In this document: piece after piece, positions 1 through 64,000 of the stretch
Position numbering within the stretch: position 1 is the stretch's first letter
How the letters are laid out: each line of letters begins with the position of its first letter
Assembly (NCBI GenBank): GCA_937925845.1
Contig: CALAML010000150.1
Span: forward strand, 8,235 to 72,234
DNA length: 64,000 nucleotides
Reading direction: 5' to 3'
Origin: an uncultured Acidimicrobiales bacterium
GTDB lineage: Bacteria > Actinomycetota > Acidimicrobiia > Acidimicrobiales > CALAML01
Notes under the pieces: model-generated
Told to the model about the DNA's origin: nothing
Seen by the model: only the letters and a program-made list of their open reading frames with translations
Databases searched by the model: none
Translations under genes and position numbers: made by a program

Positions 1-1721
1 CGGACCGCAGCCCCGCCACCACCACCGCCGACCAGGGGTTGTACCCCACCGCCACCACCAAGGGTCACGCCTCCGGTCGGGCTACACGTTCGCGTGGCCC
101 GACTGCCGTTACCGGCGACGGTCACCACGCGATAGCGGTAGGTACCGGCCCGTACGCCGGTGTTATTGAAGCTGGTGCCCGAGTTGGTGCCAGCCCACAG
201 GAAGGAGCCACCGTTGCGGGACCGCTCGACGATGAACCGCGAGGCGTTGTCGTTCCCCGCCCGGTTCCAGGTCACGTTGATTGCACTGCCACCGTTGGCC
301 GAGGCTGAGCAGCTCGCAGGAGCGACTGCGGCTCCGCCGCCACCACCGCCGCCGTTGTCGGGGCACTGGCGCACGAGGGCGTTCACTGACCGCCCTCCGG
401 CCTGGGTCATGTCACCGCCAAACCAGACACAGCCATCGGAAGCAGCCTTGATGGCCCACGGCCCGGCGCGGCCCCGAAACTCCGGCTGGTACGAGGCGTC
501 GTAGCGGGCGGTGGTGGCGTTGAAGGCCATCGCCAATCGAACCCGTTGGGACTGACCAGTAAACCCACCGGTGAAGGAACTCTTGATATCGACACCACAG
601 TGACAGCTGGCGTAGATGGTGTTGCCAACCCGTTCGATGGCCTGGAAGTCGCCGCCACCCGGACCGACCTGGGCAAACCCGGTGTAGTGCCAACCAAAGA
701 CTGACAAGTCGTTGGCGTTCAGCGTCCAGAGCGTGTGCTCCGAACCGGCCACCCACACGAAGTTCCCGGTAGCGAGTACGTCGTAGTGGAACGTGGTTTC
801 GAAGAGACCTTCGGGTGATGGGAGCGGGAACGGGTTGTTCACACCGTTGGTGGCGCCACCGCTGTGGTTGACCACCGCGAAGTTGGCGGTGTCAGCCGAA
901 CCATTCACGCTGTTGAAGAAGCCAACCAGGTACACGCGATTACGGCCAGCGTCGGCATCGATGCCTCGAACCGTTCCGCCCTGCACCCGCGGTCGCCACG
1001 AGCGGTCGATCACACCGCTGTTGGCCGACGCTCGCAATACGCTGCTCGCCGCGAACGACCCGGTGCTGTCGCTGGCGGTGGTAAAGAACCCGCCGAGATA
1101 CACAAAGCCATCACTGTCGACGTGAACATCGCGCACGGTTACCGCACTGCTGTTGCCGCCCACCTGCAACGAGTATCCGTTGCTGATGGCGCCGCTGCTG
1201 TTCAGGGCCACAAACGAGTTTCGGCTCTGGCCGTTCACCTGGGTGAACTTGCCACCAACCAACAACTGGTTGCCGTTCGGCGTGGCCTCGATCGACCAGA
1301 CCGGACCGTTCAGGTTGGGCCGAAACGAACTGATCCATTCGCCGGTGCTCGCGGAGAATGCGGCCAGGAACTGCTGGTTAACTTGGCTGCCGTTGGCCCG
1401 CACCACCTGCTGGAAGCGACCGCCGACATAGATTCGGTTTCCGATCTGTTCGATGGTCCACACCTCGGCGATGGGCGTGCCGGGTCCACTTTGTGAGTCG
1501 AGGCCAGCAACACCGTCGGCGTTCCTGGGAGCCGGGTTGAGCTGCGCGGCGGCTGGCGACAGGTTGCCGCCAACCAGCAACGCCATGGCGGCAACGACAA
1601 ACGCCACTACTACCTGGGCCAACAACCGCTGGCCACCGCGGCGCGAGGTGCGGTCAGGGGTGGAAACACCTGGTTTGGCATCTCGGCTGGTCTTCGGAGC
1701 TTTGGCAACGCGGAACAACAT
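1..1721 (-). CDS. secreted repeat protein (beta-propeller-like repeats, Gly-run linker, C-terminal FN3-like domain); 3' end runs off the window
   Basis: My own minus-strand translation from ATG 1721..1719 (GAGGTG just upstream) stays open to position 1. It is absent from the ORF track because no stop lies in the window. MLFRVAKAPK...RLLAQVVVAFVVAAMALLVGG is a signal/anchor. Recurring units such as 'VWSIEATPNGNQLLVGGKFTQVNGQSRNSFVALN' follow, then GGGGGGG, then 'INVTWNRAGNDNASRFIVERSRNGG...GTYRYRVVTV' (FN3-like). Confidence 0.75.
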   Translation of the reverse strand, partial: MLFRVAKAPKTSRDAKPGVSTPDRTSRRGGQRLLAQVVVAFVVAAMALLVGGNLSPAAAQLNPAPRNADGVAGLDSQSGPGTPIAEVWTIEQIGNRIYVGGRFQQVVRANGSQVNQQFLAAFSASTGEWISSFRPNLNGPVWSIEATPNGNQLLVGGKFTQVNGQSRNSFVALNSSGAISNGYSLQVGGNSSAVTVRDVHVDSDGFVYLGGFFTTASDSTGSFAASSVLRASANSGVIDRSWRPRVQGGTVRGIDADAGRNRVYLVGFFNSVNGSADTANFAVVNHSGGATNGVNNPFPLPSPEGLFETTFHYDVLATGNFVWVAGSEHTLWTLNANDLSVFGWHYTGFAQVGPGGGDFQAIERVGNTIYASCHCGVDIKSSFTGGFTGQSQRVRLAMAFNATTARYDASYQPEFRGRAGPWAIKAASDGCVWFGGDMTQAGGRSVNALVRQCPDNGGGGGGGAAVAPASCSASANGGSAINVTWNRAGNDNASRFIVERSRNGGSFLWAGTNSGTSFNNTGVRAGTYRYRVVTVAGNGSRATRTCSPTGGVTLGGGGGVQPLVGGGGGGAAV

Positions 1722-1939
1722 GGTTCACCTCGTTCGGGGGATGAATCGAGCGACCGAACACGCAAACAAGAGATCCGGATTCAAGCCGCCGAGCATGGAT
1801 CGATGGCGAGCCTCGCGAGGCTTGCCTAACGTCGTTCCGGACACTAGTCCGACATCCGATTGCAGGAAAGTCAGAACCGCGGCCGATGGCCACGCCTTAG
1901 GCAACGTTCCCAGGCCCCGCCTGCACCGGATCCCGGCCG

Positions 1940-2716
1940 CTACGGGCGCATCACATGGTTCACCATCTCGCCACCGTCTCGATGCAGGCGCTTTGGTGAG
2001 ACACCAGCAAAGTGCACCACCTCCCGAGTCAGGTGCGCCTGATCGGCCAAACCAAGCTCCGCGGCCAACACCGCCAACGGTGGTGCGCCGCGATGTCGCA
2101 TGGCCGAGACCGAACGGTTAAAGCGACAGACGCGTTCGTAGTGCTTCATACCCACCCCCACCGAACGACGGAAACTGGGCACCAAACGCCGACGGTCCAC
2201 CCCCAGCATCCCTGGTACCGCCACCGCCGCCGCCCCCAAGCGGATGGCGCGTTCGGCTTCGAAAATCGACGGAATCAAGGCGCGGGGGCCAGCCAACATC
2301 GGCGATGCTGACCCCGCGCGCCCCTTAAGGAGCGCAGTCTCAAGCTCAGCGAGACCAGCGGGGCCGGCCAGGCTCGAGAGGCGCTCGACCAGCGACCCAA
2401 ACGACCACACCGCTTCCAATGGCACCGTGTCGTCGGATGATTCGTCGCCACCAACGGCCAGAAGCACCGCGGCGGCCCCAGCCACCAACGACACACCCCA
2501 GGCCCGCTGGTCGGTGCGCCGCTCGATCAACTCGGCGCGCGTCTTCGGCCCAACAAAAAGGGACCGGTCTTCGCTCAGAATCAGCTGGGCCCGACAAGTA
2601 GGCAGGATCCACTCGCTAGCCACAGGGTGATCTCCAGGCTCGGGCTCAACCGACCAGAGACGATCAACCAAACCCGCTAACCGGGGATCCCGAGGGGCCC
2701 GCGAAACCAACCGCAT
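1940..2716 (-). CDS. AraC-family transcriptional regulator
   Basis: ORF 1940..2785. The C-terminal AraC HTH is 'LAAELGLADQAHLTREVVHFAGVSPKRL'. I prefer the start at Met24 (ATG 2716) because the 2785 start would sit back-to-back (CCATGG) with the divergent gene at 2784. Confidence 0.8.
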   Translation of the reverse strand: MRLVSRAPRDPRLAGLVDRLWSVEPEPGDHPVASEWILPTCRAQLILSEDRSLFVGPKTRAELIERRTDQRAWGVSLVAGAAAVLLAVGGDESSDDTVPLEAVWSFGSLVERLSSLAGPAGLAELETALLKGRAGSASPMLAGPRALIPSIFEAERAIRLGAAAVAVPGMLGVDRRRLVPSFRRSVGVGMKHYERVCRFNRSVSAMRHRGAPPLAVLAAELGLADQAHLTREVVHFAGVSPKRLHRDGGEMVNHVMRP

Positions 2717-2783
2717 CAACCCCACAGTACTGATCGGGCCGCTCCGGCGGGGATAACGGCGCGCCCGCAGGGTATTCTGGGCC

Positions 2784-3572
2784 ATGGTTCAGCTGATTGC
2801 GCAGCTCTCCGATGTGCACCTTGGCGGCAGGACAGCCGGTAGCGGCGAACGATTCTCCCAAGCCATCGACGAGATCAACTCGATGACCCGACCACCGCAG
2901 CTGGTGGTGATGACCGGCGACATCACCGAAGACGGCACCGACGAACAATGGGCCGAGTTTGAAGAACGGGTCGCCGCCCTCTCGGTGCCCTGGGAAGTCA
3001 TCGCCGGCAACCACGATCGTGCCGTCGACAATCTCCGCGGGCATCGGACCACCACGACGGGAACGCTTCGACTGATCCTGCTCGATACCAGCAGCGATGA
3101 GTTCACCGCAGACGACGCCGACTGGCTCGACGCCGAACTGGGCTCCGACGACTCCCGCACCGTGGTGGCTATCCATCAGCCACCCTTCGAAACCGGTCTC
3201 TGGTGGATGGACGCCGTCGGCCTGGCCGGAGGCGACCGCTTCGAAGCGGTCATCCGCCGCCACCCTCATGTGGAGCTGGTCATGTGCGGCCACGTCCACC
3301 GCCCCATCACCACGAACTGGGGAGGCTGCGCCGTGTTTGTGTGCCCCTCCACCGAGTCCGCAGCAGCGATCGACTTCGACCCCAAGCACGAACCCGCCAC
3401 CACCGCCGAAGCGCCAACCATCGCCATGCACGCCTTCACCGAAACCAGCGTGATCAGCCATATCCTGCCGATCGGACCAGCCGCCGACCGCTCCATGATC
3501 AGCCAGACCTCGCCCGACTTCGTCGAATGGGTCAGAGAAAAGAACCAAACCCGCCCGACCGACTTCAGCTAG
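2784..3572 (+). CDS. metallophosphoesterase (calcineurin-like, CpdA-type)
   Basis: Motifs SDVHLG, GDITEDG, GNHD and CGHVH occur in the canonical order. Confidence 0.85.
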   Translation: MVQLIAQLSDVHLGGRTAGSGERFSQAIDEINSMTRPPQLVVMTGDITEDGTDEQWAEFEERVAALSVPWEVIAGNHDRAVDNLRGHRTTTTGTLRLILLDTSSDEFTADDADWLDAELGSDDSRTVVAIHQPPFETGLWWMDAVGLAGGDRFEAVIRRHPHVELVMCGHVHRPITTNWGGCAVFVCPSTESAAAIDFDPKHEPATTAEAPTIAMHAFTETSVISHILPIGPAADRSMISQTSPDFVEWVREKNQTRPTDFS

Positions 3573-4345
3573 CGATCCAACACCAACGAGAACTCCATGA
3601 CCGCTTCGGTGGTATCGCCGATCGTGGCTCCGAAGTCTTCCAGCTCGATGTCGGACGAGCCGACAATGACCAACTGCTCGCCCACGATGGTGCCGTCGAG
3701 GTTGATGGTGAGCGGCTGGGTGACCTCCTTGACGGTGAGCTCGCCGGTGATCTCAAAGGCCACGAGGGCATCGGCCACCGGACCATCCTCGGGCAGGTCG
3801 AGATCGATCGGCTTGGTCAACACAAACGAGCTGTCGGGAAACCGGTCGGTCTCCAAGCCCTCGTCGCTCAGATGATCATCCCGCAAGGAGCTGTCGCTCT
3901 CGAGAGCAGCGAGATTGGCATCGATCGTCACCTCGGTCACCACCGACTCCTCGATGACCACCGAACCCTCGACCTCCGGCGACCGCCCCACGGCCAAACC
4001 CGCGGCGCTGTCGGCCCGATATCCAACAAAGGTCGATTCGGTCGGCGTCACCGTCCACACCCCATCGATCGAACCAACACCTTGGGTTGGGGCCTCGGAC
4101 GTCACCGTGGTCTCAGTGCTCTCACTTGTCTCGGTAGGAGCCGTGGTCTCGCTTGTCGTTGGCTCGCTTGTTGGCGCAGACTGCTCCTGCTCTTCGGCTA
4201 CCGCGGCTGCGGTCTCCTGCAGGCTGACCTCCTCGGGCTCAGCGGAGAACAACCCCAGCAGCCAGGCGACACCGGCGAGGGCAGCTACCACCACCACGGC
4301 TCCGACTCCTGCGAACCACCGGAGCTTTGAACGCCTAGCACTCAT
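3569..4345 (-). CDS. YceI-family protein with N-terminal membrane anchor and Thr/Glu/Ser-rich linker
   Basis: ORF 3569..4360. TM segment WFAGVGAVVVVAALAGVAWLLGLF. The C-terminal ~170 aa are YceI-like ('WTVTPTESTFVGYRA...FEITGELTVKEVTQPL'). AGGTGG lies 11 nt upstream of ATG 4345. Confidence 0.75.
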   Translation of the reverse strand: MSARRSKLRWFAGVGAVVVVAALAGVAWLLGLFSAEPEEVSLQETAAAVAEEQEQSAPTSEPTTSETTAPTETSESTETTVTSEAPTQGVGSIDGVWTVTPTESTFVGYRADSAAGLAVGRSPEVEGSVVIEESVVTEVTIDANLAALESDSSLRDDHLSDEGLETDRFPDSSFVLTKPIDLDLPEDGPVADALVAFEITGELTVKEVTQPLTINLDGTIVGEQLVIVGSSDIELEDFGATIGDTTEAVMEFSLVLDR

Positions 4346-4568
4346 GACGGCTTCAACCACCTGGGCCGCTTAGGTAGTCCCGGCCGGTAATTCGTTTGGC
4401 CGAAACGTTCGCCACCTCTACCTTCAGACGTGGCCCCGGTGGCGCCAGAGGCGGAAGGCACATGGTTGGCTACGGCGGTTCGACTCCGCCCTTGGACCCA
4501 CTCCTATCTGAGTAGTTCCGTCCCTCACATCGCTCGCCACTCCGGGGCCACCTTTCTTACCCAACAGC

Positions 4569-4624
4569 AATCCCGCACTATCAATCCCGCACTATCGATC
4601 CCGCACTATCAATCCCGCACTGCG
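4569..4624 (+). repeat. 14-bp direct tandem repeat (AATCCCGCACTATC), about 4 copies, in the SPFH gene leader
   Basis: Copies at 4569-4582, 4583-4596, 4597-4610 (G at first base) and 4611-4624 (diverged 3' end forming CCCGCACTGCGGG). The array ends 17 nt before ATG 4641 and abuts the GGGGAGGTG Shine-Dalgarno. Confidence 0.9.
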
Positions 4625-4640
4625 GGGAGGTGAAACCACC

Positions 4641-5507
4641 ATGACCACCACTACCCAGAACCCCAATGTCAAGAACCCCAATCGAGACGTCATCATCAGC
4701 GATACCCACCGCGGCCTTCGCTACGAGGACGGCCGACTGACCGATGTCCTTGAGGCCGGCCGCCACGGTCTGCCCCGCAAGCGGTGGTTCGGACCGACCC
4801 CGCTGGTGGAGATCCGCCTGGTCGACATGCGTGAGCGCGAGTTCACCATCAAGGGCCAGGAGATCCTGACGTCGGACAAGGTGGCGGTGCGAGTATCGAT
4901 CGTCACCCAGTTCCGGGTCACCGACCCGGTCGCCTGCTCGGAGCGCGTCGCCTCCTACGAAGACCGGCTCTACTCCGACGTGCAGCTGGCGGCCCGCCGG
5001 TCGCTGGCCACCATGACACTGGAGGCCATCCTCACCAACCGCAACCAGCTGTCGGAAGACATCCTGGCTGAGGTCACCGGTGTGGCCGCCGGATACGGCG
5101 TGGCGATCCTGCGTTCCGACGTGAAGGATCTCGTGTTTCCCGGCAACCTGCAGTCGATCATGAACCAGGTACTGTCGGCCGAGCGACTGGCTGAGGCGCA
5201 GCTGGTCGAAGCTCGAACCGCAGCCGAAAAGGCCAAAATCGAGTCCGAGGCCCAGCTCGAGACCCAGCTGGGGGCAATGCGGGTTCGCATCGAAGCCGAG
5301 AAGCTGGCGGCCGAGTCTGATGCCGAGATCGCCCGGCTCAAGGCCGAGGCCGACGCCGACGAGCTCCGACTGCGAGCCGAAGGCGCCGAGGCCTACGCCG
5401 AGAACCCGGCACTGCTGCGAATCCGTGAGCTCGAGGCCGTAGAGGCCCTGGGCACCAACGGAAACGCCCGCATCTACCTCGGCGTAGACCGCCACGCCGA
5501 CTCGTAA
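4641..5507 (+). CDS. SPFH/band-7 (slipin/prohibitin-like) domain protein with C-terminal coiled coil
   Basis: Band-7 core 'VRVSIVTQFRVTDP...ILRSDVKDLVFP', then an Ala/Glu-rich helical tail. Strong RBS GGGGAGGTG. Confidence 0.85.
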   Translation: MTTTTQNPNVKNPNRDVIISDTHRGLRYEDGRLTDVLEAGRHGLPRKRWFGPTPLVEIRLVDMREREFTIKGQEILTSDKVAVRVSIVTQFRVTDPVACSERVASYEDRLYSDVQLAARRSLATMTLEAILTNRNQLSEDILAEVTGVAAGYGVAILRSDVKDLVFPGNLQSIMNQVLSAERLAEAQLVEARTAAEKAKIESEAQLETQLGAMRVRIEAEKLAAESDAEIARLKAEADADELRLRAEGAEAYAENPALLRIRELEAVEALGTNGNARIYLGVDRHADS

Positions 5508-5514
5508 GGGTTGG

Positions 5515-5901
5515 CTAGTTGTAGCTGACGATCTCGTATTCGATGCCGTCGTGATCGTGGAAGTAATACCGGCGGCCGGGTTCGTAGTCCCCATGTGTAT
5601 GGGTCTCGTACCCGGCCGCCAGAATCTTCGCCTCGATGGCGTCGAGATCATCAACCAACAGGGCGATGTGGTTGAGGTTGCCGAGGCTGCCTCGTGGCGC
5701 CATCGGTTCCGGTTCGGAATCGGTGGTGTAAATCGCCAGGTAGTCATCGCCGTTCTCGGGCCCACCCACATGGATGGTGCGGCCACCGAGTAGCGACTCG
5801 CCCTTCCACCGAATAGTCCAGCCGAAAACATCGACCAGCATCGCAGCTGTCCGCTCGGGATCGGTCACGGTCACGTTTACGTGTTCAAGTGTTGTTGCCA
5901 T
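5515..5901 (-). CDS. VOC/glyoxalase-family protein, probable SoxR target
   Basis: ORF 5515..5922. 'LEHVNVTVTD...LNHIALLVDDLD...YFHDHDGIEYEIV' is a VOC fold signature. I place the start at Met8 (ATG 5901) because the SoxR-type promoter predicts a transcript beginning there. Confidence 0.8.
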   Translation of the reverse strand: MATTLEHVNVTVTDPERTAAMLVDVFGWTIRWKGESLLGGRTIHVGGPENGDDYLAIYTTDSEPEPMAPRGSLGNLNHIALLVDDLDAIEAKILAAGYETHTHGDYEPGRRYYFHDHDGIEYEIVSYN

Positions 5902-5916
5902 GACTCTGTTGTAATA

Positions 5917-5934
5917 TCTCAAGTAATGTTGAGG
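5917..5934. promoter_or_regulatory. SoxR box inside overlapping divergent promoters
   Basis: The minus strand reads gcTTGACCTCAAcattaCTTGAGatatTACAACagagtcATG. That is a -35 TTGACC fused to the inverted repeat CCTCAA-n6-TTGAGA, a 19-bp spacer and a -10-like TACAAC 6 nt before ATG 5901. On the plus strand, TAATAT (5912-5917) lies 8 nt before the soxR ATG at 5926. Confidence 0.75.
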
Positions 5935-6408
5935 TCAAGCGATTCTTCAAAATATTCACCGGAGCATCTGCTCACGATCGGGGCCGTCGCCGAGCGAACC
6001 GGCATGGCGGTGTCGGCCATCCGCTTTTACGAGGAGCAGGGCCTGGTCGAAGCGATCCGCGCCAAGTCGGGCCACCGCCGGTTCCGACGCAGCACCATCC
6101 GCCGACTGTCGTTTATTCGCGTCTGCCAGACACTCGGCTACACGTTGGGCGAGATCCGAGACCAACTCGACCACCTGCCAGAGGGCCGCACCCCAACCGA
6201 AGCCGACTGGTCGGCCATGGCCGAAGGCTTCCGCGGCGAAATCGATGAACGCATCCAGGGCCTGGAAGCACTCCGGGACCGCCTTGAGGGCTGCATCGGA
6301 TGCGGCTGCCTGTCACTCGAACTCTGCGCCATCCTCAACACCGAGGACGTTGCGGTCAACCTGGGCAGCGGCCCCCGATGGCTCCTCGGCGACACGCCCG
6401 AGATCTAG
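5926..6408 (+). CDS. soxR: redox-sensitive MerR-family activator SoxR
   Basis: MerR HTH 'LTIGAVAERTGMAVSAIRFYEEQGLV' plus the diagnostic [2Fe-2S] motif CIGCGCLSLELC near the C-terminus. The start is uncertain: the ORF opens at 5881, and ATG 5926 avoids overlapping the VOC gene. Confidence 0.9.
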   Translation: MLRSSDSSKYSPEHLLTIGAVAERTGMAVSAIRFYEEQGLVEAIRAKSGHRRFRRSTIRRLSFIRVCQTLGYTLGEIRDQLDHLPEGRTPTEADWSAMAEGFRGEIDERIQGLEALRDRLEGCIGCGCLSLELCAILNTEDVAVNLGSGPRWLLGDTPEI

Positions 6409-6542
6409 GAGTCTCCTAGGTTGGATCGCCCGCCGACCCATCGAAGATGGGTTGAAGCTTCTTGGCGGCCAAACCACTCAGGCCCAACGACGCCACCAGC
6501 GCAATCAAACGACGAATCGACATGGCTCAAGCCTAATGGTGA

Positions 6543-7358
6543 ATGATTGGCGCTATGGATGACGAGCCGGTTCTGGTTGCCAAACGGGACGATGGTGTGG
6601 CAGTGGTGTCGATCAACGACGATCCGCTTAACCGGATGTCTTTGGAGTTTGTTGACCGTATGGAAGAAGTGGTGGCCGACATCGCCAGCGACGATGCAGT
6701 GAGGGCCTTTGTGATCACGGCGGAGGGCACCACCAACTTTTCGGTGGGGATGAACCTCAAGCAGTTGGGTGCTGGCGTCGCCGCGGCGGGCGACATCGAT
6801 GCCTTCTTTGACCAGCGGCTGCGGCTGATCGGCGCCATCGAGACCATGGGCAAACCGTCGGTGGCCACCTTGTTCGGCTACTGCCTTGGCGGCGGGCTCG
6901 AACTCCCCCTCGGCTGCACTTTTCGCCTGGCGGCCACGGAAGGGGCCAGGATCGGCTTACCGGAAATGGACCTGGGCAGCGTTCCGGCCTGGGGCGGGAG
7001 CGCGCGCTTGGCCAAGTGCGTGGGCCGAGACGCGGCGCTCGACATGATCCTGCGGGCCAAGAAGATTAGCGGGCCGGAAGCACTCGCCATCGGCCTGGTG
7101 AGCGAGATTTGGCCGGTGGACGAACTCAAGGACAAAGCAATAGCCCTGGCCGCCGAACTTGCCGCTCAACCCCGGCTGGCGGTCGAGGCCATGCTCGACG
7201 CGCTGCATGACGCCGAAGACAAGACGCTCGCGGAACTCCTCGCCGCGGAACGGCGAGGAGTGCACAAAACGATGGGTACCCCGGACGCTACCGAGGGGAT
7301 GATGGCGTTTCTCGAAAAGCGGGATCCGGTGTTCAACCAAAACCCGGCTGATGACTAG
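6543..7358 (+). CDS. enoyl-CoA hydratase/isomerase (crotonase) family protein
   Basis: 'FVITAEGTTNFSVGMNL', 'GYCLGGGLELPLGC' and 'GLPEMDLGSVPAWGGSARL' are crotonase-fold oxyanion-hole signatures. Confidence 0.85.
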   Translation: MIGAMDDEPVLVAKRDDGVAVVSINDDPLNRMSLEFVDRMEEVVADIASDDAVRAFVITAEGTTNFSVGMNLKQLGAGVAAAGDIDAFFDQRLRLIGAIETMGKPSVATLFGYCLGGGLELPLGCTFRLAATEGARIGLPEMDLGSVPAWGGSARLAKCVGRDAALDMILRAKKISGPEALAIGLVSEIWPVDELKDKAIALAAELAAQPRLAVEAMLDALHDAEDKTLAELLAAERRGVHKTMGTPDATEGMMAFLEKRDPVFNQNPADD

Positions 7359-7765
7359 TCGTTCGTGCCCTGCAGATCGTGGTCGGAGTCGAGGCGAACC
7401 TCGGCCTGACTGCGGGCCACCTTGGCCATCACCTCGCTGACATCGACCGAGCCGGTAATGGCCTCCATCACGTCATCACTGTGGACCAGCTCATGGAAGT
7501 CCAGCAGATCGTCGTGATCGATCATCGGCCCGCTTGGGCGTTCCTTGATCTCTGCGGGCATATGCCACACCGTGGACTGGACTCCGGCCCGCACCAGCAT
7601 GTCGACGGTTCTGGAAGCCACCGGCTTCACCATCACCATTTCGCAGTGCGGACACCGGAAGTAATACGTACTCGTGTCGTCGGCAGACGAAGTGCGCACC
7701 TTCACATCTGCCACTGTCAGTTCCAGCTCGCCGCAGTCGATGCAGCTCGCTCGGATAATTGCCAC
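7355..7765 (-). CDS. hypothetical zinc-ribbon protein
   Basis: CIDC...(22 aa)...CPHC pairs. GGGAG RBS 6 nt upstream. Overlaps the crotonase stop by 4 nt. Confidence 0.6.
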   Translation of the reverse strand: MAIIRASCIDCGELELTVADVKVRTSSADDTSTYYFRCPHCEMVMVKPVASRTVDMLVRAGVQSTVWHMPAEIKERPSGPMIDHDDLLDFHELVHSDDVMEAITGSVDVSEVMAKVARSQAEVRLDSDHDLQGTND

Positions 7766-7968
7766 TGTTTGCTCCCGAGATCATCATTGAGGTTGTACAA
7801 GATTGCGCCTCCTCCGGCGCCGAACCACTCTGTCGGCTCCTCGCCAATTCAGTTGAGCCAATCGACAGAGAATCACCAAGAATTCCCGCGCTTGAGGGAA
7901 CCGAAGCCCCCACCACTGCGTCTCATGCGAGACACCTGCCGCGAACCAACCGACGAAGCGAGAGCAAT

Positions 7969-9435
7969 GTGAACACCACCACCCCCGGGCACCAACACCT
8001 CGGCCGCCGAACCCGGCTGCTTGTTCCGATGCTGGTAGTCGCCCTCATTGCCTCCATCACCGCCATCGCCACCGCGCTGAACCCCTCCCCGGCCGGCGCC
8101 ACCTCCTGTGCCCCACCCCAACCCGGCGACAGTGAGCTCGAACTCATCCTCATCGGCACCGTTGCCTCCCGCACCAGGTCCGGTGTGGACATCCCCTCGC
8201 TCGGGGCACCAGCCGACTTCTACACTCACCGACTCACCAACGTCCGAGTACTCAAGGGAGTGGTCCCGACCGACCTGCGTATCGTGGCTCCCGAACAAAA
8301 CGGCATCAACCTCGGCCTAACCCTCACCGAAGGCCGGCGCTACGGCTTTGCGTTCTATCGAGTCGACAGCAATCGGCTTGAAGTTGGCGTCTGCACCGCG
8401 CTCACGCCTGGTGAAGTTCGGGCCCTGGTCGCGGCACCGCCGGCGTGCACCATCACCGGAACGCCCGGCGATGATGTGCTCAAAGGAACCCCTGGCAACG
8501 ACGTGATCTGCGGCTACGGCGGAAACGACACTCTCCACGGGCTCGGCGGCAACGACATCCTTCGCGGCGGGGACGGCAACGACACCCTCCTTGGCGGCAC
8601 CGGCCGAGACATTCTGCTGGGCCACCGTGGCAACGACCTCCTTCGCGGCGGCAAGGGCGGCGACGCTCTACGCGGCGGACCCGGAACCGACCGCTGCTTC
8701 GACCCGGCCGCCGGCCGAACCGTCGGCTCGGCTTGCGAGAAGGGATCCGTAGCCATCGCCACCTCGCTGACCGCGGCCCGAGCCTGGTGGAACAACGCAG
8801 ACGTCGATGAGTTCGCCTACCAACTCACGGTCGAGTGCGAACAACTAGATGCCTGTTCCTTCTTCAGCGGCGTGGTTGTGGCCGACGGCGAAGTCCGCAC
8901 CGAGGACCCGTCGCTCACCGGCTTCGGACCCGAGGAACTCTTCGACATGGCGGCCGAGAGCATCGACAACAACGTTGCCGTTCGCTTCCATCCCCGTCTC
9001 GGGCTCCCCGTCGCCTTCGAAAACGCCGACGGCGAGGCGGTTCAGGTCCGGCGGCTCCAGAACCGCACGCTGATCCGCAACCGGGTCGAAAGGGCACAAC
9101 AACGGTGGCTGGATGCGGGCATCGACGATTACACCTTCGAGACCCAGACCAGCTGCTTTTGCGCCGGGGTTGGCTTCTCCCAAATCACAGTGGTCGACAA
9201 CTCAGTCATGGAGGTCACCCCGCTCGATGCGGATATCTTCGCTCCGCAGAACCCACCGACGATCCCCGGCCACTTCACTGAGATCACCGAGGCCCTCAAC
9301 GGCACGGTGGCCCAGGTTCAGGTGAGCTTCGACACCGAACTCGGCTACCCAACCGACTACTACATCGACGTGTCGGAACTGATCGCGGATGAGGAAGCGG
9401 GAGTCACCATCCGCAACCTGTCACCGACCGGCTAG
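7969..9435 (+). CDS. membrane-anchored protein with RTX-type calcium-binding nonapeptide repeats and two C-terminal Cys-containing domains
   Basis: ORF 7759..9435. I prefer the in-frame GTG 7969, which precedes the anchor 'LLVPMLVVALIASITAIATAL'. Repeats run 'GTPGNDVICGYGGNDTLHGLGGNDILRGGDGNDTLLGGTGRDILLGHRGNDLLRGGKGGDALRGGPGTD'. The C-terminal halves carry 'YQLTVECEQLDAC' and 'YTFETQTSCFCAG'. Confidence 0.7.
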   Translation: MNTTTPGHQHLGRRTRLLVPMLVVALIASITAIATALNPSPAGATSCAPPQPGDSELELILIGTVASRTRSGVDIPSLGAPADFYTHRLTNVRVLKGVVPTDLRIVAPEQNGINLGLTLTEGRRYGFAFYRVDSNRLEVGVCTALTPGEVRALVAAPPACTITGTPGDDVLKGTPGNDVICGYGGNDTLHGLGGNDILRGGDGNDTLLGGTGRDILLGHRGNDLLRGGKGGDALRGGPGTDRCFDPAAGRTVGSACEKGSVAIATSLTAARAWWNNADVDEFAYQLTVECEQLDACSFFSGVVVADGEVRTEDPSLTGFGPEELFDMAAESIDNNVAVRFHPRLGLPVAFENADGEAVQVRRLQNRTLIRNRVERAQQRWLDAGIDDYTFETQTSCFCAGVGFSQITVVDNSVMEVTPLDADIFAPQNPPTIPGHFTEITEALNGTVAQVQVSFDTELGYPTDYYIDVSELIADEEAGVTIRNLSPTG

Positions 9436-9489
9436 TCGACCGTCGTCGGCACGCGCCGGATCGCACCGGATCGGTGCGACACTAGCGCC

Positions 9490-9975
9490 ATGGAATCCCT
9501 CTTCTGGCTCGCCGGCACGCTGGCGGCCCACGCCATCTGGAGCGTGAGCGACGGCAGCCCCCTGGTGCCGATGATCGGCCACGACCTCCGCGACGGCAAG
9601 CAACACATGATGCGCCTCCTCGGCGACAACCTCGAAGATGGCGTGGCCCTCGGTCGCCAACGCCTCGAAACCAACGAAGACGACGCGGCCCGGGCCGTGC
9701 TGGTCTTTGATGCCTTCTTCACCGACGACAAGGGCGAAACCGAAGCGGTGATGCTGGATGGCCGCGACTACGACCACGGCGGCAACTTTGCCCTAGCCGT
9801 GCCCTACCGCAACGCTTCGACCCCGGAGGGTTTCGCCGTCCGACCACCCAAATTCCTGTCGTTCAGCGGCGGCGAAACCGAGCTCGAACCGTTGGCCGAA
9901 GTGTTCTTCCAGGGCGTCGACGCCCACACTGAAGCGGCCCAAGCCTGGCACCGCTACTGGTCCCCGAACGAGTGA
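9490..9975 (+). CDS. hypothetical protein
   Basis: Coding-like third-position GC. Stop overlaps the next gene start (GTGA). No motif recognised. Confidence 0.5.
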   Translation: MESLFWLAGTLAAHAIWSVSDGSPLVPMIGHDLRDGKQHMMRLLGDNLEDGVALGRQRLETNEDDAARAVLVFDAFFTDDKGETEAVMLDGRDYDHGGNFALAVPYRNASTPEGFAVRPPKFLSFSGGETELEPLAEVFFQGVDAHTEAAQAWHRYWSPNE

Positions 9976-10382
9976 CGGCGGCCCGGCGCCGTTACGCGGC
10001 AGCCTTTGTTGTCACCATCGTGGTCGGCGTCGCCAGCCGCATTTTCGTCACCGGCCTGCTGGTGTTCGACAAGTACCTGGGCGACGCCCTCTATGCCGTG
10101 GCCATCTACCTCGTACTGGCCATGGCCTTTCCCGAGCGACGCCCCGCCGAACGGGCCGCCCTCACCACAGTGGCAGTGTTGGCGGTCGAGTCGTTCCAGC
10201 TCACCGGATGGCCGGCCGACTGGCGCGCCGACGGGTCACCGGTACTCCGATTTATCTCGGTCGTGCTCGGCGCCAAGTTCGGCTGGTGGGACATCGTGGC
10301 CTACCTGGTCGGCATCGGCGCCATCACCGGCATCGACCGCTCTCGCCTCCATCAGGACTCCCGCTCGGAAAGCAATCGATGA
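9972..10382 (+). CDS. small integral membrane protein (DUF2809-like)
   Basis: Four hydrophobic segments. 'KYLGDALYAVAIYLVL' and 'FGWWDIVAYLVGIG' resemble the DUF2809 signature as I recall it. Confidence 0.6.
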   Translation: MTAARRRYAAAFVVTIVVGVASRIFVTGLLVFDKYLGDALYAVAIYLVLAMAFPERRPAERAALTTVAVLAVESFQLTGWPADWRADGSPVLRFISVVLGAKFGWWDIVAYLVGIGAITGIDRSRLHQDSRSESNR

Positions 10383-11602
10383 CCCGAACCCGACTCCGCG
10401 ATACCGAATTTGTCGCGTTTATGGCCCTGGTTAGTGCGATGGGGGCGTTGGCTATCGACATGTTGCTGCCGGCATTTTCGGATATGCGGCCCGACTTTGG
10501 CCTGGCCGAGGACTCCCCGGCGCTGGGGCTGACCCTCACGCTGTTCTTCATCGGGTCGGGGATCGGCCAACTGGTCCTGGGCCCACTCGCCGATGCTGTT
10601 GGCCGCAAGCCGGTGATGGTGGCATCGATGACGCTGTATGGCCTCGGGGCGCTGGCCAGCGCTCTGGCCCCCACCCTCGGGTTTCTTTACGCGGCCCGTT
10701 TCGCCTGGGGCGTAGCCGCGGCCGGGCCGCGGGTGCTGAGCCAGGCGATTGTCCGCGACCGCTACCAGGGCGACGACATGGCGCGGGTCATGTCGCTGAT
10801 CCAGGCCATCTTCTTCCTGGGCCCCGTGGTGGCCCCGATCATCGGCGCCGGCCTCGTGGCGGTCGGCTCCTGGCGCTGGGTAATGGCCTTTGGCGTAGCC
10901 AGCGCCGCCGTGGTGTTGGCCTGGTCGACCCGCCTCGAGGAGACGCTCAGCGACCAGAACCGGCGAGCGTTTCAGATCGATGCCATCACCTCCGGATTCT
11001 CCGCGGTGTTTCGCAACCGCACCACCACCCTCTATGCCTTGTCGGTGTCGTTTTCGTTCGCCTCGATCTTTGCCTTCCTCGGCAGCGTCGAGTTGATCGT
11101 TGACGACGTGTTCGACCGGGCCGGGATCTTCGTGCCGCTCTTTTCCGTCCTCGCCCTCGGACTCGGCTTAGTGGCCTTCACCACCAACCGGCTTTTGCAA
11201 CGCACCCCGGGTCGGGTCCTGGCCCTGCGGGCAGGCGTCGCCATGCTTGCAGCCTCGGCGGTGCTCGCCGCCATCGCCCTCGCAGGAGAAGGCGAACCCA
11301 ACTTCTGGCTGTGGATCATCGTGTTCGGCGCCTGCAACGGCGCAAACGTGGCCTATTTCCCGGTGGCCACCAGCCTGGCGATGGAGCCGATGGGCGAACA
11401 GGCCGGCACCGCCGCCGCAGTTATCGGTTTCATCAGCGCGGTCATCGGCTCGGTACTGGGCGGCCTTGTGGACCGGGCCTTCGATGGCTCGGTCACACCG
11501 CTCTCGCTGAGCTTTGTCGCCTTCACCGGCGTTTCACTGGTGCTGCAGCTGTGGGCTCGCAAAGAAATGGCGGAGGTGGACGGGAATCGAACCCGCCTGT
11601 GA
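10379..11602 (+). CDS. MFS transporter (Bcr/CflA-like drug-efflux subfamily)
   Basis: ORF 10208..11602. The start at ATG 10379 overlaps the upstream stop (ATGA). MFS motif A 'GPLADAVGRKPV'. About 12 hydrophobic helices. The last ~35 nt overlap tRNA-Sec on the opposite strand. Confidence 0.85.
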   Translation: MTRTRLRDTEFVAFMALVSAMGALAIDMLLPAFSDMRPDFGLAEDSPALGLTLTLFFIGSGIGQLVLGPLADAVGRKPVMVASMTLYGLGALASALAPTLGFLYAARFAWGVAAAGPRVLSQAIVRDRYQGDDMARVMSLIQAIFFLGPVVAPIIGAGLVAVGSWRWVMAFGVASAAVVLAWSTRLEETLSDQNRRAFQIDAITSGFSAVFRNRTTTLYALSVSFSFASIFAFLGSVELIVDDVFDRAGIFVPLFSVLALGLGLVAFTTNRLLQRTPGRVLALRAGVAMLAASAVLAAIALAGEGEPNFWLWIIVFGACNGANVAYFPVATSLAMEPMGEQAGTAAAVIGFISAVIGSVLGGLVDRAFDGSVTPLSLSFVAFTGVSLVLQLWARKEMAEVDGNRTRL

Positions 11603-11663
11603 AGGATCACTCCACACACCCGCTTTGAAGGCGGGGGAGCCCACCAGGTACTCAGACACCTCC
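11568..11663 (-). tRNA. selC: tRNA-Sec (anticodon UCA)
   Basis: The reverse complement reads GGAGGTGTCTGAGTACCTGGTGGGCTCCCCCGCCTTCAAAGCGGGTGTGTGGAGTGATCCTTCACAGGCGGGTTCGATTCCCGTCCACCTCCGCCA. Anticodon stem CCCGC/GCGGG with loop CTTCAAA gives UCA. The D stem is 6 bp with a small loop, the variable arm is a long 7-bp helix (TGTGGAG/CTTCACA), the T arm is GCGGG-TTCGATT-CCCGT, the discriminator is G and CCA is encoded. This is the same architecture as E. coli selC. Confidence 0.9.
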
Positions 11664-11696
11664 CAGACCCGAAATGGTATCTGGATCAGGCCCGTT

Positions 11697-11745
11697 TAAA
11701 CAGAAGTCTGATCAAACAGAGGTCTGATCAAACAGAGAGCAGATC
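11697..11745. repeat. 16-bp tandem repeat (AAACAGARGTCTGATC, about 2.5 copies) spanning the sigma-factor stop codon
   Basis: ttAAACAGAAGTCTGATCAAACAGAGGTCTGATCAAACAGAGAGCAGATC. It lies between the sigma gene stop (11728) and the 5' end of tRNA-Sec (11663). Confidence 0.8.
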
Positions 11746-12666
11746 CCGGGCGCCGGTATCGCTGGAGGGGTGGCGCAGCTTCGACATGGCCCGGGCTTCG
11801 ATCTGGCGAATGCGCTCACGGGTGAGGTTGAAGTGCTCGCCAACCTCTTCGAGGGTGCGAGGCTCGCCACGGTCGAGACCGAAACGCAGCTTCAGAATCT
11901 CACGCTCACGCTCGTCGAGCGGAGCCAGCAGCCGGGAAATCTCCTCGGGAAGCAGCGCGGTAGCGGCTACCTCAAAGGGAGACTCGGCCGAACGGTCTTC
12001 TACGACGTCGCCAAGTTCAGCATCGCCATCTTCTCGAAGCGGCTCCGACAGTGACAGCGGCTCAGCGGCAAAGCGCAGGGCCTCGGTCACCTTCTCTTCC
12101 GGCATTTCAACTTCGATCGAGAGCTCCGAAAGCGTCGCCGGACGGCCCAACTTCAGCTCGAGGCGAGCCCGAGCCTTTTGCAGCCGAGCCAAGGTGTCTC
12201 CGGCGTGAACCGGGAGACGGATGGTGCGGCCGGTGTTGGCGATACCGCGGGTGATGGCCTGACGGATCCACCAGGTGGCATAGGTCGAGAACTTGAAACC
12301 CTTACGCCAGTCGAACTTCTCGACCGCGTGCATCAGGCCCAGGTTGCCTTCCTGGATGAGATCGAGCAGCGGCAGGCCCGAAGCCTGGTACTTCTTGGCG
12401 ATCGAGACCACCAAACGAAGGTTGCTCTGTACGAAGGTGCGCTCGGCGTCTTCGCCTTCACGAAGGGCACGGCGCAACTCGCGCTTGCGGGCCGGGGTGG
12501 GGCTGGCGCCAGGGGCTTCCATCTCCGCCCGAGCAGCCGCTCCGGCCTCGATGGCCTGGGCCAAACGAACCTCGTCCTCTTTGGTCAGTAGCGGGTACTG
12601 TCCGATGTCGGTCAGGTAGAGCCGGACCAGATCCTCTTCATCCCGCTCAACTCTCTCCTTGGCCAA
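11728..12666 (-). CDS. RNA polymerase sigma-70 family factor, group 2 (SigB/Hrd-like)
   Basis: Region 2 'LIQEGNLGLMHAVEKFDWRKGFKFSTYATWWIRQAITR', region 3, and region 4.2 'LEEVGEHFNLTRERIRQIEARAMSKLR'. The ORF opens at 12792. I prefer TTG 12666, which has GGAAAGG 8 nt upstream and gives 312 aa. Confidence 0.9.
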   Translation of the reverse strand: MAKERVERDEEDLVRLYLTDIGQYPLLTKEDEVRLAQAIEAGAAARAEMEAPGASPTPARKRELRRALREGEDAERTFVQSNLRLVVSIAKKYQASGLPLLDLIQEGNLGLMHAVEKFDWRKGFKFSTYATWWIRQAITRGIANTGRTIRLPVHAGDTLARLQKARARLELKLGRPATLSELSIEVEMPEEKVTEALRFAAEPLSLSEPLREDGDAELGDVVEDRSAESPFEVAATALLPEEISRLLAPLDEREREILKLRFGLDRGEPRTLEEVGEHFNLTRERIRQIEARAMSKLRHPSSDTGARDLLSV

Positions 12667-12949
12667 CGTGCGACCTTTCCGCTGAAGTGGGGGACGGGTG
12701 AAAATCCGAATCGCCAGAAGCTTGACAATTCGATCTCTGGAGGTTACCGGCACAACTGGCAAACGGCTCCGACTTTTAAGATACAGAAGCAAAGAGCTTC
12801 TGAGTAGGGCTCAAGGGCACATTTCACTCAATTCGACCCATAAAGGGGTCAACCGACCTATCTGGCGGCTGGTCATGATGCGCCCTGTGACCCATGTCAG
12901 ACTACGGATGGGCCACACAGTCCTGTAGAACAACCCGTTTGGAGCCCCG

Positions 12950-13273
12950 GTGAGCAACGAAGTAGACGACATCGAAGTGGCCATGGTGACCATGACCTTC
13001 GATACCACCGACATGGAGACGCTTTTGGGCGTGTTGTCGAAGTACGTGGTGATCAGCCGCAGTCAGGATGGCTGTCGCAACATCGACCTGGGGGCGTCGA
13101 CCACCGTGGAGGGTCGGTTCATGATCGTGCAGAAATGGGAGTCGATCGAAGCCCAACAGGCCCACTTCGACTCACCGGCCATGATCGAAATGGCCGAATC
13201 CTGCCGTGGCATCCTGTCGAAAGCACCCACGATCGACCTGATCGAACCGATCACCGTTCACGACCTGAACTGA
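12950..13273 (+). CDS. antibiotic-biosynthesis-monooxygenase (ABM) domain protein
   Basis: At 107 aa it fits the ferredoxin-like ABM pattern: 'VTMTFDT...RSQDGCRNIDL...FMIVQKWESIEAQQAHFDSP'. GTG start. Confidence 0.7.
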   Translation: MSNEVDDIEVAMVTMTFDTTDMETLLGVLSKYVVISRSQDGCRNIDLGASTTVEGRFMIVQKWESIEAQQAHFDSPAMIEMAESCRGILSKAPTIDLIEPITVHDLN

Positions 13274-13292
13274 GTGAGAACGCTGACCTGCG

Positions 13293-13853
13293 TTAGACCG
13301 CGGCCTCCGGGCGAGCGGCGGCGGCGTCATCACTCAACGACACGATTTCGGCCCAGGTAAGGCTCTCTGCGGTCCACAGCCGGTCAAAGGCGGCGTCGCC
13401 GGTATCGGTAAAGCCGTGGCGGTTGCGGAAGTTATACAGCCGGCGCTGGCGCTGACTGCGAAAGCCGAGCCGATCGAGCCGGCCCACCACATAGGTGTTC
13501 CACGCGGTGGCGACCAGCAGCGAAATTTCCTCGTTGGGCGGAACCTCGCCGAAGTCCTCCGACCGCCGATCGGCAGCCATCAACAACAGCCGGCCCACGA
13601 TGGTGCGGGCGGCCTCAGGCTGGAACTGACGGATCCGCTTCGGATCCTCGAAGGCGCCACCCTCAACAAAGATCTCGACCGGGTCGATACCGCGGAGTTC
13701 GTTGCCGATCAGGGGAATGTCCTGATCGATCTCCACCGTGATATCGACACTCGCATCGTGGCCGACCGTCTCGGCCACTTCGGTCACCAACGCCAGAATT
13801 GTCCCGTGGTCGAACTCGACCATGGTGAACTCTTCCGGAGTAACGGTTATCAC
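13293..13853 (-). CDS. hypothetical protein, third gene of the ferritin-like operon
   Basis: Overlaps the upstream stop by 4 nt. The plus-strand ORF 13416..14480 looks like antisense noise (Arg/Pro/Ser-rich). Confidence 0.55.
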   Translation of the reverse strand: MITVTPEEFTMVEFDHGTILALVTEVAETVGHDASVDITVEIDQDIPLIGNELRGIDPVEIFVEGGAFEDPKRIRQFQPEAARTIVGRLLLMAADRRSEDFGEVPPNEEISLLVATAWNTYVVGRLDRLGFRSQRQRRLYNFRNRHGFTDTGDAAFDRLWTAESLTWAEIVSLSDDAAAARPEAAV

Positions 13854-14671
13854 GCAGATGCCCCCACGGACTCGACCGATGCGGTTTCGTTCTTCGCCTC
13901 GAGGGCGTCGGCAGCGATGGCGTCGATTTCTTCGTCGTCGAAGCCGGCCAACTCCCGGAAGCGGCGGGCCAGGCGAACCGGGCTGTCCTCGTCGTCGCCG
14001 CGCAAACCGTTAAAGGAAAACAGCTTGTCGACCACCCGCTGGAATTCGAGAGCCCGGGTGCGACGCTCGGGATCGTTGGCGGTGATCTTGCGTAGCCAAT
14101 CCGAACCCATCTTCACGTGGGTGACCTCATCGGCGAGCATCCAATCCTCACAGAAGGTAAGGACCGGGTCGCCGGCGATCTTGCCGAACTCCCGCATCGA
14201 GTTGAACACATCGATGGCCAGACCCTCGAGAGCCCGGTTTACCCCGGTCAGCCGCAGAATCGGATCCGGGTTGCAGGCGGCCCGATACAGAAAGGCCGAC
14301 TCGCCGAACTCGCCGATCTCGGTGCCCATATGCTCTGACAGCTTGATCGAGATCTCCACATGCCGGGACTCGTCCCAGCACTGGCGGGCCATGTCGAGCT
14401 TCAGCTCAAACGGCACCTGGTACTCATCGGATCCGGCCTCGAAATCCCAGCAGGTGCGACCGGCACCCTCCAACGCCTGAATCTCGCCGACAAAGATGCC
14501 GTGCATCATCGACCGAGCCCCGTCGGGACCACCACGCTGGCTCGGCTTCAGCCGGGCTGAACGCGGGTTTGAAGCCCCGTTCGAGCGCGGATCTTCAATC
14601 CGGGCCTCGGCCGGCACCCGCACGAACCGGTCGTCGCGGGCCAGATCCTCGGGTGGAAAGAGATTGCGCAT
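13850..14671 (-). CDS. ferritin-like di-iron protein (DUF455-like)
   Basis: Two E-x-x-H motifs, 'WDESRHVEISI' and 'LADEVTHVKMG', plus 'EIQALEGAGR' and 'LEGLAIDVF' helices. Confidence 0.7.
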   Translation of the reverse strand: MRNLFPPEDLARDDRFVRVPAEARIEDPRSNGASNPRSARLKPSQRGGPDGARSMMHGIFVGEIQALEGAGRTCWDFEAGSDEYQVPFELKLDMARQCWDESRHVEISIKLSEHMGTEIGEFGESAFLYRAACNPDPILRLTGVNRALEGLAIDVFNSMREFGKIAGDPVLTFCEDWMLADEVTHVKMGSDWLRKITANDPERRTRALEFQRVVDKLFSFNGLRGDDEDSPVRLARRFRELAGFDDEEIDAIAADALEAKNETASVESVGASA

Positions 14672-14695
14672 AGCTCGTACCTCTTGTTCAGAGTT

Positions 14696-15346
14696 CTACT
14701 GTTCCGGGATGTCGTAGGGGTCACCAATAGTGCCTGGCCCCGTAATTCCCCCTGCTTTCACCATAAGCTTTTCCAGCTCGGCTTGTCGGGCGGCGGCCCG
14801 ATCCACCTCTTCAGGGGTGGTGATGATCGATTGCAACATCATCTCGCCGTCGCGCCAGTCGGCGTACTCATCCTGGAGGATGAAGTCGATCGAGCGGATC
14901 GTTGGGGCGTCGGTGATCTCGCTCGTGTTGTTGCGGTGGTAGGTGTACGCGGCAATCTTGTGGGGGATCAGCACCCGGTAGACGCCAACCAGCTTCTCGA
15001 TGGTCTGCTCGGCCGCTTCGGGCTCGGTCATGGCATCGACAAAGGCCACCATCTCGTCGTTGGGTGGCTCGGTCAGACGCTCGGGGTTCATCTCCCGCAG
15101 CTCAGGCAGGCGCTTGTGCCACAGCTCGGCATGCCAGGCATGGTGATAACAGTGGGAACCGAGGCGCATCTTCACGTCGAGCTCCGGCACCGTGGCCACC
15201 CATCCGCCGAGCACCTCGAAGAGCCGCATTTCGATCCACTTGTAGTTGCCGACCCGACGGGCCGACTCCTCCACATCGAACGATCCCGGCAGCTGCCGGC
15301 GGTCCCACGGCGCAAACGCCGCTCTCGGCTTCTTCGGATCGGCCAC
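14696..15346 (-). CDS. hypothetical helical protein (His-rich 'HCYHHAWHAELWHKR' motif), first gene of the ferritin-like operon
   Basis: Clean 216-aa ORF with normal composition. The antisense ORF 14684..15349 was rejected. Confidence 0.6.
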   Translation of the reverse strand: MADPKKPRAAFAPWDRRQLPGSFDVEESARRVGNYKWIEMRLFEVLGGWVATVPELDVKMRLGSHCYHHAWHAELWHKRLPELREMNPERLTEPPNDEMVAFVDAMTEPEAAEQTIEKLVGVYRVLIPHKIAAYTYHRNNTSEITDAPTIRSIDFILQDEYADWRDGEMMLQSIITTPEEVDRAAARQAELEKLMVKAGGITGPGTIGDPYDIPEQ

Positions 15347-15430
15347 TAGCCCTCCCTCAAGTCAGGTTCCGCCAGCGTAGGCCCCAGCGGAAGAAATTGC
15401 CGAAATCCGGACAAAAGTTCGTTACGGCGA

Positions 15431-15976
15431 TTGGCCCCGGCTTGGGATGAAACCAGCGCCGACCGGGTTAGAAACAGCGTGCGACCACTCAACAACGACG
15501 ACTGGCTCTACGAATCCAACTGCTTTGTGTGCGAGGCAAAGAATTCGGCCGGACTCCAGATCCCGTTTCATGCCGACGACGACAACCAGCGCGTCGTCGC
15601 CGAGTTCGACCTGGATGACCGCTTCTCCGGAGCCCCAAGCCTGCTTCACGGCGGAGTCACGCTCGCCGTTCTCGATGAGGTTCAAGCCTGGGCCACCATC
15701 GCGCTGGCCCACCGCTTCGCCCTCACCGCCTCAACCCAATGCACCTTTGTGGAGCCGGTCTTTGTCGGCCACCGCTACCGGGCCATCGGCCGGATCGACC
15801 AGGTCACCGACACCGAGATCACCACCACCGGCGAGATCCGCGCCGTGGCCGACGACCGGTTGTGCACCAAGAGCACCTCGACATTCACCATTCTCTCCGA
15901 AGCCAAGATGCGCGAAGTACTCGCCGACGACGCCGAAGCCTCGGCCCCGGTCGAGCACCAGGACTATCTTCGCTGA
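15431..15976 (+). CDS. PaaI-family (hotdog-fold) thioesterase
   Basis: 'GAPSLLHGGVTLAVLDEVQAWA' is a hotdog signature. An N-terminal CFVC is also present. The start is uncertain (TTG 15431 or GTG ~15479). Confidence 0.7.
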   Translation: MAPAWDETSADRVRNSVRPLNNDDWLYESNCFVCEAKNSAGLQIPFHADDDNQRVVAEFDLDDRFSGAPSLLHGGVTLAVLDEVQAWATIALAHRFALTASTQCTFVEPVFVGHRYRAIGRIDQVTDTEITTTGEIRAVADDRLCTKSTSTFTILSEAKMREVLADDAEASAPVEHQDYLR

Positions 15977-16891
15977 ATGACCTCCTACCCAATCGGTATT
16001 GCCGGCCAACCCTGGGGCGCCGCGGAAAAGCAGGCCTGGTTCGAGTCACAATCGGTGCAGCGCAGCTACGCCGATGAAGTACTGACCAGGATCGACTCCC
16101 TCGACGACACCGCCGAGGTGATTCCCTACGGGTCGCTCCCGGTCGACCCTGAGCGCTACCCGCTGCGGGCGATCCGAATCGCCGCCAGTCGGCCCGACGC
16201 GCCCTGGGCGCTCATCACCGGCGGGGTGCACGGCTACGAAACCAGCGGAGTGCAGGGGGCGCTGGCGTTTGTGGCCGACCACGCCGCGGCCTACCGCGAC
16301 CGAGCCAACCTGCTGGTGGCCCCATGTGTCAGCCCGTGGGGATATGAAGTGATCCACCGTTGGAACCCGAACGCCCTCGACCCGAACCGTTCGTTTGTGG
16401 CCGACAGCCAGGCCGAAGAATCGTCGGCGCTGATGACCTTGGTTGCCGAGCTCGGCAACGACTTCGTGATGCACATGGACCTGCACGAAACAACCGACAC
16501 CGACGAAACCGAGTTTCGACCCGCCCTCGCGGCCCGCGATGGCAAGCCCCACGAGCCCGGCACCATTCCTGACGGCTTCTACACCGTCGGCGACACCAAC
16601 AACCCGCAACCCGAATTCCAGGCCGCGATCGTGGCTGGCGTCGAAGCGGTCACCCACATCGCCCCACCCGACGCCGCTGGCGAAATCATCGGCGAAACCC
16701 CAACCCAGCACGGCGTGATCAACTACCCGAACCGGCCATTGGGGCTCTGTGCTGGCATGACCGACGCCCGCTTCACCACTACCACTGAGGTCTACCCCGA
16801 CAGCCCCACCGCCTCACCGCAGATCTGCATCGACGCCCAGATCGCCGCGGTGAAAGCCGGGCTGGACTTTGCACTCGCTACCGTTTTGTAG
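15977..16891 (+). CDS. M14-family zinc carboxypeptidase / succinylglutamate-desuccinylase-like protein
   Basis: 'GGVHGYETSG' (H-x-x-E zinc ligands), 'DPNRSF' and 'MHMDLHET'. ATG immediately follows the upstream TGA. Confidence 0.75.
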   Translation: MTSYPIGIAGQPWGAAEKQAWFESQSVQRSYADEVLTRIDSLDDTAEVIPYGSLPVDPERYPLRAIRIAASRPDAPWALITGGVHGYETSGVQGALAFVADHAAAYRDRANLLVAPCVSPWGYEVIHRWNPNALDPNRSFVADSQAEESSALMTLVAELGNDFVMHMDLHETTDTDETEFRPALAARDGKPHEPGTIPDGFYTVGDTNNPQPEFQAAIVAGVEAVTHIAPPDAAGEIIGETPTQHGVINYPNRPLGLCAGMTDARFTTTTEVYPDSPTASPQICIDAQIAAVKAGLDFALATVL

Positions 16892-18013
16892 GTGCAGCTT
16901 CGATCCAGCCGACTCACCGTGCGCCTCGGGGCGCTGAAACGAAACTTCGCCCGTCTCGACCAGGAGTCGGGCGCCAGTCGAACCGGCGCCGCGGTGAAAG
17001 CCGACGGCTACGGGCTCGGCGCCACCACCGTGGTCCGCACCCTCTGGGATGCGGGTTGTCGGGAGTTCTTCGTGGCCAGCGTCGACGAAGGTATCGAAGT
17101 CCGCCAGGCCCTGACCGAAGTGGCCGCCGTCGGCTTCGACGACCCATCGGCCAACATCAACGTGTTTAACGGCGCTATGCCCGGCACCACCGACGAACTG
17201 GTGGCCCACGACCTGGTGCCGCTGGCGATCAGCCTCGAACAACTCGACGGCTGGCGGGCCGCGGCCGCCGCCGCGGGCCGAACCCTTCCCGTGGGCCTGC
17301 ACTTCGATACCGGCATGGGCCGCACCGGCTTCACCCAAAAGGAAACGTCGGAGCTCATCGACTCACCCCACCTGCTCGACGGCCTCGACGTCCGCCACGT
17401 GATGAGCCATATGGCATGTGCCGACGACCGCTTCTCAGCCCAACCCGAAGACCAACTCGAACGGTTCCGTCACCTGCGCACCCGATTCCCGGCAGGCATG
17501 GCCTCGCTGGCCAACTCGGCTGGCATCTTCCGCAGCCCCGACTACCACTTCGATCTGGTGCGACCCGGCATCTCGATCTACGGCGGCATGCCGATCGCCG
17601 AAGAACCCAACCCGATGGAACACACCATCGTGCTGGAGGCCCCGATACTCCAGATCAAAGAAGTCCGGCCCGGCGACAAGGTGGGCTACGGCGCCACCTA
17701 CGAGATCGACACCGACACCCGCCATGTGGTGGTGCCGGTGGGCTACGCCGACGGCTACCTGCGGTCGGCCTCCAACACCGGGAGCGTGGCCATCGGCGAC
17801 ACGATCTGCCCGATCGTGGGCCGGGTATCGATGGACCTGACCATCATCGACGCCTCGGCGGTGCCCGAAGACCAGCTCCACCTCGGAGCACCGGTGGAGA
17901 TGATCGGTTCGAGACGCAGCGTCGACGAGGTGGCGGCGGTGGCCGACACCATCGCCAACGAACTCCTCACCGAACTCGGTAGCCGCTACGAACGGGTCTA
18001 CACCCATGACTAG
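16892..18013 (+). CDS. alr: alanine racemase
   Basis: PLP-lysine motif 'AAVKADGYGLGA' at the expected N-terminal position. C-terminal 'VGYADGY...GRVSMD' motifs. 373 aa. Confidence 0.9.
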   Translation: MQLRSSRLTVRLGALKRNFARLDQESGASRTGAAVKADGYGLGATTVVRTLWDAGCREFFVASVDEGIEVRQALTEVAAVGFDDPSANINVFNGAMPGTTDELVAHDLVPLAISLEQLDGWRAAAAAAGRTLPVGLHFDTGMGRTGFTQKETSELIDSPHLLDGLDVRHVMSHMACADDRFSAQPEDQLERFRHLRTRFPAGMASLANSAGIFRSPDYHFDLVRPGISIYGGMPIAEEPNPMEHTIVLEAPILQIKEVRPGDKVGYGATYEIDTDTRHVVVPVGYADGYLRSASNTGSVAIGDTICPIVGRVSMDLTIIDASAVPEDQLHLGAPVEMIGSRRSVDEVAAVADTIANELLTELGSRYERVYTHD

Positions 18014-18144
18014 AACTCCCAAGCCCGCACCGTCCAACACCGCACCGTCCAGTACCGCCCCGCCGCCCCAACACCAGGCCCAGAAGCGCCGGGCTGAACA
18101 AGACCGAGCTGAACAACAGGCTCAGCAACAACAGTGATGGTCTG

Positions 18145-19200
18145 ATGCGGGTTGCCATCGAGGCGCCTTGGCTGGCTCGTCCCGCAGGTGGCATGACCGT
18201 GTTGTTCGCCTACGGCAACGGTCTGGTCGACCGAGGCCACCAAGTGGCGATGATCGCGACCCGGATGGGCCACGGCGTGCCCGATGGCGGGGAGAGCGTC
18301 GACGAGCTGCGGAGCCTCGACTGGTTGACGGTGGACGATCGACTCCAGCTGGTCGATGGCGGCGACGCAGCCGCAGTGGCCGCGCTCGAACCCGACGTGC
18401 TGATCCGCTTCAGCCCCGAACCGCTGGCCGGCCCTCCACCCTGGCGGGCCGCCGAGCTGGTGGTGATCCAGGCCCTCCGCGTGCTGCCCAATGAGTTCGA
18501 ACAGCCGCTGCTGTCGTATCCAGCCCCCAAGTTGGCGGTGGCCCGCTGGCTGGCGGACGCCGCTGATGCCCACCACCACGAACTTGGCCTCACCCAGCCG
18601 GTCTTCCATCTCCCCAACGGGATCGACCATCGCCGGTTCCGACCCCCGGCCGACTCGGAAGCGTCCGATGCCGAGCGGCCCATCGACGTGGCCATGATCT
18701 ATAACCCCGCGCCCAGCAAAGCGACGCCGGTTGGGGTTAAGGCCACCGAAGCGGTCCGAGCCACCCACCCGGCGCTGCGGGTGGAGATGTTTGGCGCCTA
18801 CCCCCGCCCCGACTGGCTCGAACCCCACATCACCTACCACGAACAACCGGCCCGCCAACAGCTAGTCGAGCTGTACCAGCAGTCGAAGGTGTTTCTGCTC
18901 AGCTCCGGAGTGGAAGGCTTCGGGCTGGCCTCACTCGAAGCCATGGCCTGTGGGGCGGCGCTGGTCACCACCAACAACGGCGGTTCGGCCGACTTCGCTG
19001 AAGCCGACCACAACGCCCTGGTCGCGGCCCCCGGCGACCCCGAAGCCCTCGCCGCCCACCTCCAGACCCTGCTTCGCGACCCGGCCCGGCGGGCGGAGAT
19101 CGCAGCAGCCGGCCTGGCCACCGCGCAACGATTCCGCTGGTCGACCACGATCGATGGCCTCGAAGCCCTTCTTCTGCAGATGGTCGACCCCCAAGGCTGA
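18145..19200 (+). CDS. GT4-family (GT-B) glycosyltransferase
   Basis: 'SSGVEGFGLASLEAMACGAALVTTNNGG' carries the E-x7-E retaining GT-B motif. Confidence 0.85.
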   Translation: MRVAIEAPWLARPAGGMTVLFAYGNGLVDRGHQVAMIATRMGHGVPDGGESVDELRSLDWLTVDDRLQLVDGGDAAAVAALEPDVLIRFSPEPLAGPPPWRAAELVVIQALRVLPNEFEQPLLSYPAPKLAVARWLADAADAHHHELGLTQPVFHLPNGIDHRRFRPPADSEASDAERPIDVAMIYNPAPSKATPVGVKATEAVRATHPALRVEMFGAYPRPDWLEPHITYHEQPARQQLVELYQQSKVFLLSSGVEGFGLASLEAMACGAALVTTNNGGSADFAEADHNALVAAPGDPEALAAHLQTLLRDPARRAEIAAAGLATAQRFRWSTTIDGLEALLLQMVDPQG

Positions 19201-19216
19201 CCGCTACTCTGGCCTC

Positions 19217-20038
19217 ATGGCGGAAGAGACGGCGGCGGGCTCGGGCTATCTCTACGCGGTGACCGGGGAACCCCATCGCCGCGAGGCCATCGCGTCGGCC
19301 ACCCAGCTCCGAGCCGTGGCGCCCAAAGCCTCGATCACCCTCGTATGCGACGGTGCTGACCTGGCGGAAAAGCTCGGCGATCAGAACCCGTTCAGCGAGA
19401 TCCGCTACCGGGCTCCGGCGCCACCGATCACCGACAACCCAATGACCGAAGGGTTCCGGTATGTGATCGAGACGCTGGCCGAAGGACTCCCCTACGCCCG
19501 TACCGTGTTCCTCGACAGCGACACCTGGGCCGCCTCCAACCCGGCGGCGTTGTTTGCCGTGGCCCGCTTCACCGACGTGGCCGCGGTGCTTGAACCCAAC
19601 GCCCACTTCGAAGGATCGGTGGTGGCCGACGACCGCCCGATCCACGCCGCCCCCCGCTACAACACCGGCGTGATCCTGCTCACCCGACGGCCGATCGTTG
19701 AGGCGATGCTCGCCGACTGGCGGGAGCGGTTCACCACCCGCTTCACCGAAGGCACCCACGGCTTCGAGACCGACCAGCGGACCTTCGCCGAAGCGGCTCT
19801 GGCATCGCGGGCCCGGGTGCTCCCGCTCGAGAACAACTGGAACTTTCGCACCCCCTTCTATATGACGGTCTCCGGCGCGGTCCGCATCCTCCACGGCCGC
19901 CACGTCGACCCGGCCGCTGCGGCAGCCACCCTCAACGCCAGCAACCTCAACCGGGTGTGGGACCCCTTCACCCACGAGGTCTCGCTGCTCGACCCGGAGC
20001 GGGTGGTCGAACACGGCTTCCACCTCCCGGCCTCATGA
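19217..20038 (+). CDS. putative GT-A-fold nucleotide-sugar transferase (GT8-like)
   Basis: ORF opens at 18950. I use ATG 19217, after the upstream stop. 'RTVFLDSDTW' (DxD) and 'YNTGVILL' resemble the GT8/LPS-glycosyltransferase core. Confidence 0.55.
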   Translation: MAEETAAGSGYLYAVTGEPHRREAIASATQLRAVAPKASITLVCDGADLAEKLGDQNPFSEIRYRAPAPPITDNPMTEGFRYVIETLAEGLPYARTVFLDSDTWAASNPAALFAVARFTDVAAVLEPNAHFEGSVVADDRPIHAAPRYNTGVILLTRRPIVEAMLADWRERFTTRFTEGTHGFETDQRTFAEAALASRARVLPLENNWNFRTPFYMTVSGAVRILHGRHVDPAAAAATLNASNLNRVWDPFTHEVSLLDPERVVEHGFHLPAS

Positions 20039-20051
20039 ACAGCCCGGCCTC

Positions 20052-20807
20052 ATGAGCCCGACCATCGATCGCGACTACCGCGTCAACGACGTGGATATCT
20101 CGCTGCGCTGCTTCCATACCGGGCCCAGCCAACTGGTGAGCCATCTGATCCTGACCGGCGAAACCTACGCCGTGCCGCCAATCGAGCAGTTGGTCACCGC
20201 CGGGGCCGCTCCGGTCATCGTCGACATCGGCGCCAACATCGGCGCCTCCAGCGTGTGGTTCGCGGCCAACTACCCCAGCGCGGTGATCCATGCCGTCGAA
20301 CCCTCGCCCGACTGCCTACCGCTGCTCACCCACAACCTCCAGCCTTGGCCCCACACCCAGATCCACCCGATCGGCCTCGGCGACCACGACCACACCGCTC
20401 CGCTCTACCACGGGGTCAAAGACCCGGTCACCGGCTCGCTGATCCCCAGCGCCCTCACCGCCGAGTCATCGGTGCCCGTGACCGTCCGTGGCGCAAGCGA
20501 CTGGCTGAACGAAACCGGCATCGACCACATCGACGTGTTGAAGCTCGACACCGAAGGATCCGAAGTGCCGATCCTTTCCCATCTCATCGCCTCCCACGCG
20601 GCGATGGTGGCCGACATCTCTCTTCTGCACCTCGAGTTCCACAGCGAAACCGACCGCCGCCGACTCGACGACCTGCTCCAACCAACCCACTCCCTGACCG
20701 CGGGCACCGTCTTTGACTCGCACCGCGGCGAAGTCACCTACTCGTCGCGACGCTTCCTTGAGCGCACCGGCGACCCCGATGGCCAACGCATTGCTCTTGA
20801 TCCATGA
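20052..20807 (+). CDS. FkbM-family SAM-dependent methyltransferase
   Basis: 'VIVDIGANIGASS' and 'IDVLKLDTEGSEVPIL' are FkbM hallmarks. Confidence 0.85.
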   Translation: MSPTIDRDYRVNDVDISLRCFHTGPSQLVSHLILTGETYAVPPIEQLVTAGAAPVIVDIGANIGASSVWFAANYPSAVIHAVEPSPDCLPLLTHNLQPWPHTQIHPIGLGDHDHTAPLYHGVKDPVTGSLIPSALTAESSVPVTVRGASDWLNETGIDHIDVLKLDTEGSEVPILSHLIASHAAMVADISLLHLEFHSETDRRRLDDLLQPTHSLTAGTVFDSHRGEVTYSSRRFLERTGDPDGQRIALDP

Positions 20808-21442
20808 CCCAGCTGCGGCCCACGCCCGAGATGCGGATCATCATGAACCAGCTCCACCAGGAGCGCCGCACCATGGTGAGCCGGCCCCGGCTGATCTCAC
20901 TGGCCCACCACTGCACCAACCTCGCCGGACAGGGCGCCTTAGTGGAGTGCGGCGTGGCCCGCGGCGGCTGCCTGGCCATGATGGCACTGATGGCCAAAGG
21001 GCGATCCGACGTGTGGGGGTTCGACTCGTTCGCTCCCATGCCCGAACAGACCCCTGAGGACGACGGCGTCGGCGAAGAATGGGTCGGCTGGCAGGCGGCC
21101 GATGTTGCCCAGGTCGACACCACCCTCTCGCTGTTTGAGCTCGACCGCAGCACCATTCACGTGGTGCCCGGCTGGTTCGAAGACACCCTCGAGGCCCAGC
21201 GCGACCAGATCGGCCCGATCGCGGTGCTCCGCCTCGACAACGACTGGTACCGCTCCACCCGGTACTGCCTCGAAACGCTCTATGACCAGGTGATACCCGG
21301 CGGCGCGGTGATCCTCGACGACTACTACGAGTTCCCCGGCTGCCGCCGAGCCACCGACGAGTTTCGAGCAAAGAACAACATCACCGCCGAGATCATCGAA
21401 ACCGAAGCCGGCACCGAGGGCTACTGGATCGTCCCTGCTTGA
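20804..21442 (+). CDS. TylF/MycF-family (macrocin-type) O-methyltransferase
   Basis: 'LVECGVARGG', 'AVLRLDNDWYRSTRYCLETLY' and 'PGGAVILDDYYEFPGCRRA'. ATGA overlap with the upstream gene. Confidence 0.85.
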   Translation: MTQLRPTPEMRIIMNQLHQERRTMVSRPRLISLAHHCTNLAGQGALVECGVARGGCLAMMALMAKGRSDVWGFDSFAPMPEQTPEDDGVGEEWVGWQAADVAQVDTTLSLFELDRSTIHVVPGWFEDTLEAQRDQIGPIAVLRLDNDWYRSTRYCLETLYDQVIPGGAVILDDYYEFPGCRRATDEFRAKNNITAEIIETEAGTEGYWIVPA

Positions 21443-21465
21443 AAAAGCAACAAGGCAACGGCCGA

Positions 21466-22764
21466 TCAGCTCAGCGCCGCTGCGCACCGCTGGCTGCGTT
21501 CCGAGACGAGGGCTACCAGCCGGTCGGGCAGATCGGTCGAGAGCTCACCGACGCCACCGTCACTAACGGCATGCTCAAACGCCGCAGGGGTTCGCTCCGC
21601 CAGGTCGAGTACTCGGGTGATGAGTCGACGGCGATCGAGTTTTAGCTCGTCGGCTGCGTGCTCCCAGGCGCGGCGTCGGTCGGTTCGGCGCAGGTCGTAG
21701 TCGTCACCGACTTTCATGGCGAGCTTCACCTTGTAACCGGACGTGTCGTCATAGGGCAGGATTGAGGCGATGTCATAGAGCGGCGCCAACCTGATCTGAT
21801 TGCCGGCGAGCAGGAGGCTGTAGTTCTTTGCATGGGCGTCGGTGCCCGCGATCAGCCAGTTGAACGCGAGGGCGTCGGTGAATCTCCATACGTCGGTCTC
21901 GGCGTCGCGTCCAGGGATGGTCGAGCGGATCAACTCGGCGATCTGGCCGGGCGTCGGCCCGCCATCGGACTGATACTTGCGCGCCGGCGAAACCGACAGG
22001 GCCTGACACAGATCCTCCTGATGCACCCGTACCAGCTCTCCGTTTCGGGTTGAGCGGTCGAACCGCTCCACGACGATGGCGCTCTCATCCTCGAACGTTT
22101 CGATACGCGTGTCGGCGGCCGGCAGACCAAGCGCCCTCGCGGCGGCAAGGCACAGGTGCTCGTTGATGTGCTGGTCCTGGAACCCCACCATCGCCGGTTT
22201 GAGGATGTGGGTAGTCGGAACCGAACCGGTCGGTGCTCCCCATCGGCCCCGTCCCGTGGCGGCCACATGGTGCAGGGCGGTCTTCGCCTGGGCACCGCCA
22301 AGGCTGAACTGGCCGGTGAATCCGGGGCCAAGCCAGCTGGTCGAGTCGGCCCGAAGCGTCCGCAGCCGGGACGCAATCTCAGCCTCGGAGAGCCACGTGA
22401 TGTCGCCAGGTCTATTGAGGAGATCGTCGGCGTGATCTGGTGTGCAGAACTGCACGGCCCCAGCACAGTCGTGACCGACGTGGGTGCCGAGCAACGGGAA
22501 CGGCGACGACACCGACACGCCAAAGTTGCGACCCCAACGGGTGAGCACGTCGGCATTGTCGGGCAAAAGACCCCACAACCACGGTGTGATCCGAGCGTCA
22601 CCGTGGAGTTCCTGCGCTGGCGGCATCGACGCCGACAACAGCGTCGCCGTCGACTCACCCCGGTACCCGTCGTTATAGCGAAGGCGAAGAGCACCGCTTG
22701 CCAGGCGTTCGACATTGCCGACCGGCTTCCCTTCGAGGAGGACGGTCAACACATCGGACGCCAT
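21466..22764 (-). CDS. hipA: HipA-family serine/threonine kinase toxin
   Basis: 'FSLGGAQAKTAL' and 'IAGTDAHAKNYSLLL' form the HipA catalytic core. 432 aa. Confidence 0.9.
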   Translation of the reverse strand: MASDVLTVLLEGKPVGNVERLASGALRLRYNDGYRGESTATLLSASMPPAQELHGDARITPWLWGLLPDNADVLTRWGRNFGVSVSSPFPLLGTHVGHDCAGAVQFCTPDHADDLLNRPGDITWLSEAEIASRLRTLRADSTSWLGPGFTGQFSLGGAQAKTALHHVAATGRGRWGAPTGSVPTTHILKPAMVGFQDQHINEHLCLAAARALGLPAADTRIETFEDESAIVVERFDRSTRNGELVRVHQEDLCQALSVSPARKYQSDGGPTPGQIAELIRSTIPGRDAETDVWRFTDALAFNWLIAGTDAHAKNYSLLLAGNQIRLAPLYDIASILPYDDTSGYKVKLAMKVGDDYDLRRTDRRRAWEHAADELKLDRRRLITRVLDLAERTPAAFEHAVSDGGVGELSTDLPDRLVALVSERSQRCAAALS

Positions 22765-23030
22765 CAGGAGCCGCCCTCGATGATCTGGCTGAGATCGACG
22801 GTCGCCCCGTCCGGGCCTGGCACGGCAACGAAGGTGATCGCCAGGTCAAGGGCGCTCAGCACCGACAACGCTCGACCCAGTTCGGCGGTTCGCTTTCCCG
22901 TCTCGAGCTCCGACAGCCAGGGCCGCCCGACACCAGCCTGTGCAGCAAGCTGGACTTGCGACAAACCCTGATCCTTGCGAGCCCGCCTCACCGCAGCCCC
23001 GAACCCTTTGGTTGTTTGGATTGGTCGCAT
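22764..23030 (-). CDS. hipB: XRE-family HTH antitoxin (HipB-like)
   Basis: HTH 'LSQVQLAAQAGVGRPWLSELETGK'. Its stop overlaps the hipA start by 1 nt. Confidence 0.85.
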   Translation of the reverse strand: MRPIQTTKGFGAAVRRARKDQGLSQVQLAAQAGVGRPWLSELETGKRTAELGRALSVLSALDLAITFVAVPGPDGATVDLSQIIEGGS

Positions 23031-23111
23031 AGCAGCAGGTCCCCTCCGGCCAAATCCTGTAGCCGTTCGGAGACACTGTACTCATGTCGCCGTTCGAAGA
23101 CAACAGCTTTC

Positions 23112-23129
23112 TGTCGCCGTACGGCGACA
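23112..23129. promoter_or_regulatory. 18-bp perfect palindrome TGTCGCCGTACGGCGACA: candidate HipB operator and/or terminator of the radical-SAM operon
   Basis: Perfect dyad 82-99 nt upstream of the hipB start and 14 nt after the stop at 23143. The half-site TGTCGCCGT recurs at 23085-23093, and GACA/TGTC words flank it. Confidence 0.5.
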
Positions 23130-23142
23130 CACTACGAGCCTG

Positions 23143-25764
23143 CTAGTCGAAGGCGGGTCGACGGATGGCGCTCTGTAGCTCCCAGGAACGGATCGTGGGG
23201 CCGACGGCCACGTTGCCGACCTGGGCCCGGTTTACCCCTCGAGGATCCTCCACCACCAGGGTCGCGGGACCCAGCTCGGCCAGCGCCGGAACATGGTCGA
23301 CCCAGTCGCCGGGCCCAAACCCGATCTTGGCGTCGCGAACCAGGGCGAACCACCCGGCGAAGTCGTGGTCGAGCTCCACGGTGTAGGGAAACTCACGGCC
23401 AAAGGCCGGCAGCACCGCCAACTGGGCCCGAATCGTGGTCTCCAAACCCGAATAATCGCCGTCGGGCCACTCGGCCCGCACCAGGTCCTCGACCTCCGCC
23501 ATCAGCTCGGGCCACGACACCGGCGGCACCATCAACAGATGGGTGAGCTCATAGGCGGTGGCCAGGTTGGGATAGGTGTCGGGCGACTCAAGGATCAGCG
23601 CCAGCATCCGGCGCATGGCATCCACCTCACGCACACCGGCATGGCGGCGCAGGTAACGCAACACGTGGCGAAACACGCCGAAGGTCTCCGACAGGATGTA
23701 CATCAACCGCAGCTGACCCATGTAGCGGTAGTCATCGCGGGTGAACGACGCCGACGACACCACCAGCTCCCGACGCTGAGGGGCGCCCTGGAGAATATTG
23801 AAATCGGAAACGATGGCTTCGGTGCCGATCTCGAAGCGCTGGCGATACTCCGGGTCGTTCATCGGACTGTTCAATAACAGCTCGGTCTCATACACATGAG
23901 CGGTGATCTCTCGGTCCATGCACTGCTGAAGGTCCTCCGCCATCGACTCCGGAGTCTGGCCCGGCAGGCCAATCATCAGATGCACGTTCACCGGCAGGTC
24001 GTGTTCACGAAACTCGGCGGTCAGCTCGTCGTACTTGGCGGTCTTGATGTTTGACCGCTCGATGGCGGCGAGGGTGGTCTCGTCCATCGACTGCAACGAA
24101 ACGGTTCCGGTGGTGAGGATGTCGACCTCGACCAGCACCTCGATGATCTCGCGGAGGTACTTCACCGTGTTCTTGGCGTAGTTGGTGGTGAACTCCCGGG
24201 GAAACCCAAACTCCCGCCGGGTATCGGCGATCTGTCTGGCGAAGTCGATGTCGCGTTTGCGAATACCGAAGTTGGCGTCGGCGATGAAGATGCCCCGCAA
24301 CTGGTTCTCACCCACAAAGCGGATCTCGCCGTTCACCCGCTCCTCGTCGTACATACGAATCCGCGAGTTGGTGGCTGAGCCCCAGTCGCAGAACGTGCAC
24401 TTGTACGGACAACCGCGGTTGGTCTCGATGATGGGACCGGCATAGGACGGCAGGATCGAATCAAAGACGCCACTGAGATACGGCGACGGCACCTCGTTGG
24501 GATCCTCCATGCGGTCGCGATCCGGACCCCGCGCCGCCGAGCCGTCGGCGCGCCGGTAGGCCAACCCGGCGACCGACTCCAGACAACTCACGTCGAAGGT
24601 GCCGCTCTCGCGATAGGCCTCGGCCAGCGTCGACATCAGGTCGGCGGCGGTCAGCTCGCCCTCGCCGATCACGGCCACATCCACGCTCGGATTGTCGGCG
24701 AAGAACCGGCGAGTATCGAGCGGATACTTCGGCACGTTCGGACCGCCGTGCACCATGATTGCTTCCGGGTTGCGAGCCTTGATGGCGGCGCAGACCGCCA
24801 ACAGCTCGTGGGTGTTCCACACGTAGTCGGAGAACAGGTACACCGCCGGCCCCGATGGCAGCTCGTCCAAATCCAACGACGGCTGGACGAAACGCGGGGT
24901 GAGATCAAACACCTCGGCTAAGGCGGGCCGGCCCAGGGCCTCCATCGCGCTGTAGACCAGGCCCAGAGCCAAGGGGATGTTCAACAGGTCATACCAAACC
25001 CCGAACACCGGAATCCGCCCGCCCGAATCAGCGGCGGCGGAGTCCAACCCACGCAGGGGCGACGGATGATCGGCATGAGGATTGCCGGTCAGCCGCAGCT
25101 GGTTGCGACTGTGGGCCTGACGGCGAGCCACGCGGTCGGCCTGCGGCTCCAACAACCCGGCGTCGAGGGCAAAGTTCACCAGAGCCCACGCCCGCTCGGG
25201 CTTGACCGGGCTGGCCTCGATCACCGGTGCCGGCTCGGTGGCCCGCCGGAACGACGCCAGCAGCTGCACCTCAAAGGGCCGAAGCAGCACGGCATCGGTG
25301 GCTCGCCCATCGAGTCGACCGGCGAGGAGGAAACCGCCCGGTCGGGGCGACAGGAGCACCGGCGTGTCGAGCACTAAACGCGCGTGATCGGAGGGTTCGG
25401 CCGCTTCAGTCTCGCCGGCATCACCACCGAGGCTGCGCTCGCGGACCGAGCGGGGATCGGCGGCATCCGCGGAGCCGGGTGCCTCATCGACCAGCAACCC
25501 GTCGTCGAGGAGATGGTCGAGCAACTCCACCAGCTTCGGCCCATCAAAACGGGCCCGCAACCCGTCATCGGACAGGTCGGTGCCGGCGGCGAGAAAGGTG
25601 AGCAGGGCCAGACCCCGCGGGGTGATCGGTTGCCACTCAAGGGTGTCGACCCCTGAAGCCCCATCGGTGGCGAGGCGGGTCCGCGGGATCCCCAACCCGG
25701 TACCGGTGATGCCCACCACCACGCGAGGCGAAAGCCAGCGCGCTGAGTCCCCTCCCGATTTCAT
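23143..25764 (-). CDS. B12-binding-domain radical SAM enzyme with large N- and C-terminal extensions
   Basis: ORF 23143..25809. I use ATG 25764, 7 nt after the upstream stop. Cobalamin-domain pattern 'AAIKARNPEAIMVHGGPNVP...VDVAVIGEGE'. Radical-SAM cluster 'NRGCPYKCTFCDWG' (CxxxCxxC). About 270 aa precede and about 300 aa follow the core. Confidence 0.85.
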   Translation of the reverse strand: MKSGGDSARWLSPRVVVGITGTGLGIPRTRLATDGASGVDTLEWQPITPRGLALLTFLAAGTDLSDDGLRARFDGPKLVELLDHLLDDGLLVDEAPGSADAADPRSVRERSLGGDAGETEAAEPSDHARLVLDTPVLLSPRPGGFLLAGRLDGRATDAVLLRPFEVQLLASFRRATEPAPVIEASPVKPERAWALVNFALDAGLLEPQADRVARRQAHSRNQLRLTGNPHADHPSPLRGLDSAAADSGGRIPVFGVWYDLLNIPLALGLVYSAMEALGRPALAEVFDLTPRFVQPSLDLDELPSGPAVYLFSDYVWNTHELLAVCAAIKARNPEAIMVHGGPNVPKYPLDTRRFFADNPSVDVAVIGEGELTAADLMSTLAEAYRESGTFDVSCLESVAGLAYRRADGSAARGPDRDRMEDPNEVPSPYLSGVFDSILPSYAGPIIETNRGCPYKCTFCDWGSATNSRIRMYDEERVNGEIRFVGENQLRGIFIADANFGIRKRDIDFARQIADTRREFGFPREFTTNYAKNTVKYLREIIEVLVEVDILTTGTVSLQSMDETTLAAIERSNIKTAKYDELTAEFREHDLPVNVHLMIGLPGQTPESMAEDLQQCMDREITAHVYETELLLNSPMNDPEYRQRFEIGTEAIVSDFNILQGAPQRRELVVSSASFTRDDYRYMGQLRLMYILSETFGVFRHVLRYLRRHAGVREVDAMRRMLALILESPDTYPNLATAYELTHLLMVPPVSWPELMAEVEDLVRAEWPDGDYSGLETTIRAQLAVLPAFGREFPYTVELDHDFAGWFALVRDAKIGFGPGDWVDHVPALAELGPATLVVEDPRGVNRAQVGNVAVGPTIRSWELQSAIRRPAFD

Positions 25765-25771
25765 AGCGGCT

Positions 25772-26809
25772 CTAGCCTTCGCCGCCTTCTGCGGCCTCGG
25801 CGCCCTCAACCACTTCGTCGGGATAGAACTCCCACGACGCCTTCAGGTGCTTGCGGGTGTACGCGGTTGAGCGAGGCAGCTGAAGCGGCGTCCAGCTGGC
25901 GCCGAACGGGCCGGGAAAAAACTCACCCAACTGCACACCGGTGCCCGCACCCATAAGCCCAGGCGGCTCCCGGTTGAAGTGGGTGCGCCAGTACTTCTCC
26001 GAGAAGAACAGCGCACACTTGTCGAGCTTGATGTAGTCGTCGGTGAAGAGGAACCCGGTCATGGTGAGGTGGCGCCAGAGATGGCGGACACAATCATCGA
26101 GGCTCGACTGGAAGTCGACGTCGAGAAACAGCAGGGCGATCTCTTCGGTGTGATCGGGAAGGGTGTCGCTGAACCAGCCCTTGCGGAACTCGCACACCTC
26201 AAGCACGCCACCCTCGGCCACATTGGCCTTGACCTCGTCGAGGGTGCCGCAGAAAGCACCCTTGGCCATCTTCGGTGCGTACTGGTCGCCCTCCACGGGA
26301 GCCGGAAGCCCCTCGAAGGAGTCGTACACGATCAGATCCCGGCCGACGATGTCACAGGCCAACGACAGGTTGGCCGTCGAGGCCCCCTTAAAGGCGCCAC
26401 ACTCCACCACCACACCCGGAGCATCCGGCTTGAGCTCCATCAGCTTGGCCGCCATCAACAGATGGCTCTTGAAGCTGCTGGCGCTCTTCATCTTCTTCCA
26501 GTTGCTGTACATGCGATAGCTCAGCTTGAACTTCTTGAACCACGTCATCCCGTAGTCGGGGTGAATCCGCGAATTGTTCAACAAGAAGATTGCGGCGAGG
26601 GGCCACGATGCCGCCTCGTGGGTGCGAAGCATCAGCCGCAGAGCCCAGTCGTCGCTCTCGGACTTGCGGGTCTTCTGGCTCTTGACCGGCCCGCCGGTAC
26701 GGCCCGGCTTGCGGCCATCGGCAAACTCCGGCCCGGCACCGGACCTACCGTTGCCGCCCCGGCGCAACACCTGCTCAGCGTCAGCCGTGTTCGAGACGCT
26801 GCCGTTCAT
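25772..26809 (-). CDS. TylF-family O-methyltransferase with basic N-terminal extension
   Basis: 'VVECGAFKGAST', 'LLFLDVDFQSSL' and 'GFLFTDDY'. The start is uncertain: Met33 at 26809 overlaps the esterase 3' end by 29 nt, and an alternative GTG lies at 26770. Confidence 0.75.
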   Translation of the reverse strand: MNGSVSNTADAEQVLRRGGNGRSGAGPEFADGRKPGRTGGPVKSQKTRKSESDDWALRLMLRTHEAASWPLAAIFLLNNSRIHPDYGMTWFKKFKLSYRMYSNWKKMKSASSFKSHLLMAAKLMELKPDAPGVVVECGAFKGASTANLSLACDIVGRDLIVYDSFEGLPAPVEGDQYAPKMAKGAFCGTLDEVKANVAEGGVLEVCEFRKGWFSDTLPDHTEEIALLFLDVDFQSSLDDCVRHLWRHLTMTGFLFTDDYIKLDKCALFFSEKYWRTHFNREPPGLMGAGTGVQLGEFFPGPFGASWTPLQLPRSTAYTRKHLKASWEFYPDEVVEGAEAAEGGEG

Positions 26810-28361
26810 TTTGGTCGCTTTCGCCGCCACCGCCGTCCTTCCCATCGCCAAAAACTCGATCCAGAGCGAGGTCCGGGTTCTCAACCAGAGCCCGTACCCC
26901 GTCAAACCACATTGTCACACGCTTCTCCCTGAAGGGAAACCACGGAGGGAGACCGTCGTGCGACGGATTGCCACTACGGAGGAATGACAGAAGGGCCTGA
27001 TGCATGTCGCGGGCCATACCCCGCACCGTCGGAGACTGGGTGGCGCTGTTGTTAAAGACGTGGCGCAACTGGGCCGCATGGGCGGCGCCGTTGCCGCGGC
27101 CGCGATGGGCAAACAGGTACCGATATGCCGGCGCTTCGTAGTGATGGTCGCGGGTTGCGGCCAGCCGCGCCGCCGGCAGCCGGTAGAGCCAGTCGCTGCG
27201 GAAGGTGTCCCACGCTTCAACCGGATCGGTGTCGCCCTGAAGATAGAACGAGATGACGTCTTCGGCCCGGTCGGCCAGCGCCGGGTGGGCCGCCATTCGC
27301 CGAACCATCTCGTCCCGCTCCAGCACCGGCTTCTTGCCCGCCATCACAAACGGCACCCGAAGCTCATCGAGGTTGCTGCCAACCAGCAGCGGGATGTCGG
27401 GTGAGTCTCCCCGAGCGATCACCCCGAGCGGTGGCTCGCGCACCACCGTCGCATCGATCGTCGGACCAAGAAACAGGTGAGTGTCCTCCCGAATATTGGC
27501 CCGCTCCTCCAACCGCAGCTTCCACCACACCGCGCCCTGAGCCCGCACCAACTCTGCCGGCGGAAGCTCACGCAACCGGTGCGGGTCGTCGACCTTGAGG
27601 AACTCCATCACCCGCTCGGTGATCTCGACCGCCCGCTCGGTCGACCGCACCGTCTCGGCGGCACCACTCATCAACACCGCACCGGCCACACCATCGAGGG
27701 CCCCGGGAACCGACAACATCGTGGCGGTGGCCATGGCCCCGGCGGACTGACCCACCACCGTGATGCGTGCCGGATCGCCACCGAATTGCGCCACGTTCTC
27801 GCGCACCCACCGCAGCGCTTGCATCTGATCGGTGAGGCCGGCGTTACCCGAGGCGGCAAAGCTGTCATCGAGGTGTTCCAGATGAAGCCACCCCAGCGCC
27901 CCCAGCCGGTAGTTGATGGAGACCACCACCGCCGGACCGTTGCGAGCCACCCTCCGGGCTCCCGGGCTCACCGGCCGCTTCAGACCCCGAAGCCGGCCGA
28001 TCCCGGCGTTGTCCATGCGGGCCGAACCACCCACAAACGCCCCGCCGTGAATCCACACCAGCACCGGAAGGTCGGCGACCTCGAGGTTGGGCGAGATCAC
28101 GTTGAGGTTCAGACAGTCCTCGCTCGGGTCATAACCCTCCGGGAGCGGATCGGTCGGCGGGGACTGGGGCGAACTCTCGCCAAAGCGGGTGGCATCGAGG
28201 GTGCCACTCCAACCCGGATGAGCCACCGCCGGAGCGAAACGAGCGGCGCCCACCGGTGGCGCGGCATAGGGAATTCCGTGGAAGTGGTAAAGACCACGAT
28301 GCCGGAAGCCTTCGACCCGCCCGGTGGCGGTCGTGACGATCGTGGTGGAGTCGGTGGTCAC
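26781..28361 (-). CDS. type-B carboxylesterase/lipase family protein
   Basis: 'FHGIPYAAPPVG', 'VWIHGGAFVGGS' and nucleophile elbow 'GQSAGA'. Confidence 0.9.
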   Translation of the reverse strand: MTTDSTTIVTTATGRVEGFRHRGLYHFHGIPYAAPPVGAARFAPAVAHPGWSGTLDATRFGESSPQSPPTDPLPEGYDPSEDCLNLNVISPNLEVADLPVLVWIHGGAFVGGSARMDNAGIGRLRGLKRPVSPGARRVARNGPAVVVSINYRLGALGWLHLEHLDDSFAASGNAGLTDQMQALRWVRENVAQFGGDPARITVVGQSAGAMATATMLSVPGALDGVAGAVLMSGAAETVRSTERAVEITERVMEFLKVDDPHRLRELPPAELVRAQGAVWWKLRLEERANIREDTHLFLGPTIDATVVREPPLGVIARGDSPDIPLLVGSNLDELRVPFVMAGKKPVLERDEMVRRMAAHPALADRAEDVISFYLQGDTDPVEAWDTFRSDWLYRLPAARLAATRDHHYEAPAYRYLFAHRGRGNGAAHAAQLRHVFNNSATQSPTVRGMARDMHQALLSFLRSGNPSHDGLPPWFPFREKRVTMWFDGVRALVENPDLALDRVFGDGKDGGGGESDQNERQRLEHG

Positions 28362-28518
28362 GCTGTGCTCTACAACCCGCCTGAGTCTGCGAAACTACGG
28401 TGCCTCTAGCTTACCTTAAAGCGCCCACCGCGTAGAACGGTAAGCTATGGAAAGCTACGGGGTGCGGTTCGCCTGGGAACCGTCTCAGACCTGTCCGAGG
28501 AGACGAGAGGAGCCAAGC

Positions 28519-29625
28519 ATGTTTCGCCTGCCGTTCTTCCGAGTCGACGTTGAGCCCACCAACCGCTGCAACGCGGACTGCTCGTTCTGCCCGCGACACA
28601 TGACCCCGCACGAGGGCCTGATGGCGGCGCCGGTATTCGACCAGGCCCTGAAACGCGTCGTCGAGTTTCGCAACGTAGTCGATGATTACCTCGACATGGA
28701 TGTTGGGGTATCGATGTGTGGCCTCGGAGAACCGTTGCTGCATCCGCAGTTGGCCGAATGGGTCGAGCGGGTCCGCCAGGAAGACCTCCTCTGCACCGTG
28801 AGTTCAAACGGGGCGGTACTCGATGAACGGCGTGGCGAAGCCCTGCTGGCGGCCGGACTCCAGGAGATCTACCTCAACGTCGGAGCCCGGGACGAGAGCT
28901 ACGAGGAGATCTACGACCTGCCCTGGGAACGCACCCGCGACAACGTCCTTGCCTTCGCCGAACGAGCCGCGGCTCACCCGATCGGCTGCGAGGTCCACAT
29001 GGTGCTGGTCGACCATCAGGGAGACGGCGACTCGGTACGAGCCGAGATGGACTTCTGGCGCAGCCACGGCATCACCAACTTTCTCGGCTTCGGCCTGATG
29101 AACCGGGGCGGTGCCCTCGAGACCGATCACAACCACTACGACGACTACCCGGGTCGCGCCGAGGCCACCGAGATGTTCGAAGGCGAGGGTGGACTGCCCC
29201 GCTGCAACGTTCCGGCCATGCTGCCCTTCATCGGCTACGACGGCCTCTACTACCTGTGCTGTTCCGACTGGGTCAAGGAAGCATCGTTTGGCCATGTCGA
29301 CGACCTGGCGATCCACGACCTGTTGGTGGCCAAGGCCCGCCACGTCGATCGGCGAGCGGCACCGTGCGCCACCTGCAGCAACGATCCTCTCAACCACCTC
29401 ACGATGGTGGTCGGCGACGAGCTGACCGACCCCAACCCCGAAACCACCCAGCGCAGCAAGGACTCGGCAGCCTGGCTCAGCCAGTTTGTCGACGCCGGCA
29501 AACAGTATTCCGAAGTCATCAAAGCCCTGGCGCCAGCGATGCACCCACTGTTGGCCAAAGGACCGTCCTCCGAAGCGCCGGTTTCGAGCACGGGACGAAG
29601 GCTGATCCCCGTGACCGGACGCTGA
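28519..29625 (+). CDS. radical SAM enzyme with twitch/partial-SPASM C-terminal domain (paralog A)
   Basis: ATG 28519 is preceded by GAGGAGACGAGAGGAG. 'EPTNRCNADCSFCPR' (CxxxCxxC), 'CGLGEPLLHP' and 'VSSNG'. Auxiliary motif 'CNVPAMLPFIGYDGLYYLCC' (C-x12-G-x4-C), then 'PCATC'. Confidence 0.85.
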   Translation: MFRLPFFRVDVEPTNRCNADCSFCPRHMTPHEGLMAAPVFDQALKRVVEFRNVVDDYLDMDVGVSMCGLGEPLLHPQLAEWVERVRQEDLLCTVSSNGAVLDERRGEALLAAGLQEIYLNVGARDESYEEIYDLPWERTRDNVLAFAERAAAHPIGCEVHMVLVDHQGDGDSVRAEMDFWRSHGITNFLGFGLMNRGGALETDHNHYDDYPGRAEATEMFEGEGGLPRCNVPAMLPFIGYDGLYYLCCSDWVKEASFGHVDDLAIHDLLVAKARHVDRRAAPCATCSNDPLNHLTMVVGDELTDPNPETTQRSKDSAAWLSQFVDAGKQYSEVIKALAPAMHPLLAKGPSSEAPVSSTGRRLIPVTGR

Positions 29626-30698
29626 TGCGGTTCCCCCACGTTCGGGTCGATATCGAGCCCACCAACCGGTGCAACGCCTCGTGTTCGTTCTGCCCACGCG
29701 ACATGACGCCACACGTGGGCCTGATGACCGAAGACATCTTCGAAGCGACGCTGGCCCACACCGTGCGTCTCCACGAACAGGTCACCACCAAGCTCGGCCT
29801 CACCCTCGGAGTTTCGCTGTGCGGTTTGGGCGAACCGCTGATCAACCCACTCACCCCGGAGTGGATCGCGGCGATCCGCAGCGAGGGCCTCGACGTCTCG
29901 GTCACCAGCAACGGGGCACTGCTCGACCAGGCCCGGGGCGACGCCCTCCTCGACGCCGGGTTAAGCGAAATCATGATCAACGTCGGAGAACGCGACGCCG
30001 AGTACGAGGCGGTGTACGGATTGCCGTGGGAACGCACCCGGGACCGGGTGATCCGCTTCGCCCAGGATGCCGAGGACCGCTGCGACATCACCATGGTGCT
30101 GGTCGACCACCGCCGCGACCCCGACCACATCGAAGCCCAGAAGACGTTCTGGCGCAGCCACGGCGTCACTCGCTTCGTGAGCTACGAAGTCATGAACCGG
30201 GGCGGCTCGCTGTTTGTGGACCACATGCGCTTCGCCGACTACCCCGAACAAACCCAGGCCGAGGCCATGTTCGCCGAACGGGGTGGCACCCCACCTTGTC
30301 TGGCGCCGTTTGTGTTCCCCTTTGTCGGCTACGACGGCTACTACTACCTCTGCTGCTCCGACTGGAAGAAGGAAGCGGCGACCGGCCACGTTCTCAAGCA
30401 CTCGTTCGCCGACGCGCTCGCGGCCAAACTCGACCACGTCACCGCCCGCCAAGCCCCGTGTCAGACCTGCAACGTTGACCCACTCAACCGCCTCACCTCG
30501 GAGCTGCGGGCTGCGGCCGAGGGCCACACGCTGGAGGAGCCACCCGACGAGCTGGCCGACAAGCTGGTGGGCTGGGGCCACCAGGTGGTCGAGATCGCCG
30601 AAACCCTGGCGCCGTTTGCGGCCAACCCCGCCGCGGCCTCGGAAACACCCGCTCCCGGACCGGTGCCGGTGACGCTCGGACCAGCACCGCCGTCATGA
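29625..30698 (+). CDS. radical SAM enzyme with twitch/partial-SPASM C-terminal domain (paralog B)
   Basis: ORF opens at 29256. ATG 29625 overlaps the upstream stop (TGATG). 'EPTNRCNASCSFCPR', 'CLAPFVFPFVGYDGYYYLCC' and 'PCQTC'. Roughly 55-60% identity to paralog A by eye. Confidence 0.85.
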   Translation: MRFPHVRVDIEPTNRCNASCSFCPRDMTPHVGLMTEDIFEATLAHTVRLHEQVTTKLGLTLGVSLCGLGEPLINPLTPEWIAAIRSEGLDVSVTSNGALLDQARGDALLDAGLSEIMINVGERDAEYEAVYGLPWERTRDRVIRFAQDAEDRCDITMVLVDHRRDPDHIEAQKTFWRSHGVTRFVSYEVMNRGGSLFVDHMRFADYPEQTQAEAMFAERGGTPPCLAPFVFPFVGYDGYYYLCCSDWKKEAATGHVLKHSFADALAAKLDHVTARQAPCQTCNVDPLNRLTSELRAAAEGHTLEEPPDELADKLVGWGHQVVEIAETLAPFAANPAAASETPAPGPVPVTLGPAPPS

Positions 30699-31408
30699 CC
30701 ACCGGCATCGCCACCGGGCCAACACTCACCGAGGCCCAGGTCGAGTTCTTCAACACCTTCGGCTACCTGGTCCTGCCCGGATGGTTCGCCGCCGAAATCG
30801 ACGACATCACCCGGGCCTTCGAAGCCAAGTTTGCGGCCAGCGAACCGGTTCTGATGGACGCGGCCAACCCCTATCACGTCGCCACCGACCCGGCCTACGC
30901 CGAACACCTGCGAGAGATCGTGGTGCCCTTTGTCGAAGGCGACGACGGGCTCGAGTGGCTGGTGACCGACCCCCGCCTCACCGGTGTGGTCGAGGCGCTC
31001 CTTGGCGACGCCGAGTTCCGGGGCAGCGATGGCAACCGCTTCAACTGCGACGTCCACTACCACGCCGATGTGTACCTTTCGCCGCTGCGCACCCGAAACG
31101 TGAAGGTCTACTTCTACCTTGAGGACCTCACCGCCGAGACCGGTGCGCTGCGTATGATCCCGGGCACCAACTTCCACCTCAGCCCCTTCGCTCGGGCCCT
31201 CCAGCGGGACCTGCAGTCGCCGGATCACACCGAGTCGACCTTTGGGCTTCATGGCCGTGAGGTACCGGCGGTGACACTGCCCACCCAGCCCGGCGACATC
31301 GTGGTCGGTGACTTCCGCACCCTGCACGGAAGCTTCGGCGGGGCGCCGGGGCGCCGGCTCTTCACCCTCAACTGGCGCAAGATCGAACCGGACGCGGCCG
31401 CGGAATGA
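30695..31408 (+). CDS. PhyH-family Fe(II)/2-oxoglutarate dioxygenase (paralog 1)
   Basis: 'QVEFFNTFGYLVLPG' is a PhyH N-terminal signature. 'HYHAD' (HxD), 'GALRMIPGTN' and 'RTLHGS' (distal His). ATGA overlap upstream. Confidence 0.8.
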   Translation: MTTGIATGPTLTEAQVEFFNTFGYLVLPGWFAAEIDDITRAFEAKFAASEPVLMDAANPYHVATDPAYAEHLREIVVPFVEGDDGLEWLVTDPRLTGVVEALLGDAEFRGSDGNRFNCDVHYHADVYLSPLRTRNVKVYFYLEDLTAETGALRMIPGTNFHLSPFARALQRDLQSPDHTESTFGLHGREVPAVTLPTQPGDIVVGDFRTLHGSFGGAPGRRLFTLNWRKIEPDAAAE

Positions 31409-32196
31409 CCACCGGTCTCACCGCCCACCAGGTGGCCCACTTCGACACCTTCGGGTACGTGGCCCTGCCCGGGCTGTTTCTGGACGAGATCACCAACCTC
31501 GACACCGCCTTCGAAGAAGCCTTCGCCGCCGCCGCAGCCCTCGACCCGCCGGAGGTGCTCGAGTTTGAAGGGGACCTCCACCTCAACCAAACCCGCCGCA
31601 TCCTGATGTCGATCGCCGACCGTCACCCGGCAATCGGGGCGGTGCGAGCCGACCCCCGACTGCAAACCATCGCCGGGCAGATTCTTGGCGACCGGTTCGA
31701 GGAAGCTGGCAGCGACGGCAGCATCTTTTCCTGCGAGAGCTCCTGGCACGCCGACACGTTCCACGCCCCGCTGCGACAACGACACATCAAGTTCTCGTTC
31801 TACCTCGACTCCCTCGGTGGCGAGAGCGGTGCCATCCGCATGATCCCGGGCACCAACCACCACCAGACCCGGTTCGCCCGCACCCTGCGTCGCACCCTTC
31901 GGGACCCGGCCGAAATCGAAACCGCCTTCGGTGTCGACCCCGGCTCGGTGCCTTCGGTGGTGGTGCCCAGCGAACCTGGCGACGTGATCCTGTGGGATTA
32001 CCGCACCATCCACGGCAGCTTCCGCGGCGGCGATCGGCGCCGGCTGTTCTCCATCAGCTTCCGCGAGATCCTCGACGAAGCTGACGAGCAGTCTGGCGCC
32101 AACGAGCTCTCGGCGTCGTCGGGCTGGCTCGGCGACAACAGCGACGTGCCAGAGGGCGGGCTGTCGCAGGCCATCACCCACGGGTCCGGCAGCTGA
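31405..32196 (+). CDS. PhyH-family Fe(II)/2-oxoglutarate dioxygenase (paralog 2)
   Basis: 'QVAHFDTFGYVALPG', 'SWHAD', 'GAIRMIPGTN' and 'RTIHGS'. ATGA overlap upstream. Confidence 0.8.
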   Translation: MTTGLTAHQVAHFDTFGYVALPGLFLDEITNLDTAFEEAFAAAAALDPPEVLEFEGDLHLNQTRRILMSIADRHPAIGAVRADPRLQTIAGQILGDRFEEAGSDGSIFSCESSWHADTFHAPLRQRHIKFSFYLDSLGGESGAIRMIPGTNHHQTRFARTLRRTLRDPAEIETAFGVDPGSVPSVVVPSEPGDVILWDYRTIHGSFRGGDRRRLFSISFREILDEADEQSGANELSASSGWLGDNSDVPEGGLSQAITHGSGS

Positions 32197-32239
32197 CCCC
32201 GCTCAGGAACCTTCGATGGATCTTCGCTACTCTTGAGCT

Positions 32240-32977
32240 ATGACGAATCACCTGAACGGCTCCGGGCAGTCGCAGTACCGGGCCGACCCCGATGCTGAGG
32301 CTCCGAGCCCCACGGCCGCGGTAGCGGAGGCTGCGTCCGGCGCCGGGAACCGCGTCCGTTCGATGGTTCGCGGTCGACGCGAGACACCAGCACCGGGATC
32401 CGACCCCAAGGCCGAACTGATGGCCGACGTGCGCCGCCGCCACCCCGGGTTCTGGGAAGCGGTGCGGGCCGACGCCGAGATCACCGCCGCCAACCGCGGC
32501 GAACGACACCAGTTCACCTCCGAACTCGATGCGGTTCGGGAAGCGATCCGCCTGGCGACGGTCAGCGATGCCTTTCTCGGTCAGGTCTACTACCGGGCCA
32601 AGGCGGCGATGCAGGCCAAGGGCATCCCGCTGCTGCCACGAATCGCCCACCGCAAAGCCATGTCGAGTGCCCAGGTGTGTATCGGTGACCCGGTGGTGAT
32701 GGCACCCGGCGTCTACCTGGCCCACGGCCAGGTCGTGATCGACGGCATCACCGAGATCGAAGCGGGCGTCACCATCTTCCCGTGGGTCACCATCGGGCTT
32801 CGCCCGCCCGATGTGCAGGGTCCCACCATCAAGGCCCGAGCCAAGATCGGCAGTGGCTCGAAGGTGCTCGGCGCGGTCACCATCGGCAAATTCGCCAAGG
32901 TTGGCGCCAACGCCGTGGTGCTTGTTGATATACCCAACAACAAGACGGCGATCGGGATCCCAGCGACCGTTCGCTGA
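32240..32977 (+). CDS. hexapeptide-repeat acetyltransferase (serine O-acetyltransferase/CysE-like)
   Basis: Left-handed beta-helix repeats 'IGDPVVMAPGVYLAHGQVVIDGITEIEAGVTIFPWVTIG...AKIGSGSKVLGAVTIGKFAKVGANAVVL'. The helical N-terminal region resembles the SATase N-terminal domain. Confidence 0.8.
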   Translation: MTNHLNGSGQSQYRADPDAEAPSPTAAVAEAASGAGNRVRSMVRGRRETPAPGSDPKAELMADVRRRHPGFWEAVRADAEITAANRGERHQFTSELDAVREAIRLATVSDAFLGQVYYRAKAAMQAKGIPLLPRIAHRKAMSSAQVCIGDPVVMAPGVYLAHGQVVIDGITEIEAGVTIFPWVTIGLRPPDVQGPTIKARAKIGSGSKVLGAVTIGKFAKVGANAVVLVDIPNNKTAIGIPATVR

Positions 32978-33050
32978 GCCCGCATAGACCCGGGGCGACC
33001 ACTCGGAGTATTGTTGTCCACCAGAGAAGCGTTAGGGGAAGGCGGCGGCG

Positions 33051-34070
33051 ATGAGCCTGACAGAGAGCGAAGTTCCACCAACGGCCGAAGTAGGCCTCGA
33101 AGAAGCGCTTGAGCGCATCGATCGGCTGATGAGCCAGATCGGCAAGAGCAACAACGGGCGACCCCGACTCGAAGCGGAGCTGGTACAGGCCCGCTACGAG
33201 GCGTTTGCCCCGCTCAAGGCTGCGGCCGACACCAAGCCGACGGTGCTGCCACCGGTCGCCGACGGCGACCCGCTACCGACCCACGGCGGCATCCCGATCG
33301 TCGACGCCTCAGAGATGACCGGCGCCCTGATCCGCAAGGGCATCCTCCAGGGTGGCGCCACGATGGTACGCGGGCTCTTCGACCCCGAGACCATCGAGAG
33401 CATCCGCGGCGGAATCGACAAGTCGCTTGGGGCCATGGCCAAAGAGCCCCGAGAGCCCCGCAACTCGTGGTATCAGCCGTACTCGCCCGAGCAGGAGTTC
33501 GAACTCAACGTCCAGCGCCACTGGGCCGTCGACTGCGGCGCCATGCTGGCCTCCGACTCACCCCGGGTGCTCTTTGAGGTACTCGCGGCATACGAGCGCA
33601 GCGGCGTGGTGCGGGTGATCAACGAATACCTCGGCGAGCGGCCGGCCATCTCAATGAAGAAGACCGTGCTGCGCCGGGTCGATGTCGACATCCCGGCCGA
33701 CTGGCACCAGGACGGCGCCTTTATGGGCGACAGCCTCTTCAGCCTCAACGTCTGGACCACACTTACCGACTGCGGCAAGGATGCCCCCGGCCTCGACCTG
33801 GTCCCGGCCCGCCTCGACGCCCTGGTGGAAACCGGCACCGAAGGGGCCCACTTCGACTGGTCGGTAGCCCCGGCCGCAGTGGTTGACGCCGCCGGCGACA
33901 CGCCGTTGGCCCGGCCCGATTTCAAGGCCGGGGACGTGGTGTTCTTCGACGAATTCTGCATGCACCGCACCGGCGCCGACGCCGCCATGACGGACCGGCG
34001 CTACGCGGTAGAAATGTGGAGCTTCGCCCCATCGCGATACCCGGGCACCCAGATCCCCCTGGTGATCTGA
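33051..34070 (+). CDS. PhyH-like Fe(II)/2-oxoglutarate dioxygenase with ~95-aa N-terminal helical extension
   Basis: 'ADWHQDG' (HxD), 'GLDLVPARL' and 'FCMHRT' (distal His). Confidence 0.7.
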   Translation: MSLTESEVPPTAEVGLEEALERIDRLMSQIGKSNNGRPRLEAELVQARYEAFAPLKAAADTKPTVLPPVADGDPLPTHGGIPIVDASEMTGALIRKGILQGGATMVRGLFDPETIESIRGGIDKSLGAMAKEPREPRNSWYQPYSPEQEFELNVQRHWAVDCGAMLASDSPRVLFEVLAAYERSGVVRVINEYLGERPAISMKKTVLRRVDVDIPADWHQDGAFMGDSLFSLNVWTTLTDCGKDAPGLDLVPARLDALVETGTEGAHFDWSVAPAAVVDAAGDTPLARPDFKAGDVVFFDEFCMHRTGADAAMTDRRYAVEMWSFAPSRYPGTQIPLVI

Positions 34071-34083
34071 GCGCCCAGCTCGC

Positions 34084-37000
34084 TTACTGGCTAATCCGCT
34101 GGAGCACGCCGCCCTTGATGAAGCCGGCCTCCCGGCGATCGAGGTGGGTTTCTCGCACGAAGTCCTCACGGCTGCCCACGATGGCATCCACCGCCTCGGC
34201 CGGGCCGGCACCATAACCACTCCACACCGGGTGACCGTTCACGATCGTGTCCTCGAACACGGCGAACTGGTTCAGCCCAACCAGATGCGAATACTCGCCG
34301 AACAGTCGGAGAAGCTGGCCCATGTTGTGGCGGCTCAGCATCAACATGGCGTTCGGGTCGTCGCCCATCACCGACCGCAACCGATCGATGGTCTCCGGCG
34401 CCGTCGGATCGAGCGTCAACGTGGTGAGCCGCTCATGGGTCGGCTCGTCCCCGCCTGACCCAGCGTCGCCACCATCACCGTTACCCCCACCATCACCGGC
34501 ATCGGGAGACACCACCGACAGCACCTGACCGTGTCCGATCAGCTCGCAGATCGTGGCCAGGAACCAGGCTCGCTCCGGATCACCGATGTCGATCACGTAG
34601 TCGGGACGCGACGTTGACATCAGCTCCTGATAGGCCATCAGGTCGGCACTCGGCCGTCCGATGGTGCGACCCAACCATTCGGTGCGCTCCCAACTCATCG
34701 AGTTGTACAGCGCGTGGGTAAAGCCGTCCCGAAGCTCTTCGGGAATCGGTACCGCCTGCTCCGGCCGGCCATCGGCGCCGGTGGGGTTGGCCTTGACGAA
34801 GTAGGCCGGAGCCAGCAGCCGCCGCGGTCGGGTCCGCTTGGCCTGATTGCCCATCGAACCAACAAAGTGCAGCGGCTTCTTGGTGGCCCGGAAGGTGACG
34901 CCTCGCAGATCCTCGTAGTGATCACGATAGGAAACCAAGCGCCGCGTCCGCTCGCCAACGTCGGGCATGTTGGTGGTGGTGCCGCCGTGGACCTGATGGA
35001 ACGATGCCTCGCCGAGGGTCGTCACCACCTTCACATCGGGCCGCGACGTATGACGCTCGTAGAAGTCGAGGTTGGCATAGCCACCCCCGGCCATCGAGAA
35101 CGCCTCGTCCATCGAGCCGCACTGCTCCAACAGCGACCGAGGTAGGAAGATGCAGTTGCTCTCGATCATGGGATCGAGCCAGTCGCGATCGCCGATGAAG
35201 TGGCCGATGTTAAACAGCCGGTAACCGTCCTCGGGCCAGTTCACCTCCTTGAACAGACGATCCTCAAAGCGCTGGTTGTAGCCGCCCTGCATGGCCTCGC
35301 TCTGCTGACCCGGCCCCACAAACCATTGCTGGGTGGTGATCACGGCCGGCGGATAGGTGGCGATACCGGTCAGCGCCGCCGACAACACGCCCGGGGTCAG
35401 CACATGGGCCCCGTCGATCATGAAGCCGATGTTGTCGCCCCGCGACTTCTCGACGCCGAAGTTCAAGGCGTTCACCGGACTCGGGGCCGCTTCGTCGCCG
35501 AGGTCGAAGTAGCGGAACTCGGGCCCAAACGAGCGCACGTAGTCCTCGCCCAACGCCTCTTCCGGCTTCGAGCCGTTCTCGACCACAAGCACCTCGTAGT
35601 CGACGTCCTCCAGACCCAATTGGTACGAGCGGCTCAACGAATGCAGGGTGCGAGCGGCCTCGCGCTTCATGTTGTAGAAGACCACCACAACCGACAGGTC
35701 ACACGTTTTGGCCTGGCGCCGGAGATCGGGGATGGGTGCGGCCCGAACCACCGGCTCGTCGGAAGCATCCACCGACTCGGCCTCGGCCTCCTTCTCCCAG
35801 GTGACGCTGACCGAATCGATCCGCTCCAGCACCTCGGTGATCCCGGCCTCCGACCGGAACTCCTGCAACGCCTCTTCGATGTCGGGTTCGGTGCCGCGCT
35901 CGATGATGATCTGCCCGCCCTTGGAGACGCGAGGGTAGAGCTGGGTCAGCGTGCTCACCACATGCTTGGCCTCAACGTTGAGCCGCAACAGCGCCAGCTC
36001 GCCGATCGGGTTCGACGGCAGGGTCACCTCCAAGTCGCCCTGGAGGAAGTGGACCCGATCATCCAGAAGGTCGTAGCGGGCAAAGACCTCCCGCACCTCG
36101 TTCAGATCGGTCGGCGCCACTGAGTCGTCTTCGAGACGGAACTGGTCGGCCACCCACACATGGCGGGCCTCGTCCTCCCAGGCCTCGAGGTAGCCGCGCA
36201 GAAACACCGACTCGCCGCCGCCATCGGTACCCACCACCATGAAGTCGCCCTCGACCTCGCGCTCACGCAGCGAATCGAGCTGACCCCGCAGATGGTCGAG
36301 GCGGTAGTCACCCATCCGGGCATAAGGCAGGAAAGCGGTGCGGTCGGCCACGTTGGTGCGAGGCGGGAAGCCGCTACGACGCTTGGCCTCAAGCTCGCGG
36401 CCCTTCCACAACAGCGCCCGCATCGGGTCCCGAAGGGTGCTGCGATCGGGGGTGGTGCCCCGACGGGCACACATCAACAGATGCTCCATCCGCAGCTCGT
36501 TCTCGATGTAGAAGGCGTTGAGCAACGACTTCTTCAAGATGTTGAGGTAGCGGTCAGCGGAGCGTTCCTGGGCCTTGTTGGCCACCGACACGCCGTAGTT
36601 GTGGTGGTACTCGATATCGGTGAGGCGAAGATCCTCGGTCATCTCGAGCAGCTGCTTGCGGGTGTGGGTCCGCTCCAGCTTGTCGAGGGCATGGGCCAGC
36701 CGCGGCCGCTTCTCCAGATACTCCTCCTCGACCATGATCAACAGGCCGAAGTAGACCGGGAGGAGCACCCGGCGAATCTTCTTCGGGTGCTCCTTCTGGA
36801 AGTCGTCGATGGCGGTCATCACACCGTTGCGCTTGCCGCCCTCAACCACCGCGTTGGCCAGCTGGGAGTTCACGCCGAAACCGGCGCGCGGATGAAGCCG
36901 ACGCCGTCCGCGAACGATGCCGCGCCGCATCCACGGCTGGCGGAACTCGTCGGGAATCTGCTCCGGTGCGTAGTAGAGGTCGCGGCGACCATAAGGCCAC

Positions 37001-37374
37001 AGCACGTCGTGGCAGATCATCACCGGCATCGGTTTGTCGTTGCGGGTGGTCACCTCCGTCAGCGCCTTGAGCTCGTGATACACGGTGAACCAGTTGTGGT
37101 CACCGTCGACCAGAGCGACGTCCATCGGCGGCAGGTCATCCAACACATCGAGGCTCAGGGCCCGATGGAAGATGTACTTGCCCGGGAACGCTGCGGCCTG
37201 TTCATCGGGGTCGAACTGCGGCAGTGGATCGATCACGTGGAGCTCGGCCCTGGGGCCGAGGGCGTTGACCATCAGCTCGGTGGTCTCACCGCGCAAGGCC
37301 CCAATCTCCACCATACGGTTGGCGCCAGCGGCGCGGATTACGGGTTCGATGGCAATTTCCCAGAACGGAAACAC
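34084..37374 (-). CDS. 1096-aa four-domain enzyme: class-I methyltransferase, degenerate TylF-like domain, GT2-like glycosyltransferase, CmcI-like methyltransferase
   Basis: N-terminus 'MVEIGALRGETT...LVDGDHNW'. Middle 'DRYLNILKKSLLNAFYIENE...GDFMVVGTDGGGESVFLRGYL...VWVADQF...LLRLNVEAK...GGQIII'. GT2-like 'LSVVVVFYNMKREAARTLHSLS...YEVLVVENGS...FMIDGAH...FHQVHGGTTTN'. C-terminus 'WLGRTIGRPSADLMAYQELMSTSRPDYVIDIG'. Confidence 0.8.
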   Translation of the reverse strand: MFPFWEIAIEPVIRAAGANRMVEIGALRGETTELMVNALGPRAELHVIDPLPQFDPDEQAAAFPGKYIFHRALSLDVLDDLPPMDVALVDGDHNWFTVYHELKALTEVTTRNDKPMPVMICHDVLWPYGRRDLYYAPEQIPDEFRQPWMRRGIVRGRRRLHPRAGFGVNSQLANAVVEGGKRNGVMTAIDDFQKEHPKKIRRVLLPVYFGLLIMVEEEYLEKRPRLAHALDKLERTHTRKQLLEMTEDLRLTDIEYHHNYGVSVANKAQERSADRYLNILKKSLLNAFYIENELRMEHLLMCARRGTTPDRSTLRDPMRALLWKGRELEAKRRSGFPPRTNVADRTAFLPYARMGDYRLDHLRGQLDSLREREVEGDFMVVGTDGGGESVFLRGYLEAWEDEARHVWVADQFRLEDDSVAPTDLNEVREVFARYDLLDDRVHFLQGDLEVTLPSNPIGELALLRLNVEAKHVVSTLTQLYPRVSKGGQIIIERGTEPDIEEALQEFRSEAGITEVLERIDSVSVTWEKEAEAESVDASDEPVVRAAPIPDLRRQAKTCDLSVVVVFYNMKREAARTLHSLSRSYQLGLEDVDYEVLVVENGSKPEEALGEDYVRSFGPEFRYFDLGDEAAPSPVNALNFGVEKSRGDNIGFMIDGAHVLTPGVLSAALTGIATYPPAVITTQQWFVGPGQQSEAMQGGYNQRFEDRLFKEVNWPEDGYRLFNIGHFIGDRDWLDPMIESNCIFLPRSLLEQCGSMDEAFSMAGGGYANLDFYERHTSRPDVKVVTTLGEASFHQVHGGTTTNMPDVGERTRRLVSYRDHYEDLRGVTFRATKKPLHFVGSMGNQAKRTRPRRLLAPAYFVKANPTGADGRPEQAVPIPEELRDGFTHALYNSMSWERTEWLGRTIGRPSADLMAYQELMSTSRPDYVIDIGDPERAWFLATICELIGHGQVLSVVSPDAGDGGGNGDGGDAGSGGDEPTHERLTTLTLDPTAPETIDRLRSVMGDDPNAMLMLSRHNMGQLLRLFGEYSHLVGLNQFAVFEDTIVNGHPVWSGYGAGPAEAVDAIVGSREDFVRETHLDRREAGFIKGGVLQRISQ

Positions 37375-38145
37375 TTAGGGTCCTCCAGCGGAGAGAGTGG
37401 GAGAGGGAACACCGGAAGAACTTCCGGCGCTTGGGGTGCGGGCGGCAACCAGGTTCTGGGCGAACTGGTAGAGCTCTACGTCGGCAGCGTTATCGCGGGC
37501 GATCCGTTGCCGAAGATCATCATCCACGGGCTCGGCCCGGGTGGCGTTGGCGGTGAGTTCGGGGCCAAGATCGATCCCGAAGCGTTGGGTCAGCTCGGCG
37601 CAGAAGTCGTCGAAGGTCTCCTGCAACCCGACCACATCAATCAGCTCAAGCTCGCGCTTGGCTGTCTCCAGCCGCTCGTTGTCGATCGGCTGCACGGTAA
37701 GCATGCCCGCCGGCTGAATCTCATCAACCGTCAGCGAGAACATCTTGGTCATGTGGTTGTGGATCATGCCGTCGAAACGAAACGGATCTTCGTAGATCTC
37801 TTCGAGGCTGAGGTGGGCGTCCGCGGGAAAGAACATCTTGTGATAGCGCAGATACGACAGCGTGCGCTCCACCGGATCCCGCAACACCGTGAAGGTGGTG
37901 AAGTCGGCGTCGAGCAGTTCGACGGTGGCGAGGGGGAAGTGACCGGCCACCACCTTGATGTCGTCGCCGCGCTGATGCCAACGATCAACCAGATGGTCGA
38001 CCATGATCGTCCGCTGGTCGCGGGCACCATCGAGTTCGTCGCAGGGATAGACCGCGGTATCTCCAAAGGCATGACGCAACCGCATCAGCAGGCTGGTGCC
38101 CGCCGTCTTTTGCAGATGCACATAGAAGAACCGCTCGTCGGTCAT
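37375..38145 (-). CDS. sulfotransferase (Sulfotransfer_2-like, paralog 1)
   Basis: N-terminal 'FFYVHLQKTAGTSL' matches the FxHIPKTGGTS PAPS-binding loop. 'TVLRDPVERTLSYL' matches the 3'-phosphate-binding RDPxxR(x)xS motif. Confidence 0.75.
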   Translation of the reverse strand: MTDERFFYVHLQKTAGTSLLMRLRHAFGDTAVYPCDELDGARDQRTIMVDHLVDRWHQRGDDIKVVAGHFPLATVELLDADFTTFTVLRDPVERTLSYLRYHKMFFPADAHLSLEEIYEDPFRFDGMIHNHMTKMFSLTVDEIQPAGMLTVQPIDNERLETAKRELELIDVVGLQETFDDFCAELTQRFGIDLGPELTANATRAEPVDDDLRQRIARDNAADVELYQFAQNLVAARTPSAGSSSGVPSPTLSAGGP

Positions 38146-38147
38146 GG

Positions 38148-38882
38148 TTATGCGCCACCACCATTGGTCGATTCCCGGTGGTAGCGGGCGCGCGCTGCTT
38201 CGTAAAACGCAATGTCCGCCGCATTGTCCACGGTGATTCGTTCCCTCAATCCCGCCGGCAGGTCGAATGGGTCACTTACATGAATGTTCGGCACTTCATC
38301 GAAGGACCAGCCATAGAGATCGGTCATGGTCTGCATCAGGAAGCCGAGATCATCAGTGAACCCAACGTGGTCGACCTCGTCAAGATGAACCAGCGCGGTT
38401 TGCACCCGGGCCTCGTCCACGTCGATCACATCCATGTACGACTCGAGCTTGTCGGAGCGGTCCATGGCGAAGATCTTCACCTGGTGGTTGTGCATGAAGC
38501 ACTTGAAGTAGAACTCGTCGTCGTAGATCTCGTCGAGTGGCATGTTGGCGTGCTGGGCGTGGGTGACGCTGGCGTGCTTCAGATAGGAGATGATGCGGTC
38601 GACCGGGTCTCGCAGGATCGTGAAGGTGATCGGCTTGCGGGGCAGCATCTGGCTGGCGATATACGGGAAGTGCCCGGTGTAGGCACGGGTTCCGGCGTGT
38701 TGCTCCTCGGAGCGGCCCAGCAGGTACTGGATCGACGTGTTGGCGTGGAACATGTCGTCCACCCGCTTGATCGGGTAGACCTCGCCGTCGGCGAAGTTGT
38801 TGTACACGTGCTGGCGGAACGTCGCCCCGGCGGTCTTCATCACGTGGACAAAAAAGAATGGCTGATCAGTCGGTTCGCTCAC
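38148..38882 (-). CDS. sulfotransferase (Sulfotransfer_2-like, paralog 2)
   Basis: 'FFFVHVMKTAGATF' and 'TILRDPVDRIISYL'. Paralogous to 37375..38145. Confidence 0.75.
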   Translation of the reverse strand: MSEPTDQPFFFVHVMKTAGATFRQHVYNNFADGEVYPIKRVDDMFHANTSIQYLLGRSEEQHAGTRAYTGHFPYIASQMLPRKPITFTILRDPVDRIISYLKHASVTHAQHANMPLDEIYDDEFYFKCFMHNHQVKIFAMDRSDKLESYMDVIDVDEARVQTALVHLDEVDHVGFTDDLGFLMQTMTDLYGWSFDEVPNIHVSDPFDLPAGLRERITVDNAADIAFYEAARARYHRESTNGGGA

Positions 38883-40426
38883 GCGGGTACTTCCGTCGGT
38901 TGGTGTGCGGCAGGTGGATGGATGCGCTCCCAGACTCCCTGGGCCACGGCGTCGGGTAGCCAGGTCAGCGTGCGGAGGCGTTCTTCGGTGAGCTCGGCCA
39001 AGCCGGCCGGCCCCCCAACTTCGTCGAGCAGGCGGGCCCGGCGCTTGGTGCCCAGTCCGGCGATGCCCGATAGATCGGGTTCAGACAGGTCGGATTCAGA
39101 CAGATCGGATTCAGACAGAGCGGGCTCGGACAGATCGATGACCGATTCGGCCGGCTGTGCTGGCTCTGCTGGCTCGGCCTCATCGATAGCTTCGACCTCA
39201 GCGAGTTCTTCGAGTTCTTCGAGTTCTTCGAGCTCATCGGCCTCTTCGGCGGGGCCGGTGGCCAGGAGTTCGGCATGGGCCTGGATCCTCTCGAACACCA
39301 CTTCGGCCACGTCAGCGCCGAGCCAGTCCAGCTCGGCCAGGTGCTCCCGGGTTGCGGTCGACACGCCCGACACCCCGCCCAGTTCCTCGACCAGCCGTTT
39401 GCGCTTCGTGGGGCCGAGACCATCGATGTCGTCGAAGAGTTCGCGCTTGCGGGCCCGGGACCGAGCCGTTGGGTTGGCGTCGGCCCAGCGCTCCTCCAGG
39501 CGGTGCTGGTACACCTTTTGTTCCAGCACATTGGCGTCGGCGATGGTGACGTTGTCGAATCGATTCGGGTCGAACGGAACGACGGTGAACCGCTTGCGCT
39601 TCCAGTAGTACTGGTAGGCCGTTCCCTCCCACCCCTCGTAGATCTCTTCCCAGCTCAAACGGCCGAAGTGGGGCTCCAGCACCAGATCGGTGAGCTCCTC
39701 GCGCTCGGGCTGGAATCGGAAGTCGACCGAGAGCCGCATCTGATCGCGGGTGGAGTTGTTGAGCGCAGCGTGCATGGTGTGCGAGCTAAACAGCAGCAGG
39801 TCGCCGACCCGATATTCGGCGGTGAGCCAATGGAGCTTGCGCAGCTCCGGCGACAGCGAACCCCTCCGGTTGCCGGACCCGAGCGAGAACTCGAGGGGCT
39901 GAACCCCGTGAAGATGCGAGCCCGGCAGCACGGCCAGGCCGCCGAGCGAATGGGGTACGTCGCTCAGCGGCACCCACGCGGTGGTCAACAACGCGGTGCC
40001 CTGGTTGTTCGGATAGTCCTGGTGGGGCGGTGTCGAGATCTCCCAGTTGTTGGGGAACACCAAGCGGGCCACCTTCAAGGGATGGGGAAACGCCGACGGC
40101 CCCACCACGTCGCGCATCACGTTCATCAGCGGGCGGCTGTGAGCCAGGCTGTGAAAGGTCTCCAAGCGCTGGATGTCGTCGTACACCCGCAGGTATTCCT
40201 CGTCACCCTCGCGCACCGGTCGGATCGCCGCGCTCGACCGCCTCAGCCAACCGTGGTGGCGAAGCACCTTGGTCATCTCGCGGTGCACCGTGCGCACCCG
40301 GCCGGGCCGCAAAACCTCGCGGAAGAACAGGTAGCCGTCGGTGAGCATCCGATGGCGCAACAGGTTTGGTTCGCCCAGCAAGTCGTTCGACTCGACCAGG
40401 TCGCCAAAAGCCCAGACGTTATTCAC
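38879..40426 (-). CDS. PhyH-family dioxygenase fused to two UvrC-like helix-hairpin-helix modules separated by an acidic repeat linker
   Basis: N-terminus 'PPHQDYP' (HxD), 'GGLAVLPGSH' and 'SHTMHAA'. C-terminus 'IDGLGPTKRKRLVEELGGVSGVSTATREHLAELDWLGADVAEVVFERI' and 'IAGLGTKRRARLLDEVGGPAGLAELTEERLRTLTWLPDAVAQGVWERI'. Confidence 0.8.
   Translation of the reverse strand: MNNVWAFGDLVESNDLLGEPNLLRHRMLTDGYLFFREVLRPGRVRTVHREMTKVLRHHGWLRRSSAAIRPVREGDEEYLRVYDDIQRLETFHSLAHSRPLMNVMRDVVGPSAFPHPLKVARLVFPNNWEISTPPHQDYPNNQGTALLTTAWVPLSDVPHSLGGLAVLPGSHLHGVQPLEFSLGSGNRRGSLSPELRKLHWLTAEYRVGDLLLFSSHTMHAALNNSTRDQMRLSVDFRFQPEREELTDLVLEPHFGRLSWEEIYEGWEGTAYQYYWKRKRFTVVPFDPNRFDNVTIADANVLEQKVYQHRLEERWADANPTARSRARKRELFDDIDGLGPTKRKRLVEELGGVSGVSTATREHLAELDWLGADVAEVVFERIQAHAELLATGPAEEADELEELEELEELAEVEAIDEAEPAEPAQPAESVIDLSEPALSESDLSESDLSEPDLSGIAGLGTKRRARLLDEVGGPAGLAELTEERLRTLTWLPDAVAQGVWERIHPPAAHQPTEVPA
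39076..39238 (-). repeat. in-frame coding microsatellites in the PhyH-HhH linker (15-bp x4 encoding (D/A)LSE(S/P); 9-bp x4 encoding ELE)
   Basis: 15-bp units at 39076-39135 (cggRttcagacagRt). 9-bp gagttcttc units at 39203-39238. Degenerate gctggctc units lie between them. All periods are multiples of 3. Confidence 0.85.
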
Positions 40427-40438
40427 CCCGACCTCCCC

Positions 40439-42340
40439 TCACCGCAACCGCCCCCGCACCCGTTGGGCCACATCGCGGATCAAACCCGGCTGAATCAGGC
40501 CGGGGACCCGATCAGCGCCAGCGCCCCCACGAGCAACATCCTCAGCAGCAGTATCCTCAGCAGTAATGCCGTGGATCTCGCCCCGGGCCTGACCCTGATA
40601 GTGAGCCAGCAGGGCGGCGCGTGACTTGGCCAGGGCCGCGGTGAAGTCGGCCGAGAACGACGCGGCCCCGACCGCCGCCGGATGAAGATGGCCCATCACC
40701 AACGGGGCGCGCGCCGGCGCGGCGTAGGGCGCGCCGCGGATGTGTTCATACTGCAACCGATACCGGTCGACCTTGGCCGCCCGGTCGCTGCGGGTGGTGT
40801 TCGTCGTGGTTCCCCCATGAGCCTGATGAAAAGTACCCTCCCCCATGATGGTCACATAACACCCACCGGGCAACATCGTCGACCGGTGAAAGAGATCCAA
40901 ATTTAGAAAACCACCGGCCGGATCGTCGAATCGAGCATCGACGCCGCCCATGGCATCCCACATCTCGCGGGTCAGGGAGAGGAAGTTGGTCTCGAACAGC
41001 TCATCGAACCAACCGGCCCCGGAGTCGCCAACAAAAACGGCGGCCTCAAAGAGTCGGTAGCCATCGTCGAGCCAACCGATCCGATCCAGCAAGGGTCCGT
41101 GATCGAGCCCAGCTTCCGCAGCTGCGAAGGCATCAACCTGCTGGCGATCCCCCAGGAAGAACCGATGGAACGCCACCACGGCAGCCGGTTCGGTCGCAGC
41201 AGCCCGCAGACACCAGCTCACCACTCGCGGCGAGAGGAGATGGGCGCCATCGATCATGATCGCCAGACGGTCGGCGGTCGATGCGGCCACCCCCCGTTCG
41301 ATGGCCTCCGCCAGGCTGGCCTCCCCCACATCGAGTCGCACCAGGCGCACCGACTCGTCGTCGGCCAGATCCGGTGGCAACACCAAAGGAGTGGGCGAAC
41401 CGTTGTCGACGGCCACCACTTCGATTTGGCCCGGCTCAACGCCGCGCTGGTAGGGCGCCAACGCACTCCGGATCGACCGGACCGCTTGGTCAGCCATGTC
41501 GAAGCTGATGTGGACGATGCTCAACGCCGGCGACGGTGCCGGGTCGGCTGTTTCTGTTGCGGCTGTTGTTGCAGACCGACCGGGCCCGAACCGCTGATGG
41601 TCGGCCTCGAGCAGGCGGGCCGACAATTCGTCGACCTGGCGAGCCAAGCGCCCGATCCGCTGGCGGGCCGCTTCAGCGCCGGCATCTCGAGCCTCAAGCG
41701 TGGTGTTGCGGAGGGCAGCTCGGACTGCAGAGTCGGCGACAACCGGTGCGCACCGATCGATGATCGTCGACCGAAGTTGATCGATCGACGGGTGGGCCGA
41801 CGCCCGCACCAACACCCGGAACCCGCCACCACCGGGCACCTCAAAGCCATCCCAACCAGGCGCACCGGAAAGCGAGTCGGCTACCGCCGCAGCCACGGTG
41901 AACGGCCCGACGTCGTCGCGCCACCGCAACTCAGGTCGAGCCCCATGGGCCACCAGGTCGCCGGTGAAGGGATGAACACCAACATCGTCGGACGGCTCGG
42001 ACGGGTCGACCCGATCTGCCGCCCGCACGTCGAAGGGGAACCCGACGTTGCCGATGATCAGGGTGTCGAAGCGATCAGCGGCCAGCACCCTGCGAGCGAT
42101 GGTAGCCACCTCCTCGCCGCTCACCGGATCCCAGATGATCACGGCTCGACCCTCGCTGGCGTTCGGGTCATCCCACTCGCGGGCCCACCCGCGGGCGTGA
42201 GTCCAGCTGCTCAGCCCCCCAGGCGTGCTCTCCCAGGCGACCCACGACGCCGGGTGCACCACAATCCCAGCGGCGTGACCAAGGCTCTCGGCGATGATCG
42301 CCGCCACCTCGGATGCGACAAAATGCTCGAGCGGCCCCAC
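40439..42340 (-). CDS. 633-aa protein: unknown N-terminal ~270 aa plus GT2-like domain paralogous to the one in the 1096-aa enzyme
   Basis: 'LSIVHISFDMADQAVRSIRS...IEVVAVDNGS...IMIDGAHLL...DDGYRLFEAAVF...FHQAHGGTTTN' aligns motif for motif with 34084..37374. Confidence 0.7.
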   Translation of the reverse strand: MGPLEHFVASEVAAIIAESLGHAAGIVVHPASWVAWESTPGGLSSWTHARGWAREWDDPNASEGRAVIIWDPVSGEEVATIARRVLAADRFDTLIIGNVGFPFDVRAADRVDPSEPSDDVGVHPFTGDLVAHGARPELRWRDDVGPFTVAAAVADSLSGAPGWDGFEVPGGGGFRVLVRASAHPSIDQLRSTIIDRCAPVVADSAVRAALRNTTLEARDAGAEAARQRIGRLARQVDELSARLLEADHQRFGPGRSATTAATETADPAPSPALSIVHISFDMADQAVRSIRSALAPYQRGVEPGQIEVVAVDNGSPTPLVLPPDLADDESVRLVRLDVGEASLAEAIERGVAASTADRLAIMIDGAHLLSPRVVSWCLRAAATEPAAVVAFHRFFLGDRQQVDAFAAAEAGLDHGPLLDRIGWLDDGYRLFEAAVFVGDSGAGWFDELFETNFLSLTREMWDAMGGVDARFDDPAGGFLNLDLFHRSTMLPGGCYVTIMGEGTFHQAHGGTTTNTTRSDRAAKVDRYRLQYEHIRGAPYAAPARAPLVMGHLHPAAVGAASFSADFTAALAKSRAALLAHYQGQARGEIHGITAEDTAAEDVARGGAGADRVPGLIQPGLIRDVAQRVRGRLR

Positions 42341-42502
42341 CCGTGGAGAGAGTACCGGACGCCCAGATTTTCTTCCTCTTATGAACCCTTCTCATGCTTT
42401 GAATAGGGCTCACGATGGCTCCGAATTTGTCAAACGCCGTTTCCGCGTAGATCCTTGTGTTTCAGCACACGCTTTTCTTGATGCCCAGATGTCGAGGTTT
42501 GG

Positions 42503-45500
42503 GTGACTGCAGCGAGGGATGGGAGCGCGGACGTGTATCTGGTTTTAGGGGCGCATCGGAGTGGAACATCGGCTGTTGCCGGTGCGCTCGCGGAGTTGGG
42601 CCTGGATGTTGGGGAGCCCTTGCTGGCCGCGAACTCGGCTAACCCCACGGGCTACTACGAGCTTGAGAGTCTGGTCGACTTCCACGAGTCGGCCCTGCGA
42701 ACGATGAACCGATCCTGGGACGACCCGCGCCCGATCCGGTTGCGTTCGCTGGCTCCAGCCGATCGTGAGACGGCCAAGCGCAAGGCTGGCACCCTGTTGG
42801 CCAACACCTTCGGCGACGACACCACCAAAGCCCTGATCAAGGACCCGCGGCAGTGTCGCCTGCTCGGACTGTGGGACAAGGCCCTGGAGGCCCACGACCC
42901 CCACTACATCCTGGTGCATCGGCCCGCCGCCGAGGTGGCTGGCTCGATGGCCAAGCAGTGGGGTACCTCGCCCGAGCGAGCTGGCCTGCTGTGGCTGGTC
43001 CACGTGCTCGATGCCGAGGCTTCGACACGAGGCCAGACCCGAGCGCTGCTCTCCTATGACCAGCTGCTGCGCCAACCTCTCGACACCCTCAAGCATCTCG
43101 GCCGGTCCCTCGGAACCACCTGGCCCATCCCCCCGGCGGCAGCCAAAGATGCTCTCACCACCTTCCTGCAGCCCAAGATGCGCCACCACCGAAGCAACAA
43201 GCCGGACTTCGGCGACCTGGCACCCATCATCGACCAACTCGAGGCCGCCCTGGACCGAGGCAGCGACGACGACACCTTCCACGCGGTGGTCGACCGCTGC
43301 CGAGCCAAGACCGCGGTGCAGCTGGCCAAGCTTGACGATGCCGCCTTCGAGCACGCCAACTCCCTGGCGCGACGCAACGCCGACGAGATCATCCGGATGG
43401 ACGGCCGACTCGATGAACAGTCGGGCTGGCTGAAAACCCTCAGCGGCCAAGTCGAAGACATTGAAGGAAAACTCGCCGGCCAAGGCAACGCCAGCAACGG
43501 AAACGGCAACGCCGGAGGTGGCGGCAACAGCTCATCGTCGGACGAGCCGAGCGAGATCGCCAAGCTGGCTTTCAAGGTTGACGACGCCGCATCGAAGACC
43601 GCCAAGTTCGAGATGCGACTTCGTGAGCTGGCCACCCGCAAGGAAGTCCGCCAGCTCGCCGGCAAAGTCGACAAGCTGACCAAAGCGGCGGCCGACACAC
43701 CAGAGCCAGCGCAGGTTCAACCCGGCAAGAACAACGGAGCGGGCCAGAACAAGGGAGCCGGCAACGGCGCATCGGGACCGAACAAAGCGGCTCCGATGAA
43801 CCTGGTACGCAAGGTGCAACAGCAGCTCAACATCCTCGGCGACCGAGTCGAGTCACTCGAGGCCGCAGGGCGGGTGCGGGCCAACCGATCGGCGGCCGCA
43901 GGCTCGACCGCCGACCTCCAACGCGAGCTCGACGAAGCCCACCGGCTTCTTGGCGAGCACCAGAAATGGCTCCAGCAGCTGGCTAAGGACGTGCGCGAGC
44001 TGCGAGCCGCGGACGTTGAGCAGCAAAAGTGGCTCAAACAGATCTCCCACGACGCGGGCGAGAACTCCGGCCACATCGTGCGAATCCAGCGGGAAATTAC
44101 GCCGACAGCCCCGGCCCCGCTCGTTCGCCGGGTCGCGGCCCGCACCTCAAGAGTGCCCCGGGCCCAAGTAAAGAGATGGCGGGTCAACCGCATGAGAGAT
44201 TTGGCGCCGGCAAACCCTACGATCGGCCAGGAGACAATGGGCAGACTCCTGGCCGGTACCCAACCCAAAGAGCCGACAACACCCCTTCGTGATCTGTCGT
44301 TCGGTCGTTCCGACGAACCGACCCTCTCGATCGTCATCGCCGCCTACAACCAGTTCGACCTGACAGCCCGGGCTCTCGCTTCGATCTTCGAAAACCCAGC
44401 CAGCGCCGAAGTCGAGATCATCCTCGCCGATGACGGCAGCACCGACCCCAACATGGCGCGGTTCAACGACGTACCGGGGCTCACCGTGGTGCGTTCCGAG
44501 GAGAACCGTGGCTTTCTCAAGACGGTCAACGCGGCCGCAGCCGAAGCCAGAGGCGACTACCTCCTGCTGTTGAACAACGACGCCTTCGTAACGCCGGGTT
44601 GCCTCGACGCGATGCTGATGACCTTTGTCGACCAGCGCAACGTGGGTGTGGTCGGCGCCAAGCTCCTGAACCCGAGCGGTTCGGTCCAAGAGGCCGGCGG
44701 CATCGTCTGGGCCGATGGTTCGGCCTGGAACTACGGCCGAGGGCTCCACCCGGAAGAACCGGTTCTGAACTACAGCCGCACCGTCGACTACGTCTCGGGC
44801 GCGGCGCTGATGATCGTGCGTGAGATCTGGGATTCACTGTCCGGTTTCGACCCAGCCTATGCCCCGGCGTACTACGAAGACACCGACCTCTGTATGCGGG
44901 TTAACCAGCTCGACCTGCGGGTGGTTTATCAGTCGGCGGCTGCGGTGGTACACAACGAGGGTTCTTCCTACGGCACCGATGAGACCTTCGACGGCAAGCG
45001 CTACCAGACCGTGAACCAGGCCACCTTCATCGAGCGCTGGGGCAAGGAGCTGAGCAATCGGAGGTCCAACGGTGAGGCTCCGGAGCTCGAAAAGGAGCGC
45101 TCGGTCAACCACCGCACGCTGGTGATCGACGCCCGGATGCTCTACCCCGACCGCGACTCGGGCTCGCTGCGGATGCAGCGCCTGCTGCGAGAGATTGGGC
45201 GTTGCGGATCGAAGCCAACCTTCCTGCCGCTGAACCTCAAAATCGAGGAACCCTATGCCACCGACCTCGGCGCCCTCGGTGTTGAGGTGTGGGGCGATCC
45301 CTTCGTGAAGTCAGTTGAGGAGTACCTGGTTGAGCGCGGTCACCTCTATGACCGCATCGTGCTCAGCCGGGTTGAGGTGGCTGACGCCTGTCTCGAGAAG
45401 GTGCGCCAGCACTGCCCTAACGCCACGGTCGTCTTCGACACGGTCGACCTGCACTTCCTACGGCTCGAACGAGAACTGAACGTACGGGGCTCGCTGGCGG

Positions 45501-46210
45501 GAGGTTTCGACCTCGAACAGATCACCCGGGACGAACTGGCCGCCATCAACGGCGCCGACGTCACCTGGGTGTGCAGCAGCGTCGAACGCGACCTGCTGGC
45601 CGAACGGGCTCCCGATGCCATCGTCGAAGTGGTGTCGAACATCCACGACGAAGAGATCACCGAGACCGAGGTCGAGGGCCGAAAGGACCTGTTGTTTGTC
45701 GGCGGTTTCGAACACCCGCCCAACCTCGATGGCATCCGCTGGTTTGTCGAAGAAGTGTTCCCGGCGATTCGCGCCGATGCCCCGGGCATCACCCTGCACA
45801 TTGTTGGCAGCAGCACCAACGACGAAGTGGTCCAACTCGAAGGCGACGGCATCGTCGTCCATGGCCACGTCGCCGACCTCCGCTCGCTCTACGAGCGCTG
45901 CCGGGTGGTGGTGGCACCGCTCCGCTACGGCGCGGGGGTAAAAGGCAAAGTGACCCAGGCCATGGCCCTCGGAGTGCCGGTGGTGGCCACCTCGATGGCG
46001 GCCGAAGGCCTCGATGCCCAGGATGAGGAACACCTTTTGATCGCTGATGACTCCAGCCTGTTCGCCATGCGGGTCCTGCGGCTCCTGACCGAAGACGATC
46101 TCTGGGTCTGGGTCAGAACCTGCGGCCGCAAGCTGGTCGCCGACCAGTTCAGCCCCGACGCAACCCACGGCGCATTGGACCCCGCGGTAGTGGTAGCCCA
46201 GCAACGGTGA
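42503..46210 (+). CDS. 1235-aa fusion: N-terminal sulfotransferase, ~260-aa coiled-coil/low-complexity spacer, GT2 domain, C-terminal GT4-like (GT-B) domain
   Basis: ST domain 'VYLVLGAHRSGTSAVAGAL' (5'-PSB loop). Spacer with recurring 'QSGWLKTLSGQV / HQKWLQQLAKDV / QQKWLKQISHDA' and Asn/Gly runs. GT2 'LSIVIAAYNQFDLTARAL...IILADDGSTD...LLLLNNDAF'. GT-B 'LLFVGGFEHPPNLDGIRWF...LRYGAGVKGKVTQAMALGVPVVAT'. GTG start at 42503 is tentative. Confidence 0.85.
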   Translation: MTAARDGSADVYLVLGAHRSGTSAVAGALAELGLDVGEPLLAANSANPTGYYELESLVDFHESALRTMNRSWDDPRPIRLRSLAPADRETAKRKAGTLLANTFGDDTTKALIKDPRQCRLLGLWDKALEAHDPHYILVHRPAAEVAGSMAKQWGTSPERAGLLWLVHVLDAEASTRGQTRALLSYDQLLRQPLDTLKHLGRSLGTTWPIPPAAAKDALTTFLQPKMRHHRSNKPDFGDLAPIIDQLEAALDRGSDDDTFHAVVDRCRAKTAVQLAKLDDAAFEHANSLARRNADEIIRMDGRLDEQSGWLKTLSGQVEDIEGKLAGQGNASNGNGNAGGGGNSSSSDEPSEIAKLAFKVDDAASKTAKFEMRLRELATRKEVRQLAGKVDKLTKAAADTPEPAQVQPGKNNGAGQNKGAGNGASGPNKAAPMNLVRKVQQQLNILGDRVESLEAAGRVRANRSAAAGSTADLQRELDEAHRLLGEHQKWLQQLAKDVRELRAADVEQQKWLKQISHDAGENSGHIVRIQREITPTAPAPLVRRVAARTSRVPRAQVKRWRVNRMRDLAPANPTIGQETMGRLLAGTQPKEPTTPLRDLSFGRSDEPTLSIVIAAYNQFDLTARALASIFENPASAEVEIILADDGSTDPNMARFNDVPGLTVVRSEENRGFLKTVNAAAAEARGDYLLLLNNDAFVTPGCLDAMLMTFVDQRNVGVVGAKLLNPSGSVQEAGGIVWADGSAWNYGRGLHPEEPVLNYSRTVDYVSGAALMIVREIWDSLSGFDPAYAPAYYEDTDLCMRVNQLDLRVVYQSAAAVVHNEGSSYGTDETFDGKRYQTVNQATFIERWGKELSNRRSNGEAPELEKERSVNHRTLVIDARMLYPDRDSGSLRMQRLLREIGRCGSKPTFLPLNLKIEEPYATDLGALGVEVWGDPFVKSVEEYLVERGHLYDRIVLSRVEVADACLEKVRQHCPNATVVFDTVDLHFLRLERELNVRGSLAGGFDLEQITRDELAAINGADVTWVCSSVERDLLAERAPDAIVEVVSNIHDEEITETEVEGRKDLLFVGGFEHPPNLDGIRWFVEEVFPAIRADAPGITLHIVGSSTNDEVVQLEGDGIVVHGHVADLRSLYERCRVVVAPLRYGAGVKGKVTQAMALGVPVVATSMAAEGLDAQDEEHLLIADDSSLFAMRVLRLLTEDDLWVWVRTCGRKLVADQFSPDATHGALDPAVVVAQQR

Positions 46211-47001
46211 AGCACAACGTCGTCGACCGGCCCATCTTTGTTGTGGGCTGCCCGCGCTCGGGTACGTCGATGATGCAGTGGGCGCTGCGCACCCACCCCA
46301 ACCTCTGGGGCAGCGCCGAAAGCGACTTCCTGTTACCTCTGCTCGACGGTGCCAACTCGGCCTACAAGGTAGGAACCGCGAGGGGCAAGCTGCACTGGTT
46401 GCCCCGACAGTGGGTGAGCCGTGAGGAGTTCCTGGGTTGGATCGGCGTGGGAATCAACGCCATGTACACCAACCGCTCGAACGGCCAGACCTGGGTGGAG
46501 CAGACGCCGCAGTACACCCTCCACCTCGCCGACCTGGCCATGATGTTCCCCGGCACCCGCTTCGTCGGCATGATTCGCGACGGCCGCGATGTGGTGGCAT
46601 CACTGCGCAACTTCGTAGCCCCGATGAGCCACGGTCAGGCGTGTCGGACCTGGGTGGCCCACACCGAAGCGCTGCTGGCGCACCACGCCGACCATCCGGG
46701 CACTGTCTTGTTGGCCCGCTACGAAGAAGTGGTAGCCAATACCGAAACGATACTTGGCGACCTCTTCCGTGATCTTGACGAAACGCCATCGGATGAAGCG
46801 GTGCACTTTGTCCGCAACGAGCCGCCCATCAACTCCTCATTCGACACCCCGGTTGGAGACCAACCGCGGTGGTCAGACTGGACCGCCGCCGAGCGGGCCG
46901 CCTTCGTCGAGATTGCTGGCGAGCTCCTGGTGAAGCTGCGTTACGAATCCGACCAGACCTGGGTCGACCTCGCTTTGCCCGCAACCGCTGAGTCACACTG
47001 A
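46207..47001 (+). CDS. sulfotransferase (P-loop type)
   Basis: 'IFVVGCPRSGTSMMQWAL' (5'-PSB) and 'MIRDGRDVVASL' (3'-PB). GTGA overlap with the upstream gene. Confidence 0.85.
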   Translation: MKHNVVDRPIFVVGCPRSGTSMMQWALRTHPNLWGSAESDFLLPLLDGANSAYKVGTARGKLHWLPRQWVSREEFLGWIGVGINAMYTNRSNGQTWVEQTPQYTLHLADLAMMFPGTRFVGMIRDGRDVVASLRNFVAPMSHGQACRTWVAHTEALLAHHADHPGTVLLARYEEVVANTETILGDLFRDLDETPSDEAVHFVRNEPPINSSFDTPVGDQPRWSDWTAAERAAFVEIAGELLVKLRYESDQTWVDLALPATAESH

Positions 47002-47111
47002 GCGGTCTGAAGCCAACCCTCGGCGACAGCGTTACGACAAGACGCTTGCCTTCATCGGCCATCGTTCGTACCGTCGGAGTAGTCCCACTCTCTCCAGTCC
47101 ATCTCGGGGCC

Positions 47112-47507
47112 ATGAAAATCTCTCCCTCTCCACCGATACCCTGCCGGGTCGGTTTCCAGCTACCAGACTGGTTTTCCGACCTCGTCTCCCTGCTGGTAGA
47201 CGAACGCGGCCTGGACCCACTCACCCTTGCCACCAGCCGGGTAGCCGCCGGCGGCTTCCTCGCGGTTTCGGTGCTCGCGCCCCAGAGCGTCTTCTTCGCC
47301 TTTGTCCCCAAACACCAGGACGAAGTAGAGATCCGTGAAGTCCGCTGGTCGAATGCCGTTTCGTTCCACCCGCCGTCGGCCGCGGTGGCCTTTGGCCGAA
47401 CCTGGTTTCAATTTATTGACCTCGACCGTGGCGAACTGCAGAGCTTTTGTTCGTCGGTCAAGCAGTACCCGGAGCAGTCCGACCGAACCACCCGCCGCGC
47501 CAAGTAG
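47112..47507 (+). CDS. hypothetical protein
   Basis: ORF 47046..47507, internal ATG 47112. Third-position GC is moderate, no motif or clear RBS. It is kept only because it fills the operon gap. Confidence 0.4.
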   Translation: MKISPSPPIPCRVGFQLPDWFSDLVSLLVDERGLDPLTLATSRVAAGGFLAVSVLAPQSVFFAFVPKHQDEVEIREVRWSNAVSFHPPSAAVAFGRTWFQFIDLDRGELQSFCSSVKQYPEQSDRTTRRAK

Positions 47508-47559
47508 CAGTCTCCGAGACAGATCAGGCTTTGGTCGATCCTCCGGCCTCCACTAATCT

Positions 47560-48627
47560 GTGAAGATGGGCGGCGGCGAGATTGAAGAGGGCGAAGACGC
47601 GCAACCCTTTGAGGGCTCCCAGCAGTCCAGGCTGCCCTTTGCCATCGGTGGCCTGGTGGGCCACCTGAGTCGGGGCGAGGGGCATCGAGATCCGGCGCCG
47701 GACGCCGGATCGATCGACACGCTGGTGGAAAAAGAGGACATCCCCGACGACCAGCTGACCGAGCTGAACTTTCGTCCGGTTTCCGAACTCAACACCAGCC
47801 TCTCGATGTTTGTCTGGCGAGCCACCGCGGTGCTGCGGTATCAGCCGTCGCTGGTGCGCCAGATGTTCAAGCGGGACTTCACCGCGGTCTACCGCAGTTC
47901 CAAACTCGGACTCTTCTGGCTGGTGCTCACGCCGCTGGCCACCATGTCCTCGTGGCTGCTGCTTCGCTACAGCGGCGTGGTGCTCGACTCGACCACGGCC
48001 GGAGCTGGAGGAGGCTCCACCGCCGACTTCATCCTGTTGCTGTTGGTGAACATCACCCTGTGGAGCGGTTTCCGCACCGTGATCGGCACGTTGCGCAACT
48101 CAATGCGTCGATCCTCACTGCTGCTTCAGGTTCGCTTCCCTCACGAGGCGGTGCTGTTGCAGAACCTCCTGACCTCCGCAGTGCAGATGGTCATCCCGGT
48201 GATCCTGCTGCTGATCTTCGTGGTGTTGTCGGGCAACGCCGGAGGGCTTGTGGGAGCGCTCCTGTTCCCCCTTGCCGTGATCCCGCTGTACATTGCGGCC
48301 ACCGCCGTGGGCCTCGTGGCCGCCCCGCTGTCGGTGGTGTTCCCCGATGTGACACGGGCCATCGACGTGGTGCTGGGCTTTATGTTTGTGGCCACCCCGA
48401 TCATCTACCAGCGCGAGATCATCGCCGACAAAGAGTTCGTGAACACCGCAGTCGGGTGGAACCCACTCACCCACCTGCTCGGCTGGCCCCGTGACCTCCT
48501 CCTTGGCGAAACCACCACATCGTTGTTGCCGCTACTCGGCAGCATCGGCGGATCCGTCGTGCTGCTGCTCTTTGCCATCCGGCTCTTTTCCGTCGGCTCC
48601 CGGCTCGTGGCTGAGCGGCTGGTCTGA
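47560..48627 (+). CDS. ABC-2-type polysaccharide export permease (Wzm/TagG/KpsM-like)
   Basis: 'FKRDFTAVYRSSKLGLFWLVLTPL' is the ABC-2 N-terminal signature, followed by about 6 hydrophobic helices. The start is uncertain: 47560 (GTG) gives an 82-aa acidic extension, while ATG 47806 gives a typical 273-aa permease. Confidence 0.8.
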   Translation: MKMGGGEIEEGEDAQPFEGSQQSRLPFAIGGLVGHLSRGEGHRDPAPDAGSIDTLVEKEDIPDDQLTELNFRPVSELNTSLSMFVWRATAVLRYQPSLVRQMFKRDFTAVYRSSKLGLFWLVLTPLATMSSWLLLRYSGVVLDSTTAGAGGGSTADFILLLLVNITLWSGFRTVIGTLRNSMRRSSLLLQVRFPHEAVLLQNLLTSAVQMVIPVILLLIFVVLSGNAGGLVGALLFPLAVIPLYIAATAVGLVAAPLSVVFPDVTRAIDVVLGFMFVATPIIYQREIIADKEFVNTAVGWNPLTHLLGWPRDLLLGETTTSLLPLLGSIGGSVVLLLFAIRLFSVGSRLVAERLV

Positions 48628-49841
48628 TGAGCGATCCGGCCATGCCCCTCGACGACACCTCCATTGATGACACCGCCGGTGCGGCGCCCATCGGGCGCAT
48701 GTCGAAATACCGGTCCGACCGCAGCGCACTGGTCGTCGCCCGCCGAGCCCGGGTCGAGGCTCTCGCGGCATCGCGCCAAGCCAAAGCGGAGCACGCCGAA
48801 CTCAAAGCCAGCAAAGCCAGCGCCAAGGCCATTCGCGAGTCACGAAGCCGGCTCGATGCCCGGGTCGCGGAGTACTACCAGGCCCAATCCGAACTGAACC
48901 GGCTTCGGGCCGACACCCAGGAGGGCGAACGAAACCTGGTTGAACTCCAGGAACAACTCGACGATGACGAGTTCACCGAACGCGACCTGGTGGTGGCGCC
49001 GGGCCCGGCGGAAGCCCGGCTCGCCACTATCGACCTCCGCGACGAAGCCGCTCCCACCCCGGCCGCCGAGACGACGACGCCCCTCCTCGAGGCCACCGAC
49101 GTCTCAAAGAAGTTCGCCACCAACCTCGACCAAAGCCTCCGCTATGGGCTGGCCGATCTCGGCCGTCTCGCCATCGGCCGTAAGCCAAAATTCCACGCGC
49201 TTCGCGACGAGGAGTTCTGGGCGGTACGAGACATCAACCTCAAGCTCAACCGGGGCGACAGCCTCGGGATCCTGGGCTCCAACGGTTCCGGCAAGTCAAC
49301 CCTGGTCAAGATTCTGGCCGGCATCCTCGCACCCGATGAAGGCGAGGTAACGGTTCGCGGCCGGCTCACCTCGGTGGTGAGCGTTGGCGCCGGATTTCAT
49401 CCCCACCTCAGCGGGTTGGAGAACATCCGAGTCAACGCCGCGGTGCTCGGTATCGAACCCGACGAGCTCGATCAACTCGAACCCGAGATCATCGCCTTCT
49501 CCGGCCTCGGTGAGCGGCTCTACAAGCCGGTCGGGATGTACTCATCGGGCATGCGTATGCGGCTCGGCTTTGCCGTGGCTACCGCGGTCGATCCCGACGT
49601 CATGATCTTCGATGAGGTGCTGGCCGTCGGAGACCAGCGGTTCAGGAACCGCTGCATCGAACGGATGGCGGAACTGCGCGAAGGGGCAGCGACCGTAATG
49701 GTCTCGCAGTCGCCGGTGATGCTCGGCAACTACTGCTCGCAGGCCATCTGGCTCGATGGTGGTGAAGTTCGCGGGTTCGGCTCGATCGACGACGTCGGCG
49801 ATGCCTACCTCGAAGCCTCAGAGCTCGGCACGGTCCACTAG
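48627..49841 (+). CDS. ABC exporter ATP-binding protein (Wzt/TagH/KpsT-like) with ~155-aa N-terminal coiled-coil extension
   Basis: Walker A 'GSNGSGKST', signature 'YSSGMRMRLGFA' and Walker B 'VMIFDEVLAVGD'. ATGA overlap with the permease gene. Confidence 0.9.
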   Translation: MSDPAMPLDDTSIDDTAGAAPIGRMSKYRSDRSALVVARRARVEALAASRQAKAEHAELKASKASAKAIRESRSRLDARVAEYYQAQSELNRLRADTQEGERNLVELQEQLDDDEFTERDLVVAPGPAEARLATIDLRDEAAPTPAAETTTPLLEATDVSKKFATNLDQSLRYGLADLGRLAIGRKPKFHALRDEEFWAVRDINLKLNRGDSLGILGSNGSGKSTLVKILAGILAPDEGEVTVRGRLTSVVSVGAGFHPHLSGLENIRVNAAVLGIEPDELDQLEPEIIAFSGLGERLYKPVGMYSSGMRMRLGFAVATAVDPDVMIFDEVLAVGDQRFRNRCIERMAELREGAATVMVSQSPVMLGNYCSQAIWLDGGEVRGFGSIDDVGDAYLEASELGTVH

Positions 49842-49851
49842 AAGAAGGCCG

Positions 49852-50877
49852 CTAGTTCTCTGGACGGGGAAGCGGATTTACCTCGCCGGACTCGGAGTAG
49901 CCAAAGGCCTCCAAGCGGGACTTCGCCAACTTCCACGCCGCCCGCTTCTGCCGCGACGAGAGGCTGGTCTGCCACTCACCCACCGCCCCTTTGCGGACCA
50001 CACCCACCCCTTCAGAACCGCGGGGACGGCCGGTGACCCGTTCGAAATCGGTGAGGGCCTCGATGTCGTCGAGCACCGACTGGTCGTCCCGCACGCCAAG
50101 CCAGCTCAACAGGGCCCCCAGAGTGGCGCTGAAGTCATTGGTCAGATCCTCGTAGCGGAGCAGATACAGGTTCGAGTCACGGTGATGGCGGTCGACGATC
50201 TTGGCGACCGATACCCAGTCGCGAAGCAGCTCCTGAAACGGCTTGTGGCCACCGAACCAGGGCATATCCTCCATCAGCTTCTTGTATTGCTGGGCGCTGA
50301 TCGACGCATCGCGACCATCCCTGGTGATCACCACCACGCGGGCGTCAGGGCGCCACTGATGGATCACATCAACAAAGCCAGCCTGGTTCGCCGACTTCAG
50401 TACCACCGCCTGGGTTCCGGGCGACCGGGTGCGAATCAGCGCCAGGAAGTCATCCATCAAGGCATAGGGCGAGCTGGCCGCTTGGCAGCGTCGATAGAAG
50501 CGCCGAACCTCGGCGGGCGGCAGATCGGCGATGCTCAATGGCCGCCGCAGGTCGACCTCAGCACTGTCATCCTCACGGGCGAGGGTGCGCTCCAGCGCAT
50601 TGCCATGGGACCACGCACTCGACTGGAACAGCAGTCGGTTCCGGACCTCTATCTCGGTGAGCGACACCGACTCCCCGCCGCGGTCACAGCAGGCCTGAAG
50701 CAGGCCCAGCTCGCGCACGCCGAGCAGTTCGGGGTGGGCCGAGAGCGCGGCGAGCAGCCACGAGGTCCCACACTTGTACTGACCCACAATGCAGATGGGA
50801 AGTGGGTTGTCGGTGGAGGCTTCCAAGTGAACAGTCGCAGCTAGTGGGGGGACGAACGGTGAACCGCGGCGGCTCAC
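49852..50877 (-). CDS. sulfotransferase (P-loop type)
   Basis: 'ICIVGQYKCGTSWLLAAL' (5'-PSB) and 'VITRDGRDASISA' (3'-PB). Confidence 0.85.
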   Translation of the reverse strand: MSRRGSPFVPPLAATVHLEASTDNPLPICIVGQYKCGTSWLLAALSAHPELLGVRELGLLQACCDRGGESVSLTEIEVRNRLLFQSSAWSHGNALERTLAREDDSAEVDLRRPLSIADLPPAEVRRFYRRCQAASSPYALMDDFLALIRTRSPGTQAVVLKSANQAGFVDVIHQWRPDARVVVITRDGRDASISAQQYKKLMEDMPWFGGHKPFQELLRDWVSVAKIVDRHHRDSNLYLLRYEDLTNDFSATLGALLSWLGVRDDQSVLDDIEALTDFERVTGRPRGSEGVGVVRKGAVGEWQTSLSSRQKRAAWKLAKSRLEAFGYSESGEVNPLPRPEN

Positions 50878-50889
50878 GTCCGGCCGAGG

Positions 50890-52299
50890 CTACCTGGTCT
50901 GGTTTGTGAAGCGCCGCAACTTGCGGTCGAGGGTGCGGGCGGTACGGGTAAACCTCGGCCGGCCGATCAGGTTGTTGCACTCCGATGGGTCGGCGGTGAG
51001 GTCATAGAGTTCCCGCCCACCACCGGCATAGAGGGTGTAGCGCCAGTTGCGCCACCGGATCGAGTGGTTGCCCTCCCAGTGCATGATCGCCGGGCGGGCG
51101 TCGGCCTCCTGGCGGGTGATGCCGACCAGACTCTCACCCTCAAACCCAGCGAAGGTGTTGCTTCCGGCGACATCAAGAATGGTGGGGGCCACGTCGACCA
51201 GGCTCACCGGCTTGGCGAACCGGCCACCGGCCTTCAGCCCCGGCGCTCGAACCAGCAACGGCACCCGAGTGGCCTGGTTCCACAGAGTCGACTTCCGCCA
51301 GTGGAGCTTCTCACCGAGGTGGTAGCCGTGATCGGAGACCAACACGACCGAAGTGTTGTCGTTGTGGGGCGAGGACGCCAGGCTGTCCATGATCTGGCCG
51401 ACCATGGCATCGGTATGGGTGATAGCGGCCAGGTAGGCCTGGACCAGTCGGCGTTGGGCCCGCTGCCGCGTGACCTGTTCGTGCTGGGTTCGGCCGCCGA
51501 AGAGAATCGGCCGTTGGGCCAGTACCCGACCCATACGGGGGACATCGGCCAGGTCGTTCGGGCAGTTGGGCTGAGGGAGCTCAACGCTGCTGATCGGATG
51601 CTGATCGAAAGCCCACTGAGGCACCCGCCACGGCACATGGGGCTGATAGAGGCCCACGGCCATAAAGAACGGGAGGCGAGGGTTGGCGATATGGCGGGAA
51701 AACCAGTTGGCGGTCCGCTGATCCTCATGGACCTCCGAAGGCGGCATGACGCCGACCTCGAAGAACGTCTTTTGGAAGCTCGGATTACTTCGGTTGGCGA
51801 TCTCAGGAAGTTCCCGGTAGTTGCCGGCCACCGTCCAGCGATCGGGGAGGGCGTCATGAAACACCTTGCCCCGGTTGTAGGTGACCCAACCGCGCGATCC
51901 CAACACCTCGGGAATAGTGAGGCGGCCGGAGTTCTGGAGACTGCGGTAGCTCTGGAAGCTCCCGACACCAGTCGACTCAACCCCTGTGGTTTGCGGCGAG
52001 ACGCCCCACATCATCGATGCCCTCGATCCAATGCATGTCGGCACGCTGCAGTAGGCGTTGTCGAACGAGAACGACTCGGCCCGCAGCGCGTCGATGTTTG
52101 GGGTCTTTACGCCCGGATGGCTGTCGAGGTAGCCCACCCAGTCGCGGAGATCGTCGATATAGAGCATCAGCACATTGCGCCGACCCCCACGTCGACCCTG
52201 AGCGCTGGCCTGGCCCGCTTGGCCCAGCGTGACCCCACCCAGGGATCCCGCGGCGGTCGCCGCTGCGGCTCCCCCAATGAACGTCCGCCTGTTAAGCAT
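50890..52299 (-). CDS. Tat-exported sulfatase (iduronate-2-sulfatase-like) with a C-x-G-S-R active-site motif
   Basis: Twin-arginine signal 'MLNRRTFIGGAAAATAAG...ASAQ'. 'NVLMLYIDDLRDW' (metal-binding DD) and 'KTPNIDAL'. Active-site segment 'CIGSRASMMWG' sits where sulfatases have CxPSRxxxxTG. GAAGGTGGAAG RBS. Confidence 0.85.
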   Translation of the reverse strand: MLNRRTFIGGAAAATAAGSLGGVTLGQAGQASAQGRRGGRRNVLMLYIDDLRDWVGYLDSHPGVKTPNIDALRAESFSFDNAYCSVPTCIGSRASMMWGVSPQTTGVESTGVGSFQSYRSLQNSGRLTIPEVLGSRGWVTYNRGKVFHDALPDRWTVAGNYRELPEIANRSNPSFQKTFFEVGVMPPSEVHEDQRTANWFSRHIANPRLPFFMAVGLYQPHVPWRVPQWAFDQHPISSVELPQPNCPNDLADVPRMGRVLAQRPILFGGRTQHEQVTRQRAQRRLVQAYLAAITHTDAMVGQIMDSLASSPHNDNTSVVLVSDHGYHLGEKLHWRKSTLWNQATRVPLLVRAPGLKAGGRFAKPVSLVDVAPTILDVAGSNTFAGFEGESLVGITRQEADARPAIMHWEGNHSIRWRNWRYTLYAGGGRELYDLTADPSECNNLIGRPRFTRTARTLDRKLRRFTNQTR

Positions 52300-52401
52300 C
52301 CACTTCCACCTTCGTCAGCTAATTTGATGTATTCCTGCTGTTCTTTGGGCCAACGTAGTGTAGTCAGCCCCGCAAGCGCATGCGAGATGATGACGTTGCC
52401 G

Positions 52402-53844
52402 TCAGGCTTGCGACAACAAATTCTGCAAGGTGTTCAGGGTTGAGGCGTAGGCCGGATCACCACTCAAGTTGGTGCACTCCGACGGATCGGCCGACAGGTC
52501 GTAGAGTTCTTCGCCCCCCGCCACGTAGGTGGTATAGCGCCACCGGCGCCAGCGAATCGAGCGGTTGCCCTGCCACTGCATCACCGCGGGACGAGCATCG
52601 GCCTGGGCCGTGGTCAGGCCCAGCAGCGTTTGGCCTTCAAAGCCGGGGTGCGGCGATGCGCCGGCGGCATCAAGCACCGTTGGGGCGACATCGATCAGGC
52701 TGACCGGACGACCGGACACCCCGCCCGGAGCCAGGCCCGGACTGCGAACCAACAGCGGGGTGCGGGTGGCCTGCTCCCAGAGCGTCGACTTGCGCCAGTG
52801 CAGCTTCTCACCGAGGTGATAGCCGTGGTCGGAAACCAGCAGCACCGAGGTGTCGTCGCCGTGGGGCGAGTCGGCGAGAGCGTTGAGGAGCTGACCAATC
52901 ATGGCATCGGTGTGGGTGATCGACGCCAGATATGCCTGAACCAGGGCCCGACGCTGACCACTGGCTTCGATCAGATCCTCGTTGGTGGTGCCAAAGAGCC
53001 GGGGTCGGGCGGCCAACTCCACCGCCGTCGGCGGCACATCGGCGAGATCATCGACACAGTTCGGTTGTGGCACCACCACGCCACCGATCGGGTGCTGATC
53101 GTATGCCCACTGCGGCACCCGCCAAGGCACGTGCGGCTGATAGAGCCCGACGGCCATAAAGAACGGCAGCTCCGGCGACTGCAACTGCTGGATGAACCAG
53201 TTCACCGTGGCCTGATCGGTGTGCACCTCGCCGCTCGGCAGCACCCCGTAGTCGAACAGGGTTTGCCAGAAGGTGGGGTTGGAGGTGTCGAGCAACTCCT
53301 GAATTTCGGGGTACGGCGCAGCCACATCCCACCGGTCGGGCAGAGCGTTGTGGAACACCTTGCCGCGGTTGTAGGTGGTCCAGCCCCGATTGGATAACAC
53401 CTCCGGGATGGTGCGGGCCGCCGATGCCACCAGCGGACCGTAGGCCCGGTCGCCTTCGGCAATGGTGGTGTCGACACCGGTAGTGGAGGGGCGAAGGCCC
53501 CACATGGTCGAAGCTCGGGAGCCCAGACAGCTCGGGACGGCACAGAACGCTCGATTAAAGGCAAACGATTCGGCCCGCAGCGCGTCAATATTTGGCGTCT
53601 TTACCCCCGGGTGGCTGCCCATATAGCCGACCCAGTCCCGCAGGTCATCGACGTAGATCATCATGACGTTGCGAGCTGAGGATGGCGTGCAGGCGCTGAG
53701 CACCGGGCCCAAGCCCAACGCCGCAGTGGCTGCGACCGTTCCCCCGAGGAACCGCCGCCGGCTGAGTGCCGGACCAGTTGCGGTGGGTGCGGTCGACCCG
53801 GCCGACGCAAGTATCGATGCCTGGCTGCCTGTTTCGTCCGCCAT
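52402..53844 (-). CDS. Tat-exported sulfatase paralog with a C-x-G-S-R active-site motif
   Basis: 'LSRRRFLGGTVAATAALGL', 'NVMMIYVDDLRDW' and 'CLGSRASTMWG'. About 60% identical to 50890..52299 by eye. Confidence 0.85.
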   Translation of the reverse strand: MADETGSQASILASAGSTAPTATGPALSRRRFLGGTVAATAALGLGPVLSACTPSSARNVMMIYVDDLRDWVGYMGSHPGVKTPNIDALRAESFAFNRAFCAVPSCLGSRASTMWGLRPSTTGVDTTIAEGDRAYGPLVASAARTIPEVLSNRGWTTYNRGKVFHNALPDRWDVAAPYPEIQELLDTSNPTFWQTLFDYGVLPSGEVHTDQATVNWFIQQLQSPELPFFMAVGLYQPHVPWRVPQWAYDQHPIGGVVVPQPNCVDDLADVPPTAVELAARPRLFGTTNEDLIEASGQRRALVQAYLASITHTDAMIGQLLNALADSPHGDDTSVLLVSDHGYHLGEKLHWRKSTLWEQATRTPLLVRSPGLAPGGVSGRPVSLIDVAPTVLDAAGASPHPGFEGQTLLGLTTAQADARPAVMQWQGNRSIRWRRWRYTTYVAGGEELYDLSADPSECTNLSGDPAYASTLNTLQNLLSQA

Positions 53845-53998
53845 GTCCGAATTCCCGCCCTTTCTTCCCGCTCGCGATACTACAACCCGAACCGGCGCAG
53901 ATCAGTGCGGTTATGAATCTTCACGTCATATACACTCATTTCAATCCATGGTGAACGCAGATGCTGCCGGCGGCGTGCCGGTGATCAAACGGGGCTAA

Positions 53999-55066
53999 GT
54001 GGCCACCATCGTGCCCTGCCTGGCCCCGATCGGCCCGCTTGATCCGGAGCCCGAAGCCGCCGATAACACCGGTTCCGGCGTCTTACGACCCGCGCCCGGC
54101 CAAGCCACCATCACCATCTTGTTGTCGACCCACAACGGTGACCGTCATCTTGGCGCGCAGCTGCAGAGCATTGCGGACCAGACCGACCGGGACTGGCGGT
54201 TGCTGGTGCACGACGACGGTTCGACCGACGGGACCAGAGCGGTTGCGGCCCGGTTCTGCGCCAGCGACGAACGCATCGAGATCCTCCCCCGCCTCACCAA
54301 CACGACCAACACCGGCTCGGTGGCCGAGATCTACCTCCGCCTTCTCGCCGTGGTCGAAACTCCCTTCTTCGCCTTCGCCGATCAGGACGACGTCTGGCTG
54401 CCCGACAAACTCGCCAACCAACGGGCCCACCTCAAGGCCGCGGGCCTCGCCGACGGCAACCGGGTGGCCATGGTGGCCTGCGATGCCCAACCCGTTGATG
54501 ACCGACTGCGGCCCAGCGGCGCCACGGTCCGGCGGCGCCAGTCCTATCGCTCGTTCGCCGAAGTCACCCTGGCCCGGCTGTTGATGGCCAACCCGATCCC
54601 CGGCAACACCATCATGGGCACCCGGGCCTTGGCCCAGATGGCCACCGCCGGAGCCGGTCGGGCCCCCATGCACGACTGGTGGGTGACTCTTTGTGCCGCG
54701 GCCCACGATGGCCTGATCGGCATCGAGAGCACCGGCGTGCTCTACCGCCAGCACGATGCCAACGCCTTCGGCACCCCGCCGGGTCTGGCCGATCGCGTGC
54801 GCAACCTGAACCGTCGACCCCTGGTTGAGCGCACCGCAGCGATCCTCAAACCGGTGGCCGCTCAGGCCGCGCTGGCGCGGTCGGTCTGGCCCACGCCACT
54901 GGTTGAGCGCCACGACAAACTGCTCGCCGCGGTAGCGGCTTGTGGGGATGAGGCCACCGACCTGCGCCGGGCCCTCATGACCTGTTGGCTACTTGGCGCT
55001 CAGCTACGGCCCTGGCCCAGCCACCTGGCCCTGATCAACGGGGCCAAAGACGGTTCAGACGCCTGA
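53999..55066 (+). CDS. GT2-family glycosyltransferase (rhamnosyltransferase-like)
   Basis: 'ITILLSTHNGDRHLGAQLQSIADQT...LLVHDDGSTDGT' and 'FAFADQDDVWLPDK' (DxD). Confidence 0.85.
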   Translation: MATIVPCLAPIGPLDPEPEAADNTGSGVLRPAPGQATITILLSTHNGDRHLGAQLQSIADQTDRDWRLLVHDDGSTDGTRAVAARFCASDERIEILPRLTNTTNTGSVAEIYLRLLAVVETPFFAFADQDDVWLPDKLANQRAHLKAAGLADGNRVAMVACDAQPVDDRLRPSGATVRRRQSYRSFAEVTLARLLMANPIPGNTIMGTRALAQMATAGAGRAPMHDWWVTLCAAAHDGLIGIESTGVLYRQHDANAFGTPPGLADRVRNLNRRPLVERTAAILKPVAAQAALARSVWPTPLVERHDKLLAAVAACGDEATDLRRALMTCWLLGAQLRPWPSHLALINGAKDGSDA

Positions 55067-55429
55067 GGCCGCGGCTTCGACAGCCACGTCAAACTCCAAC
55101 AGGGTTGCGCCCATACTGACCGGGCCACCCTCGCTCGGCTTATCCTCGCCGCCGTCGCCCTTTTCAGCGTCGGCCTTTTCGCCCTCGGAAGGTCCGGCAT
55201 GGGCGTTACGGGCCCCTTCGCCGTCCCGCCAGGCGGCGTAGGCCTCTTCGTCGGACCAGCGGGTGTAGACAAACCAGCGGGTCTCCGCCTCGCCGGTGGG
55301 GCGGAGCAACTCAAACCCCTCGAAGCCGGCGACGTCGGCCAGGCCGTCGGCCCGAGCGGCAAACCGCTTGGCGATCTCATCGCCAGCCTGGGGTGGAACA
55401 TTTAGCGCGTTGATTCTCACGATGCTCAT
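55055..55429 (-). CDS. ABM-domain (antibiotic biosynthesis monooxygenase / IsdG-like) protein with acidic tail
   Basis: C-terminal part of ORF 55055..55939, beginning at ATG 55429: 'MSIVRINALNVPPQAGDEIAKRFA...GFEGFELLRP...WFVYTRWSDEEAYAAW'. The upstream part of that ORF is antisense to the NTF2 gene. Confidence 0.75.
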   Translation of the reverse strand: MSIVRINALNVPPQAGDEIAKRFAARADGLADVAGFEGFELLRPTGEAETRWFVYTRWSDEEAYAAWRDGEGARNAHAGPSEGEKADAEKGDGGEDKPSEGGPVSMGATLLEFDVAVEAAASGV

Positions 55430-55447
55430 CAGAAGTAGAGTAACCCC

Positions 55448-56377
55448 ATGGGGGACTACAGCAACGACGAAGTGGCAGCCGCATTTGCCGAGTATCGGCG
55501 TCTCGGGGTGGGAGAACACGACTGGCCCGGCTGGGCCAACCTGTTCACCGAAGAGGCGACCTACATCGAGCATTTCCTGGGCAACTACACCGGACGGGAC
55601 CAGATCCGCGAGTGGATCGTTTCGTGTATGGACGAATACGCCAACATGAGCCTGTGGATGGACTGGTGGGTTGTCGAAGACGACCGGGTCGCCCTCTACA
55701 TCTGGAACAACCTCCCCGACCCGACCGGCACCGGAAAGCGCTACGGCTTCCCCAACACCACCGTGTTGCACTACGCCGGAGAACGTCAGTGGGACTACGA
55801 AGAGGACTTCTACAACCCCGCCGACGCCACCCGGGTCTGGACCGAATGGTTCAACGACGGCGGCCGGCCCGATACCCCGATCGACCGAAGCCTGCAAGGC
55901 ATCGACGACTGGGCCCCCGCGGTGCCGACCACTCCCCATTCACGCGACGAGGTCGAAACAGAGTTCCACGCCTACGCCGCCCGCGGCGCGCTGGCGGTAA
56001 AGACCGGCGACTGGCATCAATGGGCCGATCAGTTCACCGACGATGCCCGCTACCGCGAGCACCACTACGGCACGTTTAACGGCCAGGGCGAAATTCGCAA
56101 GTGGATCACCGAAACCATGGGCCCCTTCCCCGAGATGTTCTTCCCTGTCGACCACTACCTGATCGACGGCAACCGGGTGGTGGCGGCGATCCCCAACAAA
56201 CTGCCTGACCCCACCGGCGGCGACACCGAATACGCCTTCAACGTGCATGTGATCCTGCACTACGCCGGAAACGGGAAGTGGAGCTACGAAGAAGACGTGT
56301 ACAACCCCAAAGAAGCCCACAACTGCGTGGGCTCCTGGGTGAAAGCCGGCGGCACCCCACCGGGCGCGGCCTCCTAA
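55448..56377 (+). CDS. tandem SnoaL/NTF2-like domain protein
   Basis: Two ~150-aa halves with the same pattern: 'ATYIEHFLGNYTGRDQIREWI...PDPTGTGKRYGFPNTTVLHYAGERQWDYEEDFYNP' and 'ARYREHHYGTFNGQGEIRKWI...PDPTGGDTEYAFNVHVILHYAGNGKWSYEEDVYNP'. Confidence 0.7.
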   Translation: MGDYSNDEVAAAFAEYRRLGVGEHDWPGWANLFTEEATYIEHFLGNYTGRDQIREWIVSCMDEYANMSLWMDWWVVEDDRVALYIWNNLPDPTGTGKRYGFPNTTVLHYAGERQWDYEEDFYNPADATRVWTEWFNDGGRPDTPIDRSLQGIDDWAPAVPTTPHSRDEVETEFHAYAARGALAVKTGDWHQWADQFTDDARYREHHYGTFNGQGEIRKWITETMGPFPEMFFPVDHYLIDGNRVVAAIPNKLPDPTGGDTEYAFNVHVILHYAGNGKWSYEEDVYNPKEAHNCVGSWVKAGGTPPGAAS

Positions 56378-56443
56378 CGAAGGCGCAGCGCTACTACCTC
56401 ACTGCAACTGCACTGCGCTACAACTGCACTGCTACTGCTGCGG

Positions 56444-58162
56444 CTAGCGGTAGCCGTTGGTGATGGGCAGGCGCCGGTCCTTGCCGAAGGCCTTCGGGGT
56501 GATCCGGGCCCCGGGCGGGCTCTGGCGACGCTTGTACTCAGCCCGGTCGATCAGGCCGGTGATGCGGCGGACCGTATCGGGATCGAACCCGGCATCGATC
56601 AGTTCATCGATGGTGCCGTCGCCCTCCACGTAAGCCTCGATAATCGGGTCGAGTTCGTCGTAGGGCGGCAGGCTCTGATCGTCGCGCTGGTCGGGCCGCA
56701 GCTCCGCTGATGGTGGCTTGTCGATCACGCCGTTCGGGATGATCTCCTTGCCAGCCCGGCGGTTGTAGTCGCGACACAACTCGTAGACGACGGTCTTGGG
56801 CACATCCTTGATGCAGGCGTACCCGCCGGCGGTGTCGCCATACAACGTTGAATAGCCGACCGCGGTCTCGCTCTTGTTGCCGGTGGTCAACACCATCCAA
56901 CCCAACTTGTTCGACAGCGCCATCAACAACACGCCCCGGATCCGGCTCTGCAGATTCTCCTCGGTGACGTCTTCTTCCTTGCCCTCAAAGGACGGGGCCA
57001 GCATCGACTCGAACGCTTTGTGGGCATCCTCGATGGCGATGGTGCGGAAGTCGATACCCAAGTTGTCGCACAACAGCTCGGCGTCGCTCTTGGAGTGGTC
57101 GCTCGAGTAACGCGACGGCATCGAAACGCCGTGGACGTTCTCCGGGCCGAGCGCATCAGCGGCAATCACCGCACAAATCGTGGAGTCGATGCCGCCCGAC
57201 ATACCGATCACGACCTCGCTGAATCCGTTCTTGCGCACGTAATCCCGGGTGGCCAACACCAAGGCCTCCCACAGCTCCTGGGGTTCCGGAATGGCCGGGG
57301 TGACGGTCAGGGGATAGTCGCCAGCGGGATGATCGTCGCGGCGACCGGTGATCGCCAACACCTCCAGAGCGTCGCTGGCCGAGCGGTGGCGAGGATCGTA
57401 CAGCGGGCTGGTGAGCGACGGCCGCAGCGGCAGGTCAACAATCATCACCTGCTCCTCAAACTGGGCGGCGCGAGCCACAAGATCGCCGGCGGAGTCAAAC
57501 ACCATCGACGTACCGTCGTAGATCACCTCGTCCTGACCGCCCACGATGTTCACGTACACCACCGCGCTGGCGGCGTCGGCGGCCCGGGTAGCCAAGGTGC
57601 GCTCCCGCAGCTCAAGCTTGTCCCGGTGATAGGGCGACCCGTTGATACTCACGATCAGCTCGGCGCCACCCGCGGCCAGGTCGACGATCGGACCATGGGG
57701 GACCCAGGCGTCCTCGCAAACGATCATGCCGGTGCGCACCCCCGCCACCTCAAAGAGCTGAAGGTCGCCGTGGCCAGGGGTGAAGTAGCGCTCCTCATCA
57801 AAGACCGCATAGTTGGGAAGGGCCCGCTTCTGGTAGGTGCCGATCACCTTGCCCTGGGCACACATCGCGGCCGAGTTGAACAGGCCATCGGCCCGCTCGA
57901 CAAAGCCGGTCACCGCGGCGCAACGCATATCGGCGGTGGCGGCGGCGAACCGTTCGAGGGCGGCGATGTTGTCGTCGACAAAGCCGTGCTTGAGGACCAG
58001 GTCCTCCGGCGCGTAGCCGCAGGCTCCGAGTTCGCTGAACACGGCCAGGTCGGCACCCGCGGCTTCGGCCTCGCGCAACGCCTCGATGGCGCGGTCGGTG
58101 TTGGCCTCGAGGGCACCGACTTTGAAGTTGAGCTGACAGAGGGCGATCCGAATGTTCTTCAC
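56444..58162 (-). CDS. nadE: glutamine-dependent NAD+ synthetase
   Basis: N-terminal CN-hydrolase domain ('IALCQLN...VFSEL...IVCEDAW') plus C-terminal PP-loop 'VIGMSGGIDS'. 572 aa. Confidence 0.9.
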   Translation of the reverse strand: MKNIRIALCQLNFKVGALEANTDRAIEALREAEAAGADLAVFSELGACGYAPEDLVLKHGFVDDNIAALERFAAATADMRCAAVTGFVERADGLFNSAAMCAQGKVIGTYQKRALPNYAVFDEERYFTPGHGDLQLFEVAGVRTGMIVCEDAWVPHGPIVDLAAGGAELIVSINGSPYHRDKLELRERTLATRAADAASAVVYVNIVGGQDEVIYDGTSMVFDSAGDLVARAAQFEEQVMIVDLPLRPSLTSPLYDPRHRSASDALEVLAITGRRDDHPAGDYPLTVTPAIPEPQELWEALVLATRDYVRKNGFSEVVIGMSGGIDSTICAVIAADALGPENVHGVSMPSRYSSDHSKSDAELLCDNLGIDFRTIAIEDAHKAFESMLAPSFEGKEEDVTEENLQSRIRGVLLMALSNKLGWMVLTTGNKSETAVGYSTLYGDTAGGYACIKDVPKTVVYELCRDYNRRAGKEIIPNGVIDKPPSAELRPDQRDDQSLPPYDELDPIIEAYVEGDGTIDELIDAGFDPDTVRRITGLIDRAEYKRRQSPPGARITPKAFGKDRRLPITNGYR

Positions 58163-58213
58163 CCGTTCAGCGTATCCAGCTACGGGTTTTGATGGCTCGG
58201 CCCGACGGCTCGA

Positions 58214-59224
58214 CTACCAGCTGACCTCGTGACACCCGGTGTGATCGTTCGGCTCCACCTGGAAGGTGGCGTGGTCGATGCCGTAGCCGGCACCCACCAA
58301 CTCGCGAGCCCGATCCAGCACCTGATGATGATCAACCCCGGCATCACACATCAGGTGCGCCGACATCGCTTCCATCTCCGAGGTGAGGGTCCACACATGC
58401 AGGTCGTGGACCTCGACCACACCCGGTAGCTCAGCCAGTTCCTGGTGCAGGGCATCGAGGTCGACCGAGGCCGGGGCCGCCTGCAACAACACCCGCACCG
58501 CCTCGCCGCCAAGCTTCCAGGACCGCGGCAGAATCCACACGCCGATGGCTACGGCCACCACCGGATCAACCCACGACCAGCCAAACAGCTGAAGGGCAAC
58601 ACCGGCGATGATCACCCCGACCGAACCGATCGCGTCGGCCAACACCTCAAGATACGCACCCTGCATGTTGAGCGAATCCTTCGAACCCTCCCGCAGCAGG
58701 GCGAAGGCCACCCCGTTGGCGGCCAAACCCAGCACCGCCACCACCAGCATCGGCCCAGCTACCACCTCCGACTCACCGCCGAAGAGGCGGCCGACGGCCT
58801 CGATCATCACGTAGATGGCGACCCCGAACAGCAACAGCGAGTTCACGAAGGCGGCGAGGATCTCCAGGCGATAAAGGCCAAAGGTGTTGCGGGTCGTTTC
58901 CCCGGCTGCTTTGCGCTGCTCATGACGGTTGGCCAGGGTGATGGCGGCCAGAGCCATGCCCAGACCGATGACATCGGTGAGCATGTGACCGGCATCGGAG
59001 AGCAATGCCAGCGAGTTGGTCCACAGCCCGGCGACGGCTTCGACCACAAAGAACACGCCGATGATGACAAACGCGTAGGTGAGCGGGCGGATATGGCGAG
59101 CCCCGGCCCGGGCCAGGCTCGGCCCATGGCTGTGCCCATGACCGCCGTGGCTATGTTCACTACCGCCATGGCTGTGCCCACTACCGCTGTGGTCGTGGTT
59201 GTGTTCGCCGTGGCTGTGCGCCAC
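58214..59224 (-). CDS. cation-diffusion-facilitator metal exporter (CzcD/ZitB-like) with His-rich N-terminus
   Basis: 'MAHSHGEHNHDHSGSGHSHGGSEHSHGGHGHSHG'. TM helices with 'LLSDAGHMLTDV' (HxxxD) and 'EVLADAIGSVGV'. The C-terminal cytoplasmic domain carries 'VHDLHVW'. Confidence 0.85.
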   Translation of the reverse strand: MAHSHGEHNHDHSGSGHSHGGSEHSHGGHGHSHGPSLARAGARHIRPLTYAFVIIGVFFVVEAVAGLWTNSLALLSDAGHMLTDVIGLGMALAAITLANRHEQRKAAGETTRNTFGLYRLEILAAFVNSLLLFGVAIYVMIEAVGRLFGGESEVVAGPMLVVAVLGLAANGVAFALLREGSKDSLNMQGAYLEVLADAIGSVGVIIAGVALQLFGWSWVDPVVAVAIGVWILPRSWKLGGEAVRVLLQAAPASVDLDALHQELAELPGVVEVHDLHVWTLTSEMEAMSAHLMCDAGVDHHQVLDRARELVGAGYGIDHATFQVEPNDHTGCHEVSW

Positions 59225-59369
59225 TGTCAGCTCGCTTCGTTGATCATTGGGTTCTCTCTACAGAGTTTCGACGTTTTGGGCGCCGGGCTGAACCTCCGAG
59301 GTACCACGCAGTCTACGAGGCTCCTGTCAGGGGCTGGTTCGGTGGCCGCCAAATTGAACCCAGCGCGGG

Positions 59370-59407
59370 TTAACACAGCGTTCACAGAGGGGCAACGGTT
59401 CGGAAAT
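59370..59407 (+). promoter_or_regulatory. candidate GlnR operator: four pentamers at exact 11-bp spacing
   Basis: TTAAC(59370)-n6-TTCAC(59381)-n6-GCAAC(59392)-n6-GAAAT(59403), 104-141 nt upstream of the glnII GTG. It resembles the actinomycete GlnR box gTnAC-n6-GaAAC-n6-GtnAC-n6-GAAAC. Confidence 0.5.
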
Positions 59408-59510
59408 CCGTGGAGCCCAGACTTTTCAGACCACCCGAACCGCCAGTAGGTTCGACGGTTGCGCCCCTTCTGCGGCGCTACCCCCAGACACAGAAGTTGG
59501 AGAAACCAAC

Positions 59511-60530
59511 GTGGCATACCGCGCTGAATACATCTGGATCGATGGCACCGAGCCGACGGCGGAAGTTCGCTCGAAGACCAAGATCATCGACGGGCCGGTC
59601 GTAAAGACCCCGGCCAAGCTCTCGATCTGGGGCTTTGACGGCTCCAGCACCAACCAGGCGACCGGTGACAACTCCGATGTTGTCCTCAAGCCGGTCTTCG
59701 TCTGCCCCGACCCGATCCGCGGCGGCGACAACATCCTGGTGCTTTGCGAGACGCTGCTCACCGAAGACTTGAGCCCGCACCCAACCAACACCCGCGCCGC
59801 CGCCGTCGCCGCTCTCAAGAAGCACAAGAAGCACGAGCCCTGGTTCGGCCTCGAGCAGGAATACACCCTGATGAAGGGCGGATGGCCCTACGGCTTCCCG
59901 ACCCAGGGTTTCCCCGGCCCCCAGGGCCCCTACTACTGCGGCGTCGGCGCGGTGAAGATCGTCGGCCGTGAACTGGTCGAGCGCCACACCACCGCCTGCA
60001 TGGAAGCTGGCCTCAAGATCGCCGGAACCAACGCCGAAGTCATGCCCGGCCAGTGGGAATTCCAGATCGGCCCTGCCGACACCGTCGAGGTTGGCGACCA
60101 CCTGTGGATGGCCCGCTACCTGCTCTACCGCATCGCCGAAGAATACGGCGTTGAAGTCTCCATCGAAGCCAAGCCGATGAAGGGCGACTGGAACGGTGCC
60201 GGCATGCACACCAACTTCAGCACCAAGAAGATGCGCTCGAACTACGACGCCATCGAAACCGCAGCCAAGTCCCTCGGCGGCAAAGCCAAGATCAAGGAAC
60301 ACCTTGCGGGCTACGGCCAGGGCATCGAGGACCGCCTGACCGGCGACCACGAAACCCAGCGCTTCGACAAGTACAGCTACGGCGTGTCCGACCGCGGCGC
60401 CTCGGTGCGCATCCCGTGGCAGGTCCACCAGGACCAGAAGGGCTACATCGAAGATCGTCGCCCCAACGCCAACGCCGACCCGTACGTGGTGGCTACCCTC
60501 ATCACCAACACCGTCTGCGAAGCGCTCTAA
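59511..60530 (+). CDS. glnII: glutamine synthetase type II
   Basis: 'AYRAEYIWIDGTEPTAEVRSKTKII' is the GSII N-terminus seen in Streptomyces/Frankia GlnII. 339 aa. GGAGAAACCAAC precedes the GTG start. Confidence 0.9.
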   Translation: MAYRAEYIWIDGTEPTAEVRSKTKIIDGPVVKTPAKLSIWGFDGSSTNQATGDNSDVVLKPVFVCPDPIRGGDNILVLCETLLTEDLSPHPTNTRAAAVAALKKHKKHEPWFGLEQEYTLMKGGWPYGFPTQGFPGPQGPYYCGVGAVKIVGRELVERHTTACMEAGLKIAGTNAEVMPGQWEFQIGPADTVEVGDHLWMARYLLYRIAEEYGVEVSIEAKPMKGDWNGAGMHTNFSTKKMRSNYDAIETAAKSLGGKAKIKEHLAGYGQGIEDRLTGDHETQRFDKYSYGVSDRGASVRIPWQVHQDQKGYIEDRRPNANADPYVVATLITNTVCEAL

Positions 60531-60565
60531 CAACCCTCGCTTCTGCACGATTGAGACTCGATATC

Positions 60566-60595
60566 GGGGGAGGCGCTTGAGAGAGTGCCTCCCCC
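60566..60595 (+). terminator. stem-loop terminator after glnII
   Basis: GGGGGAGGC-gcttgagagagt-GCCTCCCCC forms a 9-bp GC stem starting 36 nt after the glnII stop. No strong U-tract follows, which is common in high-GC actinobacteria. Confidence 0.6.
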
Positions 60596-60679
60596 GAGTC
60601 GCGTTCGAAACAGCAGCATTTTTGCCGATAGAAGCTCTATCAAAAGAGCGATGGGCCCCGCCAAGAAAGGCCACCGCCG

Positions 60680-62032
60680 GTGACACGTGAAACAAAGAGG
60701 GAGACCGACTACGTTCTCCGCAAAGTTGAAGAGCGTGGCGTACGGCTCGTTCGCCTGTGGTTCACCGACGTGCTCGGTCAACTCAAATCCGTGGCCATCT
60801 CCCCGGCCGAACTCGAGAACGCCCTCGAAGAGGGCATGCAGGTCGACGGCTCCGCCATCGATGGCTTCAGCCGCATCCAGGAAAGCGATGTGCTGCTGAA
60901 GCCCGACCCCGAAACCTTCGAAACACTGCCCTGGGGCGACCCCAACGAGGTGTCGGCCCGCATGTTCTGCGACGTGTTGACCCCAACCGGCAACCCGTTC
61001 GAAGGCGATCCCCGTCAAGTGCTGCGCCGCAACCTCGACCGGGCCCACGACCTCGGCTACAGCTTCCTCGTAGCCCCGGAGATGGAGTACTTCTACTTCG
61101 CCAACGGCGACCCCACCAGCCCGCCCCAACCCCTCGACAGCGGCTCCTACTTCGACCTCACCACCCTCGACGTCGCCGACGACATCCGCAAACGCACCCT
61201 CGGCATGCTCGAGGCGATGGGCATTCCGGTCGAATACTCCTTCCACGAAGACGCCCCCAGCCAGCACGAGATCGACCTGCGTTACACCGACGCTCTCACC
61301 ATGGCCGACAACGTGATGACCTTCCGGCTCACCGTTCGCGAAATCGCCTACGAGCGCGGGGCCTACGCCACCTTCATGCCCAAGCCCCTCTCAGGCGTGC
61401 AGGGCTCCGGCATGCACACCCACCTGTCGCTCTTCGACACCACCGGTGAAAACAACGCCTTCCATGACCCCAGCACCGAGCTTGGCCTCTCGACCGTTGG
61501 CCGCCAGTTCATCGCCGGCCTCCTGGTCCACGCCCCCGAAATCACCGCTGTCACCAACCAACTAGTCAACTCCTACAAGCGGCTGATCGTCGGCTACGAA
61601 GCACCCACCTACGTGAGTTGGGCCCGCAACAACCGATCGGCTCTGGTGCGAGTACCGATCACCAAGCCCGAAAAGTCGACCTCCACCCGCATCGAATACC
61701 GAGCCCCCGACCCAGCATGCAACCCCTACCTGGCCTTCTCCTGCATGCTTGCCGCCGGCCTCAAAGGCATCGAAGAGGGCTACGAACTCGGGCCCGAATC
61801 ATCGAACAACGTCTTCGAGATGAGCGACTCCGAGCGCCGCGACGCTGGCATCGAACCACTGCCCCAGTCGCTCGATGCCGCGCTGCGAGCCATGGAAGGC
61901 TCCAGCCTCGTGGCCGAAACCCTCGGGGAACACATCTTTGAATGGTTCCTGCGAAACAAGAGGGCCGAGTGGCGCGACTACAAAGCCCATGTGAGCCAGT
62001 TCGAACTCGATCGCTACCTCCAGGCCTGGTAG
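60680..62032 (+). CDS. glnA: glutamine synthetase type I (GlnA/GlnA2-like)
   Basis: 'VRLWFTDVLGQLKSVAI', 'VDGSAIDGF', 'FHEDAPSQHEIDL' and 'GSGMHTHLSL'. 450 aa. Confidence 0.9.
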   Translation: MTRETKRETDYVLRKVEERGVRLVRLWFTDVLGQLKSVAISPAELENALEEGMQVDGSAIDGFSRIQESDVLLKPDPETFETLPWGDPNEVSARMFCDVLTPTGNPFEGDPRQVLRRNLDRAHDLGYSFLVAPEMEYFYFANGDPTSPPQPLDSGSYFDLTTLDVADDIRKRTLGMLEAMGIPVEYSFHEDAPSQHEIDLRYTDALTMADNVMTFRLTVREIAYERGAYATFMPKPLSGVQGSGMHTHLSLFDTTGENNAFHDPSTELGLSTVGRQFIAGLLVHAPEITAVTNQLVNSYKRLIVGYEAPTYVSWARNNRSALVRVPITKPEKSTSTRIEYRAPDPACNPYLAFSCMLAAGLKGIEEGYELGPESSNNVFEMSDSERRDAGIEPLPQSLDAALRAMEGSSLVAETLGEHIFEWFLRNKRAEWRDYKAHVSQFELDRYLQAW

Positions 62033-62706
62033 TGGACCCCCTGCTCGTCTACCCCGACCCGCCGCCGCGGGAGCTGGTCCAAACCCTGGACCTGGCCGGC
62101 TACGCCTGGGAACCCCTGGGCGGCGACGGCAGCGACGTGGTTGGCGACAGCTGGGCCGGCGCCATCGTGTGCGCCAATGAAGACCCCGAAGGGGCCTGGG
62201 CGGTGTGTCGAGCCCTGCGAAAAAGAGAGGTTCCCATCGAGCCGCTTCTGCTGCTGGTGGCCGGCACCCAACTCGACGAACTCGACCTCCGCAACGAGCT
62301 CTTCGACGACTTCTGCCTGGCCCCGTTCCACCCGCGAGAACTCGAAGCCCGCATGCGACACCTGTCGTGGCGCACCGGCCAGGAGACCCGACCCGACACC
62401 GTCGAATACGGCCCCCTCGCCCTCAACCTCGAGACCTACCAGGCCGCCCTCGACGGTGAACCGCTCGACCTCACCTACATGGAATACGAGCTGCTCACCT
62501 TCCTCGCCTCCAACCCCGGCAAAGTCTTCAGCCGCGACACGCTGCTAAGCCGCGTGTGGGGTTATGAGTACTACGGCGGCGCCAGAACCGTCGACGTTCA
62601 CATCCGCCGCCTCCGCGCCAAACTCGGCGAAAAACACTCCGGCCTCATCAACACCGTCCGCTCCGTCGGCTACAGCTTCGGCCAATCCCGCTGGGGAGGG
62701 CTCTAA
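62032..62706 (+). CDS. glnR: OmpR-family orphan response regulator GlnR (global nitrogen regulator)
   Basis: ORF opens at 61942 inside glnA. The in-frame GTG 62032 overlaps the glnA stop by 1 nt. The winged helix 'LDLTYMEYELLTFLASNPGKVFSRDTLLSRVWGYEYYGGARTVDVHIRRLRAKLG...TVRSVGYSF' closely resembles Streptomyces GlnR as I recall it. The location next to glnA fits. Confidence 0.85.
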   Translation: MDPLLVYPDPPPRELVQTLDLAGYAWEPLGGDGSDVVGDSWAGAIVCANEDPEGAWAVCRALRKREVPIEPLLLLVAGTQLDELDLRNELFDDFCLAPFHPRELEARMRHLSWRTGQETRPDTVEYGPLALNLETYQAALDGEPLDLTYMEYELLTFLASNPGKVFSRDTLLSRVWGYEYYGGARTVDVHIRRLRAKLGEKHSGLINTVRSVGYSFGQSRWGGL

Positions 62707-62721
62707 CTGCCCTCCGGGCCA

Positions 62722-62811
62722 GCCGTTGCACGGAGCTTTTGGCTGGCCTTTGGGCCTTACTTACACTTTGGCGCTTTGGGTTACGCCTTACGCCGCGCCT
62801 GGCAGCTGCGC
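62722..62811 (+). repeat. short (internally deleted) copy of the ~230-bp structured intergenic repeat
   Basis: Contains GGAGCTTTTGGCTGGCCTTTGG joined directly to CCTTACTTACACTTTGGCGCTTTGGGTTACGCCTTACGCCGC and the TGGCAGCTGCGC boundary word. Confidence 0.8.
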
Positions 62812-63040
62812 CTCACGTCGTCTCGCCGTTGCACTGTGCTCCGCACGGCCAGGAACCCCAGAGGCACCCCAGGCGCCGACGGGTTCCCTTGCACAGGAGC
62901 TTTTGGCTGGCCTTTGGGGCCCCGTCCCACTCGCCGGACGGGGTGCCTTTGCCCGTCGGCCAGCCAGCCTTACTTGGCTCACGCTCTACCTACACTTTGG
63001 CGCTTTGGGTTACGCCTTACGCCGCCTTTGGCAGTTGGTT
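62812..63040 (+). repeat. full-length copy A of the ~230-bp structured intergenic repeat
   Basis: The copy runs CGTCGTCTCGCCGTTGCACTGTGCTCCGCACGGCCAGGAACCCCAGAGGCACCCCAGGCGCCGACGGGTTCCCTTGCACAGGAGCTTTTGGCTGGCCTTTGG...CACTTTGGCGCTTTGGGTTACGCCTTACGCCGCCTTTGGCAG. Internal stems are GGAACCC/GGGTTCC and CCCCGTCC/GGACGGGG. Confidence 0.85.
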
Positions 63041-63638
63041 AGGCGGCTTCTCCGCAGGTCACTCCTGGGTTGGTTCCGTGGACGTGGTTGTGGCCGTCGT
63101 CGGCTACTTCTTCTTCCATGGCTTCGTCTTCTTCCATTTCCATTTCTTCCATGGCGTCGTCCTCCTCCATCTCCATGGCGCCCTCTTCTTCGCCGTCTTC
63201 GGCTTCTAGGGTTTCTCCCATTCCTACGGCGTGGACCATTACGTAGGTTCCTTCTCGCAGGGTTCCCTCGGCGGCTTCGATGCTTACGTCGGCTTTGACG
63301 TTGCCGTCGGCGTCGGCTTCGAGATCGGGGAAGTCGATCAGATGGTTGCTGGTCCGATCTTCCTCGGCACAACCAAAAGTGCCCTCCGCTTCGCCGTGGA
63401 GATGCATGGCGTGGGCGGTGTTGGGCTCGAAGCCCGAGAGCTCAATGGAGCCGGTCACCTGGTCGCCGTCCTGTGAGAGTTCGGCCGAACCGGTCACCCC
63501 GGAGTCTTCGAGGGCGCTCAAGGTGAAGGTGTGGCTGGCGGCACCCTCTTCGCTGCTATCGCCACACGCCGCGGCGATCAGCGCAAACGGCGCAGCGGCA
63601 AGGAAGGCAAGTCGAGCAGGGGTAAGACGGCTTCGCAT
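63039..63638 (-). CDS. Cu/Zn-superoxide-dismutase-like lipoprotein with Met/Glu/His-rich C-terminal tail
   Basis: Part of ORF 63039..63983. I use ATG 63638, which has GGGGAG immediately upstream. Lipobox 'LIAAAC'. 'HAMHLHGEAEGTFGC' resembles the SodC 'HGFHxHxxGxC' motif, and 'YVMVHAVG' is also present. The tail reads 'GAMEMEEDDAMEEMEMEEDEAMEEEVADDGHNHVHG'. Confidence 0.7.
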   Translation of the reverse strand: MRSRLTPARLAFLAAAPFALIAAACGDSSEEGAASHTFTLSALEDSGVTGSAELSQDGDQVTGSIELSGFEPNTAHAMHLHGEAEGTFGCAEEDRTSNHLIDFPDLEADADGNVKADVSIEAAEGTLREGTYVMVHAVGMGETLEAEDGEEEGAMEMEEDDAMEEMEMEEDEAMEEEVADDGHNHVHGTNPGVTCGEAA

Positions 63639-63726
63639 CTCCCCAACCTTAGAATCTGTCCCCAAGACCGCTTGGTCAGAAGCTCCGCCCAGCCAGTGAA
63701 CATCGTCACACCGACCCGCCACCAAC

Positions 63727-63990
63727 GACGCAACGCGCAGCTGCCAACGACGCAACGCGCAGCTGCCAAACGCGGCGAAAAACGTAACCCAAAGCGCCAA
63801 AGAGTAAGTATGACGCAAGCCAAGAGGACGGCTGGCCGACGTGCGGAGGCACCCACGTGGGCGCCGAGGGACAGGGCACCAAAGGCCAGCCAAAAGCTCC
63901 TGTGCAAGGGAACCCGTCGACGCCTGGGGCGCCTCTGGGGTTCCTGGCCGTGCGGAGCACAGTGGTACGGCGAGACGACGCAAGCCGCAG
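63727..63990 (-). repeat. full-length copy B of the ~230-bp repeat, inverted relative to copy A, with a duplicated 22-bp boundary word
   Basis: The reverse complement of 63790-63990 aligns to copy A at roughly 85% identity by eye (GTCGTCTCGCCGTACCACTGTGCTCCGCACGGCCAGGAACCCCAGAGGCGCCCCAGGCGTCGACGGGTTCCCTTGCACAGGAGCTTTTGGCTGGCCTTTGG...). ACGACGCAACGCGCAGCTGCCA occurs twice in tandem at 63727-63770. Confidence 0.85.
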
Positions 63991-64000
63991 GTCCCAAACG

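Follow-up and report, generated by a model that had tools for sequence, protein, structure and literature searches.

Results

Gene organization of the locus

The 64,000-nucleotide stretch of DNA analysed here (the window) contains a gene cluster in which a 1235-aa ORF is followed on the same strand by a stand-alone sulfotransferase gene, a small ORF, and genes for the Wzm/Wzt exporter (Table 1). The coordinates and size of the long ORF are exactly those previously described, GC3 along its entire frame (0.62-0.90) fits coding sequence, and a public collection includes an identical protein, encoded on a 72,973-bp contig. Besides the fused domain described below, Pfam matches identify four sulfotransferase genes and two sulfatase genes in the cluster, in which O-methyltransferase domains (TylF, CmcI, Methyltransf_24, FkbM) are also abundant. 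The 1235-aa protein is the only biosynthetic enzyme of the cluster with a long coiled-coil-like stretch; none of the proteins of the divergent operon has one.

Table 1. Features of the locus, with positions in the window.
Feature	Position	Strand	Evidence or detail
Sulfotransferase / segmented coiled coil / GT2 / GT4 ORF	42503..46210	+	1235 aa, GTG start; ORF list and translation
Sulfotransferase-fold domain, residues ~10-250	42530..43252	+	AF2, Foldseek PDB, family profile, relatives' Pfam
5'-phosphosulfate-binding (5'-PSB) loop, G16-A-H-R-S-G-T-S-A24	42548..42574	+	Conservation; profile alignment to PDB 2zq5
Glu53 in 'NPxGYWE' motif, candidate catalytic base	42659..42661	+	Invariant in alignments A1, A4, A6
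Conserved motif K113-D-P-R116	42839..42850	+	Alignments A1, A4, A6
3'-phosphate-binding (3'-PB) motif, R140-x7-S148 ('HRPAAEVAGS')	42920..42946	+	R140, S148 invariant in A1, A4, A6
Spacer helix 1, residues 257-333	43271..43501	+	AF2 helix, pLDDT 65-86
Gly/Asn/Ser low-complexity linker 1, residues 334-344 (run 327-346)	43502..43534	+	AF2 non-helical
Spacer helix 2, residues 345-397	43535..43693	+	AF2 helix; heptad score at least 0.85 for 350-398
Gly/Asn/Pro-rich disordered linker 2, residues 398-429	43694..43789	+	AF2 pLDDT <50 for 400-431
Spacer helices 3-5, residues 430-462, 469-517, 519-532	43790..44098	+	AF2; two 'QKWL(Q/K)Q' segments
Arg-rich spacer-GT2 junction, residues 533-604	44099..44314	+	AF2 low pLDDT
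GT2 (GT-A) domain, residues ~605-880	44315..45142	+	Pfam above cut-off; PDB sequence matches
GT4 (GT-B) domain, residues ~890-1235	45170..46207	+	PF13692, PF00534, PF13524 above cut-off
Stand-alone sulfotransferase, 264 aa	46207..47001	+	Pfam Sulfotransfer_3, E 1.7e-23; syntenic in L082
Small ORF, 153 aa, function not assigned	47046..47507	+	41% aa identity to 133-aa L082 gene, same place
Wzm permease, longest ORF	47560..48627	+	Pfam ABC2_membrane residues 99-307; blastn, GC3
Wzt ATPase, 404 aa	48627..49841	+	Pfam ABC_tran; AF2
Convergent sulfotransferase, 341 aa	49852..50877	-	Pfam Sulfotransfer_3 9.8e-17, Sulfotransfer_1 3.7e-14
Two sulfatases (50890-52299, TAT signal; 52402-53844)	50890..53844	-	Pfam Sulfatase, E ~1e-41 each; TAT_signal in first
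Divergent operon	34084..42340	-	Pfam
Divergent operon: GT2 gene	40439-42340	-	Pfam
Divergent operon: PhyH dioxygenase-HHH gene	38879-40426	-	Pfam
Divergent operon: two Sulfotransfer_2-like genes	38148-38882, 37375-38145	-	Pfam
Divergent operon: 1096-aa protein, three methyltransferase domains and GT2	34084-37374	-	Pfam

The preliminary description placed the 1235-aa ORF at the head of an operon leading to wzm and wzt. Same-strand gene order, overlaps (4 nt between the ORF and the sulfotransferase gene, and one base between the wzm stop and wzt start codons), and the absence of an intrinsic-terminator-like site on the + strand between any of these genes are consistent with that view; a gap containing the small ORF (which has no Pfam match) precedes wzm, and a single operon is putative. 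The gap spans 47002-47559 if the longest Wzm ORF is used, and reaches ~47800 if Wzm begins where similarity to the related locus L082 begins; because DNA similarity starts at ~47769, the true Wzm start may be Met83, at ~47806.

A sulfotransferase fold with intact PAPS-binding motifs

The four parts that had been proposed for the 1235-aa protein were recovered in the proposed order: a sulfotransferase fold (AF2, Foldseek), a heptad-patterned spacer of ~275 residues, and GT2 and GT4 domains (Pfam). The N-terminal domain falls below the curated Pfam threshold for every sulfotransferase family (PF13469 scores 14.7 bits with the whole protein and 18.2 bits with the domain alone, against a cut-off of 27); Sulfotransfer_3 is matched by 16 of 22 relatives. 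Residues 10-280 are modelled by AlphaFold2 with pLDDT >90, the best 21 Foldseek PDB matches are all sulfotransferases (including OLS-ST 4gox, TPST, CurM-ST 4gbm, Stf9, Stf0 and StaL), and sulfotransferases are the only PDB matches of the family profile.

Conservation was assessed in alignments that include 35 long relatives (A4) and 51 domain sequences sharing 33-41% identity with the window domain (A6). In both, G16, H18, R19, S20, G21, T22, S23 and A24 of the 5'-PSB loop are invariant, and the family consensus aligns here with the 'GLVRTGTTAL' loop of PDB 2zq5, and at the 3'-PB motif with 'ARNPKDVAVS' of SULT1A3. All four residues of the K113-D-P-R116 motif are invariant in A1 and A6, and in A4 only D114 falls slightly short of invariance. 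Glu53 is a candidate catalytic base, given its position after the P-loop and by analogy to TPST and 3-OST. The earlier assignment of a P-loop sulfotransferase is thus borne out by fold and by both PAPS-binding motifs, and since every family-invariant residue is retained (HRSGTS loop, E53, KDPR, R140/S148), the domain does not, from its sequence, appear obviously dead. It shares its fold, 'HRSGTS' loop and Arg-x7-Ser motif with the TPST / CurM-ST / Stf0 / Stf9 group (Sulfotransfer_3), but unlike that group it scores under the Pfam cut-off and belongs to a distinct large subfamily, which has its own invariant NPxGYWE and KDPR motifs and usually a C-terminal coiled coil.

A helical but interrupted spacer

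Heptad patterning, scored crudely, marks 50% of residues 257-532 but none (0%) of the sulfotransferase, GT2 or GT4 regions. The amphipathic WL-type segments and Asn/Gly runs noted earlier are indeed present, as three 'W-L-(K/Q)-x-(L/I)' segments (residues 308, 488 and 509) and two Gly/Asn/Ser runs, the second at residues 399-429. Heptad scores are positive from residue 265 to 326 in helix 1 and strong (at least 0.85) from 293 to 325; helix 2 is almost identical in the L082 ortholog, while helices 3-5 score at least 0.85 over 466-520 and share 80-95% identity with it.

The coiled-coil ruler previously suggested stands in part: structure prediction yields helices with heptad patterning, but not one continuous rod, as both intervening linkers contain residues with pLDDT <50 (338-343 in linker 1). 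In the L082 ortholog, linker 1 shows no sequence conservation. Linker 2, whose DNA includes an 18-bp tandem repeat (2.4 copies, 43722-43764), is ~32 aa long here versus ~110 aa in that ortholog (70-76% identical over aligned blocks). Disordered linkers, and a roughly threefold difference in linker 2 length between close orthologs, fit a rigid ruler poorly.

Glycosyltransferase modules and exporter

At the position equivalent to the spacer-GT2 junction, 15 of 34 long relatives carry an 'S[TR]SW[RK]xTxPLR' motif that is absent from residues 533-604 of the window protein; a membrane- or partner-binding role for this region would be speculative. Both GT2 Pfam matches (PF00535, residues 609-723, E 1.6e-20; PF13641, 606-822) exceed curated cut-offs, and PDB sequence matches of the domain include chondroitin synthase and other GT2 enzymes. 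The GT4 region is matched by PF13692 (residues 1061-1196, E 2.6e-27), and by the NCBIfam model TIGR03087 at 131 bits, under its equivalog cut-off.

Wzt consists of an N-terminal helical hairpin (residues 21-113), a disordered linker and a nucleotide-binding domain (154-399) in the AF2 model. Its best Foldseek matches (TagH, A. aeolicus Wzt, TarH) cover the nucleotide-binding domain only; the N-terminal extension is coding by GC3 and is kept in P0061, P0063, P0064 and P0065. Pfam detects ABC_tran alone, with no Wzt_C (C-terminal carbohydrate-binding module, CBM). This locus therefore lacks one of the two hallmarks of capped systems, and the earlier proposal that the cap licenses export finds no basis here; export is probably not gated by Wzt_C cap recognition.

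A large family of sulfotransferase-plus-coiled-coil modules

At E<=1e-10 the family of the N-terminal domain comprises 9,911 clusters; this very large group is uncharacterised (no characterised member of the subfamily in the literature searched), and a coiled coil usually follows the domain. Among the best 150 of these clusters the domain is N-terminal in nearly all, and ~27 of the 150 are at least 880 aa long; at least 40 coiled-coil-like residues follow it in 48 of 81 related loci. It occurs alone or fused to polymerase glycosyltransferases, formats that resemble those of WbdD and WbbB, respectively; the 34 long relatives include 24 with GT2, 13 with GT4 and four with RgpF. Proteins that share these catalytic modules differ in the distance between sulfotransferase end and GT2 start (148 to 607 aa), and in L001 part of the coil is encoded by an 84-bp unit (28 aa, or four heptads) repeated 5.6 times in tandem.

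A Wzt-type ATPase is encoded within 10 kb in 32 of the 81 loci, and immediately upstream on the same strand in 14, where the gene follows wzm-wzt; the remaining 49, some on short contigs, have none within 10 kb. Wzt_C is present in 21 of 31 nearby Wzt proteins, which is not an enrichment, because the module is frequent among Wzt homologs generally. Two proteins with the architecture of the window protein (L004, L025) are likewise paired with short Wzt proteins. Gene order in Rhodanobacter geophilus (L048) is metB, wzm, wzt(Wzt_C), sulfotransferase-coiled-coil and glycosyltransferases; a scan of ten ORFs there detected neither methyltransferase nor kinase domains. This order recurs in Dyella jejuensis (L074), with the module fused to GT4 and GT2. 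N-terminal placement, the coiled coil, adjacency to wzm-wzt and Wzt_C-bearing partners support a terminator role for the family. Many relatives are stand-alone proteins of 300-700 aa that recall WbdD (E. coli O9a/O8, Klebsiella O3/O5), several of them encoded directly 3' of wzm-wzt(Wzt_C), where wbdD itself is located. WbdD differs in having kinase and/or methyltransferase domains, not homologous to the window protein, and in recruiting a separate polymerase, WbdA, whereas in the window protein the glycosyltransferases are part of the same polypeptide.

Discussion

By analogy, the layout of the 1235-aa protein resembles that of bacterial systems for capping glycan chains and controlling chain length. 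In both WbbB (Klebsiella O12) and ORF6 (Klebsiella O7), the terminator is N-terminal, the polymerase glycosyltransferases are C-terminal and there is a coiled coil as well (PMC11231755). WbbB (Klebsiella pneumoniae O12 / Raoultella terrigena) is likewise a single polypeptide with two glycosyltransferase modules that operates with Wzm/Wzt (PMC11231755), but its terminator is a GT99 beta-Kdo transferase rather than a sulfotransferase fold, its glycosyltransferase families are other than GT2 plus GT4, its partner Wzt has a cap-binding CBM, and in the window protein disordered linkers break the spacer; Pfam and PDB sequence searches detected no homology between the two proteins. The closest published format, with a small-group capping transferase fused to GT2 polymerase modules, is ORF6 of Klebsiella pneumoniae O7, which has a non-glycosyltransferase terminator (methyltransferase-kinase) at its N-terminus, GT2 modules at its C-terminus and a coiled coil (PMC11231755). 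There, however, methyltransferase and kinase produce a methyl-phosphate cap and Wzt bears a CBM, whereas the N-terminal domain of the window protein is a single PAPS-type sulfotransferase and the nearby Wzt has no CBM.

We give roughly even odds to the ORF encoding a cytoplasmic, single-polypeptide glycan assembly enzyme of the WbbB format in which the sulfotransferase terminates chains. The C-terminal GT2 and GT4 modules would polymerize a lipid-linked glycan at the membrane, while the helical spacer would hold an active PAPS-dependent sulfotransferase at a distance from them; this domain would most likely sulfate a chain at its non-reducing end once growth brings that end within reach, the terminal sulfate would block extension and so help to set chain length, and Wzm/Wzt would then export the sulfated chain. 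Three elements of this model are inferred, namely the terminal sugar as acceptor, arrest of polymerization by sulfation and measurement of length by the spacer, and sulfate may be a kind of chain-ending cap. The terminator-ruler-polymerase reading of the preliminary description thus keeps the four-part parallel with WbbB and ORF6, the intact motifs and the wzm-wzt-adjacent relatives, against an interrupted spacer and the missing Wzt_C.

These last two features would also suit a somewhat unlikely alternative, in which the fused sulfotransferase decorates internal residues during synthesis, the spacer (with its disordered linkers and variable length) serves oligomerization or scaffolding, and chain length follows from polymerase-exporter balance. 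Length control by stoichiometry operates in the CBM-less Klebsiella O2a-type system, and the terminal pyruvate of O1 is dispensable for length control and export (PMC11231755). The four further sulfotransferase and two sulfatase genes suggest a heavily sulfated polymer and make internal sulfation equally easy to imagine; yet those four free-standing enzymes are already available for decoration, and only the fused one is mounted on the distal end of a coiled coil, where published terminators are located (PMC11231755). Family members in the wbdD position also argue against internal decoration.

It is quite improbable that the cap is methyl, added by the 1096-aa protein or another TylF/FkbM methyltransferase, with the fused sulfotransferase serving another role. 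Methyl is the commonest established cap, and O-methyltransferase domains abound in the cluster, but published terminators consistently carry a coiled coil (PMC11231755), which the methyltransferase-GT2 protein lacks, and a module for reading a methyl cap (Wzt_C) is missing. Least credible is a non-catalytic, sulfotransferase-derived module (e.g. a PAP/PAPS sensor or a glycan-binding polymerase regulator): sub-threshold Pfam scores and the uncharacterised subfamily would allow it, but both PAPS-binding motifs and the candidate catalytic Glu are invariant across the 51 divergent sequences, the pattern that purifying selection on catalysis would produce.

A literature search, with one key 2019 census outside its coverage, returned no account of a sulfate cap in bacteria and no chemical evidence of terminal sulfate on any bacterial glycan. 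Sheikh and colleagues reportedly found in 2020 that terminal sulfation of matriglycan (made by LARGE1, a dual-glycosyltransferase polymerase) by HNK-1 sulfotransferase can limit extension. Although the animal enzyme is a separate protein of the eukaryotic Golgi, with neither a coiled-coil ruler nor an ABC exporter, it offers an analogy for sulfation of a terminal sugar as a limit on glycan extension.

The fusion protein and its module order

The large open reading frame (ORF) of the locus is as first described: it comprises 1235 codons from a GTG start, with a GC3 of 0.62-0.90 over its full length, which fits a real gene in a window of 64% GC. Both glycosyltransferases claimed for it gave Pfam matches above the curated cut-offs: GT2 (PF00535, 74.1 bits against a cut-off of 23.3) at residues 606-822 and, for the GT-B domain, GT4 (PF13692, 96.3 bits against a cut-off of 27) at residues 1057-1219. 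According to Pfam and AlphaFold2 (AF2), the modules follow one another in the order sulfotransferase (residues 10-250), spacer (257-532), GT2 (605-880) and GT4 (890-1235). The catalytic module that does not polymerise thus sits at the far end of the coil, away from the polymerase glycosyltransferases, as in the published definition of a terminator.

This architecture would work like that of WbbB and Klebsiella O7 ORF6, but the large ORF has no homology to their terminator domains: searches of Pfam, NCBIfam and PDB yielded no match in it to the WbdD kinase/methyltransferase, GT99 or GT137. Judged by sequence, the resemblance to characterised terminators is one of architecture, without shared ancestry.

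Features of the window: positions, strands and annotations
Feature	Position	Strand	Remarks
RTX-repeat protein gene	7759-9435	+	
Selenocysteine tRNA gene	11572-11663	-	
hipA toxin gene	21466-22764	-	mid-stretch of ~18100-34100
Divergent operon: GT2, PhyH dioxygenase, two Sulfotransfer_2-like genes, 1096-aa protein	34084-42340	-	Pfam annotation
1096-aa protein	34084-37374	-	Methyltransf_24, TylF and CmcI/rhamnosyl O-methyltransferase domains, plus GT2
Large fusion ORF	42503-46210	+	
Sulfotransfer_3 gene	46207-47001	+	4-nt overlap with the large ORF
Small ORF, 153 aa	47046-47507	+	no Pfam match; between the second sulfotransferase and wzm
wzm	47560-48627	+	downstream of, and on the same strand as, the large ORF
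wzt	48627-49841	+	after wzm
Coding span of the Wzt hairpin	48687-48965	+	
Sulfotransferase and two sulfatase genes	49852-53844	-	convergent; first sulfatase with TAT signal

The N-terminal domain is probably an active sulfotransferase

The 'LGAHRSGTS' region lies below threshold for Sulfotransfer_3 (PF13469; 14.7 bits for the whole protein and 18.2 bits for the domain alone, cut-off 27), and the N-terminal 300 aa had no match in a sequence search of the PDB, so the identity of the domain was tested by other routes. A search with residues 1-290 returned 28 relatives, and Sulfotransfer_3 was matched by 16 of 22 aligned relatives at E<=0.01 (best E 2.3e-11). An AF2 model of residues 1-600, built from 29 sequences, gave pLDDT >90 for residues 10-280; when it was compared with the PDB using Foldseek, ranks 1-21 were occupied by sulfotransferases only (best E 1.3e-4, probability 0.97-1.00), including the olefin-synthase and CurM sulfotransferase domains, tyrosylprotein sulfotransferases, mycobacterial Stf9 and Stf0. 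When the profile took in the coiled coil as well, apolipoprotein and myosin matches overwhelmed all others; a profile of the domain only (51 sequences) matched 15 PDB entries, all weakly, of which 14 carry the name sulfotransferase and one (2zq5) was deposited without a characterised function.

Both motifs for binding the sulfate donor PAPS are present. In the 5'-phosphosulfate-binding P-loop, G16-A-H-R-S-G-T-S-A24, eight of the nine positions (residue 17 excepted) are invariant in the alignments of 35 long relatives and of the 51 domain-only sequences, and the family consensus 'lGmHRSGTSAl' aligned with the P-loop of 2zq5 in the domain-only profile. The 3'-phosphate-binding pair, R140 and S148, eight residues apart, is also invariant in the relatives, and the same profile aligned the consensus 'vlRnPaeVaaS' with the 3'-phosphate-binding 'ARNPKDVAVS' of SULT1A3. 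The large ORF keeps every family-invariant residue (G16, H18, R19, S20, G21, T22, S23, A24, G50, E53, K113, P115, R116, R140, S148 and R180), among which E53 may be the catalytic base. The sulfotransferase assignment of the preliminary description therefore agrees with both the fold and the PAPS-binding motifs; given the Pfam matches of the relatives, the AF2 fold, the Foldseek and profile results and the kept invariants, we take the domain for a divergent sulfotransferase, and probably an active one.

The spacer is predicted to be a segmented coiled-coil-like structure

For the coiled coil proposed for the spacer the evidence is mixed: helices with heptad patterning are predicted there, and two disordered linkers interrupt them. 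AF2 places helices at residues 257-333, 345-397, 430-462, 469-517 and 519-532, of which the four long ones (77, 53, 33 and 49 aa) are heptad-patterned and split by the two linkers; the Gly/Asn/Ser runs of the spacer fall where the confidence of the model is low, at 338-343 and 400-431. A home-made heptad score (not COILS or DeepCoil), which serves only for relative comparison between regions and was checked on a homolog with an evident coiled coil as positive control, flagged 50% of residues 257-532 and 0 in the sulfotransferase, GT2 and GT4 regions. The helical segments share 70-95% identity with those of the close ortholog on a syntenic contig (L082), in which linker 2 measures ~110 aa, versus ~32 aa in the large ORF. 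Because disordered linkers split the helices and the length of linker 2 varies between orthologs, the modelled spacer is best described as a segmented structure of coiled-coil-like character whose flexible joints vary in length; unlike the spacer of WbdD, it is not a single rod.

A large family of sulfotransferase-plus-coiled-coil proteins

The module is not confined to one metagenomic contig, as it extends to ~10,000 sequence clusters: at E<=1e-3 the sulfotransferase domain alone retrieved 16,605 cluster representatives, and stricter thresholds left 9,911 (E<=1e-10) and 717 (E<=1e-30). The domain is N-terminal in nearly all of the best 150 clusters, ~27 of which are at least 880 aa long. A scan of GTDB representative genomes gave at least 568 loci; the locus counts rest on 80 of these (from Pseudomonadota, Acidobacteriota, Myxococcota, Verrucomicrobiota, Planctomycetota, Nitrospirota and cyanobacteria) plus the locus of a full-length homolog (L001), making 81.

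At least 40 coiled-coil-like residues follow the domain at 48 of the 81 loci. The proteins of at least 900 aa, 34 in number, carry GT2 (24/34), GT4 (13/34), RgpF (4/34) or WbsX (2/34). A Wzt-type ATPase is encoded within 10 kb at 32 of the 81 loci, in 14 of these immediately upstream on the same strand. Wzt_C, the carbohydrate-binding module (CBM) at the C-terminus of Wzt that reads the cap, is found in 21 of 31 nearby Wzt proteins, a proportion that speaks for compatibility and not enrichment, since Wzt_C is common among Wzt homologs generally.

The exact layout of sulfotransferase, coiled coil, GT2 and GT4 recurs at seven loci (L001, L004, L011, L025, L035, L047 and L065), and in relatives with this layout spacers of 148-607 aa separate identical catalytic modules. 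L001 encodes P0003, the sole full-length homolog from the first search (33% identity), also after wzm-wzt(Wzt_C). Inside the P0003 gene (L001, 11011-11480), an 84-bp unit repeated 5.6 times with 89% matches encodes the 28-residue repeat ALQDEYDERTRWARQLDEARRDAESRLG, four heptads each; from this sequence pattern, the P0003 coiled coil is lengthened through in-register duplication. If the length of a coiled coil were adjustable, it would be expected to vary in register in this way. At the Rhodanobacter geophilus locus (L048), the order is metB, wzm, wzt(Wzt_C), a gene for a 430-aa sulfotransferase-coiled-coil protein and then glycosyltransferases, with no methyltransferase or kinase domain in the ten ORFs scanned; this order is repeated in Dyella jejuensis (L074), where the module forms one protein with GT4 and GT2. 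Family-wide, then, the sulfotransferase-plus-coiled-coil module fits the terminator slot, in both WbdD-like and WbbB-like formats. O-antigen-type loci of cultured bacteria also carry the module, among them those of Rhodanobacter, Dyella, Stenotrophomonas nitritireducens, Pseudoxanthomonas koreensis, Sphingomonas and Cereibacter azotoformans, and the sulfate-cap hypothesis is therefore directly testable.

In 15 of 34 long relatives (e.g. at loci L021, L026, L045 and L074), the coiled coil leads into a conserved motif, 'S[TR]SW[RK][LIV]T[AR]PLR', which also appears in many stand-alone sulfotransferase-plus-coiled-coil proteins of a further alignment (A1). It is absent as such from residues 519-560 of the window's protein, where an Arg-rich segment is found instead. 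This post-coil motif could be a membrane- or partner-binding element.

An exporter with a predicted N-terminal hairpin in Wzt

The published hallmark of capped systems is a coiled-coil-distal terminator paired with a Wzt whose C-terminal CBM reads the cap (PMC11231755). In the window, a Wzm/Wzt exporter is encoded with the large ORF, and this synteny is kept in L082. The suggestion that the cap licenses export at this locus is not borne out: neither Pfam nor AF2 found Wzt_C in the window's Wzt, which in this defining feature differs from the Wzt of capped-glycan systems. In Foldseek its nucleotide-binding domain is closest to TagH, A. aeolicus Wzt and TarH. This domain extends to about residue 399, and of the 404 residues only a few come after it.

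At the other end, AF2 confidently predicts two helices that form a hairpin (residues 21-61 and 66-113; pLDDT 88-97), and a disordered linker connects this hairpin with the nucleotide-binding domain. By the heptad score, the only long coiled-coil-like stretches among the cluster proteins are those of the large ORF and of the Wzt N-terminus, the latter unexpected. A start-codon artefact was set aside, given coding-like GC3 and conservation of the extension in four homologs; its overlap with wzm is the shared start/stop base alone. The extension is common to a small Wzt clade (P0061, P0063, P0064 and P0065), none of whose four members has Wzt_C.

Of the contigs of two more distant Wzt relatives, L084 carries LytR-CpsA-Psr, GT4 (WecA/TagO-type) and ATP-grasp genes, and L085 carries an MDMPI_N gene. 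LytR-CpsA-Psr and MDMPI_N genes are typical of Actinobacteria, a weak hint that the hairpin-Wzt clade, and perhaps the window with it, belongs to that group and not to LPS-producing bacteria. For this reason we do not call the product of the window locus an O-antigen; it may be a cell-wall glycopolymer.

Proposed chain termination by sulfate and its rivals

Since the terminator slot is where the family-level data place the module, we favour, with about equal chances of being right or wrong, the reading of the large ORF as a polymerase-terminator in which sulfation at the chain end would halt extension; at the window locus itself, a sulfate-cap terminator is what we infer. A serious rival, possible and less probable, is that the fused sulfotransferase decorates the glycan internally, as the lack of a CBM in the window's Wzt, the jointed spacer and the plentiful other sulfotransferases of the locus would suggest. 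A methyl cap added by the methyltransferase-rich proteins of the cluster is distinctly improbable. The 1096-aa protein, an unusual multi-methyltransferase-glycosyltransferase fusion, was set aside as a ruler or terminator, having no coiled-coil-like stretch. It is very improbable that the N-terminal domain, with both PAPS-binding motifs in place, is non-catalytic.

Termination by sulfate may be put more broadly: sulfate would be a genuine chain-terminating cap across a very large, uncharacterised sulfotransferase-plus-coiled-coil family in many phyla, and in the window's clade cap reading by the Wzt CBM would be replaced by docking of the Wzt hairpin onto the segmented coil. As a whole this joint reading is unlikely. 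Docking would couple termination and export physically, without cap recognition; that the hairpin docks on the polymerase coiled coil is our guess. The combination of this module with a CBM-less hairpin Wzt departs from the published pair of coiled-coil terminator and CBM-bearing Wzt.

If true, a sulfate cap would be a new termination chemistry for ABC-transporter-dependent glycans and would link chain-length control to sulfur (PAPS) metabolism. The searchable literature yielded no bacterial sulfotransferase terminator or terminal-sulfate cap; a 2019 study by Mann, Kimber and Whitfield, outside that scope, is said to be a bioinformatic census of predicted terminator chemistries and may predict the class. 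Nor does the searchable literature combine a sulfotransferase with WbdD, and the papers in it that name a sulfotransferase together with Wzm and Wzt deal with subjects other than terminators. The experimentally established chain-length-controlling terminators listed in a 2024 Klebsiella study are methyl, phospho-methyl and alpha- or beta-Kdo, with sulfate unmentioned, and the terminal pyruvate of Klebsiella O1 diversifies structure only, without length control (PMC11231755). In Aeromonas salmonicida, an unexplained ORF with a sulfotransferase domain lies between wzt and wbbB, and the O-antigen showed no sulfate (PMC4483657).

Gene neighbourhood

The small ORF upstream of wzm keeps its position in L082 at only ~41% amino acid identity, versus ~69-74% nucleotide identity (blastn) for the flanking genes. 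In the convergent group beyond wzt, genes for adding and for removing sulfate lie side by side.

The cluster appears to extend upstream through ~18100-34100, a region encoding GT4 and further glycosyltransferases, FkbM and TylF methyltransferases, a hexapeptide acyltransferase, a carboxylesterase, three more PhyH-type dioxygenases and three radical-SAM enzymes, of which one has SPASM and another a weak B12-binding match below threshold. This gene content points to a glycan with heavy tailoring or to some other natural product.

No rRNA gene was found within the 64,000-nt window. The selenocysteine tRNA gene matches Rfam RF01852 at 66.5 bits, and the RTX-repeat protein (558 aa) has four RTX calcium-binding repeats and a C-terminal DUF6174.

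Follow-up and report, generated by a model that had tools for sequence, protein, structure and literature searches.

The window, an uncultured Acidimicrobiales contig stretch of 64,000 nucleotides (64 kb), encodes two paralogs with sulfatase domains, SulfA and SulfB (63% identity), within a group of glycosyltransferase, sulfotransferase, and exporter genes (Table 1). For NadE homologs, the best named matches are Acidimicrobiales, at 63–65% identity. The sequence-only reading gave both open reading frames their exact coordinates, and translation reproduces the motifs that it reported, CIGSRASMMWG and CLGSRASTMWG, together with 'DDLRDW' in both proteins.

Table 1. Features of the sulfatase locus and of the radical-SAM genes in the same window.
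Feature	Position	Strand	Description
SulfB	52402..53844	(-)	480 aa; most likely an S1 (formylglycine-type) sulfatase; predicted Tat-exported lipoprotein
SulfB leader	53689..53844	(-)	Tat motif SRRRFLGG, then lipobox L-S-A-C (Cys52); from translation
SulfB formylglycine motif	53497..53529	(-)	CLGSRASTMWG; C106, G108, R110, W115; from translation
SulfA	50890..52299	(-)	469 aa; most likely an S1 sulfatase, paralog of SulfB; predicted Tat-exported soluble protein
SulfA Tat signal peptide	52198..52299	(-)	RRTFIGG; cleavage likely after ASA; from translation
SulfA formylglycine motif	52003..52035	(-)	CIGSRASMMWG; C89, G91, R93, W98, G99; from translation
Sulfotransferase (Sulfotransfer_3/1)	49852..50877	(-)	Pfam E 1e-16; without signal peptide; third gene of the predicted SulfB-SulfA-sulfotransferase operon
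Wzm/Wzt-type ABC exporter (ABC-2 permease and ATPase)	47560..49841	(+)	Pfam and NCBIfam: TagH, galactan Wzt
Second Sulfotransfer_3 sulfotransferase	46207..47001	(+)	Pfam E 1.7e-23
GT2-GT4 fusion glycosyltransferase	42503..46210	(+)	1235 aa; Pfam
GT2 glycosyltransferase	53999..55066	(+)	Pfam E 3.7e-14; divergent from SulfB
rSAM1, rSAM2 (radical-SAM/SPASM-like)	28447-29625, 29607-30698		Paralogs in the window

The SulfB, SulfA, and sulfotransferase genes are co-oriented, with gaps of 102 nt and, between the SulfA stop codon and the sulfotransferase start, 12 nt; they are predicted to form one operon beside the Wzm/Wzt exporter, whose genes are convergent with it. A scan for an operon promoter and terminator gave no signal above shuffled sequence. 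The order GT, sulfotransferase, ABC exporter, sulfotransferase, SulfA, SulfB is conserved at 67–85% identity in a related organism (L082/L083), where the orthologs are 85% (SulfB, L083), 79% (SulfA, L082), 69% (operon sulfotransferase, at the equivalent place in L082), 77% and 72% (exporter genes), 67% (second sulfotransferase), and 68–78% (GT2-GT4 fusion, likely the glycan polymerase to judge from its domains) identical. The divergent arrangement of SulfB and the GT2 gene also occurs in L001. Because of the co-oriented sulfotransferase, the short gaps, and this synteny, the link to sulfation proposed by the sequence-only reading is stronger than was claimed. Pfam and NCBIfam annotation of window ORFs identified no glycoside hydrolases, lyases, or uptake systems flanking the sulfatases. 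Around gammaproteobacterial members of the same sulfatase clade (L087, L089), most genes have no connection with glycan synthesis, which makes the biosynthetic association a feature of the window's subclade and not of the family.

By homology and predicted structure, SulfA and SulfB are most likely catalytically competent type-I (formylglycine-dependent, SulfAtlas S1) sulfatases of a lineage near S1_7. Pfam Sulfatase (PF00884) matches them at 141.9 and 140.5 bits, respectively (cut-off 25), and SulfB also has a Pfam SGSH_C domain. In profile searches of the PDB, the clade profile matched 6hhm, an S1_7 ulvan sulfatase, at E 5e-64 and iduronate-2-sulfatase (IDS) at E 7e-48. The best PDB matches are S1_7 members, yet at only 22–25% identity, whereas assignment to a subfamily calls for a SulfAtlas HMM match or at least 40%. 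The AlphaFold2 model of SulfA (pLDDT 86), the Foldseek matches, and the SGSH_C domain agree on an alkaline-phosphatase-like S1 fold with a C-terminal subdomain. Foldseek ranked 6hhm (S1_7) at the top, with S1 sulfatases at TM 0.65–0.73, and its top 50 comprised S1 sulfatases of many subfamilies and phosphonate monoester hydrolases at probability 1.00. Compared to 6HHM (Formosa agariphila ulvan xylose-2-sulfatase FA22070) and 5FQL (human iduronate-2-sulfatase), which SulfA matches at TM about 0.67–0.70, the window's proteins have the same two-subdomain fold, catalytic set, K-x-x-H spacing, and 'SDHG' metal site, but identity is only about 25%, Gly replaces Pro and Trp replaces Thr in the motif, the leader is of the Tat or Tat-lipoprotein type, and the genes lie in a predicted biosynthetic operon rather than in a catabolic locus or lysosomal pathway. 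BetC choline-O-sulfatase (S1_12; 6FNY, 6G5Z) is the second-best structural neighbor (TM 0.6–0.69); unlike SulfA and SulfB it has a canonical CxPxR motif, and no choline or betaine genes lie near the window's sulfatases. The NCBIfam choline-sulfatase model matched partially, at 161 bits and far under its equivalog cut-off of 433, and NCBIfam PehA (phosphoric/sulfuric ester hydrolase) showed weak similarity.

In a phmmer alignment with 6hhm, the Cys of CIGSR falls opposite the Cys of 'CAPSRMSTLTG', and the profile alignment concurs. C89/R93 of SulfA and C106/R110 of SulfB lie opposite the Cys and Arg of 'CAPSR', both of which are invariant in 48 clade members, and each protein has the S1 arrangement of a Cys/Ser nucleophile with Arg at +4. 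Because these alignments place the Cys at the formylglycine position, a canonical CxPxR hidden elsewhere in either protein was ruled out, and the Gly at +2 described by the sequence-only reading is borne out. The SulfAtlas catalytic-site pattern (...[CS]-x-[PA]-x-R...; PMC5066984) has Pro or Ala at +2, where SulfA and SulfB have Gly, and both end the motif with W-G in place of [TASL]-G, this Trp being nearly invariant in the clade. The 2016 SulfAtlas count at +2 was Ala in 369/4058 sequences and any other residue in <1% (PMC5066984). With the core Pro and the auxiliary Thr both altered, recognition by a standard FGE could be weaker. A peptide for the Gly-type motif is PTCIGSRASMMWGV. None of the catalytic and metal residues of iduronate-2-sulfatase is lost (10/10): D49, D50, C89, R93, K145, H148, H221, D323, H324, and K336 either do not vary or fall opposite members of the IDS catalytic set, and the S1 metal ligands (D-D near the N-terminus and D-[NHQ] of 'SDHG') and catalytic Lys/His are present.

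Gly at +2 is rare overall and, in the homologs compared, appears common in this sulfatase lineage. In a set of 119 close homologs, +2 is occupied by Ala in 57, Pro in 31, Gly in 28, and Ser in 3; among 150 representatives clustered at 50% identity the counts were P129/A19/G9/S7. Across the lineage, the Pro at +2 seems to have given way to small residues (Ala > Gly > Ser) and the Thr of 'TG' to Trp, and Ala and Gly exchange at +2 between proteins up to 85.5% identical. CxGxR is also present in Halieaceae, Nannocystales, Ca. Marimicrobium litorale, and the cultured species Ideonella paludis and I. azotifigens. Compared to the orthologs of the related organism, dS is about 1.4–1.5 and dN/dS is 0.08 for SulfB and 0.11 for SulfA. 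Since Gly is retained in both paralogs and both of these orthologs despite saturated synonymous sites, and in 7/7 members of the window's subclade, its conservation indicates that it is not a chance occurrence. The sequence-only reading had proposed that maturation follows a non-canonical route or that the nucleophile has changed. Neither is supported: CxGxR occurs well beyond this locus, recurring many times in a lineage with Ala, Gly, or Ser at +2, where proteins that differ by Ala or Gly can be 85% identical, and the formylglycine-supporting residues are all conserved. It had also allowed that CxGxR might be a common and already characterized variant. Common it is, within the family, but we found no description of a CxGxR or Gly-at-+2 variant in the literature searched. 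From its distribution, Gly is a recurring natural variant of the lineage and provides no evidence for new chemistry.

Both proteins have the Tat leaders noted from the sequence, with a twin-arginine motif and a hydrophobic region (MLNRRTFIGG at the start of SulfA, LSRRRFLGG in SulfB). NCBIfam TIGR01409 (cut-off 16.7) scored SulfA at 18.1 bits and SulfB at 16.6 bits, borderline below, and Pfam TAT_signal scored SulfA at 21 bits, slightly below its cut-off of 22.7. The twin-Arg pair (R4/R5 in SulfA) is nearly invariant across the clade. The lipobox of SulfB matches [LVI][ASTVI][GAS]C as a pattern only; proteins of the W-G clade as a rule combine a Tat motif with a lipobox, the latter occurring in most members. 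Tat export and Gly do not go together: relatives with canonical CNPSR are likewise Tat-exported and a CVGSR clade has Sec-type leaders, which rules out Tat export as the cause of Gly.

On balance, we think it probable, if only slightly, that SulfA and SulfB are formylglycine sulfatases of the ordinary kind, which depend on a general maturase encoded elsewhere and edit the exported sulfated glycan. As the sequence-only reading stated, the window has no FGE gene: none of about 60 candidate ORFs scanned within its 64 kb matched PF03781, and the ORF at 11728-12792 encodes a sigma-70 factor, not an FGE. A crude regular-expression scan for FGE-like motifs in the loci examined also returned nothing, a result that is uninformative. 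Maturases can do without the Pro, as shown by M. tuberculosis FGE, which converts both CTPSR and CTAGR (PMC12054377), and by anSME, which handles CXAXR (PMC2459300). Like SulfA and SulfB, the CxAxR sulfatase of Clostridium perfringens, a client of anSMEcpe, and the CTAGR aldehyde tag have a small residue for Pro and keep the Cys and Arg, but their +2 residue is Ala rather than Gly; the literature searched yielded no published data on conversion of a Gly-at-+2 motif by an FGE or an anSME. The maturase that we favor would be a copper FGE of the actinobacterial type, which is known to tolerate Ala at +2, with an anSME as the alternative. We consider it unlikely that an anSME-type radical-SAM maturase elsewhere in the genome acts here, with non-Pro motifs marking anSME clients and FGE playing no role: CXAXR-type Cys sulfatases have been assigned to anSME (PMC2459300) and the whole clade avoids Pro at +2, but the clade has abundant members among the aerobic marine Halieaceae and in aerobic Ideonella isolates, Ala at +2 is accepted by an actinobacterial FGE (PMC12054377), and no anSME gene adjoins any clade member examined. 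The sequence-only reading looked instead to the radical-SAM enzymes of the locus, and we give almost no credence to rSAM1 and rSAM2 as a new kind of sulfatase-maturating enzyme specialized for CxGxR. Two rSAM paralogs and two sulfatases do occur in a single locus, 7 invariant Cys beyond CX3CX2C are enough for two auxiliary clusters, and L088 has a homolog with 48.5% identity to rSAM2 immediately 3' of a sulfatase of 662 aa, with a W-G clade sulfatase 6 kb away. However, the sulfatase adjoining that homolog has a canonical CTPSR motif, NCBIfam gave no anSME match at E≤1e-3, single-sequence and profile searches of the PDB gave none at E≤1, and the best Foldseek matches were the sugar-acting BlsE, BtrN, and DesII, with anSMEcpe at rank 31. 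No sulfatase lies within 10 kb in three other contexts (L091-L094 and a JGI contig), that is, in 3/4 of the rSAM homolog contexts; the neighbors there are PhyH, TylF/CmcI/FkbM methyltransferases, GT2, and B12-rSAM. The other sulfatase loci examined (L002-L090) had no match to this rSAM within up to 10 kb on each side, as far as the contigs extend. Family models, fold neighbors, and genomic context led us to reject the pair as the maturase, a reading that context largely refutes; rSAM1 and rSAM2 are unlike anSME; they appear to resemble sugar-acting enzymes, and PhyH dioxygenases and methyltransferases are their usual neighbors.

With respect to role, SulfA and SulfB could act on foreign sulfated glycans, for nutrient scavenging or catabolism, and lie in a biosynthetic locus incidentally. 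Sulfatases characterized to date are catabolic (PMC9825549) and gammaproteobacterial clade members occupy unrelated neighborhoods, but the 12-nt spacing to a same-strand sulfotransferase, the retention of the GT-ST-ABC-ST-SulfA-SulfB order at 67–85% identity despite saturated dS, and flanks without degradative or uptake genes make scavenging improbable. An altered chemistry, in which an unconverted Cys acts directly or the proteins are phosphonate/phosphate-ester hydrolases, alkaline-phosphatase-superfamily transferases, or inactive binding proteins, strikes us as very improbable: all IDS residues that position and activate formylglycine and bind sulfate are conserved, true sulfatases are nearest by both sequence and structure with PMH-type enzymes far lower, and purifying selection on SulfA and SulfB is strong. 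What speaks for such chemistry is a motif that departs from the curated SulfAtlas pattern at two positions, the weak likeness to PehA, and three sister sequences (P0062, P0067, P0068) in which Thr or Ser replaces the Cys.

Under the favored reading of general maturation and editing, the SulfA and SulfB precursors would be made in the cytoplasm, where Cys89 and Cys106 would be oxidized to formylglycine by a general maturase putatively encoded outside the window, and each protein would fold with its metal before export by Tat. SulfB would then be lipid-anchored on the membrane's outer face and SulfA released. The glycan, predicted to be methylated and sulfated, would be assembled in the cytoplasm by GT2/GT4 enzymes and four PAPS-type sulfotransferases and exported via Wzm/Wzt; SulfA and SulfB would remove particular sulfate esters outside the cell, which would amount to post-export editing of the sulfation pattern. 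In animals, the extracellular heparan-sulfate 6-O-endosulfatases Sulf1 and Sulf2, also S1 enzymes, edit outside the cell a polymer sulfated inside it by PAPS-dependent sulfotransferases; they have a large hydrophilic insert, are secreted through the ER, and depend on an ER-resident FGE. We know of no demonstrated bacterial counterpart, and the comparison is a working analogy for the putative editing role, drawn from gene order only. A bolder proposal, to which we assign a small chance of being right, is that sulfatases of the small-residue(+2)/Trp(+9) type depend on an altered-specificity maturase (an FGE variant or an unidentified 'third' bacterial system) and that the Tat pair and the sulfotransferase would carry out write-then-erase editing of a self-made surface glycan, as a prokaryotic counterpart of Sulf1/Sulf2.

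The PROSITE and SulfAtlas signatures ([PA] at +2, [TASL]-G) miss a whole widespread lineage, and pattern-based annotation and 'aldehyde-tag' design underestimate the residues that maturases accept. Cultured Ideonella species with CxGxR sulfatases make the question open to laboratory work. A sulfatase pair that appears to share an operon with a sulfotransferase is, in our view, a more interesting point than the Gly. To our knowledge, every bacterial carbohydrate sulfatase characterized so far is catabolic, and post-export editing by sulfatases is a role undemonstrated in prokaryotes. The predicted operon with a sulfotransferase, the adjacent exporter, and the strong purifying selection point to such post-export editing of a bacterial sulfated polymer.

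SulfA and SulfB, the paralogous sulfatases with Gly at the second residue after the formylglycine Cys (+2), are 63% identical, and translation reproduced exactly the two motifs quoted in the sequence-only reading. The Pfam Sulfatase family PF00884 matched both proteins at ~141 bits (cut-off 25), and the C-terminal SGSH_C subdomain was also matched in both. When the proteins were aligned to solved sulfatases by phmmer and by profile, the motif Cys fell on the formylglycine Cys of 6HHM, an S1_7 ulvan sulfatase (CAPSRMSTLTG); the Gly therefore does sit at +2, and no other canonical CxPxR was found within SulfA or SulfB. Every residue of the iduronate-2-sulfatase (IDS) catalytic set has a counterpart in the alignment (SulfA numbering: D49/D50, C89, R93, K145, H148, H221, D323/H324, and K336). 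All of these residues are invariant in the 7-member subclade, and in an alignment of the 48-member clade the set is invariant except for H148, which is nearly so, and H324. The clade alignment was also used to build an AlphaFold2 model (mean pLDDT 86). At probability 1.00 this model matched S1 sulfatases from many subfamilies, most closely 6HHM, PsS1_NC, choline sulfatase, and IDS (TM 0.61–0.73). S1_7 is the nearest subfamily, but not a firm assignment, because solved enzymes share only ~25% identity with these proteins. Orthologs from a related organism (79% identity for SulfA, 85% for SulfB) keep the Gly codons, with dN/dS values of 0.11 and 0.08, respectively, at dS ~1.4–1.5. Judged from sequence, SulfA and SulfB appear to be functional proteins under strong constraint.

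Coordinates of sulfatase, maturation-candidate, and neighboring features in the window
Feature	Position	Strand	Remarks
SulfB	52402-53844	-	480 aa; adjacent to SulfA
SulfB motif CLGSRASTMWG	53497-53529	-	from translation
SulfA	50890-52299	-	469 aa; adjacent to SulfB
SulfA motif CIGSRASMMWG	52003-52035	-	from translation
Sulfotransferase (Sulfotransfer_3)	49852-50877	-	cytoplasmic; co-oriented with SulfB and SulfA
Wzm/Wzt ABC exporter	47560-49841		convergent with sulfatase operon
Radical-SAM pair	28447-29625 and 29607-30698	+	tandem; 53% identical to each other
PhyH genes	30695-32196, 33051-34070		beside radical-SAM pair
B12-binding radical-SAM protein	23143-25809	-	888 aa; within glycan locus
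HipA-family toxin kinase	21466-22764	-	between glycan-modification genes
PhyH dioxygenase fused to UvrC-like helix-hairpin-helix C-terminal region	38879-40426	-	515 aa; odd combination for a glycan locus
Small ABM-domain ORF	12950-13273	+	antibiotic biosynthesis monooxygenase
Small ABM-domain ORF	55055-55450	-	between GT2_355 and double SnoaL-domain gene; conserved in contig L001
Two glutamine-synthetase-family genes, then GlnR/OmpR-type regulator	59511-62706		339 aa and 450 aa

The motif is rare, and a literature search found no mention of a CxGxR sulfatase. Among the 4058 S1 sequences of the SulfAtlas founding paper, the +2 residue was Pro in 87% and Ala in 369, with other residues each below 1%, and under the updated pattern +2 must be [PA] and the motif must finish in [TASL]-G (PMC5066984); the window proteins differ at both places, having Gly at +2 and a Trp-Gly end. 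At +2, close homologs had 57 Ala, 31 Pro, 28 Gly, and 3 Ser (among 119), and representatives of 50%-identity clusters had 129 Pro, 19 Ala, 9 Gly, and 7 Ser (among 150). Gly is present in all members of the window's own subclade (P0001–P0007) and throughout a separate C-V-G-S-R...M-G clade, and within the large gammaproteobacterial C-I-A-S-R...W-G clade Ala has given way to Gly at least five separate times, in one case between proteins at 85.5% identity (P0023 and P0027). CxGxR also occurs in the cultured Ideonella paludis and I. azotifigens, in Nannocystales, and in Halieaceae. Within this lineage, then, Gly at +2 is common; most simply, any small residue would be accepted there, and the Gly forms would be matured by whatever acts on the Ala forms.

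Several relatives vary in other ways. Proteins with CPGSRAST[AI]WG (53–58% identity, Tat motif and lipobox) make up a third class of Gly-type paralog, present in both communities: in L084, a contig from the window's sequencing run (GC 64%), and in L101, from the JGI sample of the related organism, in each case among unannotated neighbors without synteny. Sister-clade proteins P0062, P0067, and P0068 have Pro at +2, Trp at +9, and Thr or Ser as nucleophile in place of Cys (TLPAR, TLPSR, SLPSR); because formylglycine cannot arise from Thr, the proteins with Thr may be inactive or work differently. Many family members of 900–1950 aa, among them P0256–P0260, P0265, P0284, and P0398, have 2–5 sulfatase-domain matches and are tandem or multidomain sulfatases.

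Domain scans of the window ORFs found no FGE, as the sequence-only reading had stated. Its proposal that the locus's two radical-SAM enzymes provide a non-canonical maturation route fails on several counts. NCBIfam gave no anSME match for the pair (best, far below cut-off: W-cofactor maturase and MoaA), and in PDB sequence and profile searches the hits were AbmM, BtrN, NifB, MoaA, and BlsE, with anSME absent at E ≤ 1. The structural model (pLDDT 90) is closest to BlsE, BtrN, and DesII, whose substrates are sugars or sugar nucleotides, with anSMEcpe only 31st. The family is large (682 matches at ~50% identity, ten invariant Cys), and its conserved neighbors are PhyH dioxygenases, TylF/CmcI/FkbM methyltransferases, GT2, and B12 radical-SAM genes; no sulfatase lay within 10 kb of the homologs in three contexts. 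In contig L088 a homolog lies directly 3′ of a sulfatase, yet that sulfatase is a canonical CTPSR enzyme. We conclude from the models and neighborhoods that the pair would be sugar-modifying enzymes belonging to the locus's left half, and not sulfatase maturases. For SulfA and SulfB, the most economical candidate maturase is an actinobacterial FGE encoded outside the window, because M. tuberculosis FGE takes both CTPSR and CTAGR, unlike human FGE, which requires Pro (PMC12054377). An anSME encoded elsewhere would be an alternative, as maturation of CXAXR clients has been attributed to anSME (PMC2459300). A changed catalytic nucleophile had also been proposed; with the catalytic set kept and Gly recurrent in the lineage, the evidence calls for neither new chemistry nor a dedicated maturase.

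Members of the radical-SAM family always occurred with PhyH-type Fe/2OG dioxygenases and methyltransferases, and these genes probably form a conserved sugar-tailoring cassette. The left half of the locus (18145-47001) is shared at 40–58% identity with positions 1-13500 of L094, a 2.5-Mb Acidimicrobiia-like contig; common genes encode a 1096-aa MT-GT2-MT fusion, two Sulfotransfer_2-like proteins, a hexapeptide acyltransferase, PhyH, and radical-SAM proteins. The L094 stretch has no sulfatase nearby, so the locus looks like two joined modules. The B12-binding radical-SAM protein scores 251 bits, below cut-off, against the KedN5 family of cobalamin-dependent C-methyltransferases, making a C-methylated sugar likely. 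The glutamine-synthetase genes and regulator belong to nitrogen housekeeping, and the glycan locus ends on its right side at this block.

Both paralogs have twin-arginine leaders, as previously noted. In SulfA, RRTFIGG precedes an ASA|Q cleavage site (TIGR01409, 18.1 bits; cut-off 16.7); SulfB scores a borderline 16.6 bits, and its SRRRFLGG followed by the lipobox LSAC predicts a lipoprotein exported by Tat. A Tat motif with a lipobox is the rule in the clade whose motif ends in Trp-Gly. Canonical CNPSR relatives are also Tat substrates by their leaders, and leaders in the CVGSR clade are of the Sec type, so Tat export and Gly at +2 are not correlated. The uncharacterized S1 lineage to which the pair belongs is distinguished by a small +2 residue, Trp at +9, and export as Tat lipoproteins; within it, Gly recurs and is maintained by selection.

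NadE homologs assign the window to Acidimicrobiales, at 63–65% identity to named MAGs. SulfB, SulfA, and the sulfotransferase gene are separated by gaps of 102 and 12 nt, and terminator-like sites are no more numerous there than after shuffling of the sequence. A further sulfotransferase and a 1235-aa GT2-GT4 fusion lie upstream of the Wzm/Wzt exporter, and the order GT, sulfotransferase, permease, ATPase, sulfotransferase, SulfA, SulfB is kept at 67–85% identity in a contig from another sample. Gammaproteobacterial clade members have unrelated neighborhoods, and one adjoins GT2 and GtrA genes. In the gammaproteobacterial contig L085 (10001-14522), a CIGSR sulfatase gene overlaps an unannotated 570-aa ORF by 1 base, followed by GT2 and GtrA, an arrangement reminiscent of periplasmic glycan-modification trios. 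No glycoside hydrolases, lyases, or uptake systems were found near the window's sulfatases. This absence and the conserved gene order support the earlier proposal, still inferential, that the target of the sulfatases is the product of this same locus once it has been exported. Of greater interest than the Gly variant itself is that the two exported sulfatases are coupled, at the operon level, with a sulfotransferase and a glycan exporter, which suggests that a sulfated bacterial polymer is edited following its export.

Follow-up and report, generated by a model that had tools for sequence, protein, structure and literature searches.

The window, a stretch of 64,000 nucleotides from an uncultured Acidimicrobiales bacterium, carries near its end three copies of a non-coding repeat of ~229 bp that bracket a small copper-SOD-like lipoprotein gene (Table 1). 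Copies S and A follow the gene of a GlnR-like orphan response regulator, whose product matches Pfam Trans_reg_C (E 2.8e-27) and, weakly, GlnR_1st, and the repeat block starts 3–16 nt past the stop codon of this gene. The SOD-like CDS, noted earlier in a sequence-only reading of this DNA, has homologues at 52–66% identity and is a real gene; P0122 and P0123 are among the homologues, and P0121 is 100% identical to the enclosed protein. The Sod_Cu match (Pfam; E 3.5e-5) scores 24.7 bits, below the curated cut-off of 28.9, and the profile match to Cu,Zn-SODs in the PDB (E 0.005) covers the N-terminal half only. The top Foldseek matches to a structural model of the protein (pLDDT 52) are all Cu,Zn-SODs. 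The H-x-H and VMVH motifs are present in the sequence, and the Zn-loop ligands are not evident. Repeat DNA begins ~14 nt upstream of the candidate CRP/FNR-type palindrome of this gene.

Table 1. Positions of genes, repeat copies and sequence features at the locus (window coordinates)
Feature	Position	Strand	Remarks
GlnR-like orphan response-regulator gene	62032-62706	+	GTG start overlaps glnA stop
Copy S	62722-62799	+	short, degenerate unit
Copy A	62800-63037	+	full unit; 229-bp unit proper, 62800-63028
Hairpin 2 of A	62852-62887	+	GGAACCC/GGGTTCC outer stem, GGCACC/GGCGCC inner stem
TTTGG-N6-TTTGG	62902-62917	+	100% identical in S, A and B
Central 64-nt imperfect palindrome of A	62904-62967	+	DNA fold
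Second pair, TTTGG-N3-TTTGG	62996-63008	+	in A
First 9 nt of next unit, TGGCAGTTG	63029-63037	+	after A; abuts stop codon of SOD-like gene
SOD-like lipoprotein gene	63039-63638	-	199 aa; Cu,Zn-SOD-like beta-barrel; acidic Met/His-rich C-terminal tail
Unique 86-bp promoter-proximal region of SOD-like gene	63639-63724	-	from sequence
Candidate CRP/FNR-type palindrome	63695-63710		within 86-bp region; pattern scan
22-bp unit start TGGCAGCTGCGCGTTGCGTCGT, two perfect tandem copies	63725-63768	-	inner end of B array; TRF
Copy B	63760-63996	-	full unit, inverted relative to A; unit proper, 63769-63996
Central palindrome of B	~63829-63893	-	apical hairpin unlike that of A

Copies A and B are 85% identical over 240 alignment columns (BLAST, E 5e-71), in agreement with the arrangement of three copies around the CDS and the ~85% identity first estimated by eye. 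A repeat search of the window resolved the inverted arms into 129 nt at 91% and 65–72 nt at 82–83% identity. The short copy S, compared over 62722-62811, aligns with A at 62886-62918 (94%) and 62987-63037 (90%; BLAST). S and A are joined head to tail, the period of 229 being the start-to-start spacing of A relative to the homologous tail of S, and the start of the full copy, previously placed at 62812, is corrected to 62800. Partial starts of a next unit are present after both A and B, and the array ends differ: A stops 9 nt into the next unit, while B is followed by the first 22 nt twice. At 63722-63769, TRF reported a period of 22, 2.2 copies and 100% matches; this perfect duplication includes the boundary word TGGCAGCTGCGC, which had been recognized before as shared among the copies and tandem in B. 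The ends of the unit are direct repeats (TGGCAGCTG...TGGCAGTTG). At the outer end of B, the window closes with four nucleotides (63997-64000; minus strand, CGTT) that agree with the 3′ end of a unit, indicating that the B array probably runs on beyond position 64000. The copy once delimited at 63727-63990 is indeed a full inverted unit, but the window end cuts B.

Each unit consists of the junction word, two small hairpins, two TTTGG pairs, a 64-nt imperfect palindrome and an unstructured T-rich tail. The conserved GGAACCC...GGGTTCC stem described from the sequence is carried by both full copies as part of hairpin 2, which folds as DNA with z scores of -1.3 (A) and -2.3 (B); the A/B differences within it are single-sided rather than compensatory and weaken the stem. 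In A, the central palindrome is built from a conserved 9-bp stem (TGGCTGGCC/GGCCAGCCA), a 4-bp extension and an apical 8-bp hairpin. The apex is variable, as had been observed earlier, with CCCCGTCC/GGACGGGG in A and GGCGCCCAC/GTGGGTGCC in B. The palindrome is more stable on the sense strand (z -3.8 in A, -2.5 in B) than on the antisense strand (-2.6 and -1.6), while folding of whole units was not better than that of shuffled sequences (z -1.47, -1.65, -1.0 and +0.34). The description of the unit as highly structured therefore applies to the 64-nt palindrome and not to the unit as a whole. Between A and B, 2–3 double changes are found in all, counted from two sequences, and the only one in a credible helix is a G-C to T-A change in the 4-bp extension of the central stem.

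The sense strand of the repeat is poor in A and carries TTTGG five times per unit, with none on the antisense strand. Both TTTGG pairs are 100% conserved across S, A and B. Six of the seven matches to TTTGG-N3-7-TTTGG in the window fall inside the repeats, where 0.29 would be expected, and TTTGG is enriched ~30-fold. This enrichment on one strand at conserved positions, which extends to the decayed copy S, and an 11-bp spacing of one CTTTGG pair would fit clustered CTTTGG direct-repeat sites for a DNA-binding protein, with a regulatory, decoy or architectural role around the SOD-like gene. An 11-bp spacing corresponds to one helical turn, as with winged-helix dimers. Such a role is nevertheless very unlikely: outside the repeats the window contains practically no such motif pairs, the neighbouring nitrogen genes have GTnAC-type boxes in their promoters and no TTTGG motif, relatives regulate the same gene without such an array, and no candidate binding protein was identified. 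A connection between the repeat and the GlnR-like regulator was likewise rejected, because the glnII promoter has GTnAC-type boxes, not TTTGG.

Each unit is open in all three sense frames, and this accounts for the long spurious ORFs that the sequence-only reading had attributed to the repeats; one ORF of 314 aa crosses copy B into the SOD-like gene. Codon periodicity is absent from the units (p 0.17 and 0.72), compared with a GC3-GC2 difference of ~0.4 in the neighbouring glnA and regulator genes, and a former coding sequence was rejected on this ground. The indels between A and B break the reading frame. A six-frame pseudo-protein of concatenated A and B, searched against 5.8 billion predicted proteins, gave 8000 word-sharing candidates, none with E ≤ 0.001.

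The unit could instead act as RNA, as a 3′ UTR terminator, a barrier to 3′ exonucleases, a UUUGG protein platform or a small RNA gene family, the upstream gene being the glnA-regulator operon for S+A and a 52-aa gene for B. The central palindrome is significantly stable in both full copies despite its different apex, its stem extension contains the one double change (G-C to U-A in RNA), and the fully conserved TTTGG motifs are confined to one strand. Each array points the same way as the gene upstream of it, and S+A stands in the place of a bidirectional hairpin between the convergent genes of relatives. Against these points, Rfam contained nothing relevant for the unit, even at E ≤ 1. A covariance model of the unit (R1) detected nothing significant in 1.33 Mb of DNA from relatives, syntenic spacers included (best foreign match 19 bits, E 0.2), and two full sequences give covariation almost no statistical power. 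A consensus scan, which captures actinobacterial signals poorly, found neither a sigma-70-like promoter nor a hairpin-plus-T-run terminator inside the units. Together with whole-unit folding no better than shuffled controls, the single-sided changes in hairpin 2 and the retention of S after the loss of both hairpins, these results make an RNA-level role unlikely, and the earlier suggestion of a structured RNA family is not sustained.

Copy S corresponds to the unit minus three deletions, with the microhomologies TTGCAC, GCC and TACYT at their ends, as judged by gap-tolerant alignment and direct reading. It lacks hairpin 2 and the central palindrome as well as 16 nt of the tail, and has kept both TTTGG-pair motifs and the 3′ tail. 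Two of the three deletions take out exactly the hairpin-forming modules, and deletion between short direct repeats at such positions is the signature of replication slippage across hairpins. Differences between A and B are distributed unevenly: 4 of 102 columns differ in one tract, compared with 31 of 139 elsewhere (Fisher p 3e-5). A 5′ tract of ~100 bp is thus 96% identical and the remainder ~78%, with 41 and 34 bp as the longest stretches free of differences. This patchy pattern suggests gene conversion between the copies. In the 3′ tail common to all three, the differences are roughly star-like (three unique to A, four to B and two to S), which indicates that the copies are old and yet have not been purged. 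The recombinogenic character ascribed to the repeats from the start is thus borne out by the tandem junctions, the perfect 22-bp duplication, the slippage-type deletions and the patchy identity. Head-to-tail copies with slippage-type gain and loss, as expected of a minisatellite or VNTR, are found in the S–A junction, the 22-bp unit present 2.2 times and the deletions of S. A template/variable repeat pair of a diversity-generating retroelement was rejected, since the differences between A and B show no specificity for adenine and inspection revealed no reverse transcriptase. An assembly artefact in which the contig end folds back was also dismissed, the arms being merely 85% identical.

The closest relatives (L096 and L097; regulator 88% and GlnA C terminus 90% identical) have the same gene order as the window, with GlnA, the regulator and a convergent SOD-like gene preceded by the 52-aa gene. 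Their SOD-like gene has the same locus and orientation, and the spacers around it are plain (54 and 105 bp), without a repeat; in the window these spacers measure 332 bp and at least 360 bp. Between the convergent genes, relatives have a simple bidirectional hairpin, the position taken by S+A in the window. CRP/FNR-type sites lie at an equal distance, by eye, in L096, L097 and L098. The conserved gene order and the repeat-free spacers indicate that the gene was already resident and that the repeats arrived later on both sides, which rules out a mobilised cassette. The composite, mobilisable cassette envisaged earlier must accordingly be abandoned, the units being non-coding as well.

A related proposal, that the inverted copies make the SOD-like gene invertible or mobilisable, as a composite-transposon-like unit or a recombinational switch, starts from the inverted repeats of ~240 bp that flank a 0.7-kb gene segment. 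Rare RecA-dependent exchange could take place in the identical stretches of 41 and 34 bp, and the patchy identity fits conversion between the arms. However, the relatives show that the repeats did not bring the gene, the units cannot encode a protein, and no recombinase or transposase is encoded within 15 kb. Arms of 85% identity are a poor substrate for frequent inversion. To separate the gene from its promoter-proximal region, breakpoints would be needed inside the unique 86-bp segment, but they lie outside it. This explanation is very improbable.

The regulator of the window is 73–74% identical to those of L013, L093 and L099. In the sister lineage represented by L093 and L099, a different tandem repeat occupies the same position after the regulator and varies in number, with two 90-bp units in L093 and one in L099. 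An unrelated tandem repeat at this site indicates that the post-regulator spacer is a hot spot for such DNA. The sister-lineage repeat shares the odd strand composition of the window units. Homology between the two was rejected: a likeness seen by eye (CTTTGGCCTTGCTCGCGCACGCCGTTCACTG vs TTTGGCAGCTGCGC..CGCCGTTGCACTG) scored like shuffled controls in Smith-Waterman alignment, and neither nhmmer nor the covariance model detected homology of the unit with the L093/L099 spacer. A clade-wide A-poor spacer after the regulator was likewise rejected except for the L093/L099 lineage: across 81 loci, the AT-skew has a median of +0.03. Low skew otherwise occurs only at L083 and L029, neither of which has repeats of note there, and the stretch in L083 is spanned by a long ORF. 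The contigs of L093, L094 and L095 end just past the regulator; these breaks were discarded as a sign of a multi-copy repeat because the three seemingly derive from one sample, judging by sample names, and L099, from another sample, reads through past the regulator into a different gene. The contig ends are at most a weak indication of local repeat trouble. A wider proposal would join the window units and the non-homologous L093/L099 repeats into an undescribed class of intergenic element of this uncultured Acidimicrobiales clade, fast-evolving, strand-asymmetric (~10% A on the sense strand), rich in TTTG(G), hairpin-bearing, and located directly past stop codons so as to read in the same sense as the preceding gene. 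Such elements would act at the RNA level as a 3′-UTR terminator, stabiliser or protein-binding module, or spread by an orientation-sensitive mechanism. This generalization is speculative and unlikely to hold.

The copies might also be local members of a dispersed, non-autonomous family of the REP/BIME, BOX or PATE kind, mobilised in trans by an enzyme encoded elsewhere, with elements that favour insertion just downstream of genes and are then amplified in tandem. Two spacers have been colonised without duplication of the 686 bp between them, and inversion alone is insufficient, given that the orientation of the SOD-like gene matches that in relatives. The A-poor strand of the arrays is the sense strand of the gene directly upstream (for B, a gene inferred from synteny with L096), the hairpin modules are typical of such elements, and other repeat DNA, with an identical oddity of strand composition, occupies this site in the sister lineage. 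Searches for further members argue otherwise. The other 62.7 kb of the window, with its ~55 genes, and 1.33 Mb of related Acidimicrobiia DNA yielded no further copy. A 20-mer of the conserved core had no match in the GTDB species-representative genomes, 22-mer and 18-mer cores had none in IMG/VR, and the 12 matches of the 18-mer core in JGI metagenomes were all due to chance (≤33 bp, wrong GC content). BLAST of the whole of 62700-64000 in 'distant' mode returned no match among plasmids and phages, and the protein set that yielded no repeat-derived ORF includes the source-contig protein P0121.

Tests for the hallmarks of mobile elements were also negative. Local alignment of the first 40 nt with the reverse complement of the last 40 nt, run on A, B and the S+A block, scored 5, with shuffled means of 5.2–6.1, and no direct repeat of at least 4 bp flanks the S+A block at any plausible boundary (B has its outer end beyond the window). 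With terminal inverted repeats at the shuffled level and no target-site duplication, the earlier assignment to the MITEs fails. The arrays end at different points of the unit and so have no defined element ends. No gene for a transposase, RAYT, recombinase or other mobile-element protein is present in the nearest 15 kb, all of it upstream. Membership in a dispersed family is possible, though on balance unlikely.

The repeat can be compared with several known systems. Like the BIMEs (bacterial interspersed mosaic elements built from REP palindromes and mobilised by RAYT) of enterobacteria and pseudomonads, it is extragenic, non-coding and made of hairpin-forming modules, with clustered copies in both orientations; the position directly past stop codons, often between convergent genes, is typical of BIMEs as well. 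REPs are palindromes of 20–40 bp with a conserved 5′ tetranucleotide and hundreds of copies, whereas the present unit is a 229-bp composite, palindromic only in its 64-nt core, and its long tail is unstructured. S and A have the same orientation, and the change of orientation spans a gene instead of lying inside a cluster as in a BIME; the lack of further copies in 62.7 kb and of a RAYT in the nearest 15 kb sets the repeat apart as well. The BOX elements of Streptococcus pneumoniae (boxA-boxB(n)-boxC) are similar in being modular, ~100–300 bp long, non-coding and intergenic, with stable secondary structure, variation in the copy number of an internal module, and neither a transposase of their own nor classical terminal inverted repeats. 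However, BOX elements have defined terminal modules and >100 dispersed copies per genome, and the unit has no sequence similarity to them, has a host of another phylum and is known here at one locus.

The MIRU/VNTR minisatellites of Mycobacterium share with the repeat an actinobacterial host, an intergenic, head-to-tail arrangement, gain and loss by slippage, and perfect duplications beside decayed copies; the analogous array of the sister lineage is polymorphic in copy number (L093 vs L099). MIRUs are 40–100 bp long, lie within operons in one orientation and contain small ORFs coupled to the flanking genes, whereas the unit here is 229 bp, rich in hairpins and present in two spacers in opposite orientation. 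MITEs such as Correia of Neisseria and ERIC/IRU of enterobacteria are likewise non-coding, intergenic and foldable elements of 100–300 bp that give spurious ORFs, but they have terminal inverted repeats and target-site duplications, both absent here on testing, and they are inserted as single units, unlike these head-to-tail arrays.

S, A and B are best read as minisatellite or BIME/BOX-type DNA; they do not have the character of genes, of an RNA family or of transposons with definite ends. That they represent a modular, non-coding 229-bp repeat specific to this lineage, which has built up in both spacers flanking a resident SOD-like gene, has about an even chance of being correct. Such a repeat would spread and decay by slippage. 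An inverted copy in the next spacer, with the orientation of the gene unchanged, is beyond simple slippage or inversion, and some copy-paste step is therefore needed. A single event of this kind may have put a unit or array into the neighbouring spacer in the opposite orientation, and could have proceeded by ectopic recombination, by template switching or through mobilisation in trans. The ~100-bp tract would then be kept at 96% identity by conversion between the two inverted copies while the rest drifted to ~78%. The repeat is presumably tolerated because it lies just past stop codons and upstream of the promoter-proximal operator of the gene, and any function of its own is probably slight or absent. 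Hints of constraint over pure drift come from the 5′ tract of 96% identity, the invariant TTTGG pairs and the one compensatory change, and also from the hairpin kept at the palindrome apex despite sequence change and the co-orientation of the A-poor strand of the arrays with the upstream gene.

If this lineage-specific repeat is what it appears to be, it would be ordinary genome 'filler', a further intergenic repeat from a class that is little studied and for the most part uncultured, and would be of greater importance only if the family were dispersed or transcribed into a discrete RNA. Even so, it yields long spurious ORFs, shifts apparent gene starts and can break or confuse short-read assemblies. 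It offers a clean example of hairpin modules deleted by slippage, and it took over from a simple bidirectional terminator hairpin between two convergent genes. As repeat DNA begins ~14 nt upstream of a conserved CRP-type site, it may alter the expression of a copper/oxidative-stress lipoprotein.

The sequence-only reading had described copies of a repeat bracketing a SodC-like gene in inverted orientation, and BLAST, a find-repeats scan and a three-way alignment agree that this arrangement is real. A query spanning the full direct copy A (62800-63040) gave an inverted match at 63996-63760, with 85% identity over 240 columns (E 5e-71). Two pieces of the short degenerate copy S were matched to A by BLAST: 62758-62808 (90% identity to 62987-63037) and 62723-62754 (94% identity to 62886-62918). 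No further unit-like sequence was detected in the window by blastn at word size 7, nhmmer or self-BLAST, and the only other internal similarities found by self-BLAST are between paralogous genes (64-68% identity). Neither terminal inverted repeats nor a target-site duplication was found for the units, which leaves the label MITE without support. These absences, the lack of defined ends and the zero further copies in 62.7 kb of the window also argue against the view that the copies belong to a family dispersed over the genome and mobilised in trans, an explanation that we regard as rather unlikely.

Coordinates of the repeat copies, neighboring genes and other features (window positions unless a locus is named)
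Feature	Position	Strand	Remark
glnII, glnA, GlnR-like orphan response regulator	upstream of repeats	+	
Copy S	62722-62799	+	short, degenerate
Copy A	62800-63028	+	full
Enclosed gene	63039-63638	-	199-aa lipoprotein, remote Cu,Zn-SOD-like core
CRP/FNR(GlxR)-type palindrome	63695-63710		TGTGA-N6-TCACT
Perfect tandem duplication	63722-63769		22 bp x 2.2
Copy B	63769-63996	-	full, inverted
tRNA-SeC	11568-11663	-	anticodon TCA
Tandem paralogous gene pair	28540-29282/29643-30376		64-68% DNA identity
Tandem paralogous gene pair	31022-31384/31708-32070		64-68% DNA identity
Tandem paralogous gene pair (two sulfatases)	50890-52299 and 52402-53844	-	64-68% DNA identity
Sister-lineage tandem repeats	L093 12040-12331; L099 12040-12293		directly after regulator gene

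The copies are joined head to tail with a period of 229 bp, the end of one unit (...CGCCGCSTT) being followed by the start of the next (TGGCAGCTGCGC..CGTCGT). This junction is present at the S/A border and, in the form of stubs, after A (9 nt) and after B (22 nt, duplicated); the perfect tandem duplication reported by TRF contains the boundary word. The window end cuts B: the four bases past its start (63997-64000) match the 3' end of a unit, and the B array probably continues beyond. Three deletions turn a unit into S; each is flanked by short direct repeats (TTGCAC, GCC and TACYT), and two of the three account for the loss of the central palindrome and hairpin 2. This microhomology-bounded loss of hairpin modules, together with the head-to-tail junctions and the perfect 22-bp duplication, points to amplification and decay by slippage, through which the repeat would gain and lose copies. 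A and B diverge unevenly: the 5' module differs at 4 of 102 columns and the remainder at 31 of 139 (Fisher p 3e-5). The two longest stretches of unbroken identity measure 41 and 34 bp. Such patchy identity suggests that gene conversion may partly homogenise the copies.

The sense strand of the unit is depleted in A (9-11%), with an AT-skew of -0.33 to -0.51 compared with +0.06 for the window; as a result, none of the three sense frames is interrupted, which gives rise to long spurious ORFs. The units lack codon-position periodicity (p 0.17 and 0.72), and indels between A and B break the frame; in the flanking genes, glnA and the regulator, the GC3-GC2 difference is about 0.4. A six-frame pseudo-protein query recovered no repeat-derived ORF among 5.8 billion predicted proteins. 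Each unit has five TTTGG words, whose positions are conserved, and none on the opposite strand; the background is 0.7 per kb per strand. The pairs TTTGG-N6-TTTGG and TTTGG-N3-TTTGG are 100% conserved across S, A and B, and six of the seven matches in the window lie in the repeats, where 0.29 would be expected. Read as a protein-binding array, the units make a highly improbable case.

The description of the repeat as highly structured holds for its 64-nt central imperfect palindrome, stable in both full copies (DNA z -3.8 in A and -2.5 in B), but not for the whole unit, which is not unusually stable (RNA fold z-scores -1.47, -1.65, -1.0 and +0.34). The GGAACCC/GGGTTCC hairpin is marginal (DNA z -1.3 and -2.3), and the 69-nt 3' tail is without structure (z about 0). 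Within the palindrome, a 9-bp stem is conserved between A and B, a single G-C to T-A double change lies in its 4-bp extension, and the apex forms a hairpin in both copies that differs in sequence and register. The two A/B differences in hairpin 2 each alter one side of the stem only, weakening it. A role at the RNA level, in a 3' UTR or as a small RNA, would accord with the stable palindrome, the strand-specific motifs and the co-orientation of the units with the upstream genes, but is improbable, since the repeat has no match in Rfam, no conservation in relatives and no signals, and S was kept despite the loss of its hairpins. The missing Rfam match and the ordinary stability of the whole unit likewise undercut the proposal of a structured RNA family.

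The closest relatives at this locus, L096 and L097 (regulator 88% and GlnA C terminus 90% identical), have the same gene order of glnA, regulator and a SOD-like gene, which is convergent and has a 52-aa gene before it. They carry a 52%-identical homologue of the enclosed protein, for which only two homologue clusters were found. The stop codons of their regulator and SOD-like genes are 54 bp apart, with one simple hairpin between them, and the spacer on the upstream side of the SOD-like gene is just 105 bp long; neither spacer contains the repeat. In the window, the corresponding spacers measure 332 bp, occupied by S+A, and at least 360 bp, comprising 86 bp of unique sequence and the B array. 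The CRP/FNR-type palindrome (minus-strand TGTGACGATGTTCACT) is centered ∼65 nt upstream of the SOD-like start codon, and the B array starts about 14 nt upstream of it. Matching sites, TGTGA-N6-TCAC(T/A) (AGTGACAATATTCACA, CGTGACGACTGTCACA), are present in L096 (about 1560-1575) and in the related locus L098 (about 230-250). Their distance to the start codon, read by eye in the relatives, is equal in the window, L096/L097 and L098. In the window alone the pattern is unremarkable (2 matches compared with 1.26 expected); it is the conservation of the predicted site across loci that is suggestive.

The repeat-free synteny and the equally spaced site indicate that the SOD-like gene and its promoter-proximal region are ancestral and that the repeats were gained later in both spacers. 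Inversion of the segment cannot account for copy B, because the SOD-like gene keeps the orientation seen in relatives; a copy-paste step is therefore needed, and one copying event into the neighboring spacer in the opposite orientation would supply it. No transposase, integrase or invertase gene lies within the nearest 15 kb. The idea that the bracketed gene forms a composite cassette, invertible or mobilisable, is contradicted by synteny with relatives in which the gene is ancestral and the repeats are absent, and has hardly any likelihood.

A sister lineage (L093, L094, L095 and L099, GlnA 84% identical) holds different tandem motifs in the post-regulator spacer: one, 90 bp long and with a perfect 49-bp repeat, has two copies in L093 and a single copy in L099, and the other is a ∼45-bp CTTTGGCYTTGCTCGCGC motif. 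L093 and L099, which differ in copy number, come from two samples; L093, L094 and L095 are apparently from one sample, judged by assembly names, and all three contigs end 60-290 bp past the regulator gene, within the repeat region. These contig ends are a practical sign that the spacer disrupts short-read assembly. The motifs cannot be aligned with the window unit, Smith-Waterman scores equaling those of shuffled controls, although they match it in strand composition (A 9-11%, AT-skew -0.36 to -0.47). An A-poor spacer does not characterise the class in general (median skew +0.03 over 81 loci); low skew was otherwise seen only in L083 and L029, neither of which has notable repeats there, and in L083 a long ORF runs through the stretch. 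Composition shared without alignable homology could mean that the repeats converged or that they belong to a class of element that evolves very fast.

The source organism belongs to the Acidimicrobiales and has no close relatives among sequenced genomes (best identity at most 73% for the regulator among GTDB species representatives and at most 84% for GlnA among 5.8 billion proteins). A 20-mer repeat core was absent from GTDB representative genomes, an 18-mer core gave only chance matches in JGI metagenomes, and 22-mer and 18-mer cores were absent from IMG/VR. The whole region 62700-64000 had no BLAST match to plasmids or phages, and blastn and nhmmer found no match to the repeat in 80 syntenic Acidimicrobiia loci (1.2 Mb). 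When 1.33 Mb of related loci was scanned with a covariance model of the structured core, only the window copies were recovered, the best foreign match scoring 19 bits (E 0.2).

The Cu,Zn-SOD-like core of the enclosed lipoprotein, a predicted beta-barrel, scores under the Pfam cut-off and matches a PDB profile at E 0.005; its top Foldseek matches are all Cu,Zn-SODs (query model pLDDT 52). The H-x-H and VMVH motifs are kept, zinc-loop ligands are not evident, and the C-terminal tail is long, acidic and Met/His-rich (MEMEEDDAMEEMEMEEDEAMEEE...HNHVHG). The protein, which is rare (only three clusters among 5.8 billion proteins), may be copper-only SOD-like or a copper-binding surface protein. An entry in that collection, P0121, encoded on a 72,973-bp contig, is 100% identical to it. 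The regulator most probably starts at 62032, with a GTG that overlaps the stop codon of glnA (TAGTG; 62030-62034); the product is then 224 aa, the length in relatives, and the longest ORF (from 61942) would make the gene too long. This overlap suggests translational coupling. Upstream of glnII (59360-59400) are the words GTTAAC...GTTCAC...GCAAC, which we take to resemble actinobacterial GlnR boxes (GTnAC-n6-GaAAC).

Elsewhere in the window, the sulfatase pair adjoins a sulfotransferase, a GT2 glycosyltransferase and an ABC-2 exporter, and from gene content the region looks like a sulfated-polysaccharide locus. The sole tRNA gene is that for selenocysteine, which implies selenoprotein synthesis in the source organism.

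With moderate confidence, we regard the repeat as a lineage-specific, non-coding, hairpin-bearing element with the behavior of a minisatellite or of an intergenic repeat of BIME/BOX type. Its location past stop codons and upstream of the operator may explain why it is tolerated. Among the first proposals, that of a REP-like or recombinogenic repeat was reasonable; those of a MITE, a structured RNA family or a composite cassette lack support. The repeat fits no known family, and its kind is that of the familiar intergenic repeats of bacteria. A 314-aa ORF passes through copy B into the SOD-like gene, and gene callers probably differ over the start of that gene as a result; if they do differ, this would be a direct case of the repeat confusing annotation.
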